From the NCBI GenBank assembly GCA_030704615.1, contig CM060734.1:38998001-39062000 (forward strand): 64,000 nt of DNA, in the 5' to 3' direction. The position numbers were made by a program, and so were the translations under genes. Below the pieces are notes generated by a model that was given only the letters and a program-made list of their open reading frames with translations, was not told where the DNA came from and did not search any database. This DNA comes from Takakia lepidozioides. Taxonomy: Eukaryota; Plantae; Bryophyta. The number at the start of each line of letters is the position of its first letter. Position 1 is the first letter of the stretch. Below, piece by piece: positions 1 through 64,000 of the stretch.

Positions 1-1054
1 CACTGCCAAGTTTGGGTCAACTCTGTCATCGACATTGGGAAGGTAACATGGCACACAATTACGCACATAGTCTTTCCAAGTCATGCCATCCCGACCCTCC
101 AAGATTAGGACTCCTGAGGGCAACACCTCTCGAACCCTCAGAATAACACGCTCTGCAATGACATCCAGGGTCGTAGGAGCAGTATGCTGCAAATAAACAT
201 AGTCACCCGGGCTAAACCGCCAAATCCCAGGACGATATCCTCCACCACGTATAGTGGCATACCTCAACATATCACGGTGTTGTGCAATGGCAAGGTTCTC
301 AAAAGCCATGGGCATGATTTTCTTGAACAACTCTGCACGCTGATCACATGCACGTACCCAAACGTCCGGATCGTCAAGGTTAAGGACTTGAGTAGTGTCT
401 CTACGAATGGCTGTAGGCAAATCCCGCTCTTGGCCAAAGAGAAGAAAATATGGTGAGAAGGAGGCAAGTGATGCTTGTTTGCTGAACCTGTAGCCCATGG
501 CTAACCAAGGCACCTGAAGATCCCAATCTCCTAAGTGTCCCTTCTGCAATCTATACTTGCGCAAACCCTTCTTCACCGTATGAACAACTTGCTTTGCCAA
601 GTCATCGGCCTCAGGATGATCCCGAGAAGTGGTGCAGTGGTCTATCAAGGTTTTATCACACAAAGCCTGAAACTCCCCCAAGAACTCTCTCCCTTGGTCC
701 GTGAGTACCTCAGCTGGAGCACCAAATCAGCTAAGCACACGATCCAAGAATGCATACGCAGCCCCCTCACTAGCCTTGTCAGGCAATGGAACCAACTCAA
801 TCCACTTGGAGAAGTGCTCCACCATCACCAACACATATCTATGGTGGCGCATAGTCAGTGGCAACGGTCCTGCGAAGTCAAGACTCCACCTGTAGCCCAA
901 TCGGGGCGTTGAATGAAGCACGCACCCTGTCATACACCATGCACCTAACCACGAACTGTTGCACCTCTGTATGCATACCACGCCACCAATACTGCCCCTG
1001 CAGTAAACTGTGAGTGCGTCGCACTCCAAAATGCCCCAACTCCTCATAGACATG
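1..1054 (-). pseudogene. Gypsy integrase (HHCC-like N-terminus + DDE core), frameshifted, with stops
   Basis: LGHFGVRRTHSLLQGQYWWRGM, RWSLDFAGPLP...VMVEHFSKWIELVPL, S*FGAPAEVLTDQGREF; frameshift near 905; C-terminus continues to the window edge (NCVPCYLPNVDDRVDPNLAV). Confidence 0.9.
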
Positions 1055-1855
1055 TCATACTAACTGTGCACGCTGTGTGGGGTGAGGCACAATCCTCACC
1101 CGACCATCCTCCCATACTCGGAGCAGGTGTATCCCCTCCCACTTGAACCTCTTGGCTCGTTGCAGGATCCGATCCCTCTCCTTGGCAGTCACAGTGGCTG
1201 TCGTGTCTCCAGTACGGAGGTAGTCCAACACAGCCAAATCCTCATGTATATCTCGGGTACCACCTGGCTCATCATTAGCCTCAGGGTCCTCAGACACTCC
1301 GTCTACAGTCATCCCTGTTGTAGGTCCAACCTTACCTCCCGATGCCAAGATACATAAAAAGGCAGATGCATGCCATCCCGGCACCATCTCCTCGTCCGTC
1401 TCACCATGCCACCGAGCTCCAGTGTCATCCTGCTGGCTCGTGCATGGATTGCGACTCAATCCATCCGCATCCCGATTGACCAAACCCGGTCGATGCACAA
1501 CCTGAAAGTCATACTCCTGGAGTATGAGTGCCCACCGTGCAAGCTTCCCCGTAAGCTTGTCTGACTCCATCAACCACTTGAGTGGCTGGTGATCCATGAT
1601 AAGGGTGAAGAGATTGCCATATAGATAGCACCTGAAGTGTGCCACGGCCCACACTGCAGCTAAGCACTCTCCCTCATATGAGCTGTACTTAGCATCTGCA
1701 GTGTTGTTCGAGCGGCTAGCATAAGCCATTACGAACTCTCTTCCCTCATCATCCACTTGTGTGAGCACCGCTCCAAGCCCCAACATTCTCCAATCCGTAT
1801 GCAGCTGAAAGGGACGCCCCCTGATAGGTCGTCTCAGGATAGGCGCCAAGGTCAA
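1055..1855 (-). pseudogene. Gypsy RNase H domain
   Basis: FQLHTDW..LGLGAVLTQ, YASRSNN..AKYSSYEGECLAAVWAV.HFR.YLYG, DHQPLKWL, ARWALILQEYDF.VVHRPG..N..ADGLSR. Confidence 0.93.
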
Positions 1856-1903
1856 CCTCGCCTTGAGCTCTTGAAAAGCTCGTTCCTACTCATCTTCCCA
1901 CTG

Positions 1904-2818
1904 TCACTCCTGGTCCACCTTGGTCAACTTGGTTAGAGCCTTTGCAATGGCACTAAATCCCTTGATAAACCGTCTATAATAGTTTGCCAACCCCATGAAA
2001 GCTCGAACTCGGTTCACATCCGTGGGGCGTGGGATTTGTGCAATGGCCTCTACTTTAGTCTGTTGTATCCCCAATCCTCCAGGATATATCATGTGACCCA
2101 GATACTCAATCTGGTTGTGGAAAAACTTGCACTTCCCCAGATGCAACTTCAATCCGTGCGCTCTCAAGCGCTCCAATATCACTTGAAGGTGTCTCTCATG
2201 CTCCTCCACTGTAGCACTAAAGATGATGATGTCATCTATGTAGCACCGAGAAAAGTCCTCCCCTGCTAGAATCCTATTCATGACTCTCTGAAACTCTACA
2301 GGAGCATTCTTAAGCCCAAATGGTAAGAACCGCCACTGATATAGGCAATCCTTGCCGTGCTCATTGATCCCCCAGAATGTCGTCTTCTGCTTGTCCGCCT
2401 CCTTGATCGGCAACTGGTGATATCCGGATTGTAAATCCAAAGTGCTAAAGACCTTAGCATGCCCAATGGCATCAAAGATCTCCTCTGGTGTTGGCATGGC
2501 ATACTTATCGGACTTGGTCTGACGATTTACAGGCCGGTAATCACCGCACATACGTCTCTCCGTCCAATTGCCATAGACATCCTTCTTGGCTGCAATCACT
2601 GTGGCTAAAGCATACTCTCCACCAGAGAGCTCCACCAAACCAGCCTCCCAGAGATCTTGAGTCCTCATCTGAATCAAAGACCTCTCTATGTCACTGTATC
2701 TATAGGATCTCCAAAAGATTGGCGTGTCAGTGGCCAACTCAATACGGATCTCTTGACCCTTCAGTGCTCCCAAGTCCTTCAAACTGAAGGCAAAGCAATT
2801 CATGTAAGCCCTTAGCAA
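1904..2818 (-). pseudogene. Gypsy reverse transcriptase
   Basis: RMCGDYRPVN, FSTLDLQSGYHQ, LPFGLKNAP, YIDDIIIFS, KC.F...IEYLGH, RAFMGLANYYRRFI. Confidence 0.96.
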
Positions 2819-3249
2819 CCGCCGTATACGTCGTCTCTCTCCTCCGGTGACAATGGGTCTAATGTCAGGCTTCCAATTGTCCTCCGTAACTGCAACCTTA
2901 AGTCCAGTGGGCTTAGAGGTAGAGAACGCGTCCAGTGGTTGCTATGTTGCAACCTCTTGAGCAGTACTCCCTACCTGCTCAGTCAATGACAAGGCCTCAT
3001 CCTGCCCCATCATCTCATCCTCGAGGACTTCCTCAACCCGAGAAAAATCCCCAACCTCATCCATCACTGCTACCTTGGCTGCCAACTCCCTCTGAACCTC
3101 GAGCACCTCCCACGTGTGCCATGGATGCCTGCACCCCGTGGTCCTCACATGCTCGCCCCCACCCACTGCTTGTACCGTCTCGGTAGGCAGAGAAACCATC
3201 GAGGGAAATGTACTCCGCACTCTGCGTTGCTCAGCCATAGCCAAGCTGA

Positions 3250-4195
3250 TAATCCAAGTCAAGCAATTGAGATCCATTGCTTGCCCCAACACCTGATGAC
3301 ATGATGCCTCAAAAAGAGACGGCACCGCCGTGGTACCAGTGGTAAAACCCATTGCCCGCTCACGCTCATCAGCATTGGGCTCCACTAACTGCTGCAACTG
3401 AGCATCCCACAGGAGGCCAGGTCCACTATCCCGGAAAGCATGCGATCCTGGGAAGCTGAGCAGTGTAGATAATGGTGCTCGTGGTTGACCCACCTTGTTC
3501 ACCACTGCCAAAGGCGAACGGTCATCGTGTCTCACACACTGAGACTGCCTCCCTGTGTCCAAAATGCTATCCACTGTGAGGTGTGTTGGTCGTTGCACCC
3601 CATCAAATGCACGCTTGAGCAGTGCGGGTGGCATCAAGTTAGTCCACCATAGCCGGGGACGATGAGCCTGTGACCCCACTGCAGCTGCATCTAGCAACAC
3701 TGTTGACCCAAGCCACGACCGGACTTGATGCACACTGGCCATCACCCTGGCCCAAGAATCGCCCATCAGTGGCACATTCTCCAAGATATATGCTGGAGAT
3801 ACAGCTTAATGAAGCTGCAAGTGGCGCAAAACCCGTACCATCTCCCAAAACAGACCCGACCTCAAGTCTCGCAATCCATTGCCTTGCCCGGCTGATGAAT
3901 GCCCTTGGCAGGGCCAATTTGCCACTACCAGATCAATGGAGCCAACCTGCTCCAAATCCTGTGCCCCCAGCAACGAAATGTCTGCTCGCAAGGCTTGTTG
4001 ATATCCACGAACTGCAGACACCGGCAACAACTCAGGGTACTGCTGCACCAACTGAGCAACATGGCAAAGTGAAACGCGTCGTGCAGTCTCATCCCTCTCC
4101 ACATACAGGTAACACCAAACTCGTACACCTGCCTATAACACAACAGCCAATCCGGTGCCGATCCCGCCAAACAAGTCCAGAAGACAAATGTCTTC
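3250..4195 (-). pseudogene. DNMT3-like C5-cytosine DNA methyltransferase domain embedded in the Gypsy polyprotein
   Basis: Motif I LLDLFGGIGTG; II/III YLYVERD..., ADI; IV IDLVVANWPCQGHSSAG (catalytic Cys codon 3908-3910) followed by GLRDLRSGLFWE; VI YILENV (3773-3781); VIII LDAAAVGSQAHRPRLWWTNL; IX ERERAMGF; X QVLGQAMD. Same frame as protease and RT; in-frame stops at 4133-4135 and 3806-3808. Confidence 0.93.
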
Positions 4196-4599
4196 ATCCG
4201 GATACTGCCACACAATCGGTGTGGTGTCCAATGGTGACAACTGAGGTGGTCCTGGTGCAATCCCCGCACGATCTTCATCTCCTGACAGTGCAAAAGCCTC
4301 TACCCAGGCTTGTTGCACCTGTCGATCAGCAACCCGCTGCAAATCCTTGCTCGAGCCCCACAATGGAGTCTGAGCAACCATGGCAGGCAACTCTGCCATA
4401 CCATACATGTCATCTTGATCTCCTAGAGGTGTGTCATCCTCTGAATGAGCGTTGCCCTCAAGCAACTCTCCAGGCCAACTCACTACAGTTGTGAATGTTG
4501 CTAGTATCGGCATCTTGCCCCGCTGGGCAACCGCAACTCCTCCTATGAACGTCACAAGGAGCTGCACACACCGGCCCTCCCCTGACTGCCATCCAGGCC

Positions 4600-5041
4600 T
4601 ATAGGAAGCTAACTCCTCCCAAAAATCCAGGGTGAAGCCCATGGGGTACAACACTGCCCCACCAATCATGACATCGTATGAGACCGCGTCTATCACAATG
4701 GCCTTGGCTCGCATCACTGAGCCATCTGTAGGGTGATCCTGCTGTAGTCTGATAGCCAACTCACGCCGTGTCATGCCCCGAACCTGCTCCAATCCTCCCA
4801 GAGACGTCTGTATCTGGAAAGGACAAGGCTCCATATCCGCCTCCGTGAGGCCCAAGCCTGCAATAGCAGCTTTGCCTAGCATCAATGGCTGAGCTCCCGA
4901 GTCCAACAAGACCCGCAGTGGCCGATACCTCTTGCCTGCCGGTCCACTCAAACAGAAAATGTCATCCTGGTTGTCTAACATAACAACTTCAAGTGTCACC
5001 ATGGCGCGCTCAATGGCTGGCCTAGCTGGCAGCTCCATCAA
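4600..5041 (-). pseudogene. Retroviral-type aspartic protease
   Basis: RVLLDSGAQPLMLG active site and YDVMIGG C-terminal motif in ORF 4133..5041. Confidence 0.88.
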
Positions 5042-5668
5042 CCTGGCAGCTGCAGCTTGTCATGGCGCCGCCGTGGCAGTCTTGACCCTCAAATCCGAGG
5101 ATCCCTCCGGCACTACACCTTTCACTATTTCCACAGAAGATGAAGTAACATCCCCACTCTCACAGAGTGCAGCTGCCAGCCTGAACACCTTAGCTGGTCT
5201 TACCCCCGGTGTCGCAATCATGGTAGCCGAGAACAATGGAGCCTGACACACAGATGTGGCCGCTCCCAACAGCACACTAGCTGCCGTAGCCTTGGCAACA
5301 CTAGGTAGTGGTGCTACCCGTGTAGCTCTCCCCAATGACATAGTAACCTCCGCCTCGGTAACAGTCGGGCAAGAACTAGGTGTCATGGATGGCGTCGACA
5401 CTGTCTCCGCCAATGTGAATGACCGAGGAAGCCTAGCCTGACGGCTTGCCTCCCTATGCTGTGGATCCAACTCCACCTCTGCACCTCGTGGCTCAGGAAC
5501 TCGTGCTGCTCCTCGAGTCACGGCTGCAGCAGACTCCACCTGCACTAGTGGTAGTGCTCCTCCGCACATGAATCCCATGCCTCCCATATCTCCTCCCTCA
5601 GGAACAGGAGGTGGACCATCCGGCCTTGGAGCCGGTACCACCTGAGTTGTAGCCATGGCAGTGAGCCT

Positions 5669-7100
5669 CTACTCTAGTTGTTGAAGCCGGTTGGCCATGC
5701 CTTGGTCAACACCCTGACCTCCGCGTCCTTGGCCATGTTGAGCTTGCCCTTGGCCTACACCTCGTGCCTGGCCACCTCGTCCTCTCTGGGCTGCCCCACC
5801 TCGCCCCCGGCCACCATTGTTCCCTTGGAACTGGCCTGGGTGCAACTCAGGATGCAAACCATAACATTGGGCCTCTCCATGCCCGTGCTTGCCACAATGC
5901 CTACACTGCAACTGTGCAGGCTATGCATGTGCCGACCCTTTGCCTCCCACTGGGCAATTCTTCTTGACATGGGGTCCTCCACATGTCCAACACACCACCT
6001 CCGTCCGTTGTTGGCCTGCAAATGAAGGGAGAGACCCCTGCATCTGAGGTCCTCTCTGTCCTTCCCTGAGCTTCACTTGAGCCCCCTTGTTCCCTTGAGC
6101 ACGTTGAGGTAGTGGTTGGCTAGAAGCACCACTACCCTGTGGTGTCTCCTTAGACAAAACTTCCATGACCACTCGTTCCTCCACCATGTTGAGCTCTATC
6201 CGCTCTGCCAGCAAAAACACATTTATTAAGGTGGGTTGGGCCACTTGTAGGAGAGTTGCATCCCGCACCCTTCTCCTCAGCTCCTTGTTCAATATCCCAT
6301 ATCTGCCTGAGCTTCCGTAACCCCTTGGGTTACATTTATCAAGTGCCTCATGCGAGTAAAAGCCTCCCTCAAGCTCTCAGTAGGCTTCCGTTGGAACTCT
6401 TGCAAGCTCCGCAACTTCTCTGTCCTCACCCCTTGGTAGTTCTATCACAACTCTTCGAAGAACTCCACAACAGGGTTGAAGGTAGGCACGGGTATTGGTA
6501 CTAGTGCGGTAGTGGCTTGGGTGGACGTCGTAGCTACGGTACCACCAGTCCCACTAGTCCCACTGCTACTTGTTGAAGCTGCCGGTGCAGCGGCAGGTGC
6601 AGCCACTGCCCTCGTGGCTCTAGTGCCCCTAGTGATGGAGACATAGTCAGGTGACCAGTACATCCTCCACTCCTCGATCTCAACCTCATGTAATCCACAA
6701 CTATTTACGCCTTTCATGGCATGGAAGGGGCTGTTTCAGTACCTTGAGGGGCCGCCTATGGATGATTACCATGATCCGCATTTGCTGCAAATCACACCAA
6801 CTATCAAACTCTTGGATAAAATCATCCAACTCGATGGTGCCCACCGCCCCAGAGTACCTTCATGGCCCCTTGGTAGCTCCATACATCTCTTCCATTGTGT
6901 CCCACAACAATGGCTAGGAAACAACTTGCATCGCCGGTGTGAGTCCTCCTGATTCACAATCCGAATCAGAACCTTCCGTAGAAGACACAGGAGATGAAGG
7001 TGGCCTAAACCACACACCTCGTCTCGTGTACCCACTAGTATCGCTAGTGCTCAAACCGGCACTGTCCCCAGCAACTAGTGGCACCTCCGTGTTGACAAAC
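5669..7100 (-). pseudogene. Gag with two zinc knuckles and an RGG-rich tail
   Basis: CWTCGGPHVKKNC and CRHCGKHGHGEAQC knuckles, GRGRGG repeats; upstream capsid-like segment IELDDFIQEFDSWCD...EIEEWRMYWSPDY with an internal micro-inversion and a frameshift near 6300. Start is approximate. Confidence 0.8.
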
Positions 7101-7819
7101 TGTCACTCAACCGGTTATGAACATGTCCCTAACCCCCTCTCCACAAGGTAACCGGGTAGAGAACCTGTTGCGGCTTATGGTTTGGAATACTAGGTTCCTA
7201 ACATAGCCTACACCTACACCTGCATCCACCGCAAGCACTCCTATGGTTGGTTGGTCATAACCTCCAACCTCACCACAGGAGAAACAATGATGGTTTGAAT
7301 GGTCATTACCCCAGCCTCACCATTGACAGCATGCTCTAGGACTAGCCGGTGATCAAATCCGGACCAATCACCTATAAAAACAAGTGCCCACACAAAACTA
7401 ACATGGCGCACAGTCAAGCATGCAGGTATGGAGGGGATCCAAACACAAGAAATCAGAACGACAACTCCCCCACACCAAAAACAACTCCATGGTGTTGTTT
7501 TTGCAAGGACACCCCAGCCCAAACCCGGACTGACTATTGCCTCCACCTACGGAAAGGTCTTGGCCTAATGAGAGGGTGGAAAACTACGAGGAAGAGAAAC
7601 TAAAGCAATGCCTAACCCCAACATGCCCTCATCCCAACACTCTTTTTCTCATTTCTTCCCTCACTTGCATGACAATGGGAATATCATGAAGATACTCCTC
7701 AAACCGCCCTCCACGAGCTTCAAAATTCAGCCTTCAAGACCACATGTTAGTCCTTAGGCAGTTTACCAGTGCCTCCACGAGTCAGCACAGGCCGTCCATA
7801 GGTCAACACGGGCCACCAT

Positions 7820-8080
7820 AGACCAGCACAAGCCCAAACAGATCACTGGTCACAGCCGTCACAGCCCCACACAGGCCACAGCCTGTCACAGCCCTACACA
7901 GGTCACAGGATCATAGTCCCACAGGCCATAGCCTGTCATAGCCCCTCACAGCCCATCACATCCCGTCACAGCCCCACAGGCCACAAGGCACAGCCTGTCA
8001 CAGCCCCTCACAGCCCTACACAGGTCACATGATCACGGCCCTACATGCCACACCCCGTCACAGCCCGTCACAGCCCCATC
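7820..8080. repeat. Imperfect minisatellite (GTCACAGCCC-type units) in the retrotransposon 5' leader
   Basis: Repeated cacagccc/gtcacagcccc/acaggccacagcc units. Confidence 0.8.
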
Positions 8081-9918
8081 CATGACCACTCATGGCAGTT
8101 TAGCCATTTCTCCAAGGGGTTTAGCCACGCCAAGCTAGGGTTTGTGTCTCTTGGACTCTAGGCTTCTTTGCACCGAGCTATGGCGGCTGTGAAGAAATCA
8201 GCAAGGTATTCTTGCTCTTTCGGCTCCCACACACTACCAATAGTAGCCCTAAGCCATGAGGAAGATGGTTGCCACAAACCAAGCCTTCTTTCTCACTTTG
8301 ACTCCCTAAACACACCACTAAACTCAATGGCAAACAACCAAGCCTTGTTGGTTTCTAGCCCTTGTGAGCACTCATTCAAGCGTTTTCCTTGGCCATAATA
8401 TCTGTCTTAGAGCCTATTCCAGCCCCCTATACCTGCCACTTCAAGAGCCATGCTCTATCTAGGCTTGAGGTTGAAACCCCACCTCACATATGCCCTACAA
8501 GTGCTTTTCTTTCACCCAAGTGGGAACCAGCCCTAGCCCTTCCATTCTAGCTCTCTAAAGCTTGAAAATAAAAGCCTCAATGGGCTGACATGCTCCACAC
8601 ATGCCTCATTCTCACCATAAGAGAATCAGCTCCTTTGCTTCATTTCTTGCACCCACAAACCTGAAAATACAAGCTTCAGCGGGCTGAAAGCATGCTCCAC
8701 ACATGCCCTACAGGGAAACCAGCCCCTTCCTTCCTTTCTTGCACTCCCAAACCTGAAAGTACAAGCCTTCAATAGTCTGAAAGCATGCTCCACACATGCA
8801 TTGCCCTCACATAAGGGAAGTTAGCCCTTCCCTCTTCCTTGCTTGCCCTCCAAGCTTGAAGATGGAAGCTTCAATGGACTGCATGCATGCTCCACACATG
8901 CATCCTCTTCACACAAGAGGTAATATCAGCCCCCTATCTTGGCTCCTTGGCTCCTTGATGCTCTCTAAGACAAGACTAAGCACTCCACAGCCTTTGCCAA
9001 GCTCCTGAAACCCTAAGGCTTACATTTCCAGCCATAAGACACTCCTCTTCTGGTGCAAGAGCTCTTTTTCCAAGCTCTGAAACCCTAGGTGCACATTCCA
9101 TGGCCTTGCCGTACCTCTTAGCTCCTGTTCCAACCATGCTCTTGCCATGACAAGAGCCCTCTCAATGCTGAAGCTCGAGATTGAAACCCAATCTCAACAT
9201 ACTCCACAAAGTGCACTGATTTGCCCCAAGCCAAATCAGCCCTTTCGCTTGGTCTTGCAATCCTTCACACAATGAAAGCTCGCATTCCCAAGTCCAGTTC
9301 CTGCTCTTGACTGGTCATCTTCCCAATCGTGCTTGCTCATGCATGTACACAATCTGAAACCATCAAGGTGCTCTGGAATTACCTGCAGCATGGTGCTTTC
9401 ATCTCTGAAGCTGAAGATCGAATGCCAAGGTCTACCACCTCGTAACCCACATCGCCTCCGCTTCTAACAACCAAGAGCTCCACGTTGCTCCTTGCATAAC
9501 AACCTGGTTTCTCTCATTCTCAAGCAAAAACCACAAGTGCTACAACCAACTTGTATCTGGCACTCACAGATACGAGCTCATCTTTCTCGAGTGATAAAGA
9601 AGAAGAATACAAGCACAAGCTCATGCGAGCTCACAAAGCTGAAGCTTAAACTCATGCATATATAAACTCATCACTCAAATACAAGTCAAGCCAAGTGCAC
9701 CCCACGCCATGGGGAATCCACACTACGGCGCCATAGCTAGGCGCGGTGAGACTCAACTCGAGAAAGATGAGCCTCCCGCGCTTGCCGTGAAGATAACCAC
9801 TCCGGGGCCTAAATCTGCCTTGACCCCTGGATTGACACTTGGGCCAATCCCAAATGTCAATATGTAAAAGCTAGCTATTTCCTAGCTAGTTTCACACTAA
9901 TGGTAAAATAACTTGACA

Positions 9919-10743
9919 TCTTGTATCGGATGTCAATCTCTTACTCCAGAAACTATGAAACACTGTTTGTTATACTGCTTTGTTCTAGCTCATGTTTGGC
10001 ATTTGGTGCTTTTTTTTCATGCCTTTGTGGAACCCGGTCTGCTCTGCTCTCCCCGTCACTCTGCTGTTAAATGCAAACTCACAGGGTCTATGGAGTCTCT
10101 GTCCAGTTTGGGCAGCGTTACGTGCCCACGCTCAATGGAATATTTGGAAAGCTAGATGTTGATCATCGATTTTTGAGGGAAAGAGGAGCTGTGTGAAAAT
10201 TATCTTGTTTAGAGTTCACTCAGACATTCTGTCTGAGCCCAAAAAGGCGTGGGTTGTCCTCTGTGCAGTTATTTCCAGATCATGCTCCAAAACGAGAATA
10301 CTACAGTTACTTTCTGGCTTTGACAACACCTAGCTGGCGAAGGGTGGCTGTCTGTGCCGTAGAACCTCCGATACCACTGTCAGGTGGAATGACCACCTCC
10401 CACCGGGCTGGCAGCTCAATTAGCACTTGCCTCTCCTCTGTCGAGGGGGATGAATCTGATACCAATTGGAGGCACCGCCGTAGCTTCAGGGAAGGGAAAT
10501 CGAAAGCCCAGCTTTCCTTTTAGCCTTCCAAGCGCAAAAGAAGGGATCCTTGACTCCTACTCTAGGCACTTTCCATGCTATATCTGGAAGTTTAATCACT
10601 ACCCTTTCATTTAGTCCTTTGGTCATGGGGCGGTGTCCCCTTCATCAGCCTCCATGGCATGTCATGTGAGGTTATTTTTTCCTCTATACAAATAAAGTCT
10701 TAAGGTCTCCCTCTCGTCTTTTCACTAAATTTTTGAAAAAAAA
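9919..10743 (+). mobile_element. 3' end of an L1-type LINE (zf-RVT region, 3' UTR, A-tail)
   Basis: CIGCQSLTPETMKHCLLYC zinc-finger motif; A-run at 10736-10743; the partner copy continues into further L1 sequence. Confidence 0.7.
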
Positions 10744-10759
10744 CATGCCAAAATGATCG

Positions 10760-11000
10760 CACCTGGCTTACATGTCCACCAAGGCACTGTTCAAAAAGAC
10801 GTCTGATACAATTCCAGCTTTGACGATGTCATCATGGACCGCTTTGCCTTTTTCCAAAATTGCCAAGCTCACACATGCATTGCAAACACAAACGAACGCC
10901 ATTCAAACCCTCCCTATCGTTTGCTCACATATGTCTCCAAGGACATTCCTACCACACTTGGGCTTGTTAAATCTTGGCATGATCATAATATTCTATGTGA
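10760..11000 (-). pseudogene. PLS-class pentatricopeptide-repeat gene fragment
   Basis: Translates to ...CNACVSLAILEKGKAVHDDIVKAGIVSDVFLNSALVDM*ARC (L/S motif, cf. ALVDMYAKC). Confidence 0.75.
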
Positions 11001-12628
11001 TGGACAACAAAGTTATGCCCAGTGGTAATGGGCACCTACCACCTCGGAAGTGGGTGTGGGTTCAATCCACTGATTGGTGTCAGAAAAGTGTCCATTGACA
11101 CCATTAATTACGCTTCCTTCGGGAGGTGTCATATATATATATGTGTGATCAAAGTACGTTCAAGGTCCAAATAAACCTTAAACCCTAAACTCTAAACTTG
11201 GTGTACATCAACAATGCTCTTGCACTTCACAACATCCCTCTCTTTCACTTCACGAGCCCCCTCCCACACTTAACAACGTCTTTCTCTCCTTCACCGTTCT
11301 TGCATCCCAATGTGTCTATCCTACAATCATAGCATGCCATGATACCACATCCGTCATTCTTAGCCTAAAAAGCTTACAATTTCTAAATTATAAAATATTT
11401 ACTATTTTTAATTAAAAATTATACTAAATGACTGTTAATAGCAAAGATGACTGAAACCTAATGCCACGTCATCTTTTCCTACAGTTCATAGACACGACCA
11501 TTACTAGTAGTTATATATTTTCAAAATGTTGGTACGATCAAATTACGTTGACCAACCCTCCATATTTTCGTAGACGTGTAGACACAACCACGACTACATT
11601 TCTGTGGAATAGCAAATTTTTTAGCTTTTATGAGTCGCAGTCATAAACGTAGACGCCATTGCCGCCACAACCTTTCAGTCGTGAAAGCCGGGCTATGTTG
11701 TAGTAACAGTACATAAATACATCACACATCACCTCCAAGGCCGCCGATCTCTTAGTCCACGCCAACTGCGCACCCAATGTCCCCCCACAACATCTTGTTG
11801 CATTTTCCACAAAGGTCTGAAGATGTGTACATCGGGGTATGTTCATTCCGGTTGACCCTTGATACAAATTACAGTACATCATTTGAATACCATACACACG
11901 CATAGTACAAGACATACTTGATATGATCATCCATGTCCACATCGCTAATATGCATCATTTTGGCTCACCCTCCACACATCAACCCCGTCAAAACCACATC
12001 CTATCCACAATGTTTACCAAGGCAACACAAAGCTGAAGTCTCGTTCGCGCACAGTCCATACCAAGACCCACATATAAATAGAATTGACCAAGTCTATATT
12101 TTATTCATCACAAGCTATTTAGCTACTTTTGGGACACTAAATCAGTTACGAATGTCAAATTTAAGTTTAGATGTGCCTAGTACATGCGTAACCAACACAA
12201 CAAATTTTTCTACCCAAAAGTATAACCCCTCAATTTTTGACTTTTATGCACCCACAACCCGTTTGCATACAACACATAATCACATTTGTACTTGGGACAA
12301 TGCACACACCCAGTCATATACGGTTTGCGCATCACGTGTCATAACCAAGTTGTCATATGTTGACACATCCACAAACTATTAATGCGGCAATACAATTTTA
12401 CATCCATTAATAGTACAATTTGTCTGTCATGCATATAAGGAGGTATAAATCTAGACGTGGTCACTCAACACCCACATCTATCAACACATTGTGCGAGTGC
12501 ATTTTACAAGTGTGCATGTGGCCTCTCAAGATTTAATACTTCAAGGGGGAGGAACATAAAATCTTGTCCAAATTAGAAAGAGTCAAGTGGTTTACTGCAG
12601 TACCCATAACCTGTTGCAACTATTAATC

Positions 12629-13816
12629 ATGGCACCAATGTTTCATCTTATGATGAATGCTTCTCTCTACTTGATCATGCTTCTGACGCCAGTTTTGTTG
12701 AAAGGGGCGTCTGCTTACTGTGTGTACAACCTTGCCTCCTACGACATCAGCGTCCTACAGGTGATGATTAAGTTACAAGTGATCATGAGTTTGAGACCTA
12801 CGTGAAAATGCAAAATATTGTAGAGTTTGTAATCTTTCTAAATAGTTGGCAATGGTTAATGTCAAGGCTGTACTCCACTCCACATACATAGGAGAAGGTC
12901 CATGGTCAATCACGTTTGGTCGTGTTGAATAGACTAGTTAAATTGAAAGAGGTCTCTACTTATTGTATGTTGGACAATGTATCATACACTAAAATCCACA
13001 CTCATCGTGAGCTGCAAGAATTTCGAACCATTTAGATTGGTAAAGAAGTGGACATCAAATTATTTTTTACCACTTTGCTTATAGGTTTGAGATCTACCAC
13101 ACAAAGTATTAGGAAAGACAGTTAGATGTCAAAGTTCGGAATTGTTTCTAATATATCTATATTCTACTTCGAGAAAAGGATATGTCATTACTATTGCATC
13201 TTCAGCTCCATAAATGATATCAATATTGCATGTTACCATATCTTCACATTCATATTTTAATTTGCTTTTGTGACTACAGCTCCCGGTGACGGACACATCC
13301 TTCAAAGCTATAGTATCTGCTGGCACCTATACATGTTGCAACTGGCAAACGTCTGATTGTACTATGGTGAATTCGGGCTCGAACAATTATCCGCATGAAG
13401 ATCGATGTGCAACAACACCATTTGCCATATTGAAGTATCAAATTGATTTGACGGAGGTGGAAGTAGCATCAACTCTAAAAGAAATTAGTTCCATCCTAAA
13501 CGACCTTGCTTCTATGTTCCACAATGGAGACATTATAACTTGGATATCGAATTTTGCAGGTGTAGTAATACCTGCAGAATACAATGCACTTTCACCATCT
13601 AAAGCTGCAAGTTTGATCCCAAATATCATCGGCTACAACTATGTCCCGGATTTTGTTGTGAATGTTATCAATGGGGGCACAATTGAACATAACTATGATG
13701 GTAACGAGATTCCGGTTTCATGCTGGGAAGGAACATGCCAAGGTCCAAACATCAATTGGGATGGAAGTATAGGTCCTCCCTCAGATATTTGCCCTAATGG
13801 CATTGACGGTAATTAA
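12629..13816 (+). CDS. Secreted cysteine-rich protein of unknown function, 222 aa; exons 12629-12760 and 13280-13816
   Basis: ATG 12629; hydrophobic signal ending ...LLKGASA; GT at 12761 and AG at 13278-13279 join in frame; 8 Cys in the mature part (YCVYN...TCCNW..SDC...); TATA-like gtataaat at 12443-12450. Confidence 0.75.
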
Positions 13817-16012
13817 TGCACAACTATAGTGTACAACACTAGATCGTATAGATGAAACCGTAGTGCGACGTCCAGGAAAATGAAAGTCAAATGCCAAAGT
13901 TTGTTCCAATTGTTTAGATGTTTTATGAAGAAATACCAGTTAAAGAATATGATACAAATTGTACAAGACAAGCTTCCTAAAGAGACATATTTTGGGAGGT
14001 TTTTAGAGAAGATTGAACGTAAGGAGATTGAATTATTTGCCTAATTCTGATAAAGAGGAAAGTTCTCATTGGAGAATTACTTGTAATTCTGTATTGAAAT
14101 AGTGTGAGTTGGAGGGCAATTTCTAACTTACAAATAACACCAATTCATGGAATCGGTGTGTCCAAAATAAACATCCAGTCCATCAAAGAAGTGCGGGGAA
14201 GTGTGGTAAGGGACAATGTTTAAATGATTGCTTAGATGTAGTTGCAATCATACAAGCTGGAAAAAAACCCTACTATCTGAAGTTGGAGAGAGACCAAGAT
14301 TTAAGAATTGCCCCTAAAGTCGAGCAATCCAGGTTTTTGCAACATCCCTACCCCTCATCCGTCATGAATAATTTGTGAAATGGACCATTCATCCTCACAT
14401 CTTCTTATATTGATTCGTTATTTCAAGAACGACCGGTTGTTTCCTCTCAACAGAAGTTACAACGTTGAATGAGCTTTCATCTCTTTTTCTTGAAAGAAAT
14501 GACGAATGGATGTTTGATGAGTGAGCTTGGGATCATCATGGTGAACATCGGATCTGGAAACCTCATCCAATTCTCGATATTTGATGAAAATTGTATGACA
14601 TGACATTCACAAATGTCTCATATACAAACTACAAATTAATATGTTCAAAATCAATTCAAACATTTCAGACACACGGAGATCCGTGACGGAGACACCAAAA
14701 GGAACAGTAGCTAAGAGACGAAAGCCCCTAGAGAACTCGGGAATCAAGCAGGACCGTTCGTGAGTCTAAAACTAAAACCCAAAACTTCCGATCATAATTA
14801 ATTTTGAGGTATGTAAAATAATGAATTTAAGCTACCTTATCAAAATTCCATCCATTTCTGTTTTAATGGTTTCTGAAACCATGATTGTTGTGCAACCTTG
14901 AAGGGAGGATCTATCAATACAATTTCAAATGGTGACAATCACCCCCTTTTTCTTCTTTTTTTTCCATAAGGTGGATCAACAGCTCACTATTCAGGCCCTT
15001 ATGAGAGGAGGGGGGAAACATTAACCCACTCGTGTACTTGCTATGAGGCACAGAGGACGGACTAGACAAAAGGTCACGACGATACCGACAAGGTATCATG
15101 AATCACCCGCATGTCATGCAGTGACGGTGCACTATCCAATTGAGTTACTTTGCTTATTATAAGCAAGATTATTTCTTCCTAGCACCTTTTAGTTTGATTA
15201 ATATGGCCGTTTCCCCTTATATACAACCAAGTAGTTTGAAAATAAAAATCAGCTAAAGGAGGGTGGACATGTAGAGGCTGCCCATGTATGTGGCGCCTCT
15301 GACCAATATGACGCCTTCTGCATCACCACTCTATACTGCAAATGGAAAGACCGCACATGGGAGCCCAACAACAACCTCTTTGGCCCCCACCAAGATCGTA
15401 TTCTGGAACACAAAATTCAACTAATAATCGAATATCACCGCCACACCAATCTAACACATATATATATGGACCACTAGAACTACGCTCAACCGCCCAACTC
15501 CCTCCTTGCATGCTGAGAGTTCACTTAGCACCAAACACTCCCCCATTGTCAGGTGGGTGAGGACTCTGAAGTATACTGGTGACATCGTCATAGTTTTAGG
15601 AAAAGCAAATCCAAGGCGCAATTGTCTTTCAACCAGCCTAAGCACAATATGGGTAGTTTTTTAAATTGGTACCTTGTGCTTCTTGGCTTCCTTTCTTCCT
15701 TTTCTCCGTGACCGAGATCAATGCAGTCAGACAGTCCACATTTTGTAGGGATGGGTAACTTTGTTGGAGCTCATGGCCAGACTTGCAATTTGATTCATGA
15801 GGGAATAGAGCAGGCTTTGTACAAGATGCAGATGCAGGTCTAGTATTTGGAGACACAAGATTGTGGATTGAAGAGAGCTTGATACAGAAACATGCAGGAA
15901 GAACCTGGAATATGCTACACCAGTGCTTCACCGGAGAACCATCCAGGGAATGACCACAACGAGTTAATATAAGGCATACGCTGGTGCCACTGAACTGAAA
16001 CTTTGACAGAGA

Positions 16013-19000
16013 TTGTACTCATAAGACATTGTTTGCCGTAGCATTGTGGCCATTGACCCCGCGCCCAGTTTGAACGGAACATAAAGGGGCAGAAACTACC
16101 TTTGTCAGGGGCTGACGCCGGTAGTATGATTTACCTTGGAGTAAACAGTTGATCCGAGATTTCCAGATATCCTCCAGAAATCCCTTCACACAAGCATCAA
16201 TCTGATGTGTTTGATTTGCTTATAGCTAGACCCCAAAAGGGCCTGGGCTTTTGGCTCAGCCTCAAGATTTTCAAAGTTGTTAAGCAGAGGTACAGGCACA
16301 ATTTCCTTGATGGAATGGAAGAGGGTGTCCCGTTGGTGAGAGTACCCAGGACAATGAATCAGGAAGTGAATATTGTCTTCAGGTTGCCCACACAACGGGC
16401 ACTTCAATCCCCCTTTCCTCTCTGCGACTGTTTGTTGTTCAAAGGTAGGCTACCCGCCCTGAGTTTGAATTTTCAGTCTAGTGCCGAGGGTGGGTAGACC
16501 CTTGAGGTCATCCATGATGGCCTCACCCATGTCACAGACTGGAAACAGGTTCAGGGAAGTTTTCTGCCTAACTTCATTTTCTTCAGACAATTTCCTGGCA
16601 ATAGACATGGCTTCGGAAACTTCAGCTTCTAAGCCAGATTTATCCAGCAGGGTCATGGCTAGTGGACTAAGATTCAGATCCTTGAAAATCTCTTCTACCC
16701 TTTTCCGCCAGGATTTAGCCTGTTTGACAGGGCAGTCCTGCTTCCAAGATATAGAGTCGATTAACTTAGGATATCTGGTATTAGCCATACGTTGCAGCTG
16801 ACCCCACCATCTGATTTTGAATTCATTGCGTCGGGAGCTTAAGGGAGGAATGCCAAACCCACCCCGAACAGCCACATTAGCTGTTTTGGAGCATGCTGAC
16901 ATGCACTCCTTGAGCACCCCGACTTGGATGGATTCAAGAGACTTAGCCTGGTTGGAGTTATCAACCCATACAGCAGATGCATACTCCAAGGCCGGCCTGA
17001 TAATGCGGCAAAGCATGGTTTTTTTACTTCAGAGTTGATCCCTCTGCAGTGGAAAAATTTAGTGAGACCCAGCGCTTTGTGTTTGCCAGATTGAACCACA
17101 CTTTGAATATGTGCTTCCCAATTACAGTTGGAGGAAAACTCAACGCCAAGTTAGGTGTAGGAGGGGAGAACAGGGATCTCTTGGCTTCCCCACTGAACAA
17201 TAGGTCAAAAAGTGACCCGATGCAGTGGACCCGTGAGAAAGCCCAAACTGGAGAACGATCCATGGTGGATGATATCATAGTGGACAAGAATCTGTTTCCC
17301 CAGTGTGCCAATGTGTTAATTGACAGAACTGATATTGGTACCTCTGACCACTTTCTGGTTTGGACTGAGATCAAAAGGTGTTTCCCCAACACCAAGAGAT
17401 CTGTGAAACGTTCGATCCAGAAGTGGCGCATTGAAAATTTCCGAAATGAAGAGTTCGAGGCTGAGTATGTCCAGGCCTCGCAAGAGGCTCTGCCCAACTT
17501 TGTCCATTCGCTCCGAGACCTTCAATCTCGTGCTGGCAATGCAAGAAATGAAGTCGAAAGAGCAGTGGACTCTTGGGAGAGTTTCGTCTCTTCTGTGGCT
17601 GAAAAGATCATTGGGAGGAAACTAATTGTCTGCGGTAGAGCTGTTAATTGATGGACCCATGAGATCAAACTCAAGATTGCCGAGAGACGAGCCCTCTATA
17701 AAGAATGCTGCAGAATGAAAGCCAATAATGACCTTTGGGTTAGGAACTACCAGCTCCGCAAAGATATCAATCAGCTTGTAAGGTCTGAGAAGAAACTATA
17801 TTGGGATAAGTTATACGGGGAAATAAACTCAAACCACCATGGTGGTAATGACAAGAAATTCTGGTTGGCCCTTCAACGTCTGTACAAGCCGAAAAATTGT
17901 CAGCAAGTACAAGCGCTGAGGACCCCTAAGGGTGCAGTGGTGACTTCAACGGCTGACATTGTCAACACCTTTGAAACCCACTACAGTACACTTGGCAGAA
18001 ATTCTAGTTCTAGCAGCGAGGGGTTTTCTGAAGAATGGAATGACACAGTACAAAGAACTGTGTCTATGATTCAAGACAGCCCTGATGAACTGGAGTATAT
18101 TTCAAAGGGTTATAACGCTCCCATTAGTTCCTCTGAGATTGCGGAAGCAATTGAGCATCTAAACGAATACAAAGTTGGTGGCCCTTATGGCATTGTCAAT
18201 GAGCTTATCAAGCATGGTGGTGACCCTATGATAGAGGCCCTTGTTCTTCTCTTTAACCTTATATGGGAGAATGAAATTACCCCCTTTCGCTGGCGGCAGG
18301 GGGTCATTGTCAATTTATATAAGAAAGGTGACAGAGAAGAGCCGGGTAACTATCGGGGCATCACGCTTCTTAATGCAGTTGGCAAGATATTCTGCAGAGT
18401 TATAAGTACTCGTCTTGAGGTTGATCTGGAGTCCAGAGGTTGTTTCCATGAAGGCCAAGCTGGCTTTCTGCGAAACAGGGGCTGCATGGATCATATCTTC
18501 ACACTCAGCCAGATTATCCAGGGAAGGAAAAAAGAAGGGAAACCTACTTTTGTCTTTTTCCTGGATGTCAAAAAGGCCTATGACACTGTGGGGAGAGACG
18601 GTCTATGGCTCCGACTCTGGTCTTCCAAGATCAAGGGAAAGATGTGGAGAGTGGTCCATAACTTGTATGCTCACACTAAAAGCTGTGTCACTGTAAATGG
18701 ACAGAAGTCTAATTTCTTTGACATAGACCAAGGTGTAGCTCAAGGATGTACCCTCTCCCCTCTGCTCTTCAATGTTTTCATCAATGAACTACTGGAGGAT
18801 GTGGAAAGTGAGGGATTTGGGTTAAGGGTGGGTGATGTCACCATACCAGCCCTTATGTTTGCGGATGACTTTGCAGGCATAGGGGAGACTCCTTCCAACC
18901 TCCAGGGGCTGATAGATTGCGCGAAGAGATACTTTGATCTTTGGGGGCTAGAGGCCAATGTCAGTAAATGCGCAGTGGTGGCATTCAACGACCGGGGGGA

Positions 19001-19713
19001 AGGAGGAGGCAATCTCAAGTGGGTCGAAAGCTGAAGCTCTTCCAGACAGTTAATTAACCGTCTTCCATTAGAGTTCAGCTCGTCCTCACCAAAAGGTGCG
19101 ATGATATCATCCTGGTGAAGACCTTTACCCACCCGGGCATTGAAGTCACCCAATAAGACGGCCTGACCCTTGGCAAGGAAATTAGCACAGCAGCCAGATA
19201 CTGTGCTCATACCGCAAATCCTTGTTGATAATTTCACAATTGTCACACAAGAAATCTCGGACAAAGAGGCCAACACCTTTTTTCCCACGCTTGGCAGAGG
19301 TCACCTTAAGCGCACACATCTTGCCAAACCAATGGTAGCCGTTGACATCTCCAACCAGTTTGTCCGAAGTTTCCCATGTCTCTTGCCCAGCACAAATATG
19401 AATACCATTTGACTGAAGAACTTGTCCCACTTCAAATTGTTTCCTTTGGTTAGTCAACCCCGAGAAGTTGAAAGTGCCCAGCCTTTTGCATATGGATTGT
19501 TTGCCGTCTAGGGAGCCTATGATTGCTCCTGGACGACCAACCGCTCTGCAAAGGGGGATCAGTTGCCCCATGTGTAGATTTTGGGTGTCTAGAGTAAACC
19601 TTAAGGATTGGCAAACCATGCAGAGTGCCAAATCCTTCAGGCGAAGATTTAATTCTTCGAGAGTAAACCTTAAGGATTGGCAAACCATTCAGAGTGCCAA
19701 ATCCTTCAGTGCC
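16013..19713 (-). mobile_element. RTE-X-like LINE, near-complete APE-RT-CCHC ORF with a ~1.83-kb internal inversion (17193-19022)
   Basis: APE: LGTFNFSGL, AGQETW, LLGDFNARVG, SDHFLV; RT: LDVKKAYD, GVAQGCTLSPLLF, LMFADD; C-terminal CPLC..ED..HFL..C. 15-bp TSD AAACTTTGACAGAGA at 15998-16012 and 19714-19728. Clade assignment is from domain architecture only. Confidence 0.9.
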
Positions 19714-19735
19714 AAACTTTGACAGAGAGAGAGAG

Positions 19736-19775
19736 AATATACTCATAAGATGTTGTTTGCTGTAGCCTTGTGGCC
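19736..19775 (-). mobile_element. ~40-nt 3'-terminal stub of the same LINE
   Basis: GGCCACAAGGCTACAGCAAACAACATCTTATGAGTA followed by a TC tail; flanked by ctttgaca(g/t)agagaga duplicates. Confidence 0.75.
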
Positions 19776-19807
19776 TTTGACATAGAGAGAGAGAGAAGAC
19801 AGAGAGA

Positions 19808-21240
19808 TTGTACTCATAAGACGTTGTTTGCCGTAGCCTTGTGGCCATTGACCCCGTGCCCAGTTTGAGCGGGAACAAAAGGGACAGAACCTACCTCTGT
19901 CAGGGGCTGACGTTGGTAGTAAGACTTACCTTCATATATAGAATTAATCCGGGTTTTCCAGATATCCTCTAGAAATCCCTTCACACAAGCATCAATCTGC
20001 TGTGTGTGATTTGCCCAAAAACTAGGCCTCGGGAGGGGCTTTTGGCTCAGCCTCGAGACTTTCAAAGTTGGTAAACAGGGGTACAGGCACAATTCCCTTG
20101 ATAGATTTGACGAGAGCGTCTCTTTGGTGAGAGAACCCCGGACAGTGTATCAGAAAATCAATACTGTCTTCAGATTGCCCACACAACGGGCAATTGCACT
20201 CTCCCTGTCCTCTCTGCTTCTGTTTGCTGTTCAAAGGTAGGCTTCCTGCCCTGAGTTTAAATTTCAGTCTAGTGCCGAGAGTGGGTAGACCCTTGAGGTC
20301 ATCCAAGATGTCCTCCCCGATGTCACTGACTGGAAACAAGTTCAGGGAAGTTTTCTGCCTAACTTCATTTTCATCAGACAATCTCATGGCAACCGACATG
20401 GCTTTGGACACTACAGCCTCTAAGTCAGATTTATCCAGCACGGTCAAGACTTGCGGATCCAGGTCCAGGTCCTTCAGAATCTCTTCTACTCTCTTCTGCC
20501 AGGACTTAGCCTGTTTGACAGGGCGGTCCTGTTTCCAAGATATAGAGTCGATTAACTTAGGATATCTGGTGTTGGACATATGTTGCAGCTGACCCCACCA
20601 TCTGACCTTGAATTCATCTCGTCAGGAGCTTAAGGACGGAATGCCAAACTCACCCCGAACAGCCACATTGGCTGTTTTGGAGCATGCTGACATACACTCC
20701 TTAAGCACCCCCACTTGAATGGATTCTAGAGACTTAGCCTGGTTGGAGTTATCAACCCATATTGCAGATCTGCACTCCAAGGCAGGTCTAATAACGCGAC
20801 AAAGCATGGTTTTCTTAACCTCAGAGTTGACCCCTCTGCAGTGGAAAAATTTAGTGAGCCCCAGAGCTTTGCCCTTGCCAGTTTGAACAACTTTCCGGAT
20901 ATGTGCATCCCAATTACAATTGGAGGAAAACTCAACGCCCAGGTAAGTGTAGGAAGGGAGGACCGGGATCTCTTGGCTACCCCACTGCCACTTAAGATCA
21001 CTTCCTCCCTCTCCTCTGTCGTTGAATGCTACCACTGCACATTTGCTGACATTAGCCTCTAGCCCCCAAAGATCAAAGTATCTCTTCGCGCAATCAATCA
21101 ACTCCTGGAGATTGGTTGGAGTCTCCCCTATGCCTGCGAAGTCATCCGTAAACATAAGGGCTGGTATGGTGGTATCACCCACCCTTAACCCAAATCCCTC
21201 ACTTTCCATATCCTCGAGGAGTTGATTGATGAAAACATTG
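19808..21240 (-). mobile_element. 5'-truncated copy of the RTE-X-like LINE (RT C-terminal part to 3' end)
   Basis: ORFs 20622..21329 and 20022..20579 (MFTDD, CPLCGQSED); flanking duplicate GAAGACAGAGAGA at 19795-19807 and 21240-21252. Confidence 0.9.
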
Positions 21241-21261
21241 AAGACAGAGAGAGAGAGAGAG

Positions 21262-21330
21262 ATTGTACAAGACGTTGTTTGCCGTAGCCTTGTGGCCATT
21301 GACCCCGCGCCCAGTTTGAGCGGGAACAAA

Positions 21331-21333
<3 letters not shown>
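21262..21333 (-). mobile_element. ~70-nt 3'-terminal stub of the same LINE between two (GA)n tracts
   Basis: Matches the LINE 3' end (...GTCAATGGCCACAAGGCTACGGCAAACAACGTCTTGTACAA); (GA)n at 21246-21262 and 21333-21366. Confidence 0.85.
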
Positions 21334-21369
<36 letters not shown>

Positions 21370-21939
21370 CCACATCAATAAAACCTGTCTGCTTGCAACA
21401 ATTAAACCCATTCTGGGTACCTCCAAGCATCATATCCATCCCCTTGCTGCTGCTTCATTCCCTTACATCATATCTCTTGCACCTGTAGGCAAAAAACGTC
21501 CTTGGACGCAATTGTATACTAAGTTTTAACATCTAATTAAAAGGTCTCAATTACATCTGGGTTCTCGTGTCGTATCCCCTGAAGGCAAACACATGGGCCT
21601 CCAAGAAGCTCCTACAAGCCATGGATCCTAAAGGGAGTGATGAGAGGATGCATCAAGCACCAGTGCCTCGCACAGAGAAATAAAAAATGGGCTCTGCAAC
21701 TAAAAGGAAGCTACCAGGGCTCTGCAAGCATCTGTGCAGTATCATTTGAAAGCTGTACAAAGTTGAAGGATGGTTAAGGGCAAAGCCTTGCTACCAGGAC
21801 TGGTAAAGTGAACATTAGTGACCATTTTCTGTAAGGTAGGCAAGTCACCTGATTATCTTGTTGATAGTGCACTGGAGTTTCCCAGCAATCTCAGGGATGG
21901 TCAACACATGGTTGCAAACCCGCATTTGAGTGGGGAGAC

Positions 21940-24320
21940 TTACATTTGGACTCTTTCACGAGCATGGTTGGCACCGTACACCCTACCACGATCTGCCGCA
22001 GCCTCTCTCTGCAGCTTTGCAATCTCTTCTTTGGATTCCAAGGCAGCCTCTCTCTCCAGCTTTGCAAGCTCTGCTTTGGTGTGAGCTTGTTCAGCCTCCA
22101 GCTGTCGTTGCTCATCCTCCTCTTCTTCTTCTCTTTCATCCTGTTCATCAAACTCCTGCTGTGCAGCCATGGCTTTCACAATAGGATCTCGTAGCTCTGA
22201 GATAAGTCCCCCACCAACCCTGTACTCCGCTTCATCACCAATCAAGTACAGGCGCTGGTCGGCTCCTGCCGTTGGGACATCCACTGCGAGCAACTTGAAC
22301 TCATACTGCACAAAGACATTTGAAATAGTCATATATCACAGGTCTTCTTAGTTAACAACATTGTCTTTGGCTTCCTTATCATTTAAGCGTACCCTTTCGT
22401 AACAATAAAAGACTGGACGTGCCTTTCCCTATGCACGCCACATGAACCAGAGTTTTGTCCCCGAAAAAGGCAGAGCAGCCTCTATTACAACAACTTATAT
22501 GGTTGACACGTTGGTCCACCATCCACAAAGCACAGCTTTGAAAGCAGAGGCTTGATACAGAAATATAATTTCTACGGTACAACCCCAGTTACAATTGTAC
22601 CGAGTACCTGGAGGCTCAAAATTGTCATCCTTGAAGGATGGAGATATGCTCACTATTGCAGGGCTCATAGTGACTGTTGTACGTCTTGTATATTCCCCTC
22701 AATTGATTCCAATGTTGGAATCAATAATCCAACCTTCTGTGGCATTCCACAAGCATCATTTCTTCTTTATGGATAAATTCAGGTCTACCTGTTGGGCAGG
22801 CCGCTGCACAATGAATGTAAACTCAGTAAACTCTAGTGTAGAAACAAGACAGTGGAGGATAAAATTGCTTTTTGTGGGACACAAACTCCCTACCTGTCCG
22901 TTCTTCTTCTTCACCTCACTGCTGACTAGGCCCTTTCTCTCCGACCCCGAGATAGGAAATATCAGGAAGCATCGTTTGCCACTCAGTCGAGGTTGGAAAT
23001 TCTTAATCCGCAAACCACCTCCAGACATGACATATGCACGTACATCTGTTCCAGTAAGCGGAGCCCCCATCACCTCCAAGACTGCAGCTGAGGTGTTCAG
23101 CTTGCGCATAGCAATCCTGTAGACTGCATCTGCATTAATTGTGAACCTGTTCTTCAACACTATAGCCTGTACAGCAGAGTCACAAGCTTAGTTTCACCTC
23201 CTATTGATCAGATGGGCCATTGTGGCAAAGCATTACTGTCTGGGTGAAAGACAACTCATTTTGAATGCAGTTGATACTAGAGTAGATGGAGGATGAAAGG
23301 GGATTCACTCATCAAGAATCAAGCATTAGGGCAGTGCCCTGTTATTACCTGAAGTAAACATAGAGGAAGCATGATGGTTCCGTTTGGAATGTCACCAGCT
23401 AAAGTTGAAAGGTTTTGCGGAGAGGTTTTTTTCAAACGTACCGCAATGGTCACAATAGCTGCTGCAAGTGCGAGGAATCCGAACTTCGCCATGCCCTCTG
23501 AAAGTTTCAGAAATAAGCTTGCAATGCCAAACATAATTCGCCACAACAGCATACAAGCCATCAATCCGACTGCCCCAACGAGGATCAAGTAGTTCCTCTT
23601 CCAAAAGGCCTCCAGTTGAAGTGCTACAGCTTCTTTGTAGTGCGAAACAGACGCCTTTACAGAGTTCACAGGCTTTAGAACAACAGATATACGCTCGCCG
23701 ATGCGGTTTTCAGTGACTACTCCAGTTTTAACCATCGCCTTTGGTGGTGAGTTGGTTTTCAATTGTGGAAACACTGTATCTTTGATCTTCCATTTGTCGG
23801 TCAGGGTCGCTAGACTTTGATTGCGTCTTGATACAGATGATATTTTCGCTTTGTTAATCAAATTACTCTGTTGCCTCAGCACAACTCTTTGCATATGTTT
23901 GTCTGTCCCCTCAATTTCTTTCCCTGACCATCTGGCGCCAGTGTAAAGTCTTCTGCTTCCGCCACCAAATACATTGTATGATACTTTCAAATATGTTCCG
24001 GAGACGAAAGCTCTTACGTGGCACGGACTTGTAAATCCAGCATGCAAAGACGAATGCAGTGCAGTGGCTGCGGAATCCGAGAGAAGAATACCACGAAGGC
24101 CTTCTGCAGGCTTACAAAAGGTCTTTGAAAAGTAAATCACGCTCTCATGCAGATTTGATGCACGTACATCTGGAATCGCTTGAGAGCTGTGAGCTTGAAA
24201 CTGATTAGTAACCAATCTCCTTACAGCACCTGCACCATTCGAGCAGGCAGTCGACACCCCGCCGTTACTCCAGCGCTCTATAGCTTGGGCCACAATGGCA
24301 AGGCCTTTCCTTACTGCCAT
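21940..24320 (-). CDS. TIM21-like mitochondrial inner-membrane protein (resembles the Arabidopsis At2g40800/At3g56430 family); exons 24320-23442, 23166-22894, 22305-21940; ~505 aa
   Basis: Presequence-like N-terminus; LEAFWKRN + two TM segments; RFTINADAVYR.AMRKLNTSA.VLEVMGAPL.G..RAYVMSGG; RCFLIFPI.GSERKGLVS.EVKKK.GQY.KLLAVD. Canonical phase-0 GT-AG introns. The last codons could instead be spliced at GTAAGT (~21943) to a short downstream exon. Confidence 0.85.
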
Positions 24321-24677
24321 TTCTCAGGAATATGTCATCTGTTGCTCCTCAATATCTACAGTAATTCAAACCACTCCCAACATCCGATAACAGCTTCAGA
24401 TGCCTACAGCCATTCATCCTTCCACAGTTTTTAGACAAGATTACCCGCTCTATCCTTCGTCTCTTCTAATATGAACCTCCGAAAGCAAGAACTCACAACA
24501 CTGTATCTCCATTGATCCATATGTGTATAGGGGTTTTCTTAATTCTTGACTGCTAGTTGCTACCCGTTTTTCATCCATCTACATACAAATATTTAAAGAT
24601 GGAACATATTTTCATCCAAATGTAACTTTCTACATCCATATACATGGTTCAGCGTTCCAACGTGCCCTAATTGAATC

Positions 24678-24717
<40 letters not shown>

Positions 24718-24963
24718 GCCTTCCCTAGAGCGCTGCACCTCTCTAGGGGTTTCTTGTTTTTCATCCAACTACATACAAATATTTAAAGATAGAACATATT
24801 TTCATCCAAATGTAGCTTTCTACATCCATGTACATGGTTCGCGTTCCAACGTGCCCTAATTGAATCCCTTCTCTCTCTCTCTCTCTTTCTCGTCGTCTTC
24901 TCCATCTCCAAGCCCTCGATGAATAACTAAACCTTTCACAGATCGAAGACCTCCAGACCTGCC
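24321..24963. promoter_or_regulatory. Bidirectional intergenic/promoter region with a ~150-bp tandem duplication ending in (CT)n
   Basis: 643 bp between divergent ATGs (24320 and 24964); units 24566-24723 and 24756-24900 are nearly identical. Confidence 0.7.
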
Positions 24964-27023
24964 ATGTCCAGATTTAGGGTAAGTCGTAATCTCGTGTTGT
25001 GATCTCATTCAGTCATGTTGTTTCTCGTTGTTCTGGTTGGGGATGCAAGATTAATATTTTTATTGCCCCCTCCACTCGGGACATCGGCGTAGTATTCTGA
25101 GAAGTAGCGTTTCATATTTTGTTTTGTTGGCATTGGAATCAATTCGAGGTGAATTGCAACCCTTGAAGCCCTTGCAGCCTTGTTGTTTGTGTGCAGAATG
25201 CTTTAGGTGGCTTACGTCCCGCGGTTACGCAAGGCCTTCGCTGGCGAGTCTTTGATGCAAAGGGACAGGTATGCTATTGGACTATCGTTTTTGAACCGGA
25301 ACCATCGCCGGGGAGCAGCATACTTTTGAGTTCCGATAGACTACTGCAATCATTGGATTTATTCAGTCTCTCCTACAGCTATACATTCTCACTATGCGTT
25401 TGCCTTTGATCTCATGATGTCTCATAATTGTTATTTACAATTCCAAAGTGCCAAGAGAGAGAGAGAGAGGGAGAGAGAGAGCGAGAGAGCAGTTCTCTGT
25501 AAACGTTTATAATGACCTATCCATGAGTGCGCAGTACCCTTCTGGGAAACTTCAGTTCACCATGGTTCTTGAGAATCAACCAGTGCACACCACCGACGAA
25601 TCCAGCTTCGTGCATTGATATTGACGTTACTAGAGAACATGAGGTTAGAATGCAGACAGGAAGAGAGAGGACGGTTCTTGCTGTGGCAGATGCGGTCCGG
25701 GCCATTTTGAGGGCAGGAGCAAGCAGCAGGGTAGATGTCAAGTTCTTGCCAGTGGCCCCTGGTTTACATATTTTGAAAGCTGATGTAAAAAGTGCTCATG
25801 CCCGCTGATGAAGTTGGTGAGCAGGTGTTGGGGAGGCTGGCATCACGGCTATCAATAGTGTTGCAGGGCAAGGATAAACCGACATATGCTCCCTATCGTG
25901 ATGATGGTGACATCTGCATTGTACTGAATGCAAAAGAAATAGGTCTTACTGGGAAAAAGCTCACCGACAAGCTGTACCACTGGCACACAGGGTAAGTTCA
26001 TGCCCTCTTTTTCAATCTTTTTGAGCCTATTGTGCTCATGAGCTGCATGGGGAAAGAGGATGGAATTGTACAAAAATGAGATCTGACTGCATAAGTTAGC
26101 ACCTTTTTCTCCCTGTCCCTATGTTTATAAAGTGCATGTTGTAGTCAGTGTCTGTTTGCAGTGCATTTACTGAACTGCCAAGGTCTTGTTCAACCAGGCT
26201 AAAAGAGTGACTCCCACCTATGTCTTTGATCAGGGCAAGACAAGTAAGATAAGGCACTCCTAATGGCATTGGTTCTTGTTGGAAACTCACTGGTCGGACC
26301 CTTGTTCGAGTATCTTTGCCTTGGGGGTTCAGTAGTGGAAGTGGGCTGTATAGGATTGCCTTTCAGGCTAAAAGTTGGGGTAACTGGAAATGGTGGCTTG
26401 TGCAGTTATATAGGCCATCTGAAGGAGAGGACTGTGAAGGAACAACTGCGAAGGGATCCTACAGAAGTCATTCGCAAGGCTGTTCTACGCATGCTCCCTG
26501 ATAACAAGCTTCGGGATGTCAGTACCTACACCCTTTAGGACCATGTCTTCCCAGGAACTAGTCATTGTAGCGAAAATATGTGAAAACTTTGGAGGGTAGT
26601 GCTGAAGCTAATGAGTGTTGGCTCTCCAAACATTTTGTTGCAGGTATGATGATCTCAAGAACCCACTTGTTTCCTCAGTTTGCAGGACATCTAACATGTC
26701 TTGTTGGTGAATTTTTCTGTGACTAAAAATCAATAAGTTTCAACAACATAGTCAGGCTGCTCTACCTAGATAGTGCATGTTTCTCCAGATATGTAAAATA
26801 CAGTTTCCATCATTCTCTGTTTCTATTTGTGGGGCATAAATTCTACTGTGTGATGTATTAACAGGATCGAGCAAGGAAGTTGCGAATTTTCGCAGATGAC
26901 AACCATCCATTTGCTAATGAGCCCTTGGATCCCTACGTCATGCCTCCCCGCAAAGTGCGTGAGATGCGGCCGCGAGAACGACGTGCTGCTGCCCGTGCTA
27001 AAAAACCTGTTGCCCGTGATTAG
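24964..27023 (+). CDS. RPL13: Organellar (mitochondrial-type) ribosomal protein uL13, 174 aa; exons 24964-24978, 25197-25268, 25825-25991, 26406-26517, 26865-27023
   Basis: WRVFDAKGQVLGRLAS...LQGKDKPTYAP..DDGD.CIVLNA...TGKKLTDK.Y.WHTGYIGHLKER...IRKAVLRMLP.NKLRD.R.RKLRIF; all introns GT-AG and phase-consistent. Confidence 0.93.
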
Positions 27024-27429
27024 AGAAATCCTTATTTAGCTAGCTGTAAGATTTTAGCCCAGTTCTTAAGATGTCCCATGGTGGGCTAGGATTTTCATAT
27101 CCCAATGTGAGAGGGCTGGTACCCTGGTGGAATAAAGAGATCTAGAAAATGAGGAGTTTGGTTTGGTTGGCAGCAGATTTTTTAGTGATGGTGTTGTGTT
27201 TTTGTGTTGGCATAGAGAGATGATGCTGACCAAAGTCAGCTTAAAGAAGAGACTCTTCCCGTTGCAGGTACTGTCCCCTTTTCGGGGTTTGGTGTGTTGG
27301 CTTACATTATACTCCTGGCTTATTTGTCAGGCAGGAGTGTGTTTCCTGGAGATGTGGATCTTCCATTTGGTACTTTGTGATCCTTATTCAGTAGCGTTGT
27401 TTATCATTGTAAGAAGTTCTCTGAACGTA

Positions 27430-27700
27430 TAAATCTGAATGGAACTGAATACAATGGAACGCAATGTGATAGATCTGAAGGGAACTGAATACAATGGAAC
27501 TCACTGTCATAGATCTAAGGGGAACTGACATAAGGGAACTCAACTGAAGGGAAGTGAATATAATGGAGCTGAAGGGATAAATCTGAAGGGAGCTGGATGT
27601 AATGGAACTCAAAGTGATAGAACTGAAGGGAAGTGAATATAATGGAGCTGAAATGATAAATCTGAAGGGAACTGGATGTAATGGAACTCAATGTTAAATC
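27430..27700. repeat. Degenerate minisatellite (GGAACTGAA/ATCTGAAGG units)
   Basis: Repeated aatggaact/ctgaaggga/gataaatctga motifs; related reverse-complement tract at ~45970-46190. Confidence 0.75.
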
Positions 27701-28013
27701 TTGGTAGAAATTGCCCTCCAACTCACACTATTTCAATAAAGAATTACAAGTAATTCTCCAATGAGAACTTTCCTCTTTATCAGAATTAGGCTAATAATTC
27801 AATCTCCTTACGTTCAATCTTCTCTAAAAACCTCCCAAAATATGTCTCTTTAGGAAGCTTGTCTTGTACAGTTTGTATCATATTCTTTAACTGGTATTTC
27901 TTCATAAAACATCTAAACAATTGGAACAAACTTTGGCATTTGACTTTCATTTTCCTGGACGTTGCACTACGGTTTCATCTATACGATCTAGTGTTGTACA
28001 CTATAGTTGTGCA

Positions 28014-29200
28014 TTAATTACCATCAATGCCATTAGGGCAAATATATGAGGGAGGACCTATACTTCCATCCCAATTGATGTTTGGACCTTGGCATGTTCC
28101 TTCCCAGCATGAAACCGGAATCTTGTTACCATCATAGTTATGTTCAATTGTGCCCCCATTGATAACATTCACAACAAAATCCGGGACATAGTTGTAGCCG
28201 ATGATATTTGGGATCAAACTTGCAGCTTTAGATGGTGAAAGTGCATTGTATTCTGCAGGTATTACTACACCTGCAAAATTCGATATCCAAGTTATAATGT
28301 CCCCATTGTGGAACATAGAAGCAAGGTCGTTTAGGATGGAACTAATTTCTTTTAGAGTTGATGCTACTTCCACCTCCGTCAAATCAATTTGATACTTCAA
28401 TATGGCAAATGGTGTTGTTGCACATCGATCTTTATGCGGATAATTGTTCGAGCCCGAATTCACCATAGTACAATCAGACGTTTGCCAGTTGCAACATGTA
28501 TAGGTGCCAGCAGATACTATAGCTTTGAAGGATGTGTCCGTCACACCGGGAGCTGTAGTCACAAAAGCAAATTAAAATATGAATGTGAAGATATGGTAAC
28601 ATGCAATATTGATATCATTTATGGAGCTGAAGATGCAATAGTAATGACATATCCTTTTCTCGAAGTAGAATATAGATATATTAGAAACAATTCCGAACTT
28701 TGACATCTAACTGTCTTTCCTAATACTTTGTGTGGTAGATCTCAAACCTATAAGCAAAGTGGTAAAAAATAATTTGATCACTTCTTTACCAATCTAAATG
28801 GTTCGAAATTCTTGTAGCTCACGATGAGTGTGGATTTTAGTGTATGATACATTGTCCAACATACAATAAGTAGAGACCTCTTTCAATTTAACTAGTCTAT
28901 TCAACACGACCAAACGTGATTGACCATGGACCTTCTCCTATGTATGTGGAGTGGAGTACAGCCTTGACATTAACCATTGCCAACTATTTAGAAAGATTAC
29001 AAACTCTACAATATTTTGCATTTTCACGTGGGTCTCAAACTCATGATCACTCGTAACTTAATCATCACCTGTAGGACGCTGATGTCGTAGGAGGCAAGGT
29101 TGTACACACAGTAAGCAGACGCCCCTTTCAACAAAACTGGCGTCAGAAGCATGATCAAGTAGAGAGAAGCATTCATTATAAGATGAAACATTGGTGCCAT
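28014..29200 (-). pseudogene. Second copy of the secreted Cys-rich gene, frameshifted; exons 29200-29069 and 28552-28014
   Basis: A 2-nt TG insertion at the start of exon 2 (CTC CCG GTG TGA vs CTC CCG GTG ACG in copy 1) creates an immediate stop with the orthologous splice acceptor. Confidence 0.75.
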
Positions 29201-30859
29201 GATTAATAGTTGCAACAGGTTACGGGTAGTGCAATAAACTCTTTCTAATTTGGACAAGATTTTATGTTCCTCCCCCTTGAAGTATTAAATCTTGAGAGGC
29301 CACATGCACACTTGTAAAATGCACTCACACAAATGCGTTGATAGATGTGGGTGTTGAGTGACCACATCTAGATTTATACCTCCTTATATGCATGACAGAC
29401 AAATTGTACTATTAATGGATGTAAAATTGTATTGCCGCATTAATAGTTTGTGGATGTGTCAACATATGACAACTTGGTAATGACACGTGATGCGCAAACC
29501 GTATATGACTGTGTGTGTGCATTGTCCCAAGTACAAATGTGATTATGTGTTGTATGCAAACGGGTTGTGGGTGCATAAAAGTCAAAAATTGAGGGGTTAT
29601 ACTTTTGGGTAGAAAAATTTGTTGTGTTGGTTACGCATGTACTAGGCACATCTAAACTTAAAAGACATGTGTTTGATTTCGGCATTCGTAACTGATTTAG
29701 TGTCCCAAAAGTAGCTAAATAGCTTGTGATGAATAAAATATAGACTTGGTCAATTTTATTTATATGTGGGTCTTGGTATGGACTGTGCGCAAATGAGACT
29801 TCAGCTTTGTGTTGCCTTGGTAAAGATTGTGGATAGGATGTGGTTTTGACGGGGTTGATGTGTGGAGGGTGAGCCAAAATGATGCATATTAGCGATGTGG
29901 ACATGGATGTTCATATCAAGTATTGGGTCGACTGCGCCGTTAGCATGGACTAGGAGATTGGCGGCCTTATTGTCTTGTACTATGCGTGTGTATGGTATTC
30001 AAATGATGTACTGTAATTTGTATCAAGGGTCAACCGGAATAAACATGGGTGCGCCGTTGGCGTGGACTAAGAGATCGGCGGCCTTGTTATACTTGTACTA
30101 TATTGTTTGTGGAGGTGATGTGTGATGTATTTATGTACTAGTAACTACAACATAGCCCGGCTTTCATGACTGAAAGGTTGTGGCGGCAATGGCTTTTTAG
30201 TCTACGTTTATGACTGCGACTCATAAAAGCTAAAAATTTTGCTATTCCGCAGAAATATAGTCGTGGTTGTGTCTACACGTCTACGAAAATATGGAGGGTC
30301 GGTCAACGTCATTTGATCGTACCAACATTTTGAAAATATATAACTACTAGTATTGGTCGTGTCTATGAACTGTAGGAAAAGATGATGTGGCATTAGGTTT
30401 CAGTCATCTTTGCTATTAACAGTCATTTAGCATAATTTTTAATTAAAAACAGTAAATATTTTATAATTTAGAAATTGTAAGCTTTTTAGGCTAAGAATGA
30501 CGGATGTGGTATCGTGGCATGCTATGATTGTAGGATAGACACATTGGGATGCAAGAACGGTGAAGGAGAGAAAGATGTTGTTAAGTGTGGGAGGGGGCTC
30601 GTGAAGTGAAAGAGAGGGATGTTGTGAAGTGCAAGAGCATTGTTGATGTACACCAAGTTTAGAGTTTAGGGTTTAAGGTTTATTTGGACCTTGAACGCAC
30701 TTTGATCACATGGAATATATATATATATATAAGACACCTCCCAAAGGAAGGAAGCGTAATTAATGGTGTCAATGGACACTTTTCTGACACCAATCAGTGG
30801 ATTGAACTCACACCCACTTCCGAGGTGGTAGGTGCCCATTACCACTGGGCATAACTTGG

Positions 30860-31110
30860 TTGTCCATCCCATAGAATATTATGATCATGCCAAGATTTAA
30901 CAAGCACAAGTGTGGTAGGAATGTCCTTGGAGACATATGTGAGCAAACGATAGGGAGGGTTGGAATGGCGTTGGTTTGTATTTGCAATGCATGTGTGAGC
31001 TTGGCAATTTTGGAAAAAGGCAAAGCGATCCATGATGACATCGTCAAAGCTGGAATTGTATCATACGTCTTTTTGAACAGTGCCTTGGTGGACATGTAAG
31101 CCAAGTGCAA
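30860..31110 (+). pseudogene. PLS-class PPR gene fragment (duplicate)
   Basis: ORF 30881..31099 ends ICNACVSLAILEKGKAIHDDIVKAGIVSYVFLNSALVDM, then *AKC. Confidence 0.75.
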
Positions 31111-31122
31111 TCATTTTGGCAT

Positions 31123-32780
31123 GTTTTTTTTTTTAAATTTAGTAGAAAGATCGGAGGGAGACCTTAAGACTTTATTTGTATAGAGGAAAAAATAACCTCA
31201 CATGACATGCCATGGAGGCTGATGAAGGGGACACCGCCCCATGACCAAAGGACAAAATGAAAGGGCAGTGATTAAACTTCCAGATGTAGCATGGAAAGTG
31301 CTTAGAGTAGGAGTCAAGGATCCCTTCTTTTGCGCTTGGAAGGCTCAAAGGAAAGCTGCCAGGCTCTTGATTTCCCTTTCCTGAAGCTACGGCGGTGCCT
31401 CCAATTGGTATCGGATTCATCCCCCTCGACAGAGGAGAGGCAAGTGCTAATTGAGCTGCCAACCCGGTGGGAGGTGGTCATTCCACCTGACAGTGGTATC
31501 GGAGGTTCTGCTGCACAAACAACCACCCTTCGCAGCTAGGTGTTGTCAAAGCCAAAAAGTAACTGGAGTATTCTCGTCTCGGAGCATGATCTGGAAATAA
31601 CTGCACAGAGGACAACCCACGCCTTTTTGGGCTCAGACATAATGTCTGAGTGAACTCTAAACAAGATAACTTTCACACAGCTCCTCTTTCCCTCAAAAAT
31701 CAATGATCAACATCTAGCTCTCCAAATATTCCACTGAGCATGGGCACGTAACGCTGCCCAAACTGGACAGAGACTCCACAGACCCTGTGAGTTTGCATTT
31801 AACAGTAGAGTGACGGGGAGAGCAGAGCAGACCGGGTTCCACAAAGGCATGAAAAAAAAGCACCAAATGCCAAACATGAGCTGGAACAAAGCAGTATAAC
31901 AAACAGTGTTTCATAGTTTCTGGAGTAAGAGATTGACATCCGATACAAGAAATGAAGGAGGACACCGGAAGGATTCGATTCACAAGCTTCCAGAGGAATC
32001 CGTTTCAAATTTTTGCACCTTTGTCCTTCCTCAAGATGTCAGCCCAAATATCTTTCCATGGCAGGTCGAAGTGTGTGACATGACGCCACTTAGTTCCATT
32101 TAGCAAACATCGGGACAAGGGGGTTCATGAGTGAGTAGCCCATTTTGATAGAGAAGGAGAAAAATGGATCGTGCTTCTTGGTCATCCAAGCCCATTCCCC
32201 TGGGTCGCACTGAGCGATTTTCAAGGGCGCATGCAGGAACCACTTGAAAGTTCCAGAGTAGAGAGAGATGTCCACGGGTGGAACAGGATTCACCTTACCA
32301 AAGGCCAAGCAAAAATTTACCCTGATAGCATATAAGGGGGCTTAAAGGGTAGAAGTCCAAAGAGGGCAAACAAATTACCTAGACAATCCGAGCTAAACCT
32401 CTATCCTGAAAGAGCAGGCCTTGATCTAGAGGTAGCAAACAAGACAAAAGCAGAAGAACCATTTGATCCACCTAGCCAGGCAGGGAGACAGGAACAATTC
32501 AAGGGGAGGGAGCAGAGGGAGATCCAATTATGAGGAATGTTTTGAGAGATGAGATCCCACACCGTCGCCCTTGTGGAAGAAAGGGATGAGGTGAATGTGT
32601 TGGTGGGATGAAACGTCCAGAATCCCATATATGAGTGAAATGGGAGACTCCAACAGACTCCCATGCTGCCCATGCATTCAAGCTTTTGAGGAGGACCTCA
32701 GAATCAGCATTGTAGTTGAGAAGGATGGGTTGTCTTAGAGCCTCGTCCATGGAGGAAGAGGATCTCTGGAATAAAGACGG
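31123..32780 (-). mobile_element. Degenerate L1-type LINE 3' fragment
   Basis: Post-RT region (LRQPILLN...AWESVGVSHFTHIWD), zf-RVT CIGC..ETMKHCLLYC, T-run (A-tail) at 31123-31134; many stops. Confidence 0.7.
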
Positions 32781-34276
32781 TTGACAGACACTTGATCTTC
32801 AGCTGATTGGCCTGATCACCATCCAACTAATTATCTTCTCCTACTAGTACCCCGACGTACTACATGGACTCCATATACCTAACTCGACACAATCAAAGAG
32901 TATGACAACTCCAAAAGTTTCTCCTATCACACCCCACCTCTAGATGGTTCAATCTCATCAACGCCGACACATTCTAAGGCCAACCACAGTCCACGAGATC
33001 ACACAGTCCTACATTGGCTCTTACCTTGAAAATGCTCCACCTACTTGTGCCACTACTTGGCACGGCTTTGCCATGATATATTACTTGTCCAAAGGCTCCT
33101 TGTCTCCTCGAGTACACGACTAGACCATGCCCTTCTCTTACTATCCATATAGTTGAATTCACATTTTGCCATGACCCTACCTAGACCAATAAATTCTTAG
33201 AAAAAAAGAAAAATACGACCCACTCATTCTGGCCCTCCACCATCATGGATGGAACATCGCCCCACTAACTCTTATTACTGCATGGATCCGAGGGGGGCGC
33301 TCATAACCACAAGATTAATGCTCTACATCAAAACCTAAAACTATCTCGTACTAAGGCCCCGGCCGCACCTGGCTGCTAAGCGGCTTGCTAAGCTAGCTAC
33401 CAGCCGTTAACGGCGTGGTGACGGCCGCACTTGCCCGTTACAACCCCCGCTAGTTAGCGGGCTCCTAGCTGCTGTTAAAGCTGACGTAGGGGTTCCTCCG
33501 AAATTTAGCACGTCCTCCCCCAAGGTGGTAAATCGCGGTCACCAACTAAAAATCGGGCAGTCGATCTTGCGCGCAACAGAGGTATGCAGCGACTCCCCTT
33601 CCCTGCGATCTCTTCCTTGCGATCTCTCCCTTTCTCCCTCCCTGCCCCTCTTCCCTCTCTCTCTGCCTCCCTCTCTTTCATCATCTCTCTCAATCCATCT
33701 CCTTCTATTCTTGTTCTTTCTTGTTTTTTGTTTTTGTTTTTGGTTGTTTGTGTATTCATGGGGTGGGTGACTGCACAGCAAGGAGCGCGGGGCGGGCGCG
33801 AGCAAGTCACCGGCGACCGCAGCTCAGTCAATGCAACTCGTTCGCAATTCAGTGAGTGCCATTTACATAGTGCTTTGTGCTTTCCACATGGAGTGCTTTG
33901 TGGCTGGTGCAATGGGCTTCCCTCCTGTTGTTCTTGTGGTCTCCACTGTTGGCGTCAGGCTTGAATTGAGGAATTGATCCACGCTCATTCTTTGGGCAGC
34001 TGTTGGCTAGGCTTGTTGTTGGTTTCTTCTGTTTGAGAGGTGCTGGGTCAATTGCCATGTTGTATATGTACAGGTGGTTGTCCGGTTGTATTGATTTATT
34101 GTCACTTGCCATTAAAGTGGGTTAAATGACAATGAACATCATTGTTGGGTCTACTTAGTGGCTGGCTTACAATATCTGAAGCAAACATCCAAGCCAAGAA
34201 CGATAGCAGATAGTGAAATGTCCAGGGATGGTGTGATTGACTTAAAAACTGATGAGGTCCAAACTTGCCAAAACAG

Positions 34277-36500
34277 ATTGTACTCATAAGACGTTGTTTG
34301 CCATAGCCTTGTGGCCATTGACCCCGTGCCCAGTTTGAGTGGGAACAAAAGGAACAGAACCTACCTCCGTCAGGGGCTGATGTTGGTAGTAAGACTTACC
34401 ATCATATAAGGAATTAATCCGGGTTTTCCAGATATCCTCTAGAAAACCCTTCACACAAGCATCAATATGTGTGTGATTTGCCCAAAAACTAGGCCTCAGG
34501 AGGGCCTGGGCTTTTGGCTCAGCCTCGAGACTTTCAAAGTTGGTAAACAGGGGTACAGGCACAATTCCCTTGATAGAATTGAAGAGAGCGTCTCCTTGGT
34601 GAGAGAACCCCGGACAGTGTATCAGAAAGTGAATACTGTCTTCAGATTGCCCACACAGCGGGCAATTGCACTCTCCCTTTCCTCTCTGCTTCTGTTTGCT
34701 GTTCAAAGGTAGGCTTCCTGCCCCGAGTTTAAATTTCAGTCTAGTGCCGAGAGTGGGTAGACCCTTGAGGTCATCCAAGATGTCCTCCCCCATGTCACTG
34801 ACTGGAAACCAACCCTTATGTTTGCGGATGACTTCGCAGGCATAGGGGAGACTCCAACCAATCTCCAGGAGTTGATTGATTGCGCGAAGAGATACTTTGA
34901 TCTTTGGGGGCTAGAGGCTAATGTCAGCAAATGTGCAGTGGTAGCATTCAACGACAGAGGAGAGGGAGGAAGTGATCTTAAGTGGCAGTGGGGTAGCCAA
35001 GAGATCCCGGTCATCCAAGATGTCCTCCCCTCCTACATTTCGTCCTTAAGCTCCCGACCAGATGAATTCAAGGTCAGATGGTGGGGTCAGCTGCAGCATA
35101 TGCCCAACACCAGATATCCTAAGTTAATCGACTCCATATCTTGGAAACAGGACCGCCCTGTCAAACAGGCTAAGTCTTGGCAGAAGAGAGTAGAAGAGAT
35201 TCTCAAGGACCTGGACCTGGATCCGCAAGCCTTGACCCTGCTGGATAAATCTGACTTAGAGGCTGTAGTGTCTGAAGCCATGTCTGTTGCCATGAGATTG
35301 TCTGATGAAAATGAAGTTAGGTAGAGAACTTCCCTGAACTTGTTTCCAGTCAGTGACATGGGGTGGGACATCTTGGATGACCGGGATCTCTTGGCTACCC
35401 CACTGCCACTTAAGATCACTTCCTCCCTCTCCTCTGTCGTTGAATGCTACCACTGCACATTTGCTAACATTAGCCTCTAGCCCCCAAAGATCAAAGTATC
35501 TCTTCGCGCAATCAATCAACTCCTGGAGATTGGTTGGAGTCTCCCCTATGCCTGCAAAGTCATCCGCAAACATAAGGGCTGGCATGGTGGTATCACCCAC
35601 CCTTAACCCAAATCCTTCACTTTCCACATCCTCGAGGAGTTGATTGATGAAAACATTGAAGAGCAGAGGGGAGAGAGTACATCCTTGAGCTACACCTTGG
35701 TCTATGTCAAAGAAGTTGGACTTCTGTCCGTTAACAGTGACACAGCTTTTGGTGTGAGCATACAAGTTGTGGACAACTCTCCACATCTTTCCCTTGATTC
35801 CACAAGACCAGAGGCGGAACCATAGGCCATCTCTCCACACTGTGTCATAAGCCTTTTTGACATCCAGGAAAAAAACATAAGTGGGTTTCCCTTCTTTTTT
35901 CCTTCCCTGAATAATCTGGCTTAGAGTGAAGATATGATCCACACAGCCCCTGTTTCGCCGAAAGCCAGCTTGGCCTTCGTGGAAACAACCTCTAGACTCC
36001 AGATCAACCTCGAAACGAGTACTTATAACTCTACAGAATGTCTTGCCAACAGCATTGAGGAGCGTGATGCCACGGTAGTTCCCCGGTTCTTCTCTGTCAC
36101 CCTTCTTGTATAGACTGACAATGACCCCCTGTCGCCAGCGAAAGGGGATCATTTCAGACTTCCAGATAAGGTTAAAGAGGAGAACTAGGGCCTCTATCAT
36201 GGGATCGCCACCGTGCTTGAGCTCGTTGACAATACCATCAGGTCCACCAGCTTTATATCCATTTAAATGTTCAATTGCTTCCACAATCTCAGAAGAACTA
36301 ATGGGAGCGTTATAAGCCATTGAAATATACTCCAATTCATCAGGGCTGTTTTGAATCATAGGAACAATTTTTCCAACTGTGTCCCTCCATTCAGCAGAAG
36401 ACCCCTCACTGTTAGACCTAGAAGTTCTGCCAAGGATACTGTAGTGGTTTTCAAAGGTTTTGACAATGTCAACCGATGAAGTCACCACTGCACCTTTAGA
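34277..36500 (-). mobile_element. 5'-truncated RTE-X-like LINE nested in the Harbinger element, with a complex internal inversion/duplication (34809-35380)
   Basis: RT in ORF 35256..36776 (LDVKKAYD, MFADD), CCHC and 3' end in 34284..34793, plus-strand pieces in ORF 34818..35324. Confidence 0.9.
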
Positions 36501-37455
36501 TATGCCCAATAGAGACAGACAGACAGCAACAGAGACTAGAGTAGCACGATTACTCATTTCAAGTTTAAATTGGAAAAAATACCTCAGCTTGCCGACAACC
36601 TGCCAATGTTGCTGCCTGGACCAGTGCTCTTGCAATAGGGTGGGATGTTGTCCGCTCAACACCAGCAGCCAAAGACAGCAAATCCCTCTCTGTCCATTTT
36701 GGAGCTCTGGGACATGAGAACCAATATCCCACCTAAGAAAACGGAAAGTGACATAGGGGCACACGAAGAACATCATGCCCTTATTGCAACAACATTCCAG
36801 GACAGCACATGCAAATGGTGGCTACAAATTATTCAGCAAGACTCTCTTGTAGTTCTAGGTTGTCAAATGGATTTCTCTAAAGATCTCTTCCTTTTTCTCT
36901 CTTTCTCAGGGCCCCGTGTGGGCATTGTCAAGTTTCTTCATTCTTTCACTTGCCTTCCAGAATATACAGCAACTGGAAGTGCACAGCCCCACATGCCCCA
37001 TCTCACCAGTACAGTGTAGGTATCAGAATCAGTGTTCTACTATGTTATGTTGTTTACTCCGTGATCCAATTGTCCATGGCTAAGCAATTTCCGAACCCAG
37101 ATGATTTGAAGTCCACTGTCAACTCAGTGTTAGTATCCCACAGGGACTATACACTATTGGCCAAAGTCCTCATGGAAAGCCCTCTCTTGGGTCCACTGGT
37201 TTTTAAGGGTCTTCTATGCAGCGGTTGCTAGATGTGCTACTTTGTCCCATGGGTCCTTGGGGGCTCCCTGTGGACTTTATACAGATTCTTTCTTCCTCAT
37301 GCAACGGTTTGGTTTGTTATTTGGTTTCTGGTGTTCTAGTGTGTCCCATCACCCCTTTGACCTCCCTTGGACATAACAATGTTCTTCTTTCTTCTTCTCT
37401 TTCTATATGTTTGGAAGCTGAAAGTGGGGGGTTGGGGGGCGCAGCAAAGTCCACC

Positions 37456-38439
37456 ATGTCTGCATCCACAACGTCTGACAGCACCGGCAGTGGCCATGTG
37501 AGCTCCAAAAAGCGAGCCAGAGACAAGAACTGGACGGCTATGGAGGTACATGTGTTAGCTGTCACAAAGCGCCATGAGTGGGAGGCTTGGAAGGCCTCCA
37601 ATGTGCGTGGCAACATGATGTGCGACAAGGTAAAAGGGGAGAGGGTAGTTGAAGTGTTGGAATCGCAGGGTATGAGCGGGCGGGACGTTGCTGGGTGCAC
37701 CACCAAGTGGCAGCATTTGTGCAAGCAGTACAAAGACATCCGGGGGCACCAACTCAATGCCACCGGCAACCAGGACTACTTCACGATGAGTTCCGATGAG
37801 CGCGTGGCGTTGGGACTTCCGAAGTCCTTCGCCAGGGACCTCTTTGAGGACATGAACTTCCTGGCTGAGTGTGCGTGCAACGCTCCCAAAGTGACATCAG
37901 CGAGCTTGAGGGTAACACCAATTGTTGCTCCTTTGCCCCCTGTAGACATAGATACATCGTTGCCTCATATGGAAGAGGAAGTACTACCCTATGCTAATAA
38001 TGAGGCTGCACCTGCTCTACCATCATTGGATGGGGTGGCCCATGTGCGGGTAGAGCATGATGAGGCGCCGATTCTTGCATGGGGTCGGCCTCCAGTGATG
38101 GGCCGGGAGAGGTATACCAACACCTCTCCCACACCTTTTACCAATTCGACGGGTAAGGAAAAGAAGGGAAGCACAACCAGTGCCGATCTACTCAAGGCCT
38201 TCAAGGAAGGGAATGAAGGTTTGTTCAAAAATATGGAGGAGGATAGGAAGGAGAGAATGGACAGGTTTGCCAAATCTTTTCAACTTCAAGATGACATCTT
38301 TAAATTTGAGGTTGAAAAAGCTAGAGCAACCTTAGCTACAGAGCAGGCAGCTTCAGGTAACCAGCGCACCATGGTGTCGCATTTTGGAAAGCTCGTTGAT
38401 CATTTTGGAAAGCTAGTTGAGAAGAAAGATGACGCCTAG
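37456..38439 (+). CDS. Harbinger Myb/SANT (trihelix-like) DNA-binding protein, 327 aa from ATG 37456
   Basis: RARDKNWT..EV.VL...K, C..KW..L.K.YK.IR, YF.MS..ER..LGLP.SF; C-terminal coiled coil; lies inside the TIRs. Confidence 0.85.
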   Translation: MSASTTSDSTGSGHVSSKKRARDKNWTAMEVHVLAVTKRHEWEAWKASNVRGNMMCDKVKGERVVEVLESQGMSGRDVAGCTTKWQHLCKQYKDIRGHQLNATGNQDYFTMSSDERVALGLPKSFARDLFEDMNFLAECACNAPKVTSASLRVTPIVAPLPPVDIDTSLPHMEEEVLPYANNEAAPALPSLDGVAHVRVEHDEAPILAWGRPPVMGRERYTNTSPTPFTNSTGKEKKGSTTSADLLKAFKEGNEGLFKNMEEDRKERMDRFAKSFQLQDDIFKFEVEKARATLATEQAASGNQRTMVSHFGKLVDHFGKLVEKKDDA

Positions 38440-40804
38440 GGATATAGGGGATGACGCCTAGAAAGATACAGAATATGCAATCAAAGAACAGAACAAGCTG
38501 CATGTGACATATTCAAGTTGCTCTGTTTGTTTAAAGAGACAACTCTGACATTTTTGACAGATGTTTTTGTATCTCATACTTGTATTCATGCAACTGTGCT
38601 TTGAAGTACTGGACCTGACTGCTAGGTTTCCTCATTAGACCCTTTTGCAGTGGCTGTGGGTTGTGTATTGTGCCAGACGCTCCATTGTCAATTTCAACAT
38701 GTGATATCAGACCTTCAAGTGTGAACACACTTGAATCCACAGCCATGGATCCAAGACAAAAACAGGGCCAGAACTGGCCCCATAAACCTTGATACATAGA
38801 TAGGCTACATCCAGGGTCATAGCAATGTGCACAGTGGCCTCTACGTCCCTTTGAGTTTGGTTCATAAATGCACACTATATCTCATTCCTGAATGCAGGTG
38901 CTTCTCAAAATGGTGGCCAGTTGTCATTGATCCTTCCAGATGACAAGAATGAGCCTATCGAAATCTGCAAATTGGGAATTTCTGATAGCTTCAACTAGAG
39001 ACCATGAATGCAGAGCTCCATTAGCATTGTCATGTACAACTGGTGTTGTACCCCAAAATCTGAAAATCCACACCATTGTTCTAAATCTGGTCTGAGGGCC
39101 ACTTAATACATGCCACCCAAAATGTGGTGGCGGGACTAATTTGGTCTTTTGTCCTGTGGATACTTTAGACATGGGCTGTCAATGGAAAATTAATGTCGTT
39201 TACAGCATTAATGTATGGATTGTATCTCCAGTTGCTTAAACCATTGTTGGTCTTCCTGACAAAGTATGAGAGTTTCTATGTGACTCATGATATAGTTCAG
39301 GGAGTATAGGTGACCAATTTGAACAATACAAAAGCACCAAAAGCACCTCATATTGTCAGTGTGTTGTGTTGTTTGAACACAGGTTGTTCACAAACAACTC
39401 CTGTCATTTGAAAGATGCTTGTAGCTATGGTGGTGGTATCCTTGTTTGAGTGTGGCTGTAATTGATGCTACAGCTGTCTGGTTACCTGTTATGCTTTCCA
39501 CAGAGAAGTCCAACATCACCTGACTTCACACATAAGTGCACAAACCAGGTCAAACTTGTTTCCCAAAGTAAAGAATGCTAGTTGAGGCCTAGGATGAAGG
39601 CATTAGAGAATGTAGGAAGATCCAGCACCTTGTTTCTGGGAGTGAGAGGCTGCCTGAATGGGTTCACTTGCACATGCTCAACAAAAGCCACATGATGAGT
39701 GACACATGGAAAATAAGTGCCTAGGGACCATAGCAGTTTTCAATGAAAATAGCAGTAAGAGAATTCTTATCTTGACTGGGAAAGCGACCTACTAGGCCAT
39801 GGATGTACACAAGAAAAGCACACACCTTACCACTGTGAACCACTGACAATTTCACTTAAGTCAGCAAACACAAATACCTTTGGAACATGTTGTAGAACCA
39901 AAATGAAATAGGTCATACAAAGGCAGCAAGGTGCCAGAAACACCAACAAAAATTCCCAGAGGTGAGAATTGTAAAGGGGCACACAGAGAGAATTACAGGA
40001 AACGTACGTCGTTCTGCATGAGCGAGGGCAATTGACTGCGCTGCCAAGATTGCCGCCTCTTCGCGATAATCTGTGAAGAATGCTGGCACTCTCATCCTCC
40101 CTATGAGGTCCTGAGAACAAATGTCAGCCAAAACAATATTTTAAAACTACAAGCAGCAACTTCTTCTGTTGGATTCATCATAATAACATGGCTCAGTGCA
40201 ATGGGATCACCACGACACTGGGCGTTGAACACTGGGATGCACATACACTACATACAAATATTGTCATTCTCTATTAGTAGTCTAGACGCATTAAGAAGCT
40301 TTAGCGATAACCACCCAAAGCCTCATCTGCAAATTTTAGACACTCAATTTTAAACTTCAAGCAACGGACCTAGTTCCATGCTTCCACTGGATTTGGGTGC
40401 ACTTCCAACTAATTATTGTGCATCCAACCTCACAAAGGAGTCGTTGAAGAGCTGCATTCCTGCTCAGGTCTAGGCAGCTAGAGTGGAAAGTTTGAAAAAT
40501 AAAGAAGAGAATGCTGCAAACTCTAATCTTAGAGTAAATGACATAAAGATATTAATTTATAAAAAATCCAGCGTAGATCTCTTACAGCCCAATTGCTTGT
40601 CTACGCCACTCTCTCCATCTCTTCTATGGGCATTGGAAAGGTTCAGGTTGGGATCCCAGCCTGAAGATGGAAACTGGTAGATGATGGGTTAATCTGCAGT
40701 GTTTGCTTGTACCCAGCTTGTGCCAGGGAAGACAACAGGGGATTGGGACTGAGGAACATTTCTTCTTCCACTATCCACTCTAAGGCCTGCTAGAAAAGAA
40801 AGGA

Positions 40805-41040
40805 GAGAATGTACTCATATGCTGTAGCCTTGTGGCCATAAACCCTGTGCCCAGTTTGGGTGGAAGAAGAGGGAACAACCACTACCTTTGTGGGGCCTCA
40901 CTCCAGTAGTTCAACTTACCTCAGCCTTCCTAGATCCCCACTAGAAAACCCTTCACAGAGGCATTATCAACAGCAGCCTCCTAGTCAACCCCCACAATCT
41001 CTCAGCCCAACATCATCCCCAGCTTTTAAACATAGCTTAT
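40805..41040 (-). mobile_element. Diverged 3' remnant of the RTE-X-like LINE family
   Basis: gtactcatatgctgtagccttgtggccata..ccctgtgcccagttt matches the family 3' end. Confidence 0.6.
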
Positions 41041-41142
41041 GAGCATTGCTTGATCTGAAGCTTTCCCGTCTGAAACATGGTTCACAAACGTCAGAAACGA
41101 ACATTTCAACATGCAAAAAGTAAGCCTGCATAGAGCACACAG

Positions 41143-42420
41143 TCATGTGTTGATGACGTGGTTGCACAATATCGCCCTCAAATCAGCACCAACTGTATGG
41201 CCCCTATTGACAACTGGTTCTTGACTGTGGGCAACTCGATCACGCTCCATGATGGCTGCCATGGCATCCATCTCATTGTAGATGCCCTCGAAGTCAACTT
41301 CCTTGAAATCAACCAAAAGATTATATAGGATGCAGCAGGCATGAATAACCTGGGGCAAGAAATCAATGTCGAGTTCGCTCCTCCAACCCACCTCTTTGAA
41401 GGTACCTTTCATTCGACCAAAGGCAATCTCCGAGAAAATTCTTGCCTTTGACAATTGGTGATTGAAGACGGTTTTGGCTCTAGAGAGGACTGGAGCATTG
41501 GGAGCTCTTTTGTAACTAGGGATGAGCCAGGGGAGGGCAGGGTAGACTGCATCACCAATAAGGAGTGGTGGGATCTCGTGTCCATTGTCAAGAATGACAT
41601 TCTCACCACGCAAAAGAGTGCCCTGTGACGCAGGATAGAAAAGGGGGGAGTTTCGTAACACCCTAGAGTCGTTCATACTGCCGGGCTCTCCAACATAGAT
41701 ATCTACAAACTTTGCATCTGGATCCACGACCCCTTGTAGAACCATTGAATAGTAACCATTTCTGTTCATATAATCAAATTTGATGTCATTGTTGGGGGCC
41801 TTGATTCTGATCTGTGTACAATCAATTGCACCAACAACATTCGGAATCCCTGATCTCTTCTCGTTTTCAAGCATCGATTTCTTGAGAGTCTCACCTCCTT
41901 GCCACTGCAGGTGGTGACCCAGGACAGAGATAATGGCAGGGACCACTTGTCGCAAAAGCTCATACAAAATTGAACGACCAATTCCAAAAGCCTCGGTAAT
42001 TTCTATTGTTGTGGCTACCCACAGTAGTTTATAAAGCACTGCCACTCTCATCGGTACAGGTAAGCTCCTCCGGTACCTAGTATCCTGCATCTGTATAACC
42101 GGTGCAAGGGCATTGCACAACCAATCGAATGTGCCTGCACTCATCTTCATAATCTGCAGCCATCTCTCGTCATCATATTGCAAAAGAAAGTCCTCAAACC
42201 AAGCTCTCGATCTGTGCTTGACCCACATCCCTGAAGACACACCACCTCTCGGCTTGTAGTTCCTAATGGTCCAAAACTGGCGCTGCAAAAAACTCCTACA
42301 TGCAAGGAGTAACATATCTGGATCGTCCTCCTTGGCTAGGTCAATATCATGACGAAGCAAAGTCGGTCGTGCCTCTTGTGGGCGTCTCATCCCAAACAAC
42401 TCTGGAGCCTGATCGAGCAT
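41143..42420 (-). CDS. PIF/Harbinger DDE transposase (HARBI1-like), 425 aa open frame
   Basis: GAIDCTQIRI, YYSMVLQGVVD, PGSMNDSRV, GDAVYP, FN..LSKAR..SE.AFGRMKG, ACCILYN. Confidence 0.93.
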   Translation of the reverse strand: MLDQAPELFGMRRPQEARPTLLRHDIDLAKEDDPDMLLLACRSFLQRQFWTIRNYKPRGGVSSGMWVKHRSRAWFEDFLLQYDDERWLQIMKMSAGTFDWLCNALAPVIQMQDTRYRRSLPVPMRVAVLYKLLWVATTIEITEAFGIGRSILYELLRQVVPAIISVLGHHLQWQGGETLKKSMLENEKRSGIPNVVGAIDCTQIRIKAPNNDIKFDYMNRNGYYSMVLQGVVDPDAKFVDIYVGEPGSMNDSRVLRNSPLFYPASQGTLLRGENVILDNGHEIPPLLIGDAVYPALPWLIPSYKRAPNAPVLSRAKTVFNHQLSKARIFSEIAFGRMKGTFKEVGWRSELDIDFLPQVIHACCILYNLLVDFKEVDFEGIYNEMDAMAAIMERDRVAHSQEPVVNRGHTVGADLRAILCNHVINT

Positions 42421-45329
42421 GAACTGTATAAAGACAAGAATCTCTCACATGGCAATAGCCAATTCGTTTGTCATATTGAAGTTTGAACTCAAGAACCAGC
42501 AACACCTCTACTAGGGCAGTATTTAGATTGGCATCTTCTATGACTCCAACTTTGACAATGAACCCTGTAGATATGAGCATTCCAATGCTTGAGAACACAT
42601 CTCAAGATGGATATCATACATCACTAACTTAGCTTGATCCACAGTATGGAGCGTGAAAATTTAGTCTCATGGAGTATCATTATTGCAGGCTATGCTCAGC
42701 ATGGGTGTGGTAGGGAGGCCCTCCAACTATTTGAACAAACGCAATGGATAAAACGTAGAGTTTGGACAGATCAGAGTTGTTTATAAAACAGTCTCTTCTG
42801 CAAAGGGCTTGTGTGCAGCAGCTGGTGGGCCCAGAAGGAGCTTGTGCAATATCATTGTGTTCCTTCCACTGGACACATAAACTTGAACAGGCTCTTCAAG
42901 ACCAAAAGGTCGAGGCATTGATGATGTTTAAGCATCATCAGACATTGAAAGACATTTCAAAAGGGATCGACCAGCCAAGCATGCCTGTCAAAACAGGGAG
43001 AAACCTGCATGGAGCAATTCTAGAAAAAATTCTCACCTTTGCGACTCAGGAAGGCCTTTTGCTGTCTTCTAGCATCAAATCGCTGTGAACTCTACAGGCA
43101 CCAAGCACCACAACTCCCTCTTCCCTGCAGCCTTTCGCAGTTGGTGATCGTTTGTCACTGACAAAAAGATAGCACAAGTCTCTCAAACTGACCTTCCACT
43201 GGAACAGCAGTCTGAACGCGGCAAGGCCTGGGTCGTCAAGCACTCCCACTGGCTCCGTCCACCATAGCCGCGGGAAGACGGGCGGGCAGCCCGATTTTAT
43301 TTTTTTTGCGCTCCTGCTAACAAACTGCCGCGCGACGGTTTGTTAGTAGCCAGGTGCGGTCGCCGTCAAGGTTCCTGCCAGACCTGCTAGCTAGCCGGCG
43401 CGCTAGCTACGGCTAGTGGCCTGCTAGGAAACCGGCAGGTGCGGCCGGGGCCTAACACCACTAAACTCCTACACACCCTCCACTTCATAGCCATTAGATT
43501 CATAATTGCCCTCATTGTCAACAAACGCAAGACTGTAAGTGGTCGGTTGACCGCCTTGTAGATAGGCCCCCCCTCCCATAGAGCCCACTCCCAAAAGGGG
43601 GAAGTACCCATTGGGGGGAAGATGCTCTTATTTATGCTAAGTTAACTTGATTGACGGTGTTTATTGGCTCCTCCCTTAAGGGAGAGACCACGTTGAGGCG
43701 CTTTTCTCCTGATGTACCTTCACCACTTAATACCTACCGACACCTTCACCAGGTTGGAACCAACATAGTGGCGCCAAAGCTCAAGGCAATGCACCACCAC
43801 CTTCAATTCCCCAATAAATAACCATTTGTAATAGATTGTAATCCACACCGGCCATAGCAGGAGTTGAACCCCGAACCTGCACTTATGAAAGAGCTAAGAG
43901 AAATTTAGGTTTAGGAAAGCAGAGAGCCCGATGGCTGTGCGCGCGCTGTTTCTTTCTGCGCGATTTTGAGCTTCTCTGCGGGGCTTCAAGGCGACCAGAT
44001 TGCGAGCACAAGAGTGAGGCAGTGTGGAGTAAAAGCTACAAGAAATCTGCAACGTTAGATGGTCAATTGGAAGCAGCAGCAGCACAGCTGATAAAGTAAG
44101 GCACTTCCACCATGGGTACCACTTCCGAACAAGGAGCAAGAGAGTCGTTATATCATACACACGGAGAAGCCAGGACTATCGTGAGATTTTTTACTACAGC
44201 CTTCGTGGAGCTCTGTGCTACTTGGGAAGGCGATGCTATCTGTAGTGATACCATTGGAATGATTATCAGTCAATTTCTTTGCCCAAAATGCTCTGAAATG
44301 TGCTGCATCCAATGTGCCAAACGGCTGCTAGATTGGCATTTTCTTATTCAACATGCAGACCCTCCTCTTGTGGCAGAGCCAGATTTTAGAGCTTGGCAAA
44401 CTATGGTAACACTGAATAGTACCTGCTGTAGGGGCCCAATGGAGAACGATGAGGTGGACTCAGTCGCAACACTTTTGGGTGACCTTGTGGCCTATCGAGC
44501 TAGTGGTGCCAGCCATTTGGAAGTCGTAGGTGGGACGTATTTTGAGCGATCAACTTCGGTACCTCAAAGTCATCAGTCTTACTTGTAAACCAGCATCTGT
44601 GCTCCAAAAGTGGGAAGGGGGGCATTTTGGGCTCTGCTTAAGACAGCTTGTCTTCATAGAATGCTAAGTGCTCCTACGACCTGGTTGATATGTAGTCCAC
44701 TGTGTGTGAACATCAACTTCCAATCTCATTAACAGTTGGAGTCAATCATGTGGTAGGTGTTGCCCTGCAACAAGAACAAGGGCAACAGCAGCGATGTTCA
44801 GATGAATACCCCCGGCACCAGAGGCGCTTCTGCGAGAGGCAAATACATTTCATCCTTATGCAGTCGCTGCATATACGGTAGGTACCTTTTTCCACTCACT
44901 TGATCCTGCCACGTGTTTCTCTTACAGGGTAAACTTCTTGTTAAGTTTCTTCTAGAATGTGGAGGGATTGCCTGTCTTGCAAAACCACTTGGCATGATTC
45001 TCCATCTCCAGGCTGAAACCGCTTTTGACAGTAGGGCGTCCAAGATGGCACGGCTGCTTTTCTGTATTATTGGGTAGAACAACAGGAAACCCTTGTTTGA
45101 TTGTACTGCTTTACCTCCTTTCTCTCGTCCCATATATGTTGAGACGATTGCACTCACTGGCCTTGTGGAAATGTGTCAATGGAGCGAGAGCTGACATGTA
45201 CATTCTGGGGAATGTCAAGGGTACAGGGCCAATTGCTTGATGTGGGTCGCCACTCACTGACATTTCCATGCCCAACATGGCCTTACAAACATCGGCTTCC
45301 AAGTCAGCTTCATCTTAACGGGGTCAATT

Positions 45330-45500
45330 CGTCAGTTCCTCCTGCCTAATATTCAGGTACTTGAAAATCTCCTCTTCCCTTGCCAGGGCTTCACCTGTTG
45401 AACAGGACACTTTAGCTTCCAAGAAATAGATTCGATCATCTTAGGGTATCTGGTATTAGGCATGTGATTCAACTGACCCCATCATCTGACCTTAAACTCT
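45330..45500 (-). mobile_element. Short internal fragment of the RTE-X-like LINE family
   Basis: aagaaatagattcgatcatcttagggtatctggtattaggcat...ctgacccc resembles the NTRYPKLIDSISW segment. Confidence 0.6.
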
Positions 45501-45969
45501 GCTGCTGGCCTGGCAAGGCTTGCCTCACTTCCTGACCTAGGGCTCCATTTTCCTTCTTGCCCCATTCCACTAGCTCCTGGGTTAGACATACAGCATGTAC
45601 TTGAACTTAGAACATAAATGTTGGCTATTACAGTGCAGTATGCAGGCCAGACAACTCTTTAGTTTGTTCTTTTGTAGTCTAGTTTGTTGACTTGAGCTTT
45701 TTCGGTGTCTATTTTTTCTTTAGCCCCACAACTCGAGGTCGTGTGTAATTGGAATGTTTTTAGAGATGTCTGTCAGGTAGCTCCTCATTCTGCCTATTTG
45801 TTAGGAACCCTTGCAACTGTTTGTGAGGGGATGATAGAGACCCAAACAGAGCCTTCACCGATGGACTTTGCCAATGGTGTGTTTCCTTGCAATGATGCAG
45901 GAGTATAGATGGGCGGTAAGAGCAAAGTTGACGATGGAGCCTGGGCTGCATGTGCAGATATAGCCACAT

Positions 45970-46190
45970 ATTCAGTCCTCATATTCAGCTCCCTGCAAAA
46001 TTATCCCCGCAAATTTATCCCCTCAGATTTATCCCCTCAAATTTATCAGATTTATCCCTTCAGCTCTCTCATATTCACTTTCTCTCAATTTTATGCCTTC
46101 CATTATATTCAGTTCCTTTGAGTTTTATCACTTGGAATTCCAGTTCTATTCAATTCCAATTCCATCACATTCAATTTTATCTTTTCGTAT
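45970..46190. repeat. Degenerate minisatellite, reverse-complement relative of 27430-27700
   Basis: agatttatccc(c)tca / ttcagttcc / ttccat units. Confidence 0.6.
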
Positions 46191-46299
46191 TTGTACCTTG
46201 CATTTAATTTATTATTGTTATTTTCTGTCAAGGTGTAAAGTGTGAACACAAAATGTTTTGATATGATTCTAAAACTCATTTAAAAAAGAATCATAATCA

Positions 46300-47630
46300 T
46301 AATTTCTTTTCTTTTTTTCTTTTTTTTGGGTTAACAGGGTTGGAGCCCTGGTTAACTTTATCCTGAAATATTTTTGGTGGGCAAGGCCCTTACATAGATG
46401 GTTATTGGGAGGGAAAAAATTGAACCCTCTGATTACGCCATAAGGCACACACACTGTAGTCAGTGAATCAGAGCCTAACCACTCATGATGAGTATTAACG
46501 AACTGTCCAGCCTGAGGCCTTTGTCCTTTTAGCGCAATGCTGCTAAGTGGTGGCGATCCCACCGGATTTGATAATGTGTGTTTCTCAAAACCATAGCTGC
46601 TAGAGTAAAAAAAACTAGCTACGGTTAGGCCTGCTCCAGTGGATTGCTTGCCTGATGGACCTAGCGGAAGCTGAGCCTGGAGGCCTTCGATGATTGCTTA
46701 ACGTGCTTCCAGTTGATATCCTTGACAAACTCCGGTGAGGTTGTGGATGGTACCCGTGGCGTCTCTCCAAGCCCTTGGGGGCAGTTTGTTCCGGATTGAG
46801 GCTATTGCAGATGATCCCATTCTGCCCCCAGGTTGCAATGAAGGTAGAGTGTAGCTGGGAAGCTTGTTGGTCCGATCGTGCTCTCTCGATATTTGCACAT
46901 AGTTTTTTCCACGCTTTCCTGGCTTCAATTTGTATGTCCATGTAGATTTTTGTGAGGAAGTTCTAGTTGTTTTTGCATTGAAATTTTTTCGCATCTGATT
47001 TTCCAAAGGTGCCAGAGCGTAGCGCTTCTAAGAGTATCGTAAACTGGGCAGTGATTGGCTTTTGATTTTGTTGCTGGGTCATAATTTAGCAGAATGGCCG
47101 CCGGTGTGAGGTTTATGTGTCCTCAGGTTCTGTAGAAGTTTGTGACGAGGGGCCAGACTGCAGCTGGTCCGTGACAATGGAGCAGACAGTGCTCTACTGT
47201 TTCCATTAGGGCAGCCGAGCAGCATTTGCAGAGGAGGGCAGCATCAAAACCCAACCATTCCCCCACTTTTATTGCCCTGTTTGCTATTTGCCAGAGAAAC
47301 GCTGCTTCCTTGGCTGGTCTTGTTTTGTTCCAAATCGTCCCCCAGATGGGGTTCTAGTTTTCAATCTGGAAGTTGGGGTGACTCCATCTTTCGTTCCATT
47401 TACCCAATAGGGGCTGGGGGTTCAGCATTGCCGAGTATGCTTTTTTGGTTGTGTACTCAAAAAAAGGCTTGGAGGATGGCCTGAAATTCCACTGCCACTC
47501 TTTGGGATCCATGTCCAGATCGTGTAGGGGTCTTCCCCCAATCCAAACAAATATTTGGCTGGCCAGCCAGCTAATCAGGGAAGTGGTGAGCGGTGGGAGA
47601 GGGTTCATCCCCTTAGCTGGGCGAATTCAT
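46300..47630 (-). mobile_element. Degenerate L1-type LINE 3' fragment with poly(A) tail
   Basis: T-rich tract 46303-46328; zf-RVT-like CKCC....METVEHCLLHC near 47170-47235; P..W.W...PFFEYTTKKAY upstream. Confidence 0.7.
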
Positions 47631-48014
47631 CCATAATTTATTTTTTACTTGGAGAAATTTGGCGATTTCATCCATGAAAAAACAGTGGATTGCGACAGAA
47701 TATTCGATTTTATTTTTTGAGGTCGAAATCTAGCGATTATTCGCCACTAAAAGAATGGCTGCCCCCCCCTGCGGCTTGCAGTCGCCGCGGCCAGCCTCCC
47801 GCTCTGCCTCCCCTCCACCCCCCAACACCCCCCCGCCCCAGCCCCGACCCCGCCCCATCCGTCACCCAATGGAATGTCGTTTATATAACACATGATACAT
47901 GTAGGTCATGCACGCATCCATCCCAGATGTCAGATGTGGTCATGAACATAACATGAGCCCATAGTGAGAGTGAAGCCAACACATGCATGGTTACACATGC
48001 GTACCCAAGTTTGA

Positions 48015-48300
48015 CTTTCAAATTTCAAAGCCTCTCATTTTACAATAATAGGGTCATGAAAGCAAGCGTGCGAGAAGGATGGTGGGCCCGTCGTACGGAC
48101 GACGAGCGCCCCCCCACCCGCCCGCCGCTGCTGCCGCGGCTGCCCCTCCCGGGGTCCGTCCACCGACCTGTCCGCTGGGGCTACTCCGCTATAGCAGGTT
48201 CGCTCCTACTAGTCCGCCTGTCCGCGTGTCCACCCGCCCACAAGATCTGGGCCGTCCAGGACGAATCCCATCGCAGCCCTCCAATTTAGGACCTTATCTC
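48015..48300 (+). repeat. ~290-bp GC-rich repeat ending CCTTATCTC (candidate MULE terminus); direct copy at 60185-60508
   Basis: Shared blocks gcctctcattttacaataatagggtcatgaa...gtccaggacgaatcccatcgcagccctccaatttagg.ccttatctc. Confidence 0.85.
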
Positions 48301-48422
48301 TGCCGCCTGCCATTTGCCACCAGCTGTAAACGTGGGTCTTGTTTCTCCGTGCATGTTCTCCATCGTGTCCTGCATCGCTTTCGTTGCACGTTCTGGAGCG
48401 TGTGTTCTGCATTGTATAGGAC

Positions 48423-51400
48423 ATGGACGTAGGAGTGGAAGTCGACGACATGCAGCAATTTGAGAGCCGTCTTATACGCACTCTTAAACAAAGTTTGCAA
48501 ACACCGAAACCAGGACCTTTCAACAATAAGGACATCCATTGGAAGTGTGAAACGCAATATGGGTTTAGGGGGGTGCAAGTGCGTGTTAAAAAGGCCTGTA
48601 TACCTTGGGATAGAGTTGCGGACTTCGTCCATGGAGAGGAGAGTGTGGAGGACTCCCCCACTCAATATTGGGTACATGTGCACAGTAAAGTGGACGCCGG
48701 AGTGCAGAAAGCTCCCAGAGGGAACACCTTCTTGAGCAGTATCATGTGTGCACCATCCTCATTGTGGTTTAAGGATGTCACTACATTATTGTTGTGATTT
48801 GTATTTGTCTCCGACTGTGGCTTCCATAAGTCCATAGGTTGATATTTTGGCTTTTGAATTCCATTTGATAGGTATCAATGCTGCTACGGACCCGACGACA
48901 AGCGCACAGTCAATGCAACTGTCGAGGATCCAAAACAAAAACATGGAGGTCCGGATGTGGGTGCTGGCACTAAACACCCGCATAAAGGCCCAAGAAGGAA
49001 GAAGTCGGACTACGAAGAGTCGTACAAGCGCGGGTGCCTTTGTTGTTTCAAAGTGCAGCAATCTTATCTTGCCCCGGACATTTGTGTCCTCACATACTAC
49101 AACAACATGGAGCACGTGGATGCCCTAGGGAAACCCTCCCATGGCAAGACCGCAAAGTTCACGAACACACGGGGCAGCCTACGCACCCCGCATTAGCGAG
49201 GAATTGAAAGCCTGGGTTGTTGAGTGTTTGTGCCAAGGCCTCACGGTCGCACAAATCATGATGGAACATAAGGAGCACGTCATGAACAACACAGGTTTGG
49301 GAGATGCATGGACACGTGATGATTTCCTCCTCGAGCAAGATGTCCGCAACCTGGCTGAGAAACGGGGCGTGGCAGACGTTCAAAAAGCATGCCAACGATG
49401 CCAACAGCGTCCGCATATGGAAAGACCTGAACCCCGCATCAGTCTTCTTCTATCGAGAAGAAACATTGGCGCCAACCTTCAAGCATTACGATGGAGATTT
49501 GGCATTCACTATTGGCATTCAAATTGAGTGGCAGAAGCAGAGAATGCTTCAATTGGGACATGCGCGTATCGTTGCATGCGATGCAACCTTCGGGACAAAT
49601 CACCACAAGGTACGATTCATCCCTCTTACCATTTCTGCAAATCAATTGTTCGTAGGATGTTGCACATTGGAACCAACTGACATAGTGACATAGTGCATCT
49701 AAACAGTTCCCATTGTACGCGATGATGGTTTTCGACGAGTGGCTGAACGGTATACCAGTTGCGTATATCATATCCGTCAGGAATAGGACAACAGACCCGG
49801 TGCCATGGATGACAGCCTTGCGTGACCGACTCCACGCAGATATGCCGACCTAGCGACCCAATGCCTTCATTGTCGATGATGCGAACGATGAAATAAACGC
49901 TATAAGGTGAGTCTTCCATACCTCAACAAACACCCACTGTCGAAGTTCTCTGGCATGCAACTGTCATCATAGTGTGCTTTGGCAGAGTCTGTGGCAGAGT
50001 CGCGTGCGACAGTTCCCTGAGAGACTCGCATGCGCGAGTCTGCTGGCAGACTGGACTTGGACCAAGTCGCGTGGGCAAGCCCGACTCGTCCGATCAAGTC
50101 GCTGGCAGACTTGCCCGGCCGAGTCCGCTGGCAAACTCGTTAGGCCGAGTCCGCCAGAAGACTCGCAGGGGCGAGTCTGCTGGCACCCTTCATGGGTCTG
50201 CTGGCAGACTTGGGAGGGGAAGTCGGCCCGCCAGACCCGTAGGCAGTGTCTTGCGACCAAGTTCATTTAGGGGTTGGTGTGGAGTCTACTTTGGGCTACT
50301 CGGCTGGCAAACACGCCTGCGCTAGTACCCTGGCAGACTCGCATGCGCGAGTCCGCTGGCAGACTCGACTCGGAGAGTCCGCTGCACACTCGTGTGGGCG
50401 AGTCCGCTTGCAGTCAACGTACCAACTCCGCTGGCAGACTTGCGTGGGCGAGTCCGCTGGTACACTGAACGGGCCGAGTCCGCTGGCAGACTCTCCAGGC
50501 GGCGTCCGCCATAAGACTCGCAGGGCCGAGACCGCTGCACGCTTCATGGGTCCGCTAGCAGACTTGGGAGGGGAAGTCAGCCCGCCACACCCGCAGGCAG
50601 TGTCTTACCACCAAGTCCGTTTAGGGGTTGGTGTGAAGTCTGTTGGAGGTCTCCAGCACTCGGTTGGTGTCCACCGACCAGGATTCCCTCTGAAGTGCCT
50701 CATGTGGATGTGTTATGTGCAGGGTTGCTTTCAAAGGAGTCCTCATTTTCCTATGCCTTTGGCATGTCCGCAAGGCATGGGTAAAGCAATCATGCCAGAA
50801 GATCAAAGATCCCGTCACTGCAGCAAACGTGTTGAAGGATATGGGAGACCTCATGTACTGTAGAGGTGGACCAAGCGATCCCAAAAAAACGCTTCTATGG
50901 GTTGCCAAAACAATCTGGGACATGAGAAAGAAATATCGGAATGCCCGGGAATTTTTAAAGTACATCGACAAGGAATGGTCTCCTAAAATAGCAATGTGGT
51001 GTATTGCTGCTCGTCATATTCCACATGCCAGTCAAGACACAAATGCTAGCATTGAGGCATACCATGGAAACTTGAAGGCTAGACTGAGGATGGGGAAAGG
51101 CAAAATGACTGGTCGAAGAGTCGATTGGCTAATATGGGAACTCACGGGCCGTGTGCTCACACACTACTGGTACGCAATTCATTTGAAGACGCATGGGTTC
51201 ATACGCAATGACAAACAGGAAAAATACATATCTAGCTCTGTGCTAGCGGCTAGGGACATTCCAGCAAGCAATATGACTCTACCCTTGGTGGAAGGACAAC
51301 CAGCGTATGTGCTAAGCAACAATCACCCAGACACAACCTACTTTGTTTCCAACCCTAGATCGGATTGGGCTTCTTGCACTTGCCCATGGGCAATGAAAGG

Positions 51401-51930
51401 CAATTTGTGCAAACACCAAGTGAAAGTGCTGAAGTTGTTTCATCCCGACTTGCAGGATGGACTCATAGTGCGTGCATGTGGCACGGCGCTCGGAACCATA
51501 CATGGAGGATTGCATAATCTGCTGTTGGATAAAACGACTATTGCAGGAGAGGTTGGTGCAATGGACAGACCTGTGGAGGATTGTGACTTCGCACCCCCCG
51601 AGGAACCCGTCTACGTCCCACTGAGTATGGCCGAAGAATGGTCAGATATACTTCGTATTGTGGGTGATGAAAAGTACCTCGAGACACATATGTGTCGTGC
51701 CTTCGAATCTGTAGAGGGCAGCTTATTGATATCTTGGCCAAAAGTGCTGCTGGGATGCTACATCCTCGTGCAACAAAACCTTTCCAACCTGTTGACGACA
51801 ATAATAATTTGTCTCTGAAAAGGAAGAGGGATTTTGTTGAAGCATGAAAAACCCGACCCAGAGTCTTGCGGAGAACGTGCAATAGGGTGTATGCCCCAAC
51901 ACCTGCAACGAAAATATACTCTAGAATTGT
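48423..51930 (+). pseudogene. MULE-family transposase with SWIM zinc finger; exons ~48423-48745, 48872-49609, 49707-49906, 50723-~51930; frameshifts in exon 2
   Basis: KRGC.C.F.V, ACDATFGTN (D1), FIVDDA..EI.AI (D2), LCLWHVRKAW (CxxH), TNASIEAYH..LK (E), CTCPWAMKGNLCKH (SWIM); GT-AG introns. Confidence 0.88.
49980..50645. repeat. Intronic array of quasi-palindromic AGTCYGCTGGCAGACT motifs (~26-bp period) in two higher-order blocks
   Basis: Motif or variants at 50037, 50097, 50123, 50148, 50174, 50350, 50425, 50451, 50477; both blocks end ttaggggttggtgtg.agtct. Confidence 0.85.
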
Positions 51931-52899
51931 TAAGATTTCAGACCGTTGGGCGGGACCCAAGTAGACAGCATACTCACACAGCAAAACAATGTTATGCCAT
52001 CATATTCCATGCAGAGAAATAAAAGGTCCACAATCTGCTTGAGAGTGCATACATGTTTGCATCATTAACAGCCTGGAAGTGCATTCCATCAAAGCTTAGA
52101 GCGCCCCACCGTCCAGTTGCGGAAGACTAGGCATTCTGCTCAACAGACCGTGGAAATGGCCAAACAGACTACTAAGCAGACTGCACAAGTACAGAATAAC
52201 ACTGCCAAGTCTGCTGATGGTTTTTGGCTAACAGACTGGGTGGTCCAGCAGACATACAGTATGGACAGACTGTGTGGTCTTCTGCACTGTCCATCGAACT
52301 GCTCCCACGGAGCGTACTCGCCCAGACACGGAGCCCAACTGCACACATATACACTATGCATCAACGTGCCACACACTCTGCCGAGCAGACTGATGAGCGG
52401 CCAGCAGACTGCGCGACAGACTTCTCAGCATGCAACAGACTAGCCGGCAGACTGCTCAGCGGCCAACAGACTACGCGGCAGACTGGTTAAACAGACGGAG
52501 ACTGTTGTAGTCTGCTAATAGTAGTTAATAGTAGAACCAAGTAGTCTGCTCAACTGAGGACATGGGGTGGTTGTCTACTGGACTGTATTGTTCGGCCATT
52601 GTACGACTTCTTTTGACAAACTTGCATAGGTGGGAACAGTACGAGTGCATGTAGGCCTTCATCTCAGAAAATATTACATACATTCAGAAAATGAATTGAA
52701 ACAACATTGAATGTATATATTTATTTCCTCAATGGAGCAGTTTATCCGTATCGTCCAAACCACGGCAAATATACTTTACACACTGCAATCGTTGCAGTAA
52801 CAGAAACCTGAAATTAAACCACCTTGGTGTGAAGGCTTGTCCTCTCTCTTTGGTTTTCTGCCTATCACCTTTCAGCCAATCGTAATACCCTTCAATGAA

Positions 52900-55555
52900 A
52901 GACATCACGTAAAACCCACACTCCCAACTGAAAGGTTGTTGGGTACTTTGGGAGAGTTGAACTGAAATGCCATTACTTCATCCCATTGTGGAGTCCCAAC
53001 AGCATATCCAAGGCACCCTGCATGCACCTTCCGAATCCAGCCAAGGAGTTGTATGCAAGTATGCACCATGCTATTCCTAGCAGCTACATGTATGGACATC
53101 AATCGCCGGAAACGACTTTCAATCCTGCACATACAGTCAGACACCACTCATTCCACATTGTCCAAAACATCAGTCTGTTGCACAGTCTTTAGCAGACCGA
53201 TGATGGGAACAGATTGCCAGAAAGTCCAGAAACCAAAGTCAAGGGAGACTCTTAGCAGACCGACCAACAAACCTGACATTCGACAAAGTCGACAAACACA
53301 ACTGTGGGGCACAGTCACAGCAGACCGAGTACAGGCCTTACAAGACTGCAGATAGGAAGTCAGTAGACTGCCAGAAGATACATACATGCAAAGGCAACTT
53401 TAAAAGAATACGACCGAACAGCAGACACATACGACTTACTTCTTTGACGCAAGTAACTTTGTCACCTCCTTGTCCATGTCCAAACACAATTGGCGGTCCT
53501 TGTTCATAAACACATCTGACTAGCTTGTCCTGGCTGGTCTTTTTTGAACATGACCGTCACCAGTCTCCTTGACCGCCTCAATGACCGGACATTTTAGGGC
53601 TTTTCCCCTTTCTGCTCGGACGGAGGTGCTCTCTACCGCAATGTCTGGGACGACTTGCCCAGACTGCCGCAATATTGCAGCTCTGTTGCATAGCAGAAGA
53701 ACGTTAGTCGGTTTGTTGACACTTGCCGGTCCAGTCCTCGCAGCCTCATGAATGGCATGCGTTGAACTAACACGAGAACCGGGCGGTGTGAGCAGACCGC
53801 CTGCCTTTGTTGTTGACCCAACATTGGCAGGAGCAGGAGCAAACGGAGACGGCAAAGACAAAGTCTGCTTGCGGATGTCCTCAACTGTCGCCTCGTTGAA
53901 ACTCTCATAGGCGGGTTGTACAGCAGTCTGCTGGACATACTTTGAAGAAGTCTCTTTGGAAAACTCAAGTGCAGTCATCTGTTCAGTCTGCTGGAGAGGT
54001 TTTGCTGCAGTCTGCTGGGGTGTGTCTACTGAAGTCACCCGGAGAGACTCATGTGCAGTCCGGTGGGCAGGGCCTACTTCTGTAGTCTCCTGGGCAGACT
54101 CATGCGCAGTCTGGTGGGACGGGTCTACTGCTGCAGTCACCTGGGCAGACTCATGGGCCGTCTGGTGGGACGGGTCTGCTGCTGCTGTCACTTGGGCAGA
54201 CTCATGCGCAGTCTGGTGGGCAAGGTCTGCTGCTGCATTCACCTGGGCAGACTCATGTATAGTTGGGTGGGCAGAGTCTGCTGCAGTCTTCCGGACAGAC
54301 TCTCTAAGCAGGGCAGTCACCTCGGGGGAGTCTTGTGTTATCTGCTGACCAGAGTCTTATGAACTCGTCTGAGCAGACCTGTGCGTAGTCTCTTGGGCAT
54401 AGTATTGTGGAGTCTGGTGGAAGGGATTCTCAGACGCAAGAGCAGACTCATGGGCAGTCTTGCGGATACTCTGTTGGGCATGGGAGTCATCTGCAGTCTC
54501 CGGGGCAATGTCGTTGGCAGACTCCGGAACAATGTCATCTGCACCAATGGCAGTCTCCAGCCTAGTCTGCTCGACAACTCCCCGTGCAGTCTGCTGGACA
54601 GTCTCTTGCCCTTTATCCTGGTTAGTCTCCTGGGCGGTGTACTCTACAGTGTCCAGGGTAGTCTCCTCTCTCGTCGTCTGTGCACTCCCATTGGCAGTTT
54701 TGTCAGTCTGCTGCCTGTCCTGCTCTGCCATACGGTGGTTCTGGTCTTGTAGGCACACCAGCAGACTATCAATTTCACCATCAAGTAAGTTTTGAGGGTC
54801 TGCTGACAGAACAAACTCGGGGTTGAAAGCGGTGGGAAGGGTGCAATCAGAGAAGGTTGGCTTGAATTCCCTCATCGGATTCTGCTGTAAGGTCTATGAT
54901 GCGGTTTACTGGTCTACAGGTCGGTTTGCTCACTTCAAATTCATCGATGACTCTCGTCAGTGAACGAACAAAGACAGAGCTAAGCTCAAAAGTCATACAG
55001 GATGATGGATACTGAGGATTTACCGAGGTCGTAGCATGCATCATTCCATCTTCAATCGTTAGGCAAATGTCACCCAGCCCTGGTCCAAGGTCTTTCAGGT
55101 CTGGAGCCCCTCTGAAGCACCCGCATGATGGGGGAGGGAAGTTCGTCCAGCGGTTTAATGCTGTCCCAGCCTTCTTCCACCCATTGAAACAAGGTAAAAG
55201 TATGAAAACACTCGTTCTCCTTTGCAGGGTCCAGGCCCAAAGCATGTGGCCCCCACTCTTCATTAGGAGCGCACAGGAATCTTGACCTGAGAACAACAGT
55301 GTTAGGATGTTTTGCAGCTGCACTGTTGGTGTCGTTGTAAAAGCCAGACCAGCCCACTCTACCTGCGGATACATGCACTGTAAGAATGATGTCTCATGTT
55401 GTGGATTTTGACCAATCCACCAAGGCTTCCAATCCGGAGATGCGAGTACCCACGATGCCAGTAATATCTCCTACCAACTCTTTGTGAGTGTCGACATCAA
55501 CTACAGCTTCCTCTTGCAGCCAGGAGCTGCCTACTCCTTCTTGAGCGTCTGACAT
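52900..55555 (-). pseudogene. Putative MULE accessory gene of unknown function with 17-aa (51-bp) internal repeats
   Basis: Chain of long minus ORFs (55394..55771, 55070..55378, 54847..55374, 54357..54875, 53520..54320, 52905..53147) convergent with the transposase; AAAD.SHQTAHESAQVT repeats at 54092, 54143, 54194, 54245. Confidence 0.5.
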
Positions 55556-57249
55556 TGGTAAGTGAGAGAGGCGGAAGTGAAAGAGGCTACAAGACGAGGC
55601 AGATGGATGAGGGAGAGTGCGGAGGAGGCAATGGGGGGTCTGAGGAAACAGAAGGAGTTTGGGAGTGCTGAATGGCAATGTGGTGTGTGGAGAGTATGTG
55701 TTCAGTGAGGCTGGAGAACATGACATTTTGAGGGGGAAAATCATGTGTTGCACGGTTTCGGATGGCCACATGCATCTTCAGGACTAAAGGGATGCGATTT
55801 GAATACTGATTCCATCATAGGTGAGGTGCGCATTGGTCCACATCACATGCACATAACATGCATGAAGTGGAGGCAATGTCTCTCATTGGCAGCCTCCACC
55901 CACATGAGAGTAGGGCGGGAAATAGCGGCGGGTGCTTGTGAGGGATGCTTCCTTTTGAATTGGCATTGCCACACTAGTATGTCAGTATATTCATTCTGGG
56001 TGGGCTGTTTTGTTCACATATGTGGTTGAAGAGGCATTATATTTCTTGCTTTCTGAACGGACTGCAGTGGGGCTAGTATTGTTGCATTTTCTGATGGACA
56101 GAAAGCGTAGTCTTCATATCTTTGATTCTTTGGGGTCCGAATGAACTTCTCTCCACGTCGTTCTTTGTTACCTCAGTGGCAGCTCTGTCCTTTGCTCTGT
56201 AATCATATAAATAATAACATTCCATGGGCATTGTATTGCTGCAGGTTGTGCATGCTCCCTTTTATGTGGAACACAAGTATGGATGATAGTTCTTTCTGAC
56301 CTTATATATTGGACGCCAGAGAGCCATGAAAAATATTTCTTTCAACCTCAAATGCAGGTCCTTTGCTAAGGCAACAATACCAACTTCAAATGAAAGAGTT
56401 GTACATGGCCAGCGAATCAAAATAGGTATTCAACTGCAATGTAAATGTGTAAATTCGGAATGCCATCTTCAATTGCAGATGGTTGCCTCAGGAATGAATA
56501 AAAAACTTCGACCCCAAACATTTCAACAACATCTCCTGATTCGAAATACCTACTAAACTGCAGTGACTCAAAGCCCACATCCGAACTCGCACCAAGTTGA
56601 ACTACATCCCACCTCACATGAAAAAGTCACAGAAGGCTAGAAACAGAAAGAGAATCCGCCGTGTATCTGATGTCATTCAGAATGAGCCGGTTAAGCGTGA
56701 ACCCTAAACCGTAAACCTCACTTTCCAGACACAATTCTAAAGTGCATTGTGAATAAACATGTATTATCCCCCCTCAGACCTGTAGGCCATGCACATCACA
56801 TACTTCAGACCCGGGGGCCATATTGCATGCATGCACCCCAAGTTGCAAACATTCTTCACTCGGAACTCCACCTATTGCACATTTTCAATGCGTAGCAGTT
56901 GTACATGGGTTGTTCATATGGAAGTACTCTGTCAGTACGCCCGTGCATGTGCAAGTAAGATGTGAGAACCTGCAAAACGGTAGACATTGCCTGAAAATGT
57001 GGAGCTGAAAATGGAAATGAAATTGCAGTACCGGTAGTGTTGTCAGCCACATGCTTCCTTAGCCCAATCCACTTGAAGTTCAAAATGGAAAGAAGGCACA
57101 TCCAGCAGCTGCTCAACCATCTCACCGTCTCATTTGCTCCTTGTAGACACAAACAGGCCCTAGTTCATTATATGGACTGTAGGGATTCCAGGAATATGGT
57201 GCCTTACCTGAAGTCCTTCAGCCGGTGTACAACCTCTTCCTGCTCCTGG

Positions 57250-59800
57250 TGGCAGACAAAACAGATGGGAGATTGCCTGTATAGCCATGCCTCTCTAGAA
57301 AGTCTTTGTACCGTGCAAGTGACTTTCCATTCCCATCATCCACAGTAGTCATAACTGGGTCTTCACCAGGGTACTAAAGACCCTCCTCCATCATTTCCCT
57401 TCGTAGCTCTCACCAATGCAAAAAGATGTTGTTGGAGTAGTGTGCTGGTATCTGTCAGTTGAGGAATACTTTCCCACTCTGTAAAGATAAGGGCAAGTAG
57501 CTGGTTGGGCAATGGACTTGTACCAGCGGATGTTTTGTGAGCCATAGAAGGGGAGGTCAGACCTGGGGGGGTTTGTGAAGACGAAGGCATGGAAGAGGGG
57601 GACTGATGGGCAGCTAGCAAGTTGTGGATGCCACCTTTACATGTGCCCAATAGGGATCCGCACCACTTTGCAATCAGCCCGTCCTCCACATGGGGGTGGA
57701 GCATCTTCAAAACCTTTACCTGGTGTGCATACATATTTCCTTTCTGGGCCCAATGACAATCACAGCAACCCCACTTAGAATCCGGATTGTGGATAGTATA
57801 TGTCATACCCAAATGGCGGTGGCATTGAACTATTGCAATGCCTCCGGGTGTGTCAGGCAGGTGCACATTCGCATCTAGAATGTCGTTGGCAAGCAAAATA
57901 GAAGTACAAACAAATCCCTCCTGCCACTTGTTTCGGATGAACCCATAAGCCTTCACATGTGACATGTACCAGTAATGGGTTAGCACATCACCTGTCAGTT
58001 CAGAGATGAGCCAATCCACCCGCCTACTTCATCCACATTTTGGCTTTTGGAAGCCACTCTATCTCCATGTAGGTGCAAAATTCTGTCTCAGAAGGGTACT
58101 TCTCCCGCATGTCCCGAATTTTGAATACGGCCCATGCTTCACCTGCATCCCCAGGTCTCCTTTCTATCATACATGATCTGTGCCAGGTCTTGTAAGATAG
58201 CCGCTCGCAATACTGGGTCTTTCACCTTTGCTACAACATTCGTCTGCCAGGCTCGGCGAACATGCCACAAGCACAAGAAAACAACACAATCCCCCCACAC
58301 AGATCTGTTCTCTTATCAGGCAGGTAAGCTAAAATTCATGTGTAACTAGGAGATCATGGTAGGTATATTGCCTGAGTTCATAGACGTACCTAATTGCAGC
58401 AATTTCAGCATCTGCGTCATCCACAATAAAGGCATTCGGACGCCAGTCTACCTACAGACTTATCATTTGTTTGTTAAGTGCCTCCATCCAAGGCGTAAGA
58501 TCGATGGTTTTGCACCTTGCAGTGATAATGTAACCACTAGAATACCATTCAGCCAGTCGTTGAATACCATCATGGTATACAAGGGGTATTGCAGCAATAA
58601 TCATGTGTAACTGAAGTTAGTTCAAAGGAAATGGTACGAGAACAGAAAAGTTCACATGAAGAACATAATTTGACAAGCTTTGAGGACATTTGGGTTAAGA
58701 AACTGCCGCAACCTTCTTTTCATTCGTCCCAAAGGGTGCATCATAAGCAACTATGCGACGATGGCCGTGTTTGAGCATTTGTTTTTTCTGCCAATCAGTT
58801 TGTATGCCAAGCACAAATGGAAGGTCCGGTTTTCGGTCATTCAACGTCCACGCAGGGTGATTACACTCTTCATGGTAGTAGAAAACGCTTGCCGGGTTTT
58901 CATGCACCCACATTCGGACATTTTGTGCATCATTGGAGTGCTTTTTGAAAGTTTCTTCATCGCACTTGTTGGCAATATTTCGGATGTCACTTGAAAGAAG
59001 GAAGATATCACGAGTATCCTCCAACCCCCCATCCATGATATATCCCTCACCCTCTGCGTGTGCTTTGCCATTATCTTGTTGATGCTTAGTCCCAGACGTA
59101 GGTTATGTAACACCCATGAATTCATGTCATTGCTCAAGTGGGGAGCTAATGAAATACGACCTAGTTGCTGAGTGGGTCCATGGCAGACCTCTCCAGCCCC
59201 TTTGACATGTCTCTTTTCATAATAGACCAGCTCTGCAATATCAGGGTCCACATAGCATTGCTTCACTACAAACTTGCACATGCATCCCCTCTTGATTCCT
59301 TCCCCCGATTTTGTTTGTGTGGTCCTTGCTTGTTTTGGCTTTGCTTCAGTGGAAGCGGCTGTGACTCTTGGCTTCCTCCCCTTCTTCTTTGCATTTGCTC
59401 GGCGTTTCTTGTGTGCCATTGCAGGGGTAATCCAAGAGGGCCGTAGTTCTGTCCTCTGGACCATATGAGCAGTGATACCTACAACCACAAACTACATTCC
59501 GTTACTATCACTCTAAGGGGACTCAGGCACTCTCTGCATTCATGGAAATCATGGAATAGGCATTGCAACACATGAACGGCAGCCCAAGATGTACCTTGTT
59601 ATAATCAAAGCACTGTTGGTGCGAGGAGCTAACAGAGATCCCTCCATATGGCCTCTTTGGTGATGCCTGTGGAAAGTGCATGGGCCATATGTACGGGAGG
59701 ATTCCCCAGTAATGAAATCAGCAACACGATTCCATGGAATTTAGGCAACTTGGGCTGAGTCTTGGCCAATAGGCTTGCCATGCCATTGCAAACGCCACTG
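57250..59800 (-). pseudogene. Second, diverged MULE/SWIM transposase (frameshifts; catalytic-Glu region deleted near 58030)
   Basis: KRGCMCKFVVK, AYDAPFGTN, FIVDDADAEIAAI, LCLWHVRRAW, DWLISELTG.VLTHYWY, CDCHWAQKGNMYAH; similar intron layout to the plus-strand copy. Confidence 0.85.
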
Positions 59801-60184
59801 CAGTACATGATGGTTGAAAGCACCTACATTTGGCAGTTGCACTTGGTTTCGAAGCAGCAAAACAAGATGGGACACGATGGATTCAGATTTCTCGCCAACC
59901 AACATGTCGATTTGCAATTCAAAGAGGAGGCGGTGCTGTTACAGGCTGAACGTAAGGTTTCCTGGTGACAGAACCATTTCAGACACGAAGCTACAGGAGG
60001 GTGATTCCATGGAGACTCGCCTTTGATTACACATCCATTTGTACTCTCATGCATCTGATTACACATCCATCCTACTCTCATCCATCTTATTGCACATACA
60101 TCCTACTCTCATCCATCCATACCTACACACATTGATCCTAAATCTCACAAGTAGACGAACAGTCATGTCCATTAAATAATACTA

Positions 60185-60508
60185 AATTTCAAATTTGAAA
60201 TTGCCTCTCATTTTACAATAATAGGGTCATGAACGCAAGCGTGCGAGAAGGACGGTGGGCCCGTCGTCCGGACAACGGGCACCCCCCCACCCGCGCCCAC
60301 CCGCCCGCTGCTGCCCACGATCGCCCACGCCCGCCGCTGATGCCGCGGCTGCCCTTCCGGGGTCCGTCCATCGGCCTATCCGCTGCGGCGGGTCCGCTGG
60401 GGCTAGTCCGCTCCCACTAGTCCGCGTGTCCGCGTGTCCGCCCGCCCGCAAGATTTGGGCTGTCCAGGACGAATCCCATCGCAGCCCTCCAATTTAGGGC
60501 CTTATCTC
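60185..60508 (+). repeat. Second copy of the repeat ending CCTTATCTC (candidate MULE terminus upstream of the minus-strand transposase)
   Basis: See 48015-48300. Confidence 0.85.
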
Positions 60509-61819
60509 GCCATTGCCGTCAAGATGTCGTTCTTTGTTGTTTGAAACTGCGGTGCGTGCGGGCGGTAGTCGGCCTGGCACAGTGTTTGTGTCTTTGTGTT
60601 TTTGTGACATTTTGTCATGATGTGGAAGGGCAGGAGAGGAGTCGGAGCCCTATAGCCACCATCGTGCATATGTTTCCACTATTTTCGTCATTTTTTTGTT
60701 GGCCGTTTTTGCGATTTCATTGTACATGTAATGTGTTTTGCCCACTTGATTCTCTGTCCGGTCATCGCAAAATGGCCAATGTGTTGTTAGGGTTTATTCC
60801 AATGGGCGGACCGATTACAATCCTGCCTAAAGACGACCTTAGTTTACATTTGGGATATGGTGTCGTTCAATTTTATAATTATTCATGTTGAGGTAGCCGC
60901 ATCCGTCCGTCAGATCACCTCCTCAGTCTAGAACGGTAACCATGGGCAAGATGATAGCGAAAATTGCCGAAGCATATGCACATGAAGGCGTGTAAAAACA
61001 TTGCAGATTCCATATTCAGCCATGAACTGTTATGTGTGTCTTGGGCAGAGTTATCGTCAGTCTGTCAATTGTGTCTGCTGGGCTGTGTTAGCCTGAGACT
61101 CCTGAACTATCTCACATCTGCAGTATGGGTCTCCCTGTAAAAAAGTTGGGTTCGACAGCCAATACTTGTCGGCCTGGATACCCATATGTCTATTGCTTCG
61201 TTAGTCTTGCTTCGTTGGTGTGGTAATCGGAGCCTCTTCGGGAGGCTGTGTCCTCACATCGGCCTGGAATATGTTTGCGAGTCTGTTACGATGTTTAGTC
61301 TGTCCTGACAACGGTCTTGCGGCGTCTGTGTACGTTGGTCTGTTGTGAGAAACTGTGAAACCATGTTGCCACGTCGAAAATTTGGCTGTACACCCTTCCG
61401 TCTGCCAGTCTGTTATCCTGCCAGTCTTTTCAGCTAGTCTGTTGTCTCTGTCGCACCATCAGTCTAGTCTGCCTGCAGCTTGTTACAAAGGGCGACGGAA
61501 CAATGACCATGTTGACCTGCCAGTCTGGGGGGTCCGTCCGTCCTGCAGGGGGGTCAGGCAAAAACGCGTCAGGCAAGCTCTGCTCGGGATGCAAACATTG
61601 CGGGCCTACGTGGGAGTCCGCCCGTTGCGCGTCAGACCAGAAGGTCCCGGCAGACTATACCCATCAGTTCCTCCAGTGAGTCTGAGTCTGCCGATGTTCT
61701 GCCCCGCCGGTCTGCCGAGCGTACCGACAACATCATCCGAAATAATGACTTCGAACGGCAAGGTCCACTGTCCAGTGCAGTGGATATTGCCTTATCTGAA
61801 AGGACAAACTTGGACACGC

Positions 61820-63619
61820 TTATAGACAGCCTCAGCGATATAGGAGCCCCAAACACAATGTGACAAGTAGAAGACAAAAAGAAAACCTTAAACAAATCAA
61901 ATCCCAAACATTGCTCCGGGACAGAGATCTGCAATATACCAATCTGCTTGCCGCCATTTCTTAAAGTCATCCTTAATGTCAAAGTCTTCATTGTTGACAG
62001 CATCATTGTAGAATGTGGTGTAGCTTAAATGCTGGATTCTTTCATTTATTGAGTCTGCAAACTTTTGTAAAGGACTCCCATCTTGACAGACTTCCAACCA
62101 ACCACTGGACCAAGGATCGGACATTGTAATTATGAGCAAAACAGCAACGTTTTCTCAGAATTTCTTTCTCAATCATGAGAAAATTGTGAGAAAACTTTCT
62201 AAGAAATTGGCACTGCCGGCTCTACCTCTCTTGCCCACACCGCCCAGGAGACCCAGCAGCCTGGTCTACGGTTTGGGCAGACCGAAGATATGGGGCCTGG
62301 AAAGACCACCCACAAGTCTGCTGGTCCAGCCTGCCCGGGAACGTTGCACCTACTTTGGTTTGGCATTCACCCACCAGTCTGCCCACCCCAAGACGATCCG
62401 CGGTTCTTCCCCTTTTTCTTCAGATATGTGCAGACATGACGGATAACATCAAGTATTTGGGAAGCCGAAGAAAAGTGGTTGAATGCCATGCGTGATGGTG
62501 ATGCGGGCAACATACTTGTCGAGGTAATGCTATCAAACCATTCTGCATTTTTTTGGGACTACTGTCGATTAGTCTGCTGAACTTCAGCAGACTATGCACG
62601 TCCATAGTCTGTTAGTTATTCTGCCCTAGTCTCCGGAGTCTGCTAAAGGCAGTGGTCTGCTCAATGCCATGGTCTGCTGAGTCTTGTGGTATGCTGAGAG
62701 ATCTTAGAGCTCCGAATGCCCAATGGATCATGTGTGTTCTGCTGCATAGCAGCCAGCTCCCGTATGAACCGACTTGTGGTGAAGCCGACAGACCTATTTC
62801 TTGTGTTGTCGCGTAGTCTGCTCATCTGTGGAAGACTTCAGTAGACTGTCCCCTGGTTTTCATGACCCTGCACAGCCAGGACAACCTCTCTAGCAGCCCT
62901 GGCAAGGGAGTCGAAGCACTCAGCATGCAATTTCCAGGTCCCGCAGTCCGCCCTGCATGGAACACAAAAAACGATATAAACAAATGCGGGGGAGGATTGG
63001 CGGGGGGGAAGCAGTGAATGAGACAGAGCAGCGCGCGAGTACCTTCTAGCAGATTTCCAACAAGTCCGATGTCCTTAATTTGGCGGTCCAGCATTACGGA
63101 ATCAAGGTGGGCAAGTGCGGAACTGCGGTCGTGATGCGGAGAGTCAGACCACAATACTCTGAACACGTCTGGTTTGAGCAAGACAATATCAAACACAGCA
63201 CGCTCCATTACATACGAGAACCACAACATAGCCTCATCTACAACAGACTCTCGTGCTTGTGATCCGTCTGTTACAGACTCTCCTGCCTGTGATCCATGTA
63301 GGAAGTCTTGCCGAAGAGTAGGCAAGTCCTTCAGCAACTTCTTGTATGATGTGAAATTTCCAAATTGCATCCACCGATGCTGCAGGAATGATGATGCCAT
63401 TCGGTCGAAGTGGACCGCAGTCACTGCGCACAAGTGCTTCTTGCGGACACCGAACGTTGGGTGTGCCATAGCCATATGCCGCACCTCCTCCGGGCGAGGG
63501 TCAACCATAAGGAGGAGCTGAACAAGGAGTGACGGTTCATTTCCTTCACTCAAAGAAGAAACAACAACTTTCCCTACTTGCTCCAGAACATGGTTGGCTT
63601 CTTCCGTAGTATACTCCAT
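61820..63619 (-). pseudogene. Unknown gene-like fragments, probably a TE accessory gene
   Basis: ORFs 62822..63619 (265 aa) and 61897..62139 have protein-like composition and lie in CAGAC/GTCTG-rich DNA like 52-55 kb; no family recognised. Confidence 0.35.
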
Positions 63620-64000
63620 GGAATAGAGATAAGGGACAAAGGGCCACCTCCGGCCTGTTACAATGTGGTGCAGGTCATTGTATCAGTCCACATGGGCACT
63701 TGTGTCACCAATCCTGAAGCGGGGAAGTGTAGGATCCTCTGCGTTCTTCGGCGCCACCGGTAACAGCGATCTCCACACCCCAAAAATGCCCACAATGGAG
63801 GGGAAATGGGCATAGTCTTCACCCTATCCAATTGGCCCAGTCTCAGGTATGAGGTCTGCTGAGGCGTGCGTCGGTCTGCCCAGGTGCGAGGAGTCCTGCT
63901 CATGATTGCTGGCGTGTGCTTCACTGTGGTTTGGTGTGATGAGGTCTGCTAGGGTCTCTTGAGGTCTGTCGTGGTCTGTTGTGGTCTCCTGAGGAGTGAT

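Follow-up and report, generated by a model that had tools for sequence, protein, structure and literature searches.

A Gypsy retrotransposon family with liverwort and moss relatives encodes a DNMT3-like methyltransferase ahead of a conserved stop codon

The window, the whole 64,000-nucleotide stretch of DNA analysed here, contains a decayed copy of a very abundant Gypsy retrotransposon family in which a DNMT3-like C5 cytosine methyltransferase (DNMT) domain lies between protease (PR) and reverse transcriptase (RT), followed by a conserved in-frame stop. The best explanation, which is considered reasonably probable as a whole, is that the first open reading frame (ORF1) encodes Gag, protease and the DNMT3-like enzyme and terminates at the conserved amber stop, while occasional readthrough would supply the Pol proteins RT, RNase H (RH) and integrase (IN). 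With DNMT in ORF1 and Pol obtained by readthrough, the enzyme would be as abundant as Gag and packed at capsid level, where it would likely methylate the cDNA of the element.

Organization of the element in the window

The element is read on the minus strand, and a single minus-strand frame (6292 to 1055) spans the gag zinc knuckles, protease, DNMT, RT and RNase H. The first-pass annotation had described this frame as running from gag to RNase H, which holds for the frame itself; but it contains 9 stops, and gag starts upstream, at 6895. The following features were assigned, with the supporting evidence in parentheses.

9592..9918 (-): 5' terminal repeat A, starting with TG and ending with CA, left end of the element (empty site, depth, motif)
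9756..9772 (-): arm inside repeat A, predicted RNA 5' end and self-primer (complementarity to 9576-9592)
9576..9592 (-): primer-binding-site position right after repeat A, not tRNA-like (complementary to the arm in A)
6896..9575 (-): long 5' non-coding region with tandem repeats at 7781-8029 and 8730-8917 (covered by family contigs)
5864..6895 (-): gag, decayed, with ATG at 6895 and Cys/His knuckles at 5992-5954 and 5905-5864 (tblastn with Marchantia protein P0006)
4583..5002 (-): aspartic protease, LLDSGA at 4909-4892 (motif)
3215..4192 (-): DNMT3-like C5 cytosine methyltransferase domain (Pfam, PDB sequence match, motif alignment, structure model)
2936..2944 (-): conserved amber stop with CAA-CCA (CARYYA), end of ORF1 and predicted readthrough site (comparison with relatives)
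2821..2935 (-): possible long-range stem 3' of the stop, arms at ~2935-2914 and 2846-2821 (suggestive)
2078..2797 (-): reverse transcriptase, YIDD at 2242-2231 (PF00078, E 1e-30)
1511..1900 (-): RNase H (PF17917, E 1e-31)
1..1056 (-): integrase in frameshifted pieces (weak PF00665 match below the cut-off; 60% identity to Marchantia protein P0050)

The domain order PR-RT-RH-IN with a DDE integrase, established from Pfam, tblastn and relatives, is that of Ty3/Gypsy elements. No Pfam protease match was obtained for the window protein, and weak ones were found in the fused relatives P0074/P0075. The window ends just short of the PHD finger and the 3' repeats found in relatives, leaving repeat A as the only visible repeat. 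The left end of the element lies at 9918, as revealed by a paralogous empty site (31950/31951) whose flank matches as far as 9919 and diverges beyond it. The bin of repeat A has a depth of 894k against 477k in the adjoining bin (~2x), and the repeat has a short motif in common with repeat A of a relative (L036). A standard 2.8 kb LTR (9918-7101) was considered and dropped, repeat A ending at 9592.

When 99,880 contigs of one public DNA run were aligned to positions 1-10200, depth (which is not copy number) was roughly even over all coding domains, including DNMT. Differences between the window and the family contigs are mostly A/T in the window and G/C elsewhere, and the CpG observed/expected ratio of the window copy is 0.46-0.54; host methylation explains this depletion equally well, so it cannot separate self-methylation from host methylation. 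Gag is broken by an inversion at ~6692-6775 (opposite-strand joints 6692/6777) and by a small deletion near 6300. Most family contigs lack this inversion (6692-6775, ~84 bp).

Identity and possible role of the methyltransferase domain

The domain matches PF00145 (DNA_methylase) at E 4.9e-10 and 39.8 bits against a cut-off of 22, the Pfam input being the minus-strand frame translation with stops written as X. Motifs I, IV, VI, VIII, IX and X stand in canonical order on the minus strand: LDLFGG (4180-4163), WPCQ (3916-3905), ENV (3781-3773), AHRPRLW (3667-3647), ERERAMGF (3367-3344) and LGQAMD (3289-3272). The top PDB sequence match is human DNMT3A (E 2e-7), followed by DNMT3B, with DRM2 and HhaI far weaker. 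Structural modeling agrees: the AlphaFold model of the domain (pLDDT 86) has DNMT3A as its best fold match (E 4e-17, TM 0.71/0.83). By sequence and by fold, the closest solved relatives are DNMT3 enzymes, as opposed to DRM, DNMT1 or bacterial enzymes. The reading made from the letters alone, an unpermuted DNMT3-like C5 methyltransferase carrying all six motifs, is thereby borne out, as is its expectation of a PF00145 match in the read-through translation.

The window domain shares the unpermuted DNMT3-type catalytic fold with both human DNMT3A (~20% identity) and the DNMT3s of plant hosts, but differs from them in having no DUF3444, PWWP or ADD and in being set in a retrotransposon ORF. Plant host DNMT3s carry DUF3444 according to the relevant passage of Yaari et al. 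2019 (PMC6453930), and Pfam finds none in the window domain. Two in-frame stops interrupt DNMT (4135-4133 and 3808-3806). Position 3808 has another letter in 99.9% of the aligned contig depth, so that this stop is decay private to the window copy; the stop at 4135-4133 is too close to the edge of the aligned stretch for a depth count.

In the proposed mechanism, the protease would free DNMT, and the packaged enzyme would methylate new cDNA within the particle, a step to which we assign an even chance. If true, new copies would arrive pre-marked in land-plant genomes. A rather unlikely alternative is that the DNMT fold is kept not for cDNA camouflage but for nucleic-acid or chromatin binding, RNA methylation, or self-silencing that limits load. 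It draws on the Klebsormidium nitens enzyme, which produced no methylation in yeast, a result that its authors call inconclusive, and on the options of RNA methylation and host benefit that they list (de Mendoza et al. 2018, PMC5890265, in the passages available). The decay of the window copy, typical of silenced, deaminated DNA (A/T versus G/C), fits it as well. However, the catalytic PC, ENV and RxR motifs are unchanged in 16/16 aligned DNMT rows and are thus invariant over very distant elements, and the DNMT3 domains of SymbioDIRS-Dnmt3 from Symbiodinium methylate CG de novo in yeast (same passages, PMC5890265).

A conserved stop codon between DNMT and RT

The first-pass annotation had placed DNMT inside one Gag-Pol polyprotein. 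This did not hold, as the conserved stop at 2944-2942 ends ORF1 after DNMT. From 65 sequences with a DNMT match to the domain end, 13 were removed by hand (other layout or non-retroelement) and 7 lacked the downstream anchor. In all 45 remaining scorable sequences (44 loci and the window), an in-frame stop lies 16-24 codons before that anchor (33 TAG, 12 TAA); these sequences are not independent, 35 of them sharing one hexamer (a Sphagnum-like subfamily, partly from redundant assemblies), and represent about six lineages. The motif CAR-YY-N stands right after the stop in 43/45 and the full CARYYA in 7/45, whereas CARYYN follows only 1/99 decay stops within DNMT domains and appears in 16/1615 background codon pairs. 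The second codon after the stop varies between CCA, CCC, CTA, TTA and TCA (Pro, Leu, Ser) with YY kept; because its amino acid varies, the constraint acts on nucleotides, synonymous sites being near saturation between these lineages. In the subfamily with the most rows (35), an ATG comes directly after CAA-CCC, and one lineage (L035) has two stops in tandem.

The host family shows 40 differences from the window at a level of at least 60% in all, none of them at 2942-2944 although these positions are covered. Decay does not account for the stop at 2944-2942, which the family conserves. Numerous database ORFs end at the position that matches it, and the reading frame is maintained across it. Pairing of the arms hints at a long-range stem 3' of the stop, with cognate arms averaging -20.1 kcal/mol versus -13.6 for swapped ones (3/720 permutations; upstream control 263/720), in windows picked after the folds were seen and in lineages that are related. 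The window's own stem ranks 43 of 189 controls in the duplex test, and whole-segment folding z-scores 3' of the stop are mostly weak (-0.6 to -2.6), with one at -4.9.

Tobamoviruses, MLV and SIRE1 are examples of stop-codon readthrough. Sequence comparison makes occasional readthrough the likely source of Pol (RT, RNase H, integrase) in this family as well. The CARYYA context is cited as important for readthrough in the accessible part of PMC3441728, which names Tca2 and VdLTRE5. Readthrough elements of this kind resemble the window family in having an in-frame stop between structural and enzymatic ORFs, a CAR-YYA context and a possible 3' stem. They differ in that the stop of the window family follows the protease and an accessory enzyme, both of which would be produced at Gag level.

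That the stop is real and Pol is instead obtained by splicing, reinitiation or a separate transcript appears quite unlikely. In the Sphagnum-like subfamily, an ATG that follows the stop by two codons could allow reinitiation, but the window and L006, L052, L028, L029, L060 and L035 have no ATG there. Similarly, the rarity of the full CARYYA is set against a hexamer conserved at the nucleotide level, a frame kept across the stop, and stem arms that pair better with their cognates than when swapped.

Still less tenable is a single uninterrupted Gag-Pol polyprotein that includes DNMT and in which every stop is decay, a reading judged very improbable. It can point to the one frame from 6292 to 1055, to fused relatives in Closterium and others, and to KnitGypsy-Dnmt3 of K. 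nitens, described with DNMT in the Pol ORF (PMC5890265, in part). For the stop clade it is already contradicted by the stop in 45/45 scorable sequences from about six lineages, by the fixed context, and by the presence of the stop in the host family.

Relatives in liverworts, mosses and green algae

Protein searches yielded 54, 4433 and 54 matches, of which the best 120 of the 4433 are listed; many of the rest are likely bacterial. Among the matches listed, the named close relatives, with identities of up to 71%, belong to Calypogeia fissa, Marchantia polymorpha, M. paleacea, Riccia sorocarpa and three Sphagnum species, and the nearest named liverwort and moss proteins show 65-72% identity. 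More distant named relatives come from Closterium, Haematococcus and Monoraphidium, and no vascular plant or Klebsormidium name is among the matches listed. The named liverwort and Sphagnum proteins support the earlier suggestion that the system reaches land plants. The host of the window is itself probably a bryophyte or some other land plant. A metagenome scan confirmed 80/87 loci, and the 16 loci on viral contigs are weak phage-type methyltransferases only, without retroelement domains. One family member, P0077 (HEY9806811.1), is annotated as a DNA cytosine methyltransferase of a bacterial MAG and is probably mis-binned eukaryotic DNA; one relative filed as a cyanobacterial MAG protein is probably mis-binned too.

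Three layouts occur among the relatives: PR-DNMT-stop-RT, PR-DNMT-RT fused, and RT-RH-DNMT-IN-PHD. The full order Gag-PR-DNMT-RT-RH-IN-PHD is seen in L008, L028 and L036. In 39-row quick trees, the stop type forms one clade (SH-aLRT 99 for RT, 98 for DNMT), the fused and RT-RH-DNMT-IN layouts fall outside it, and the three layouts need two changes. Patristic distances of RT and DNMT are correlated (Mantel r 0.56, 0/999 permutations as high), with 16/36 splits common to both trees; pairs involving the frameshifted RT of L004 were left out of account. The fused group is nearest to the stop clade in both trees. Its members have a single ORF (PR-DNMT-RT-RH-IN) without the stop and comprise P0074, P0075, P0195-P0203, P0206 and P0222, including the Closterium proteins. 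Since such fused relatives exist, the stop is not required for DNMT retention.

A 72-row DNMT tree places the window in a 26-row clade (support 95) of stop-type loci and proteins. Proteins in this clade mostly end 56-180 residues past DNMT, the exceptions being one spliced gene model and two truncated entries. The 72-row tree consists of retroelement rows and four presumed bacterial rows, and the trees were built without host DNMT3, DRM or K. nitens rows; the outgroup of the DNMT tree is not clean, as the long row P0188 fell inside. A large sister group (L055-L069, P0047, P0054, P0223, P0233) carries DNMT between RNase H and integrase, and a profile search returned 540 representatives at E<=1e-30, with retroelement status checked for part of them. 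The named members with the RT-RH-DNMT-IN-PHD layout, Haematococcus and Monoraphidium, indicate that DNMT-bearing Gypsy elements also occur in chlorophytes.

The DNMT domain is under purifying selection (omega about 0.09-0.15). Omega is 0.086 for the window versus L004 and L009, with synonymous sites near saturation, 0.155 for L004 versus L006, and 0.13 for the unsaturated pair L028 and L029. Values of 0.45-0.53 are obtained between decayed copies of one subfamily. As the first-pass annotation had held, DNMT is built into the element and not nested; nor is it a one-off capture with neutral dN/dS: depth is even across its neighbours, and relatives keep the domain, in the same position, at low omega. 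That a host DNMT3 was captured once or nested as a retrocopy, or that the sequence is a contaminant from outside plants, is hardly credible; although no clear host gene lies within the window, depth is even over DNMT and its neighbours in the 99,880 contigs, DNMT has the same position in many relatives and no DUF3444, and the nearest named proteins are from liverworts and mosses. None of the outcomes that the annotation had named as fatal to it (no PF00145 match, a neutral one-off capture, a contaminant) was encountered.

Terminal repeats, self-priming and a proposed circular intermediate

Instead of two full identical LTRs at its ends, the family has a split arrangement, A-coding-B-A-B (DIRS-like repeats), seen in relatives L036 and L050. 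In L036, repeat A (1679-2017) precedes the coding region, which is followed by B (10238-10350), A (10353-10691) and B (10693-10805). L050 has the same 3' end, and L008 shows B-A up to the contig end. Insertions have TG...CA ends, and a 4-bp target duplication is present in 2/2 relatives with both ends (L036, L030). The 5' A is preceded by B in 0/14 rows (12 distinct insertions), and B comes after a G-rich purine tract. With the purine tract ahead of B and the primer site behind A, the true LTR is likely B-A.

In 4/4 regions (the window, L036, L008 and L028), the sequence directly following the 5' A is the complement of part of A, a count made without a shuffle control. In the window, 9756-9772 and 9576-9592 are complementary at 17/17 nucleotides. 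The self-complementary arms represent three different sequences, 158-164 nt apart. This arrangement is that of Tf1-type elements, and Tf1-like self-priming is probable. Tf1/Sushi and Tcn1, as covered in the main text of the survey of Neumann et al. 2019 (PMC6317226), likewise have no tRNA primer site and have a post-repeat site complementary to a stretch within the repeat; the words 'methyltransferase', 'PHD' and 'Marchantia' do not occur in that main text. Unlike these chromoviruses, the window family has no chromodomain seen, a PHD finger in relatives, split repeats and DNMT.

The usual integration substrate of a DDE integrase is linear cDNA. In this family, B meets A in a constant palindrome, GACA-NN-TGTC (L036, L008, L050, L028), whereas the A/B junction is variable. 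Exactly A-coding-B-A-B would result if a two-LTR circle were opened at one of these B/A palindromes. Integration by the DDE integrase through a circle opened at this internal palindrome is, on the evidence of the junctions, evenly poised between true and false. Under this model, two-LTR circles would yield fertile A-coding-B-A-B copies and one-LTR circles dead A-coding-B copies. The A-coding-B form makes up 3/6 informative 3' ends, and either one-LTR circles or recombination of the two B copies could produce it. Copies ending directly after the first B are found at L013:6945-7057, L016:11759-11871 and in L005/L007. At L030:13342-13359, the A/B junction includes additional bases that derive from the side of the primer site, resembling a circle junction formed imprecisely. 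The complete combination, an ancient green-lineage Gypsy clade, abundant to this day in liverworts and mosses, with Gag-level DNMT3, self-priming and a palindrome-opened circle that is methylated before insertion, can be put forward only tentatively and is more doubtful than its parts.

Comparison with known DNMT-bearing retrotransposons

KnitGypsy-Dnmt3 of K. nitens has DNMT in the Pol ORF and DIRS-like repeats (de Mendoza et al. 2018, PMC5890265). As far as the passages available describe it, it resembles the window family in its Gypsy domain set, its unpermuted, intronless DNMT3-like domain under purifying selection, and the A-coding-B-A-B layout, here seen in relatives. It differs in that DNMT is located with RT and RNase H in the Pol ORF; in the window family, DNMT is the last part of ORF1 and is followed by a conserved stop, relatives occur in liverworts and mosses, and copy number is very high. 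In those passages, no mention was found of readthrough, self-priming, target duplication or a PHD finger for KnitGypsy-Dnmt3. The window element likely works like KnitGypsy-Dnmt3 and probably belongs to that clade, the one described feature that it does not share being an ORF common to DNMT and RT.

DIRS/PAT elements possess a tyrosine recombinase, have no aspartic protease and make no target duplication. The DDE integrase, protease motif and target duplications of the window family thus set it apart from that class. SymbioDIRS-Dnmt3 is similar in having a DNMT3 domain in a retrotransposon ORF and split direct repeats, but belongs to the DIRS class with a tyrosine recombinase, in contrast to the DDE integrase, TG...CA ends and 4-bp target duplications found here (passages of PMC5890265).

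Previously known DNMT-bearing retrotransposons were from dinoflagellates and one charophyte. A 2019 review states, in the passage available, that land plants such as tracheophytes lack them (PMC6338049). The corresponding passages of Sarre 2025 (PMC12344493), citing the 2018 paper, and of a 2026 preprint (10.64898/2026.05.21.726589) use the wording 'streptophytes', the preprint making no mention of Marchantia, bryophytes or land plants. A literature search, with subscription journals outside it, found no report of bryophyte members, the readthrough stop or the circle model; the passages covered include those of PMC11982613, PMC6453930, PMC8616336, 10.1101/363937 and 10.1101/2022.06.16.496473. 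This kind of element is already published; the window family is a variant of it marked by a conserved stop, split ends and probable self-priming, in a lineage extending to tractable land plants.

In Marchantia, Riccia, Calypogeia and Sphagnum, close relatives carry anonymous protein annotations, and owing to the split ends, standard LTR finders would likely miss or misclassify these abundant elements. The question raised in 2018, what role a transposon's own methyltransferase plays, can now be posed in Marchantia, a model for genetics in which methylation mutants exist. The conserved stop makes a prediction about enzyme stoichiometry, and the anatomy of the ends one about integration: a circular intermediate used by a DDE integrase, which would break the rule of linear cDNA.

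Other features of the window

Pfam scans of 18 + 50 other window frames revealed only LINE RT, DDE transposase and SWIM pieces, with no host gene among them by which the lineage could be fixed. LINE-like non-LTR RT copies, nested or fragmented and 85-98% alike, occupy 17004-19034 (+), 20022-21374 (-) and 34761-36821. An open DDE_Tnp_4/Plant_tran transposase ORF of 433 aa lies at 41143-42444 (-), and a SWIM-finger ORF, likely a MULE, at 50694-51818 (+). A short decayed stretch at 10747-10902 (-) has no Pfam match and resembles a PLS-class PPR repeat of land plants. Finally, an inverted duplication of ~4.2 kb (94-96% identity) relates 9919-14125 to 31950-27705, the second copy providing the element's empty insertion site.
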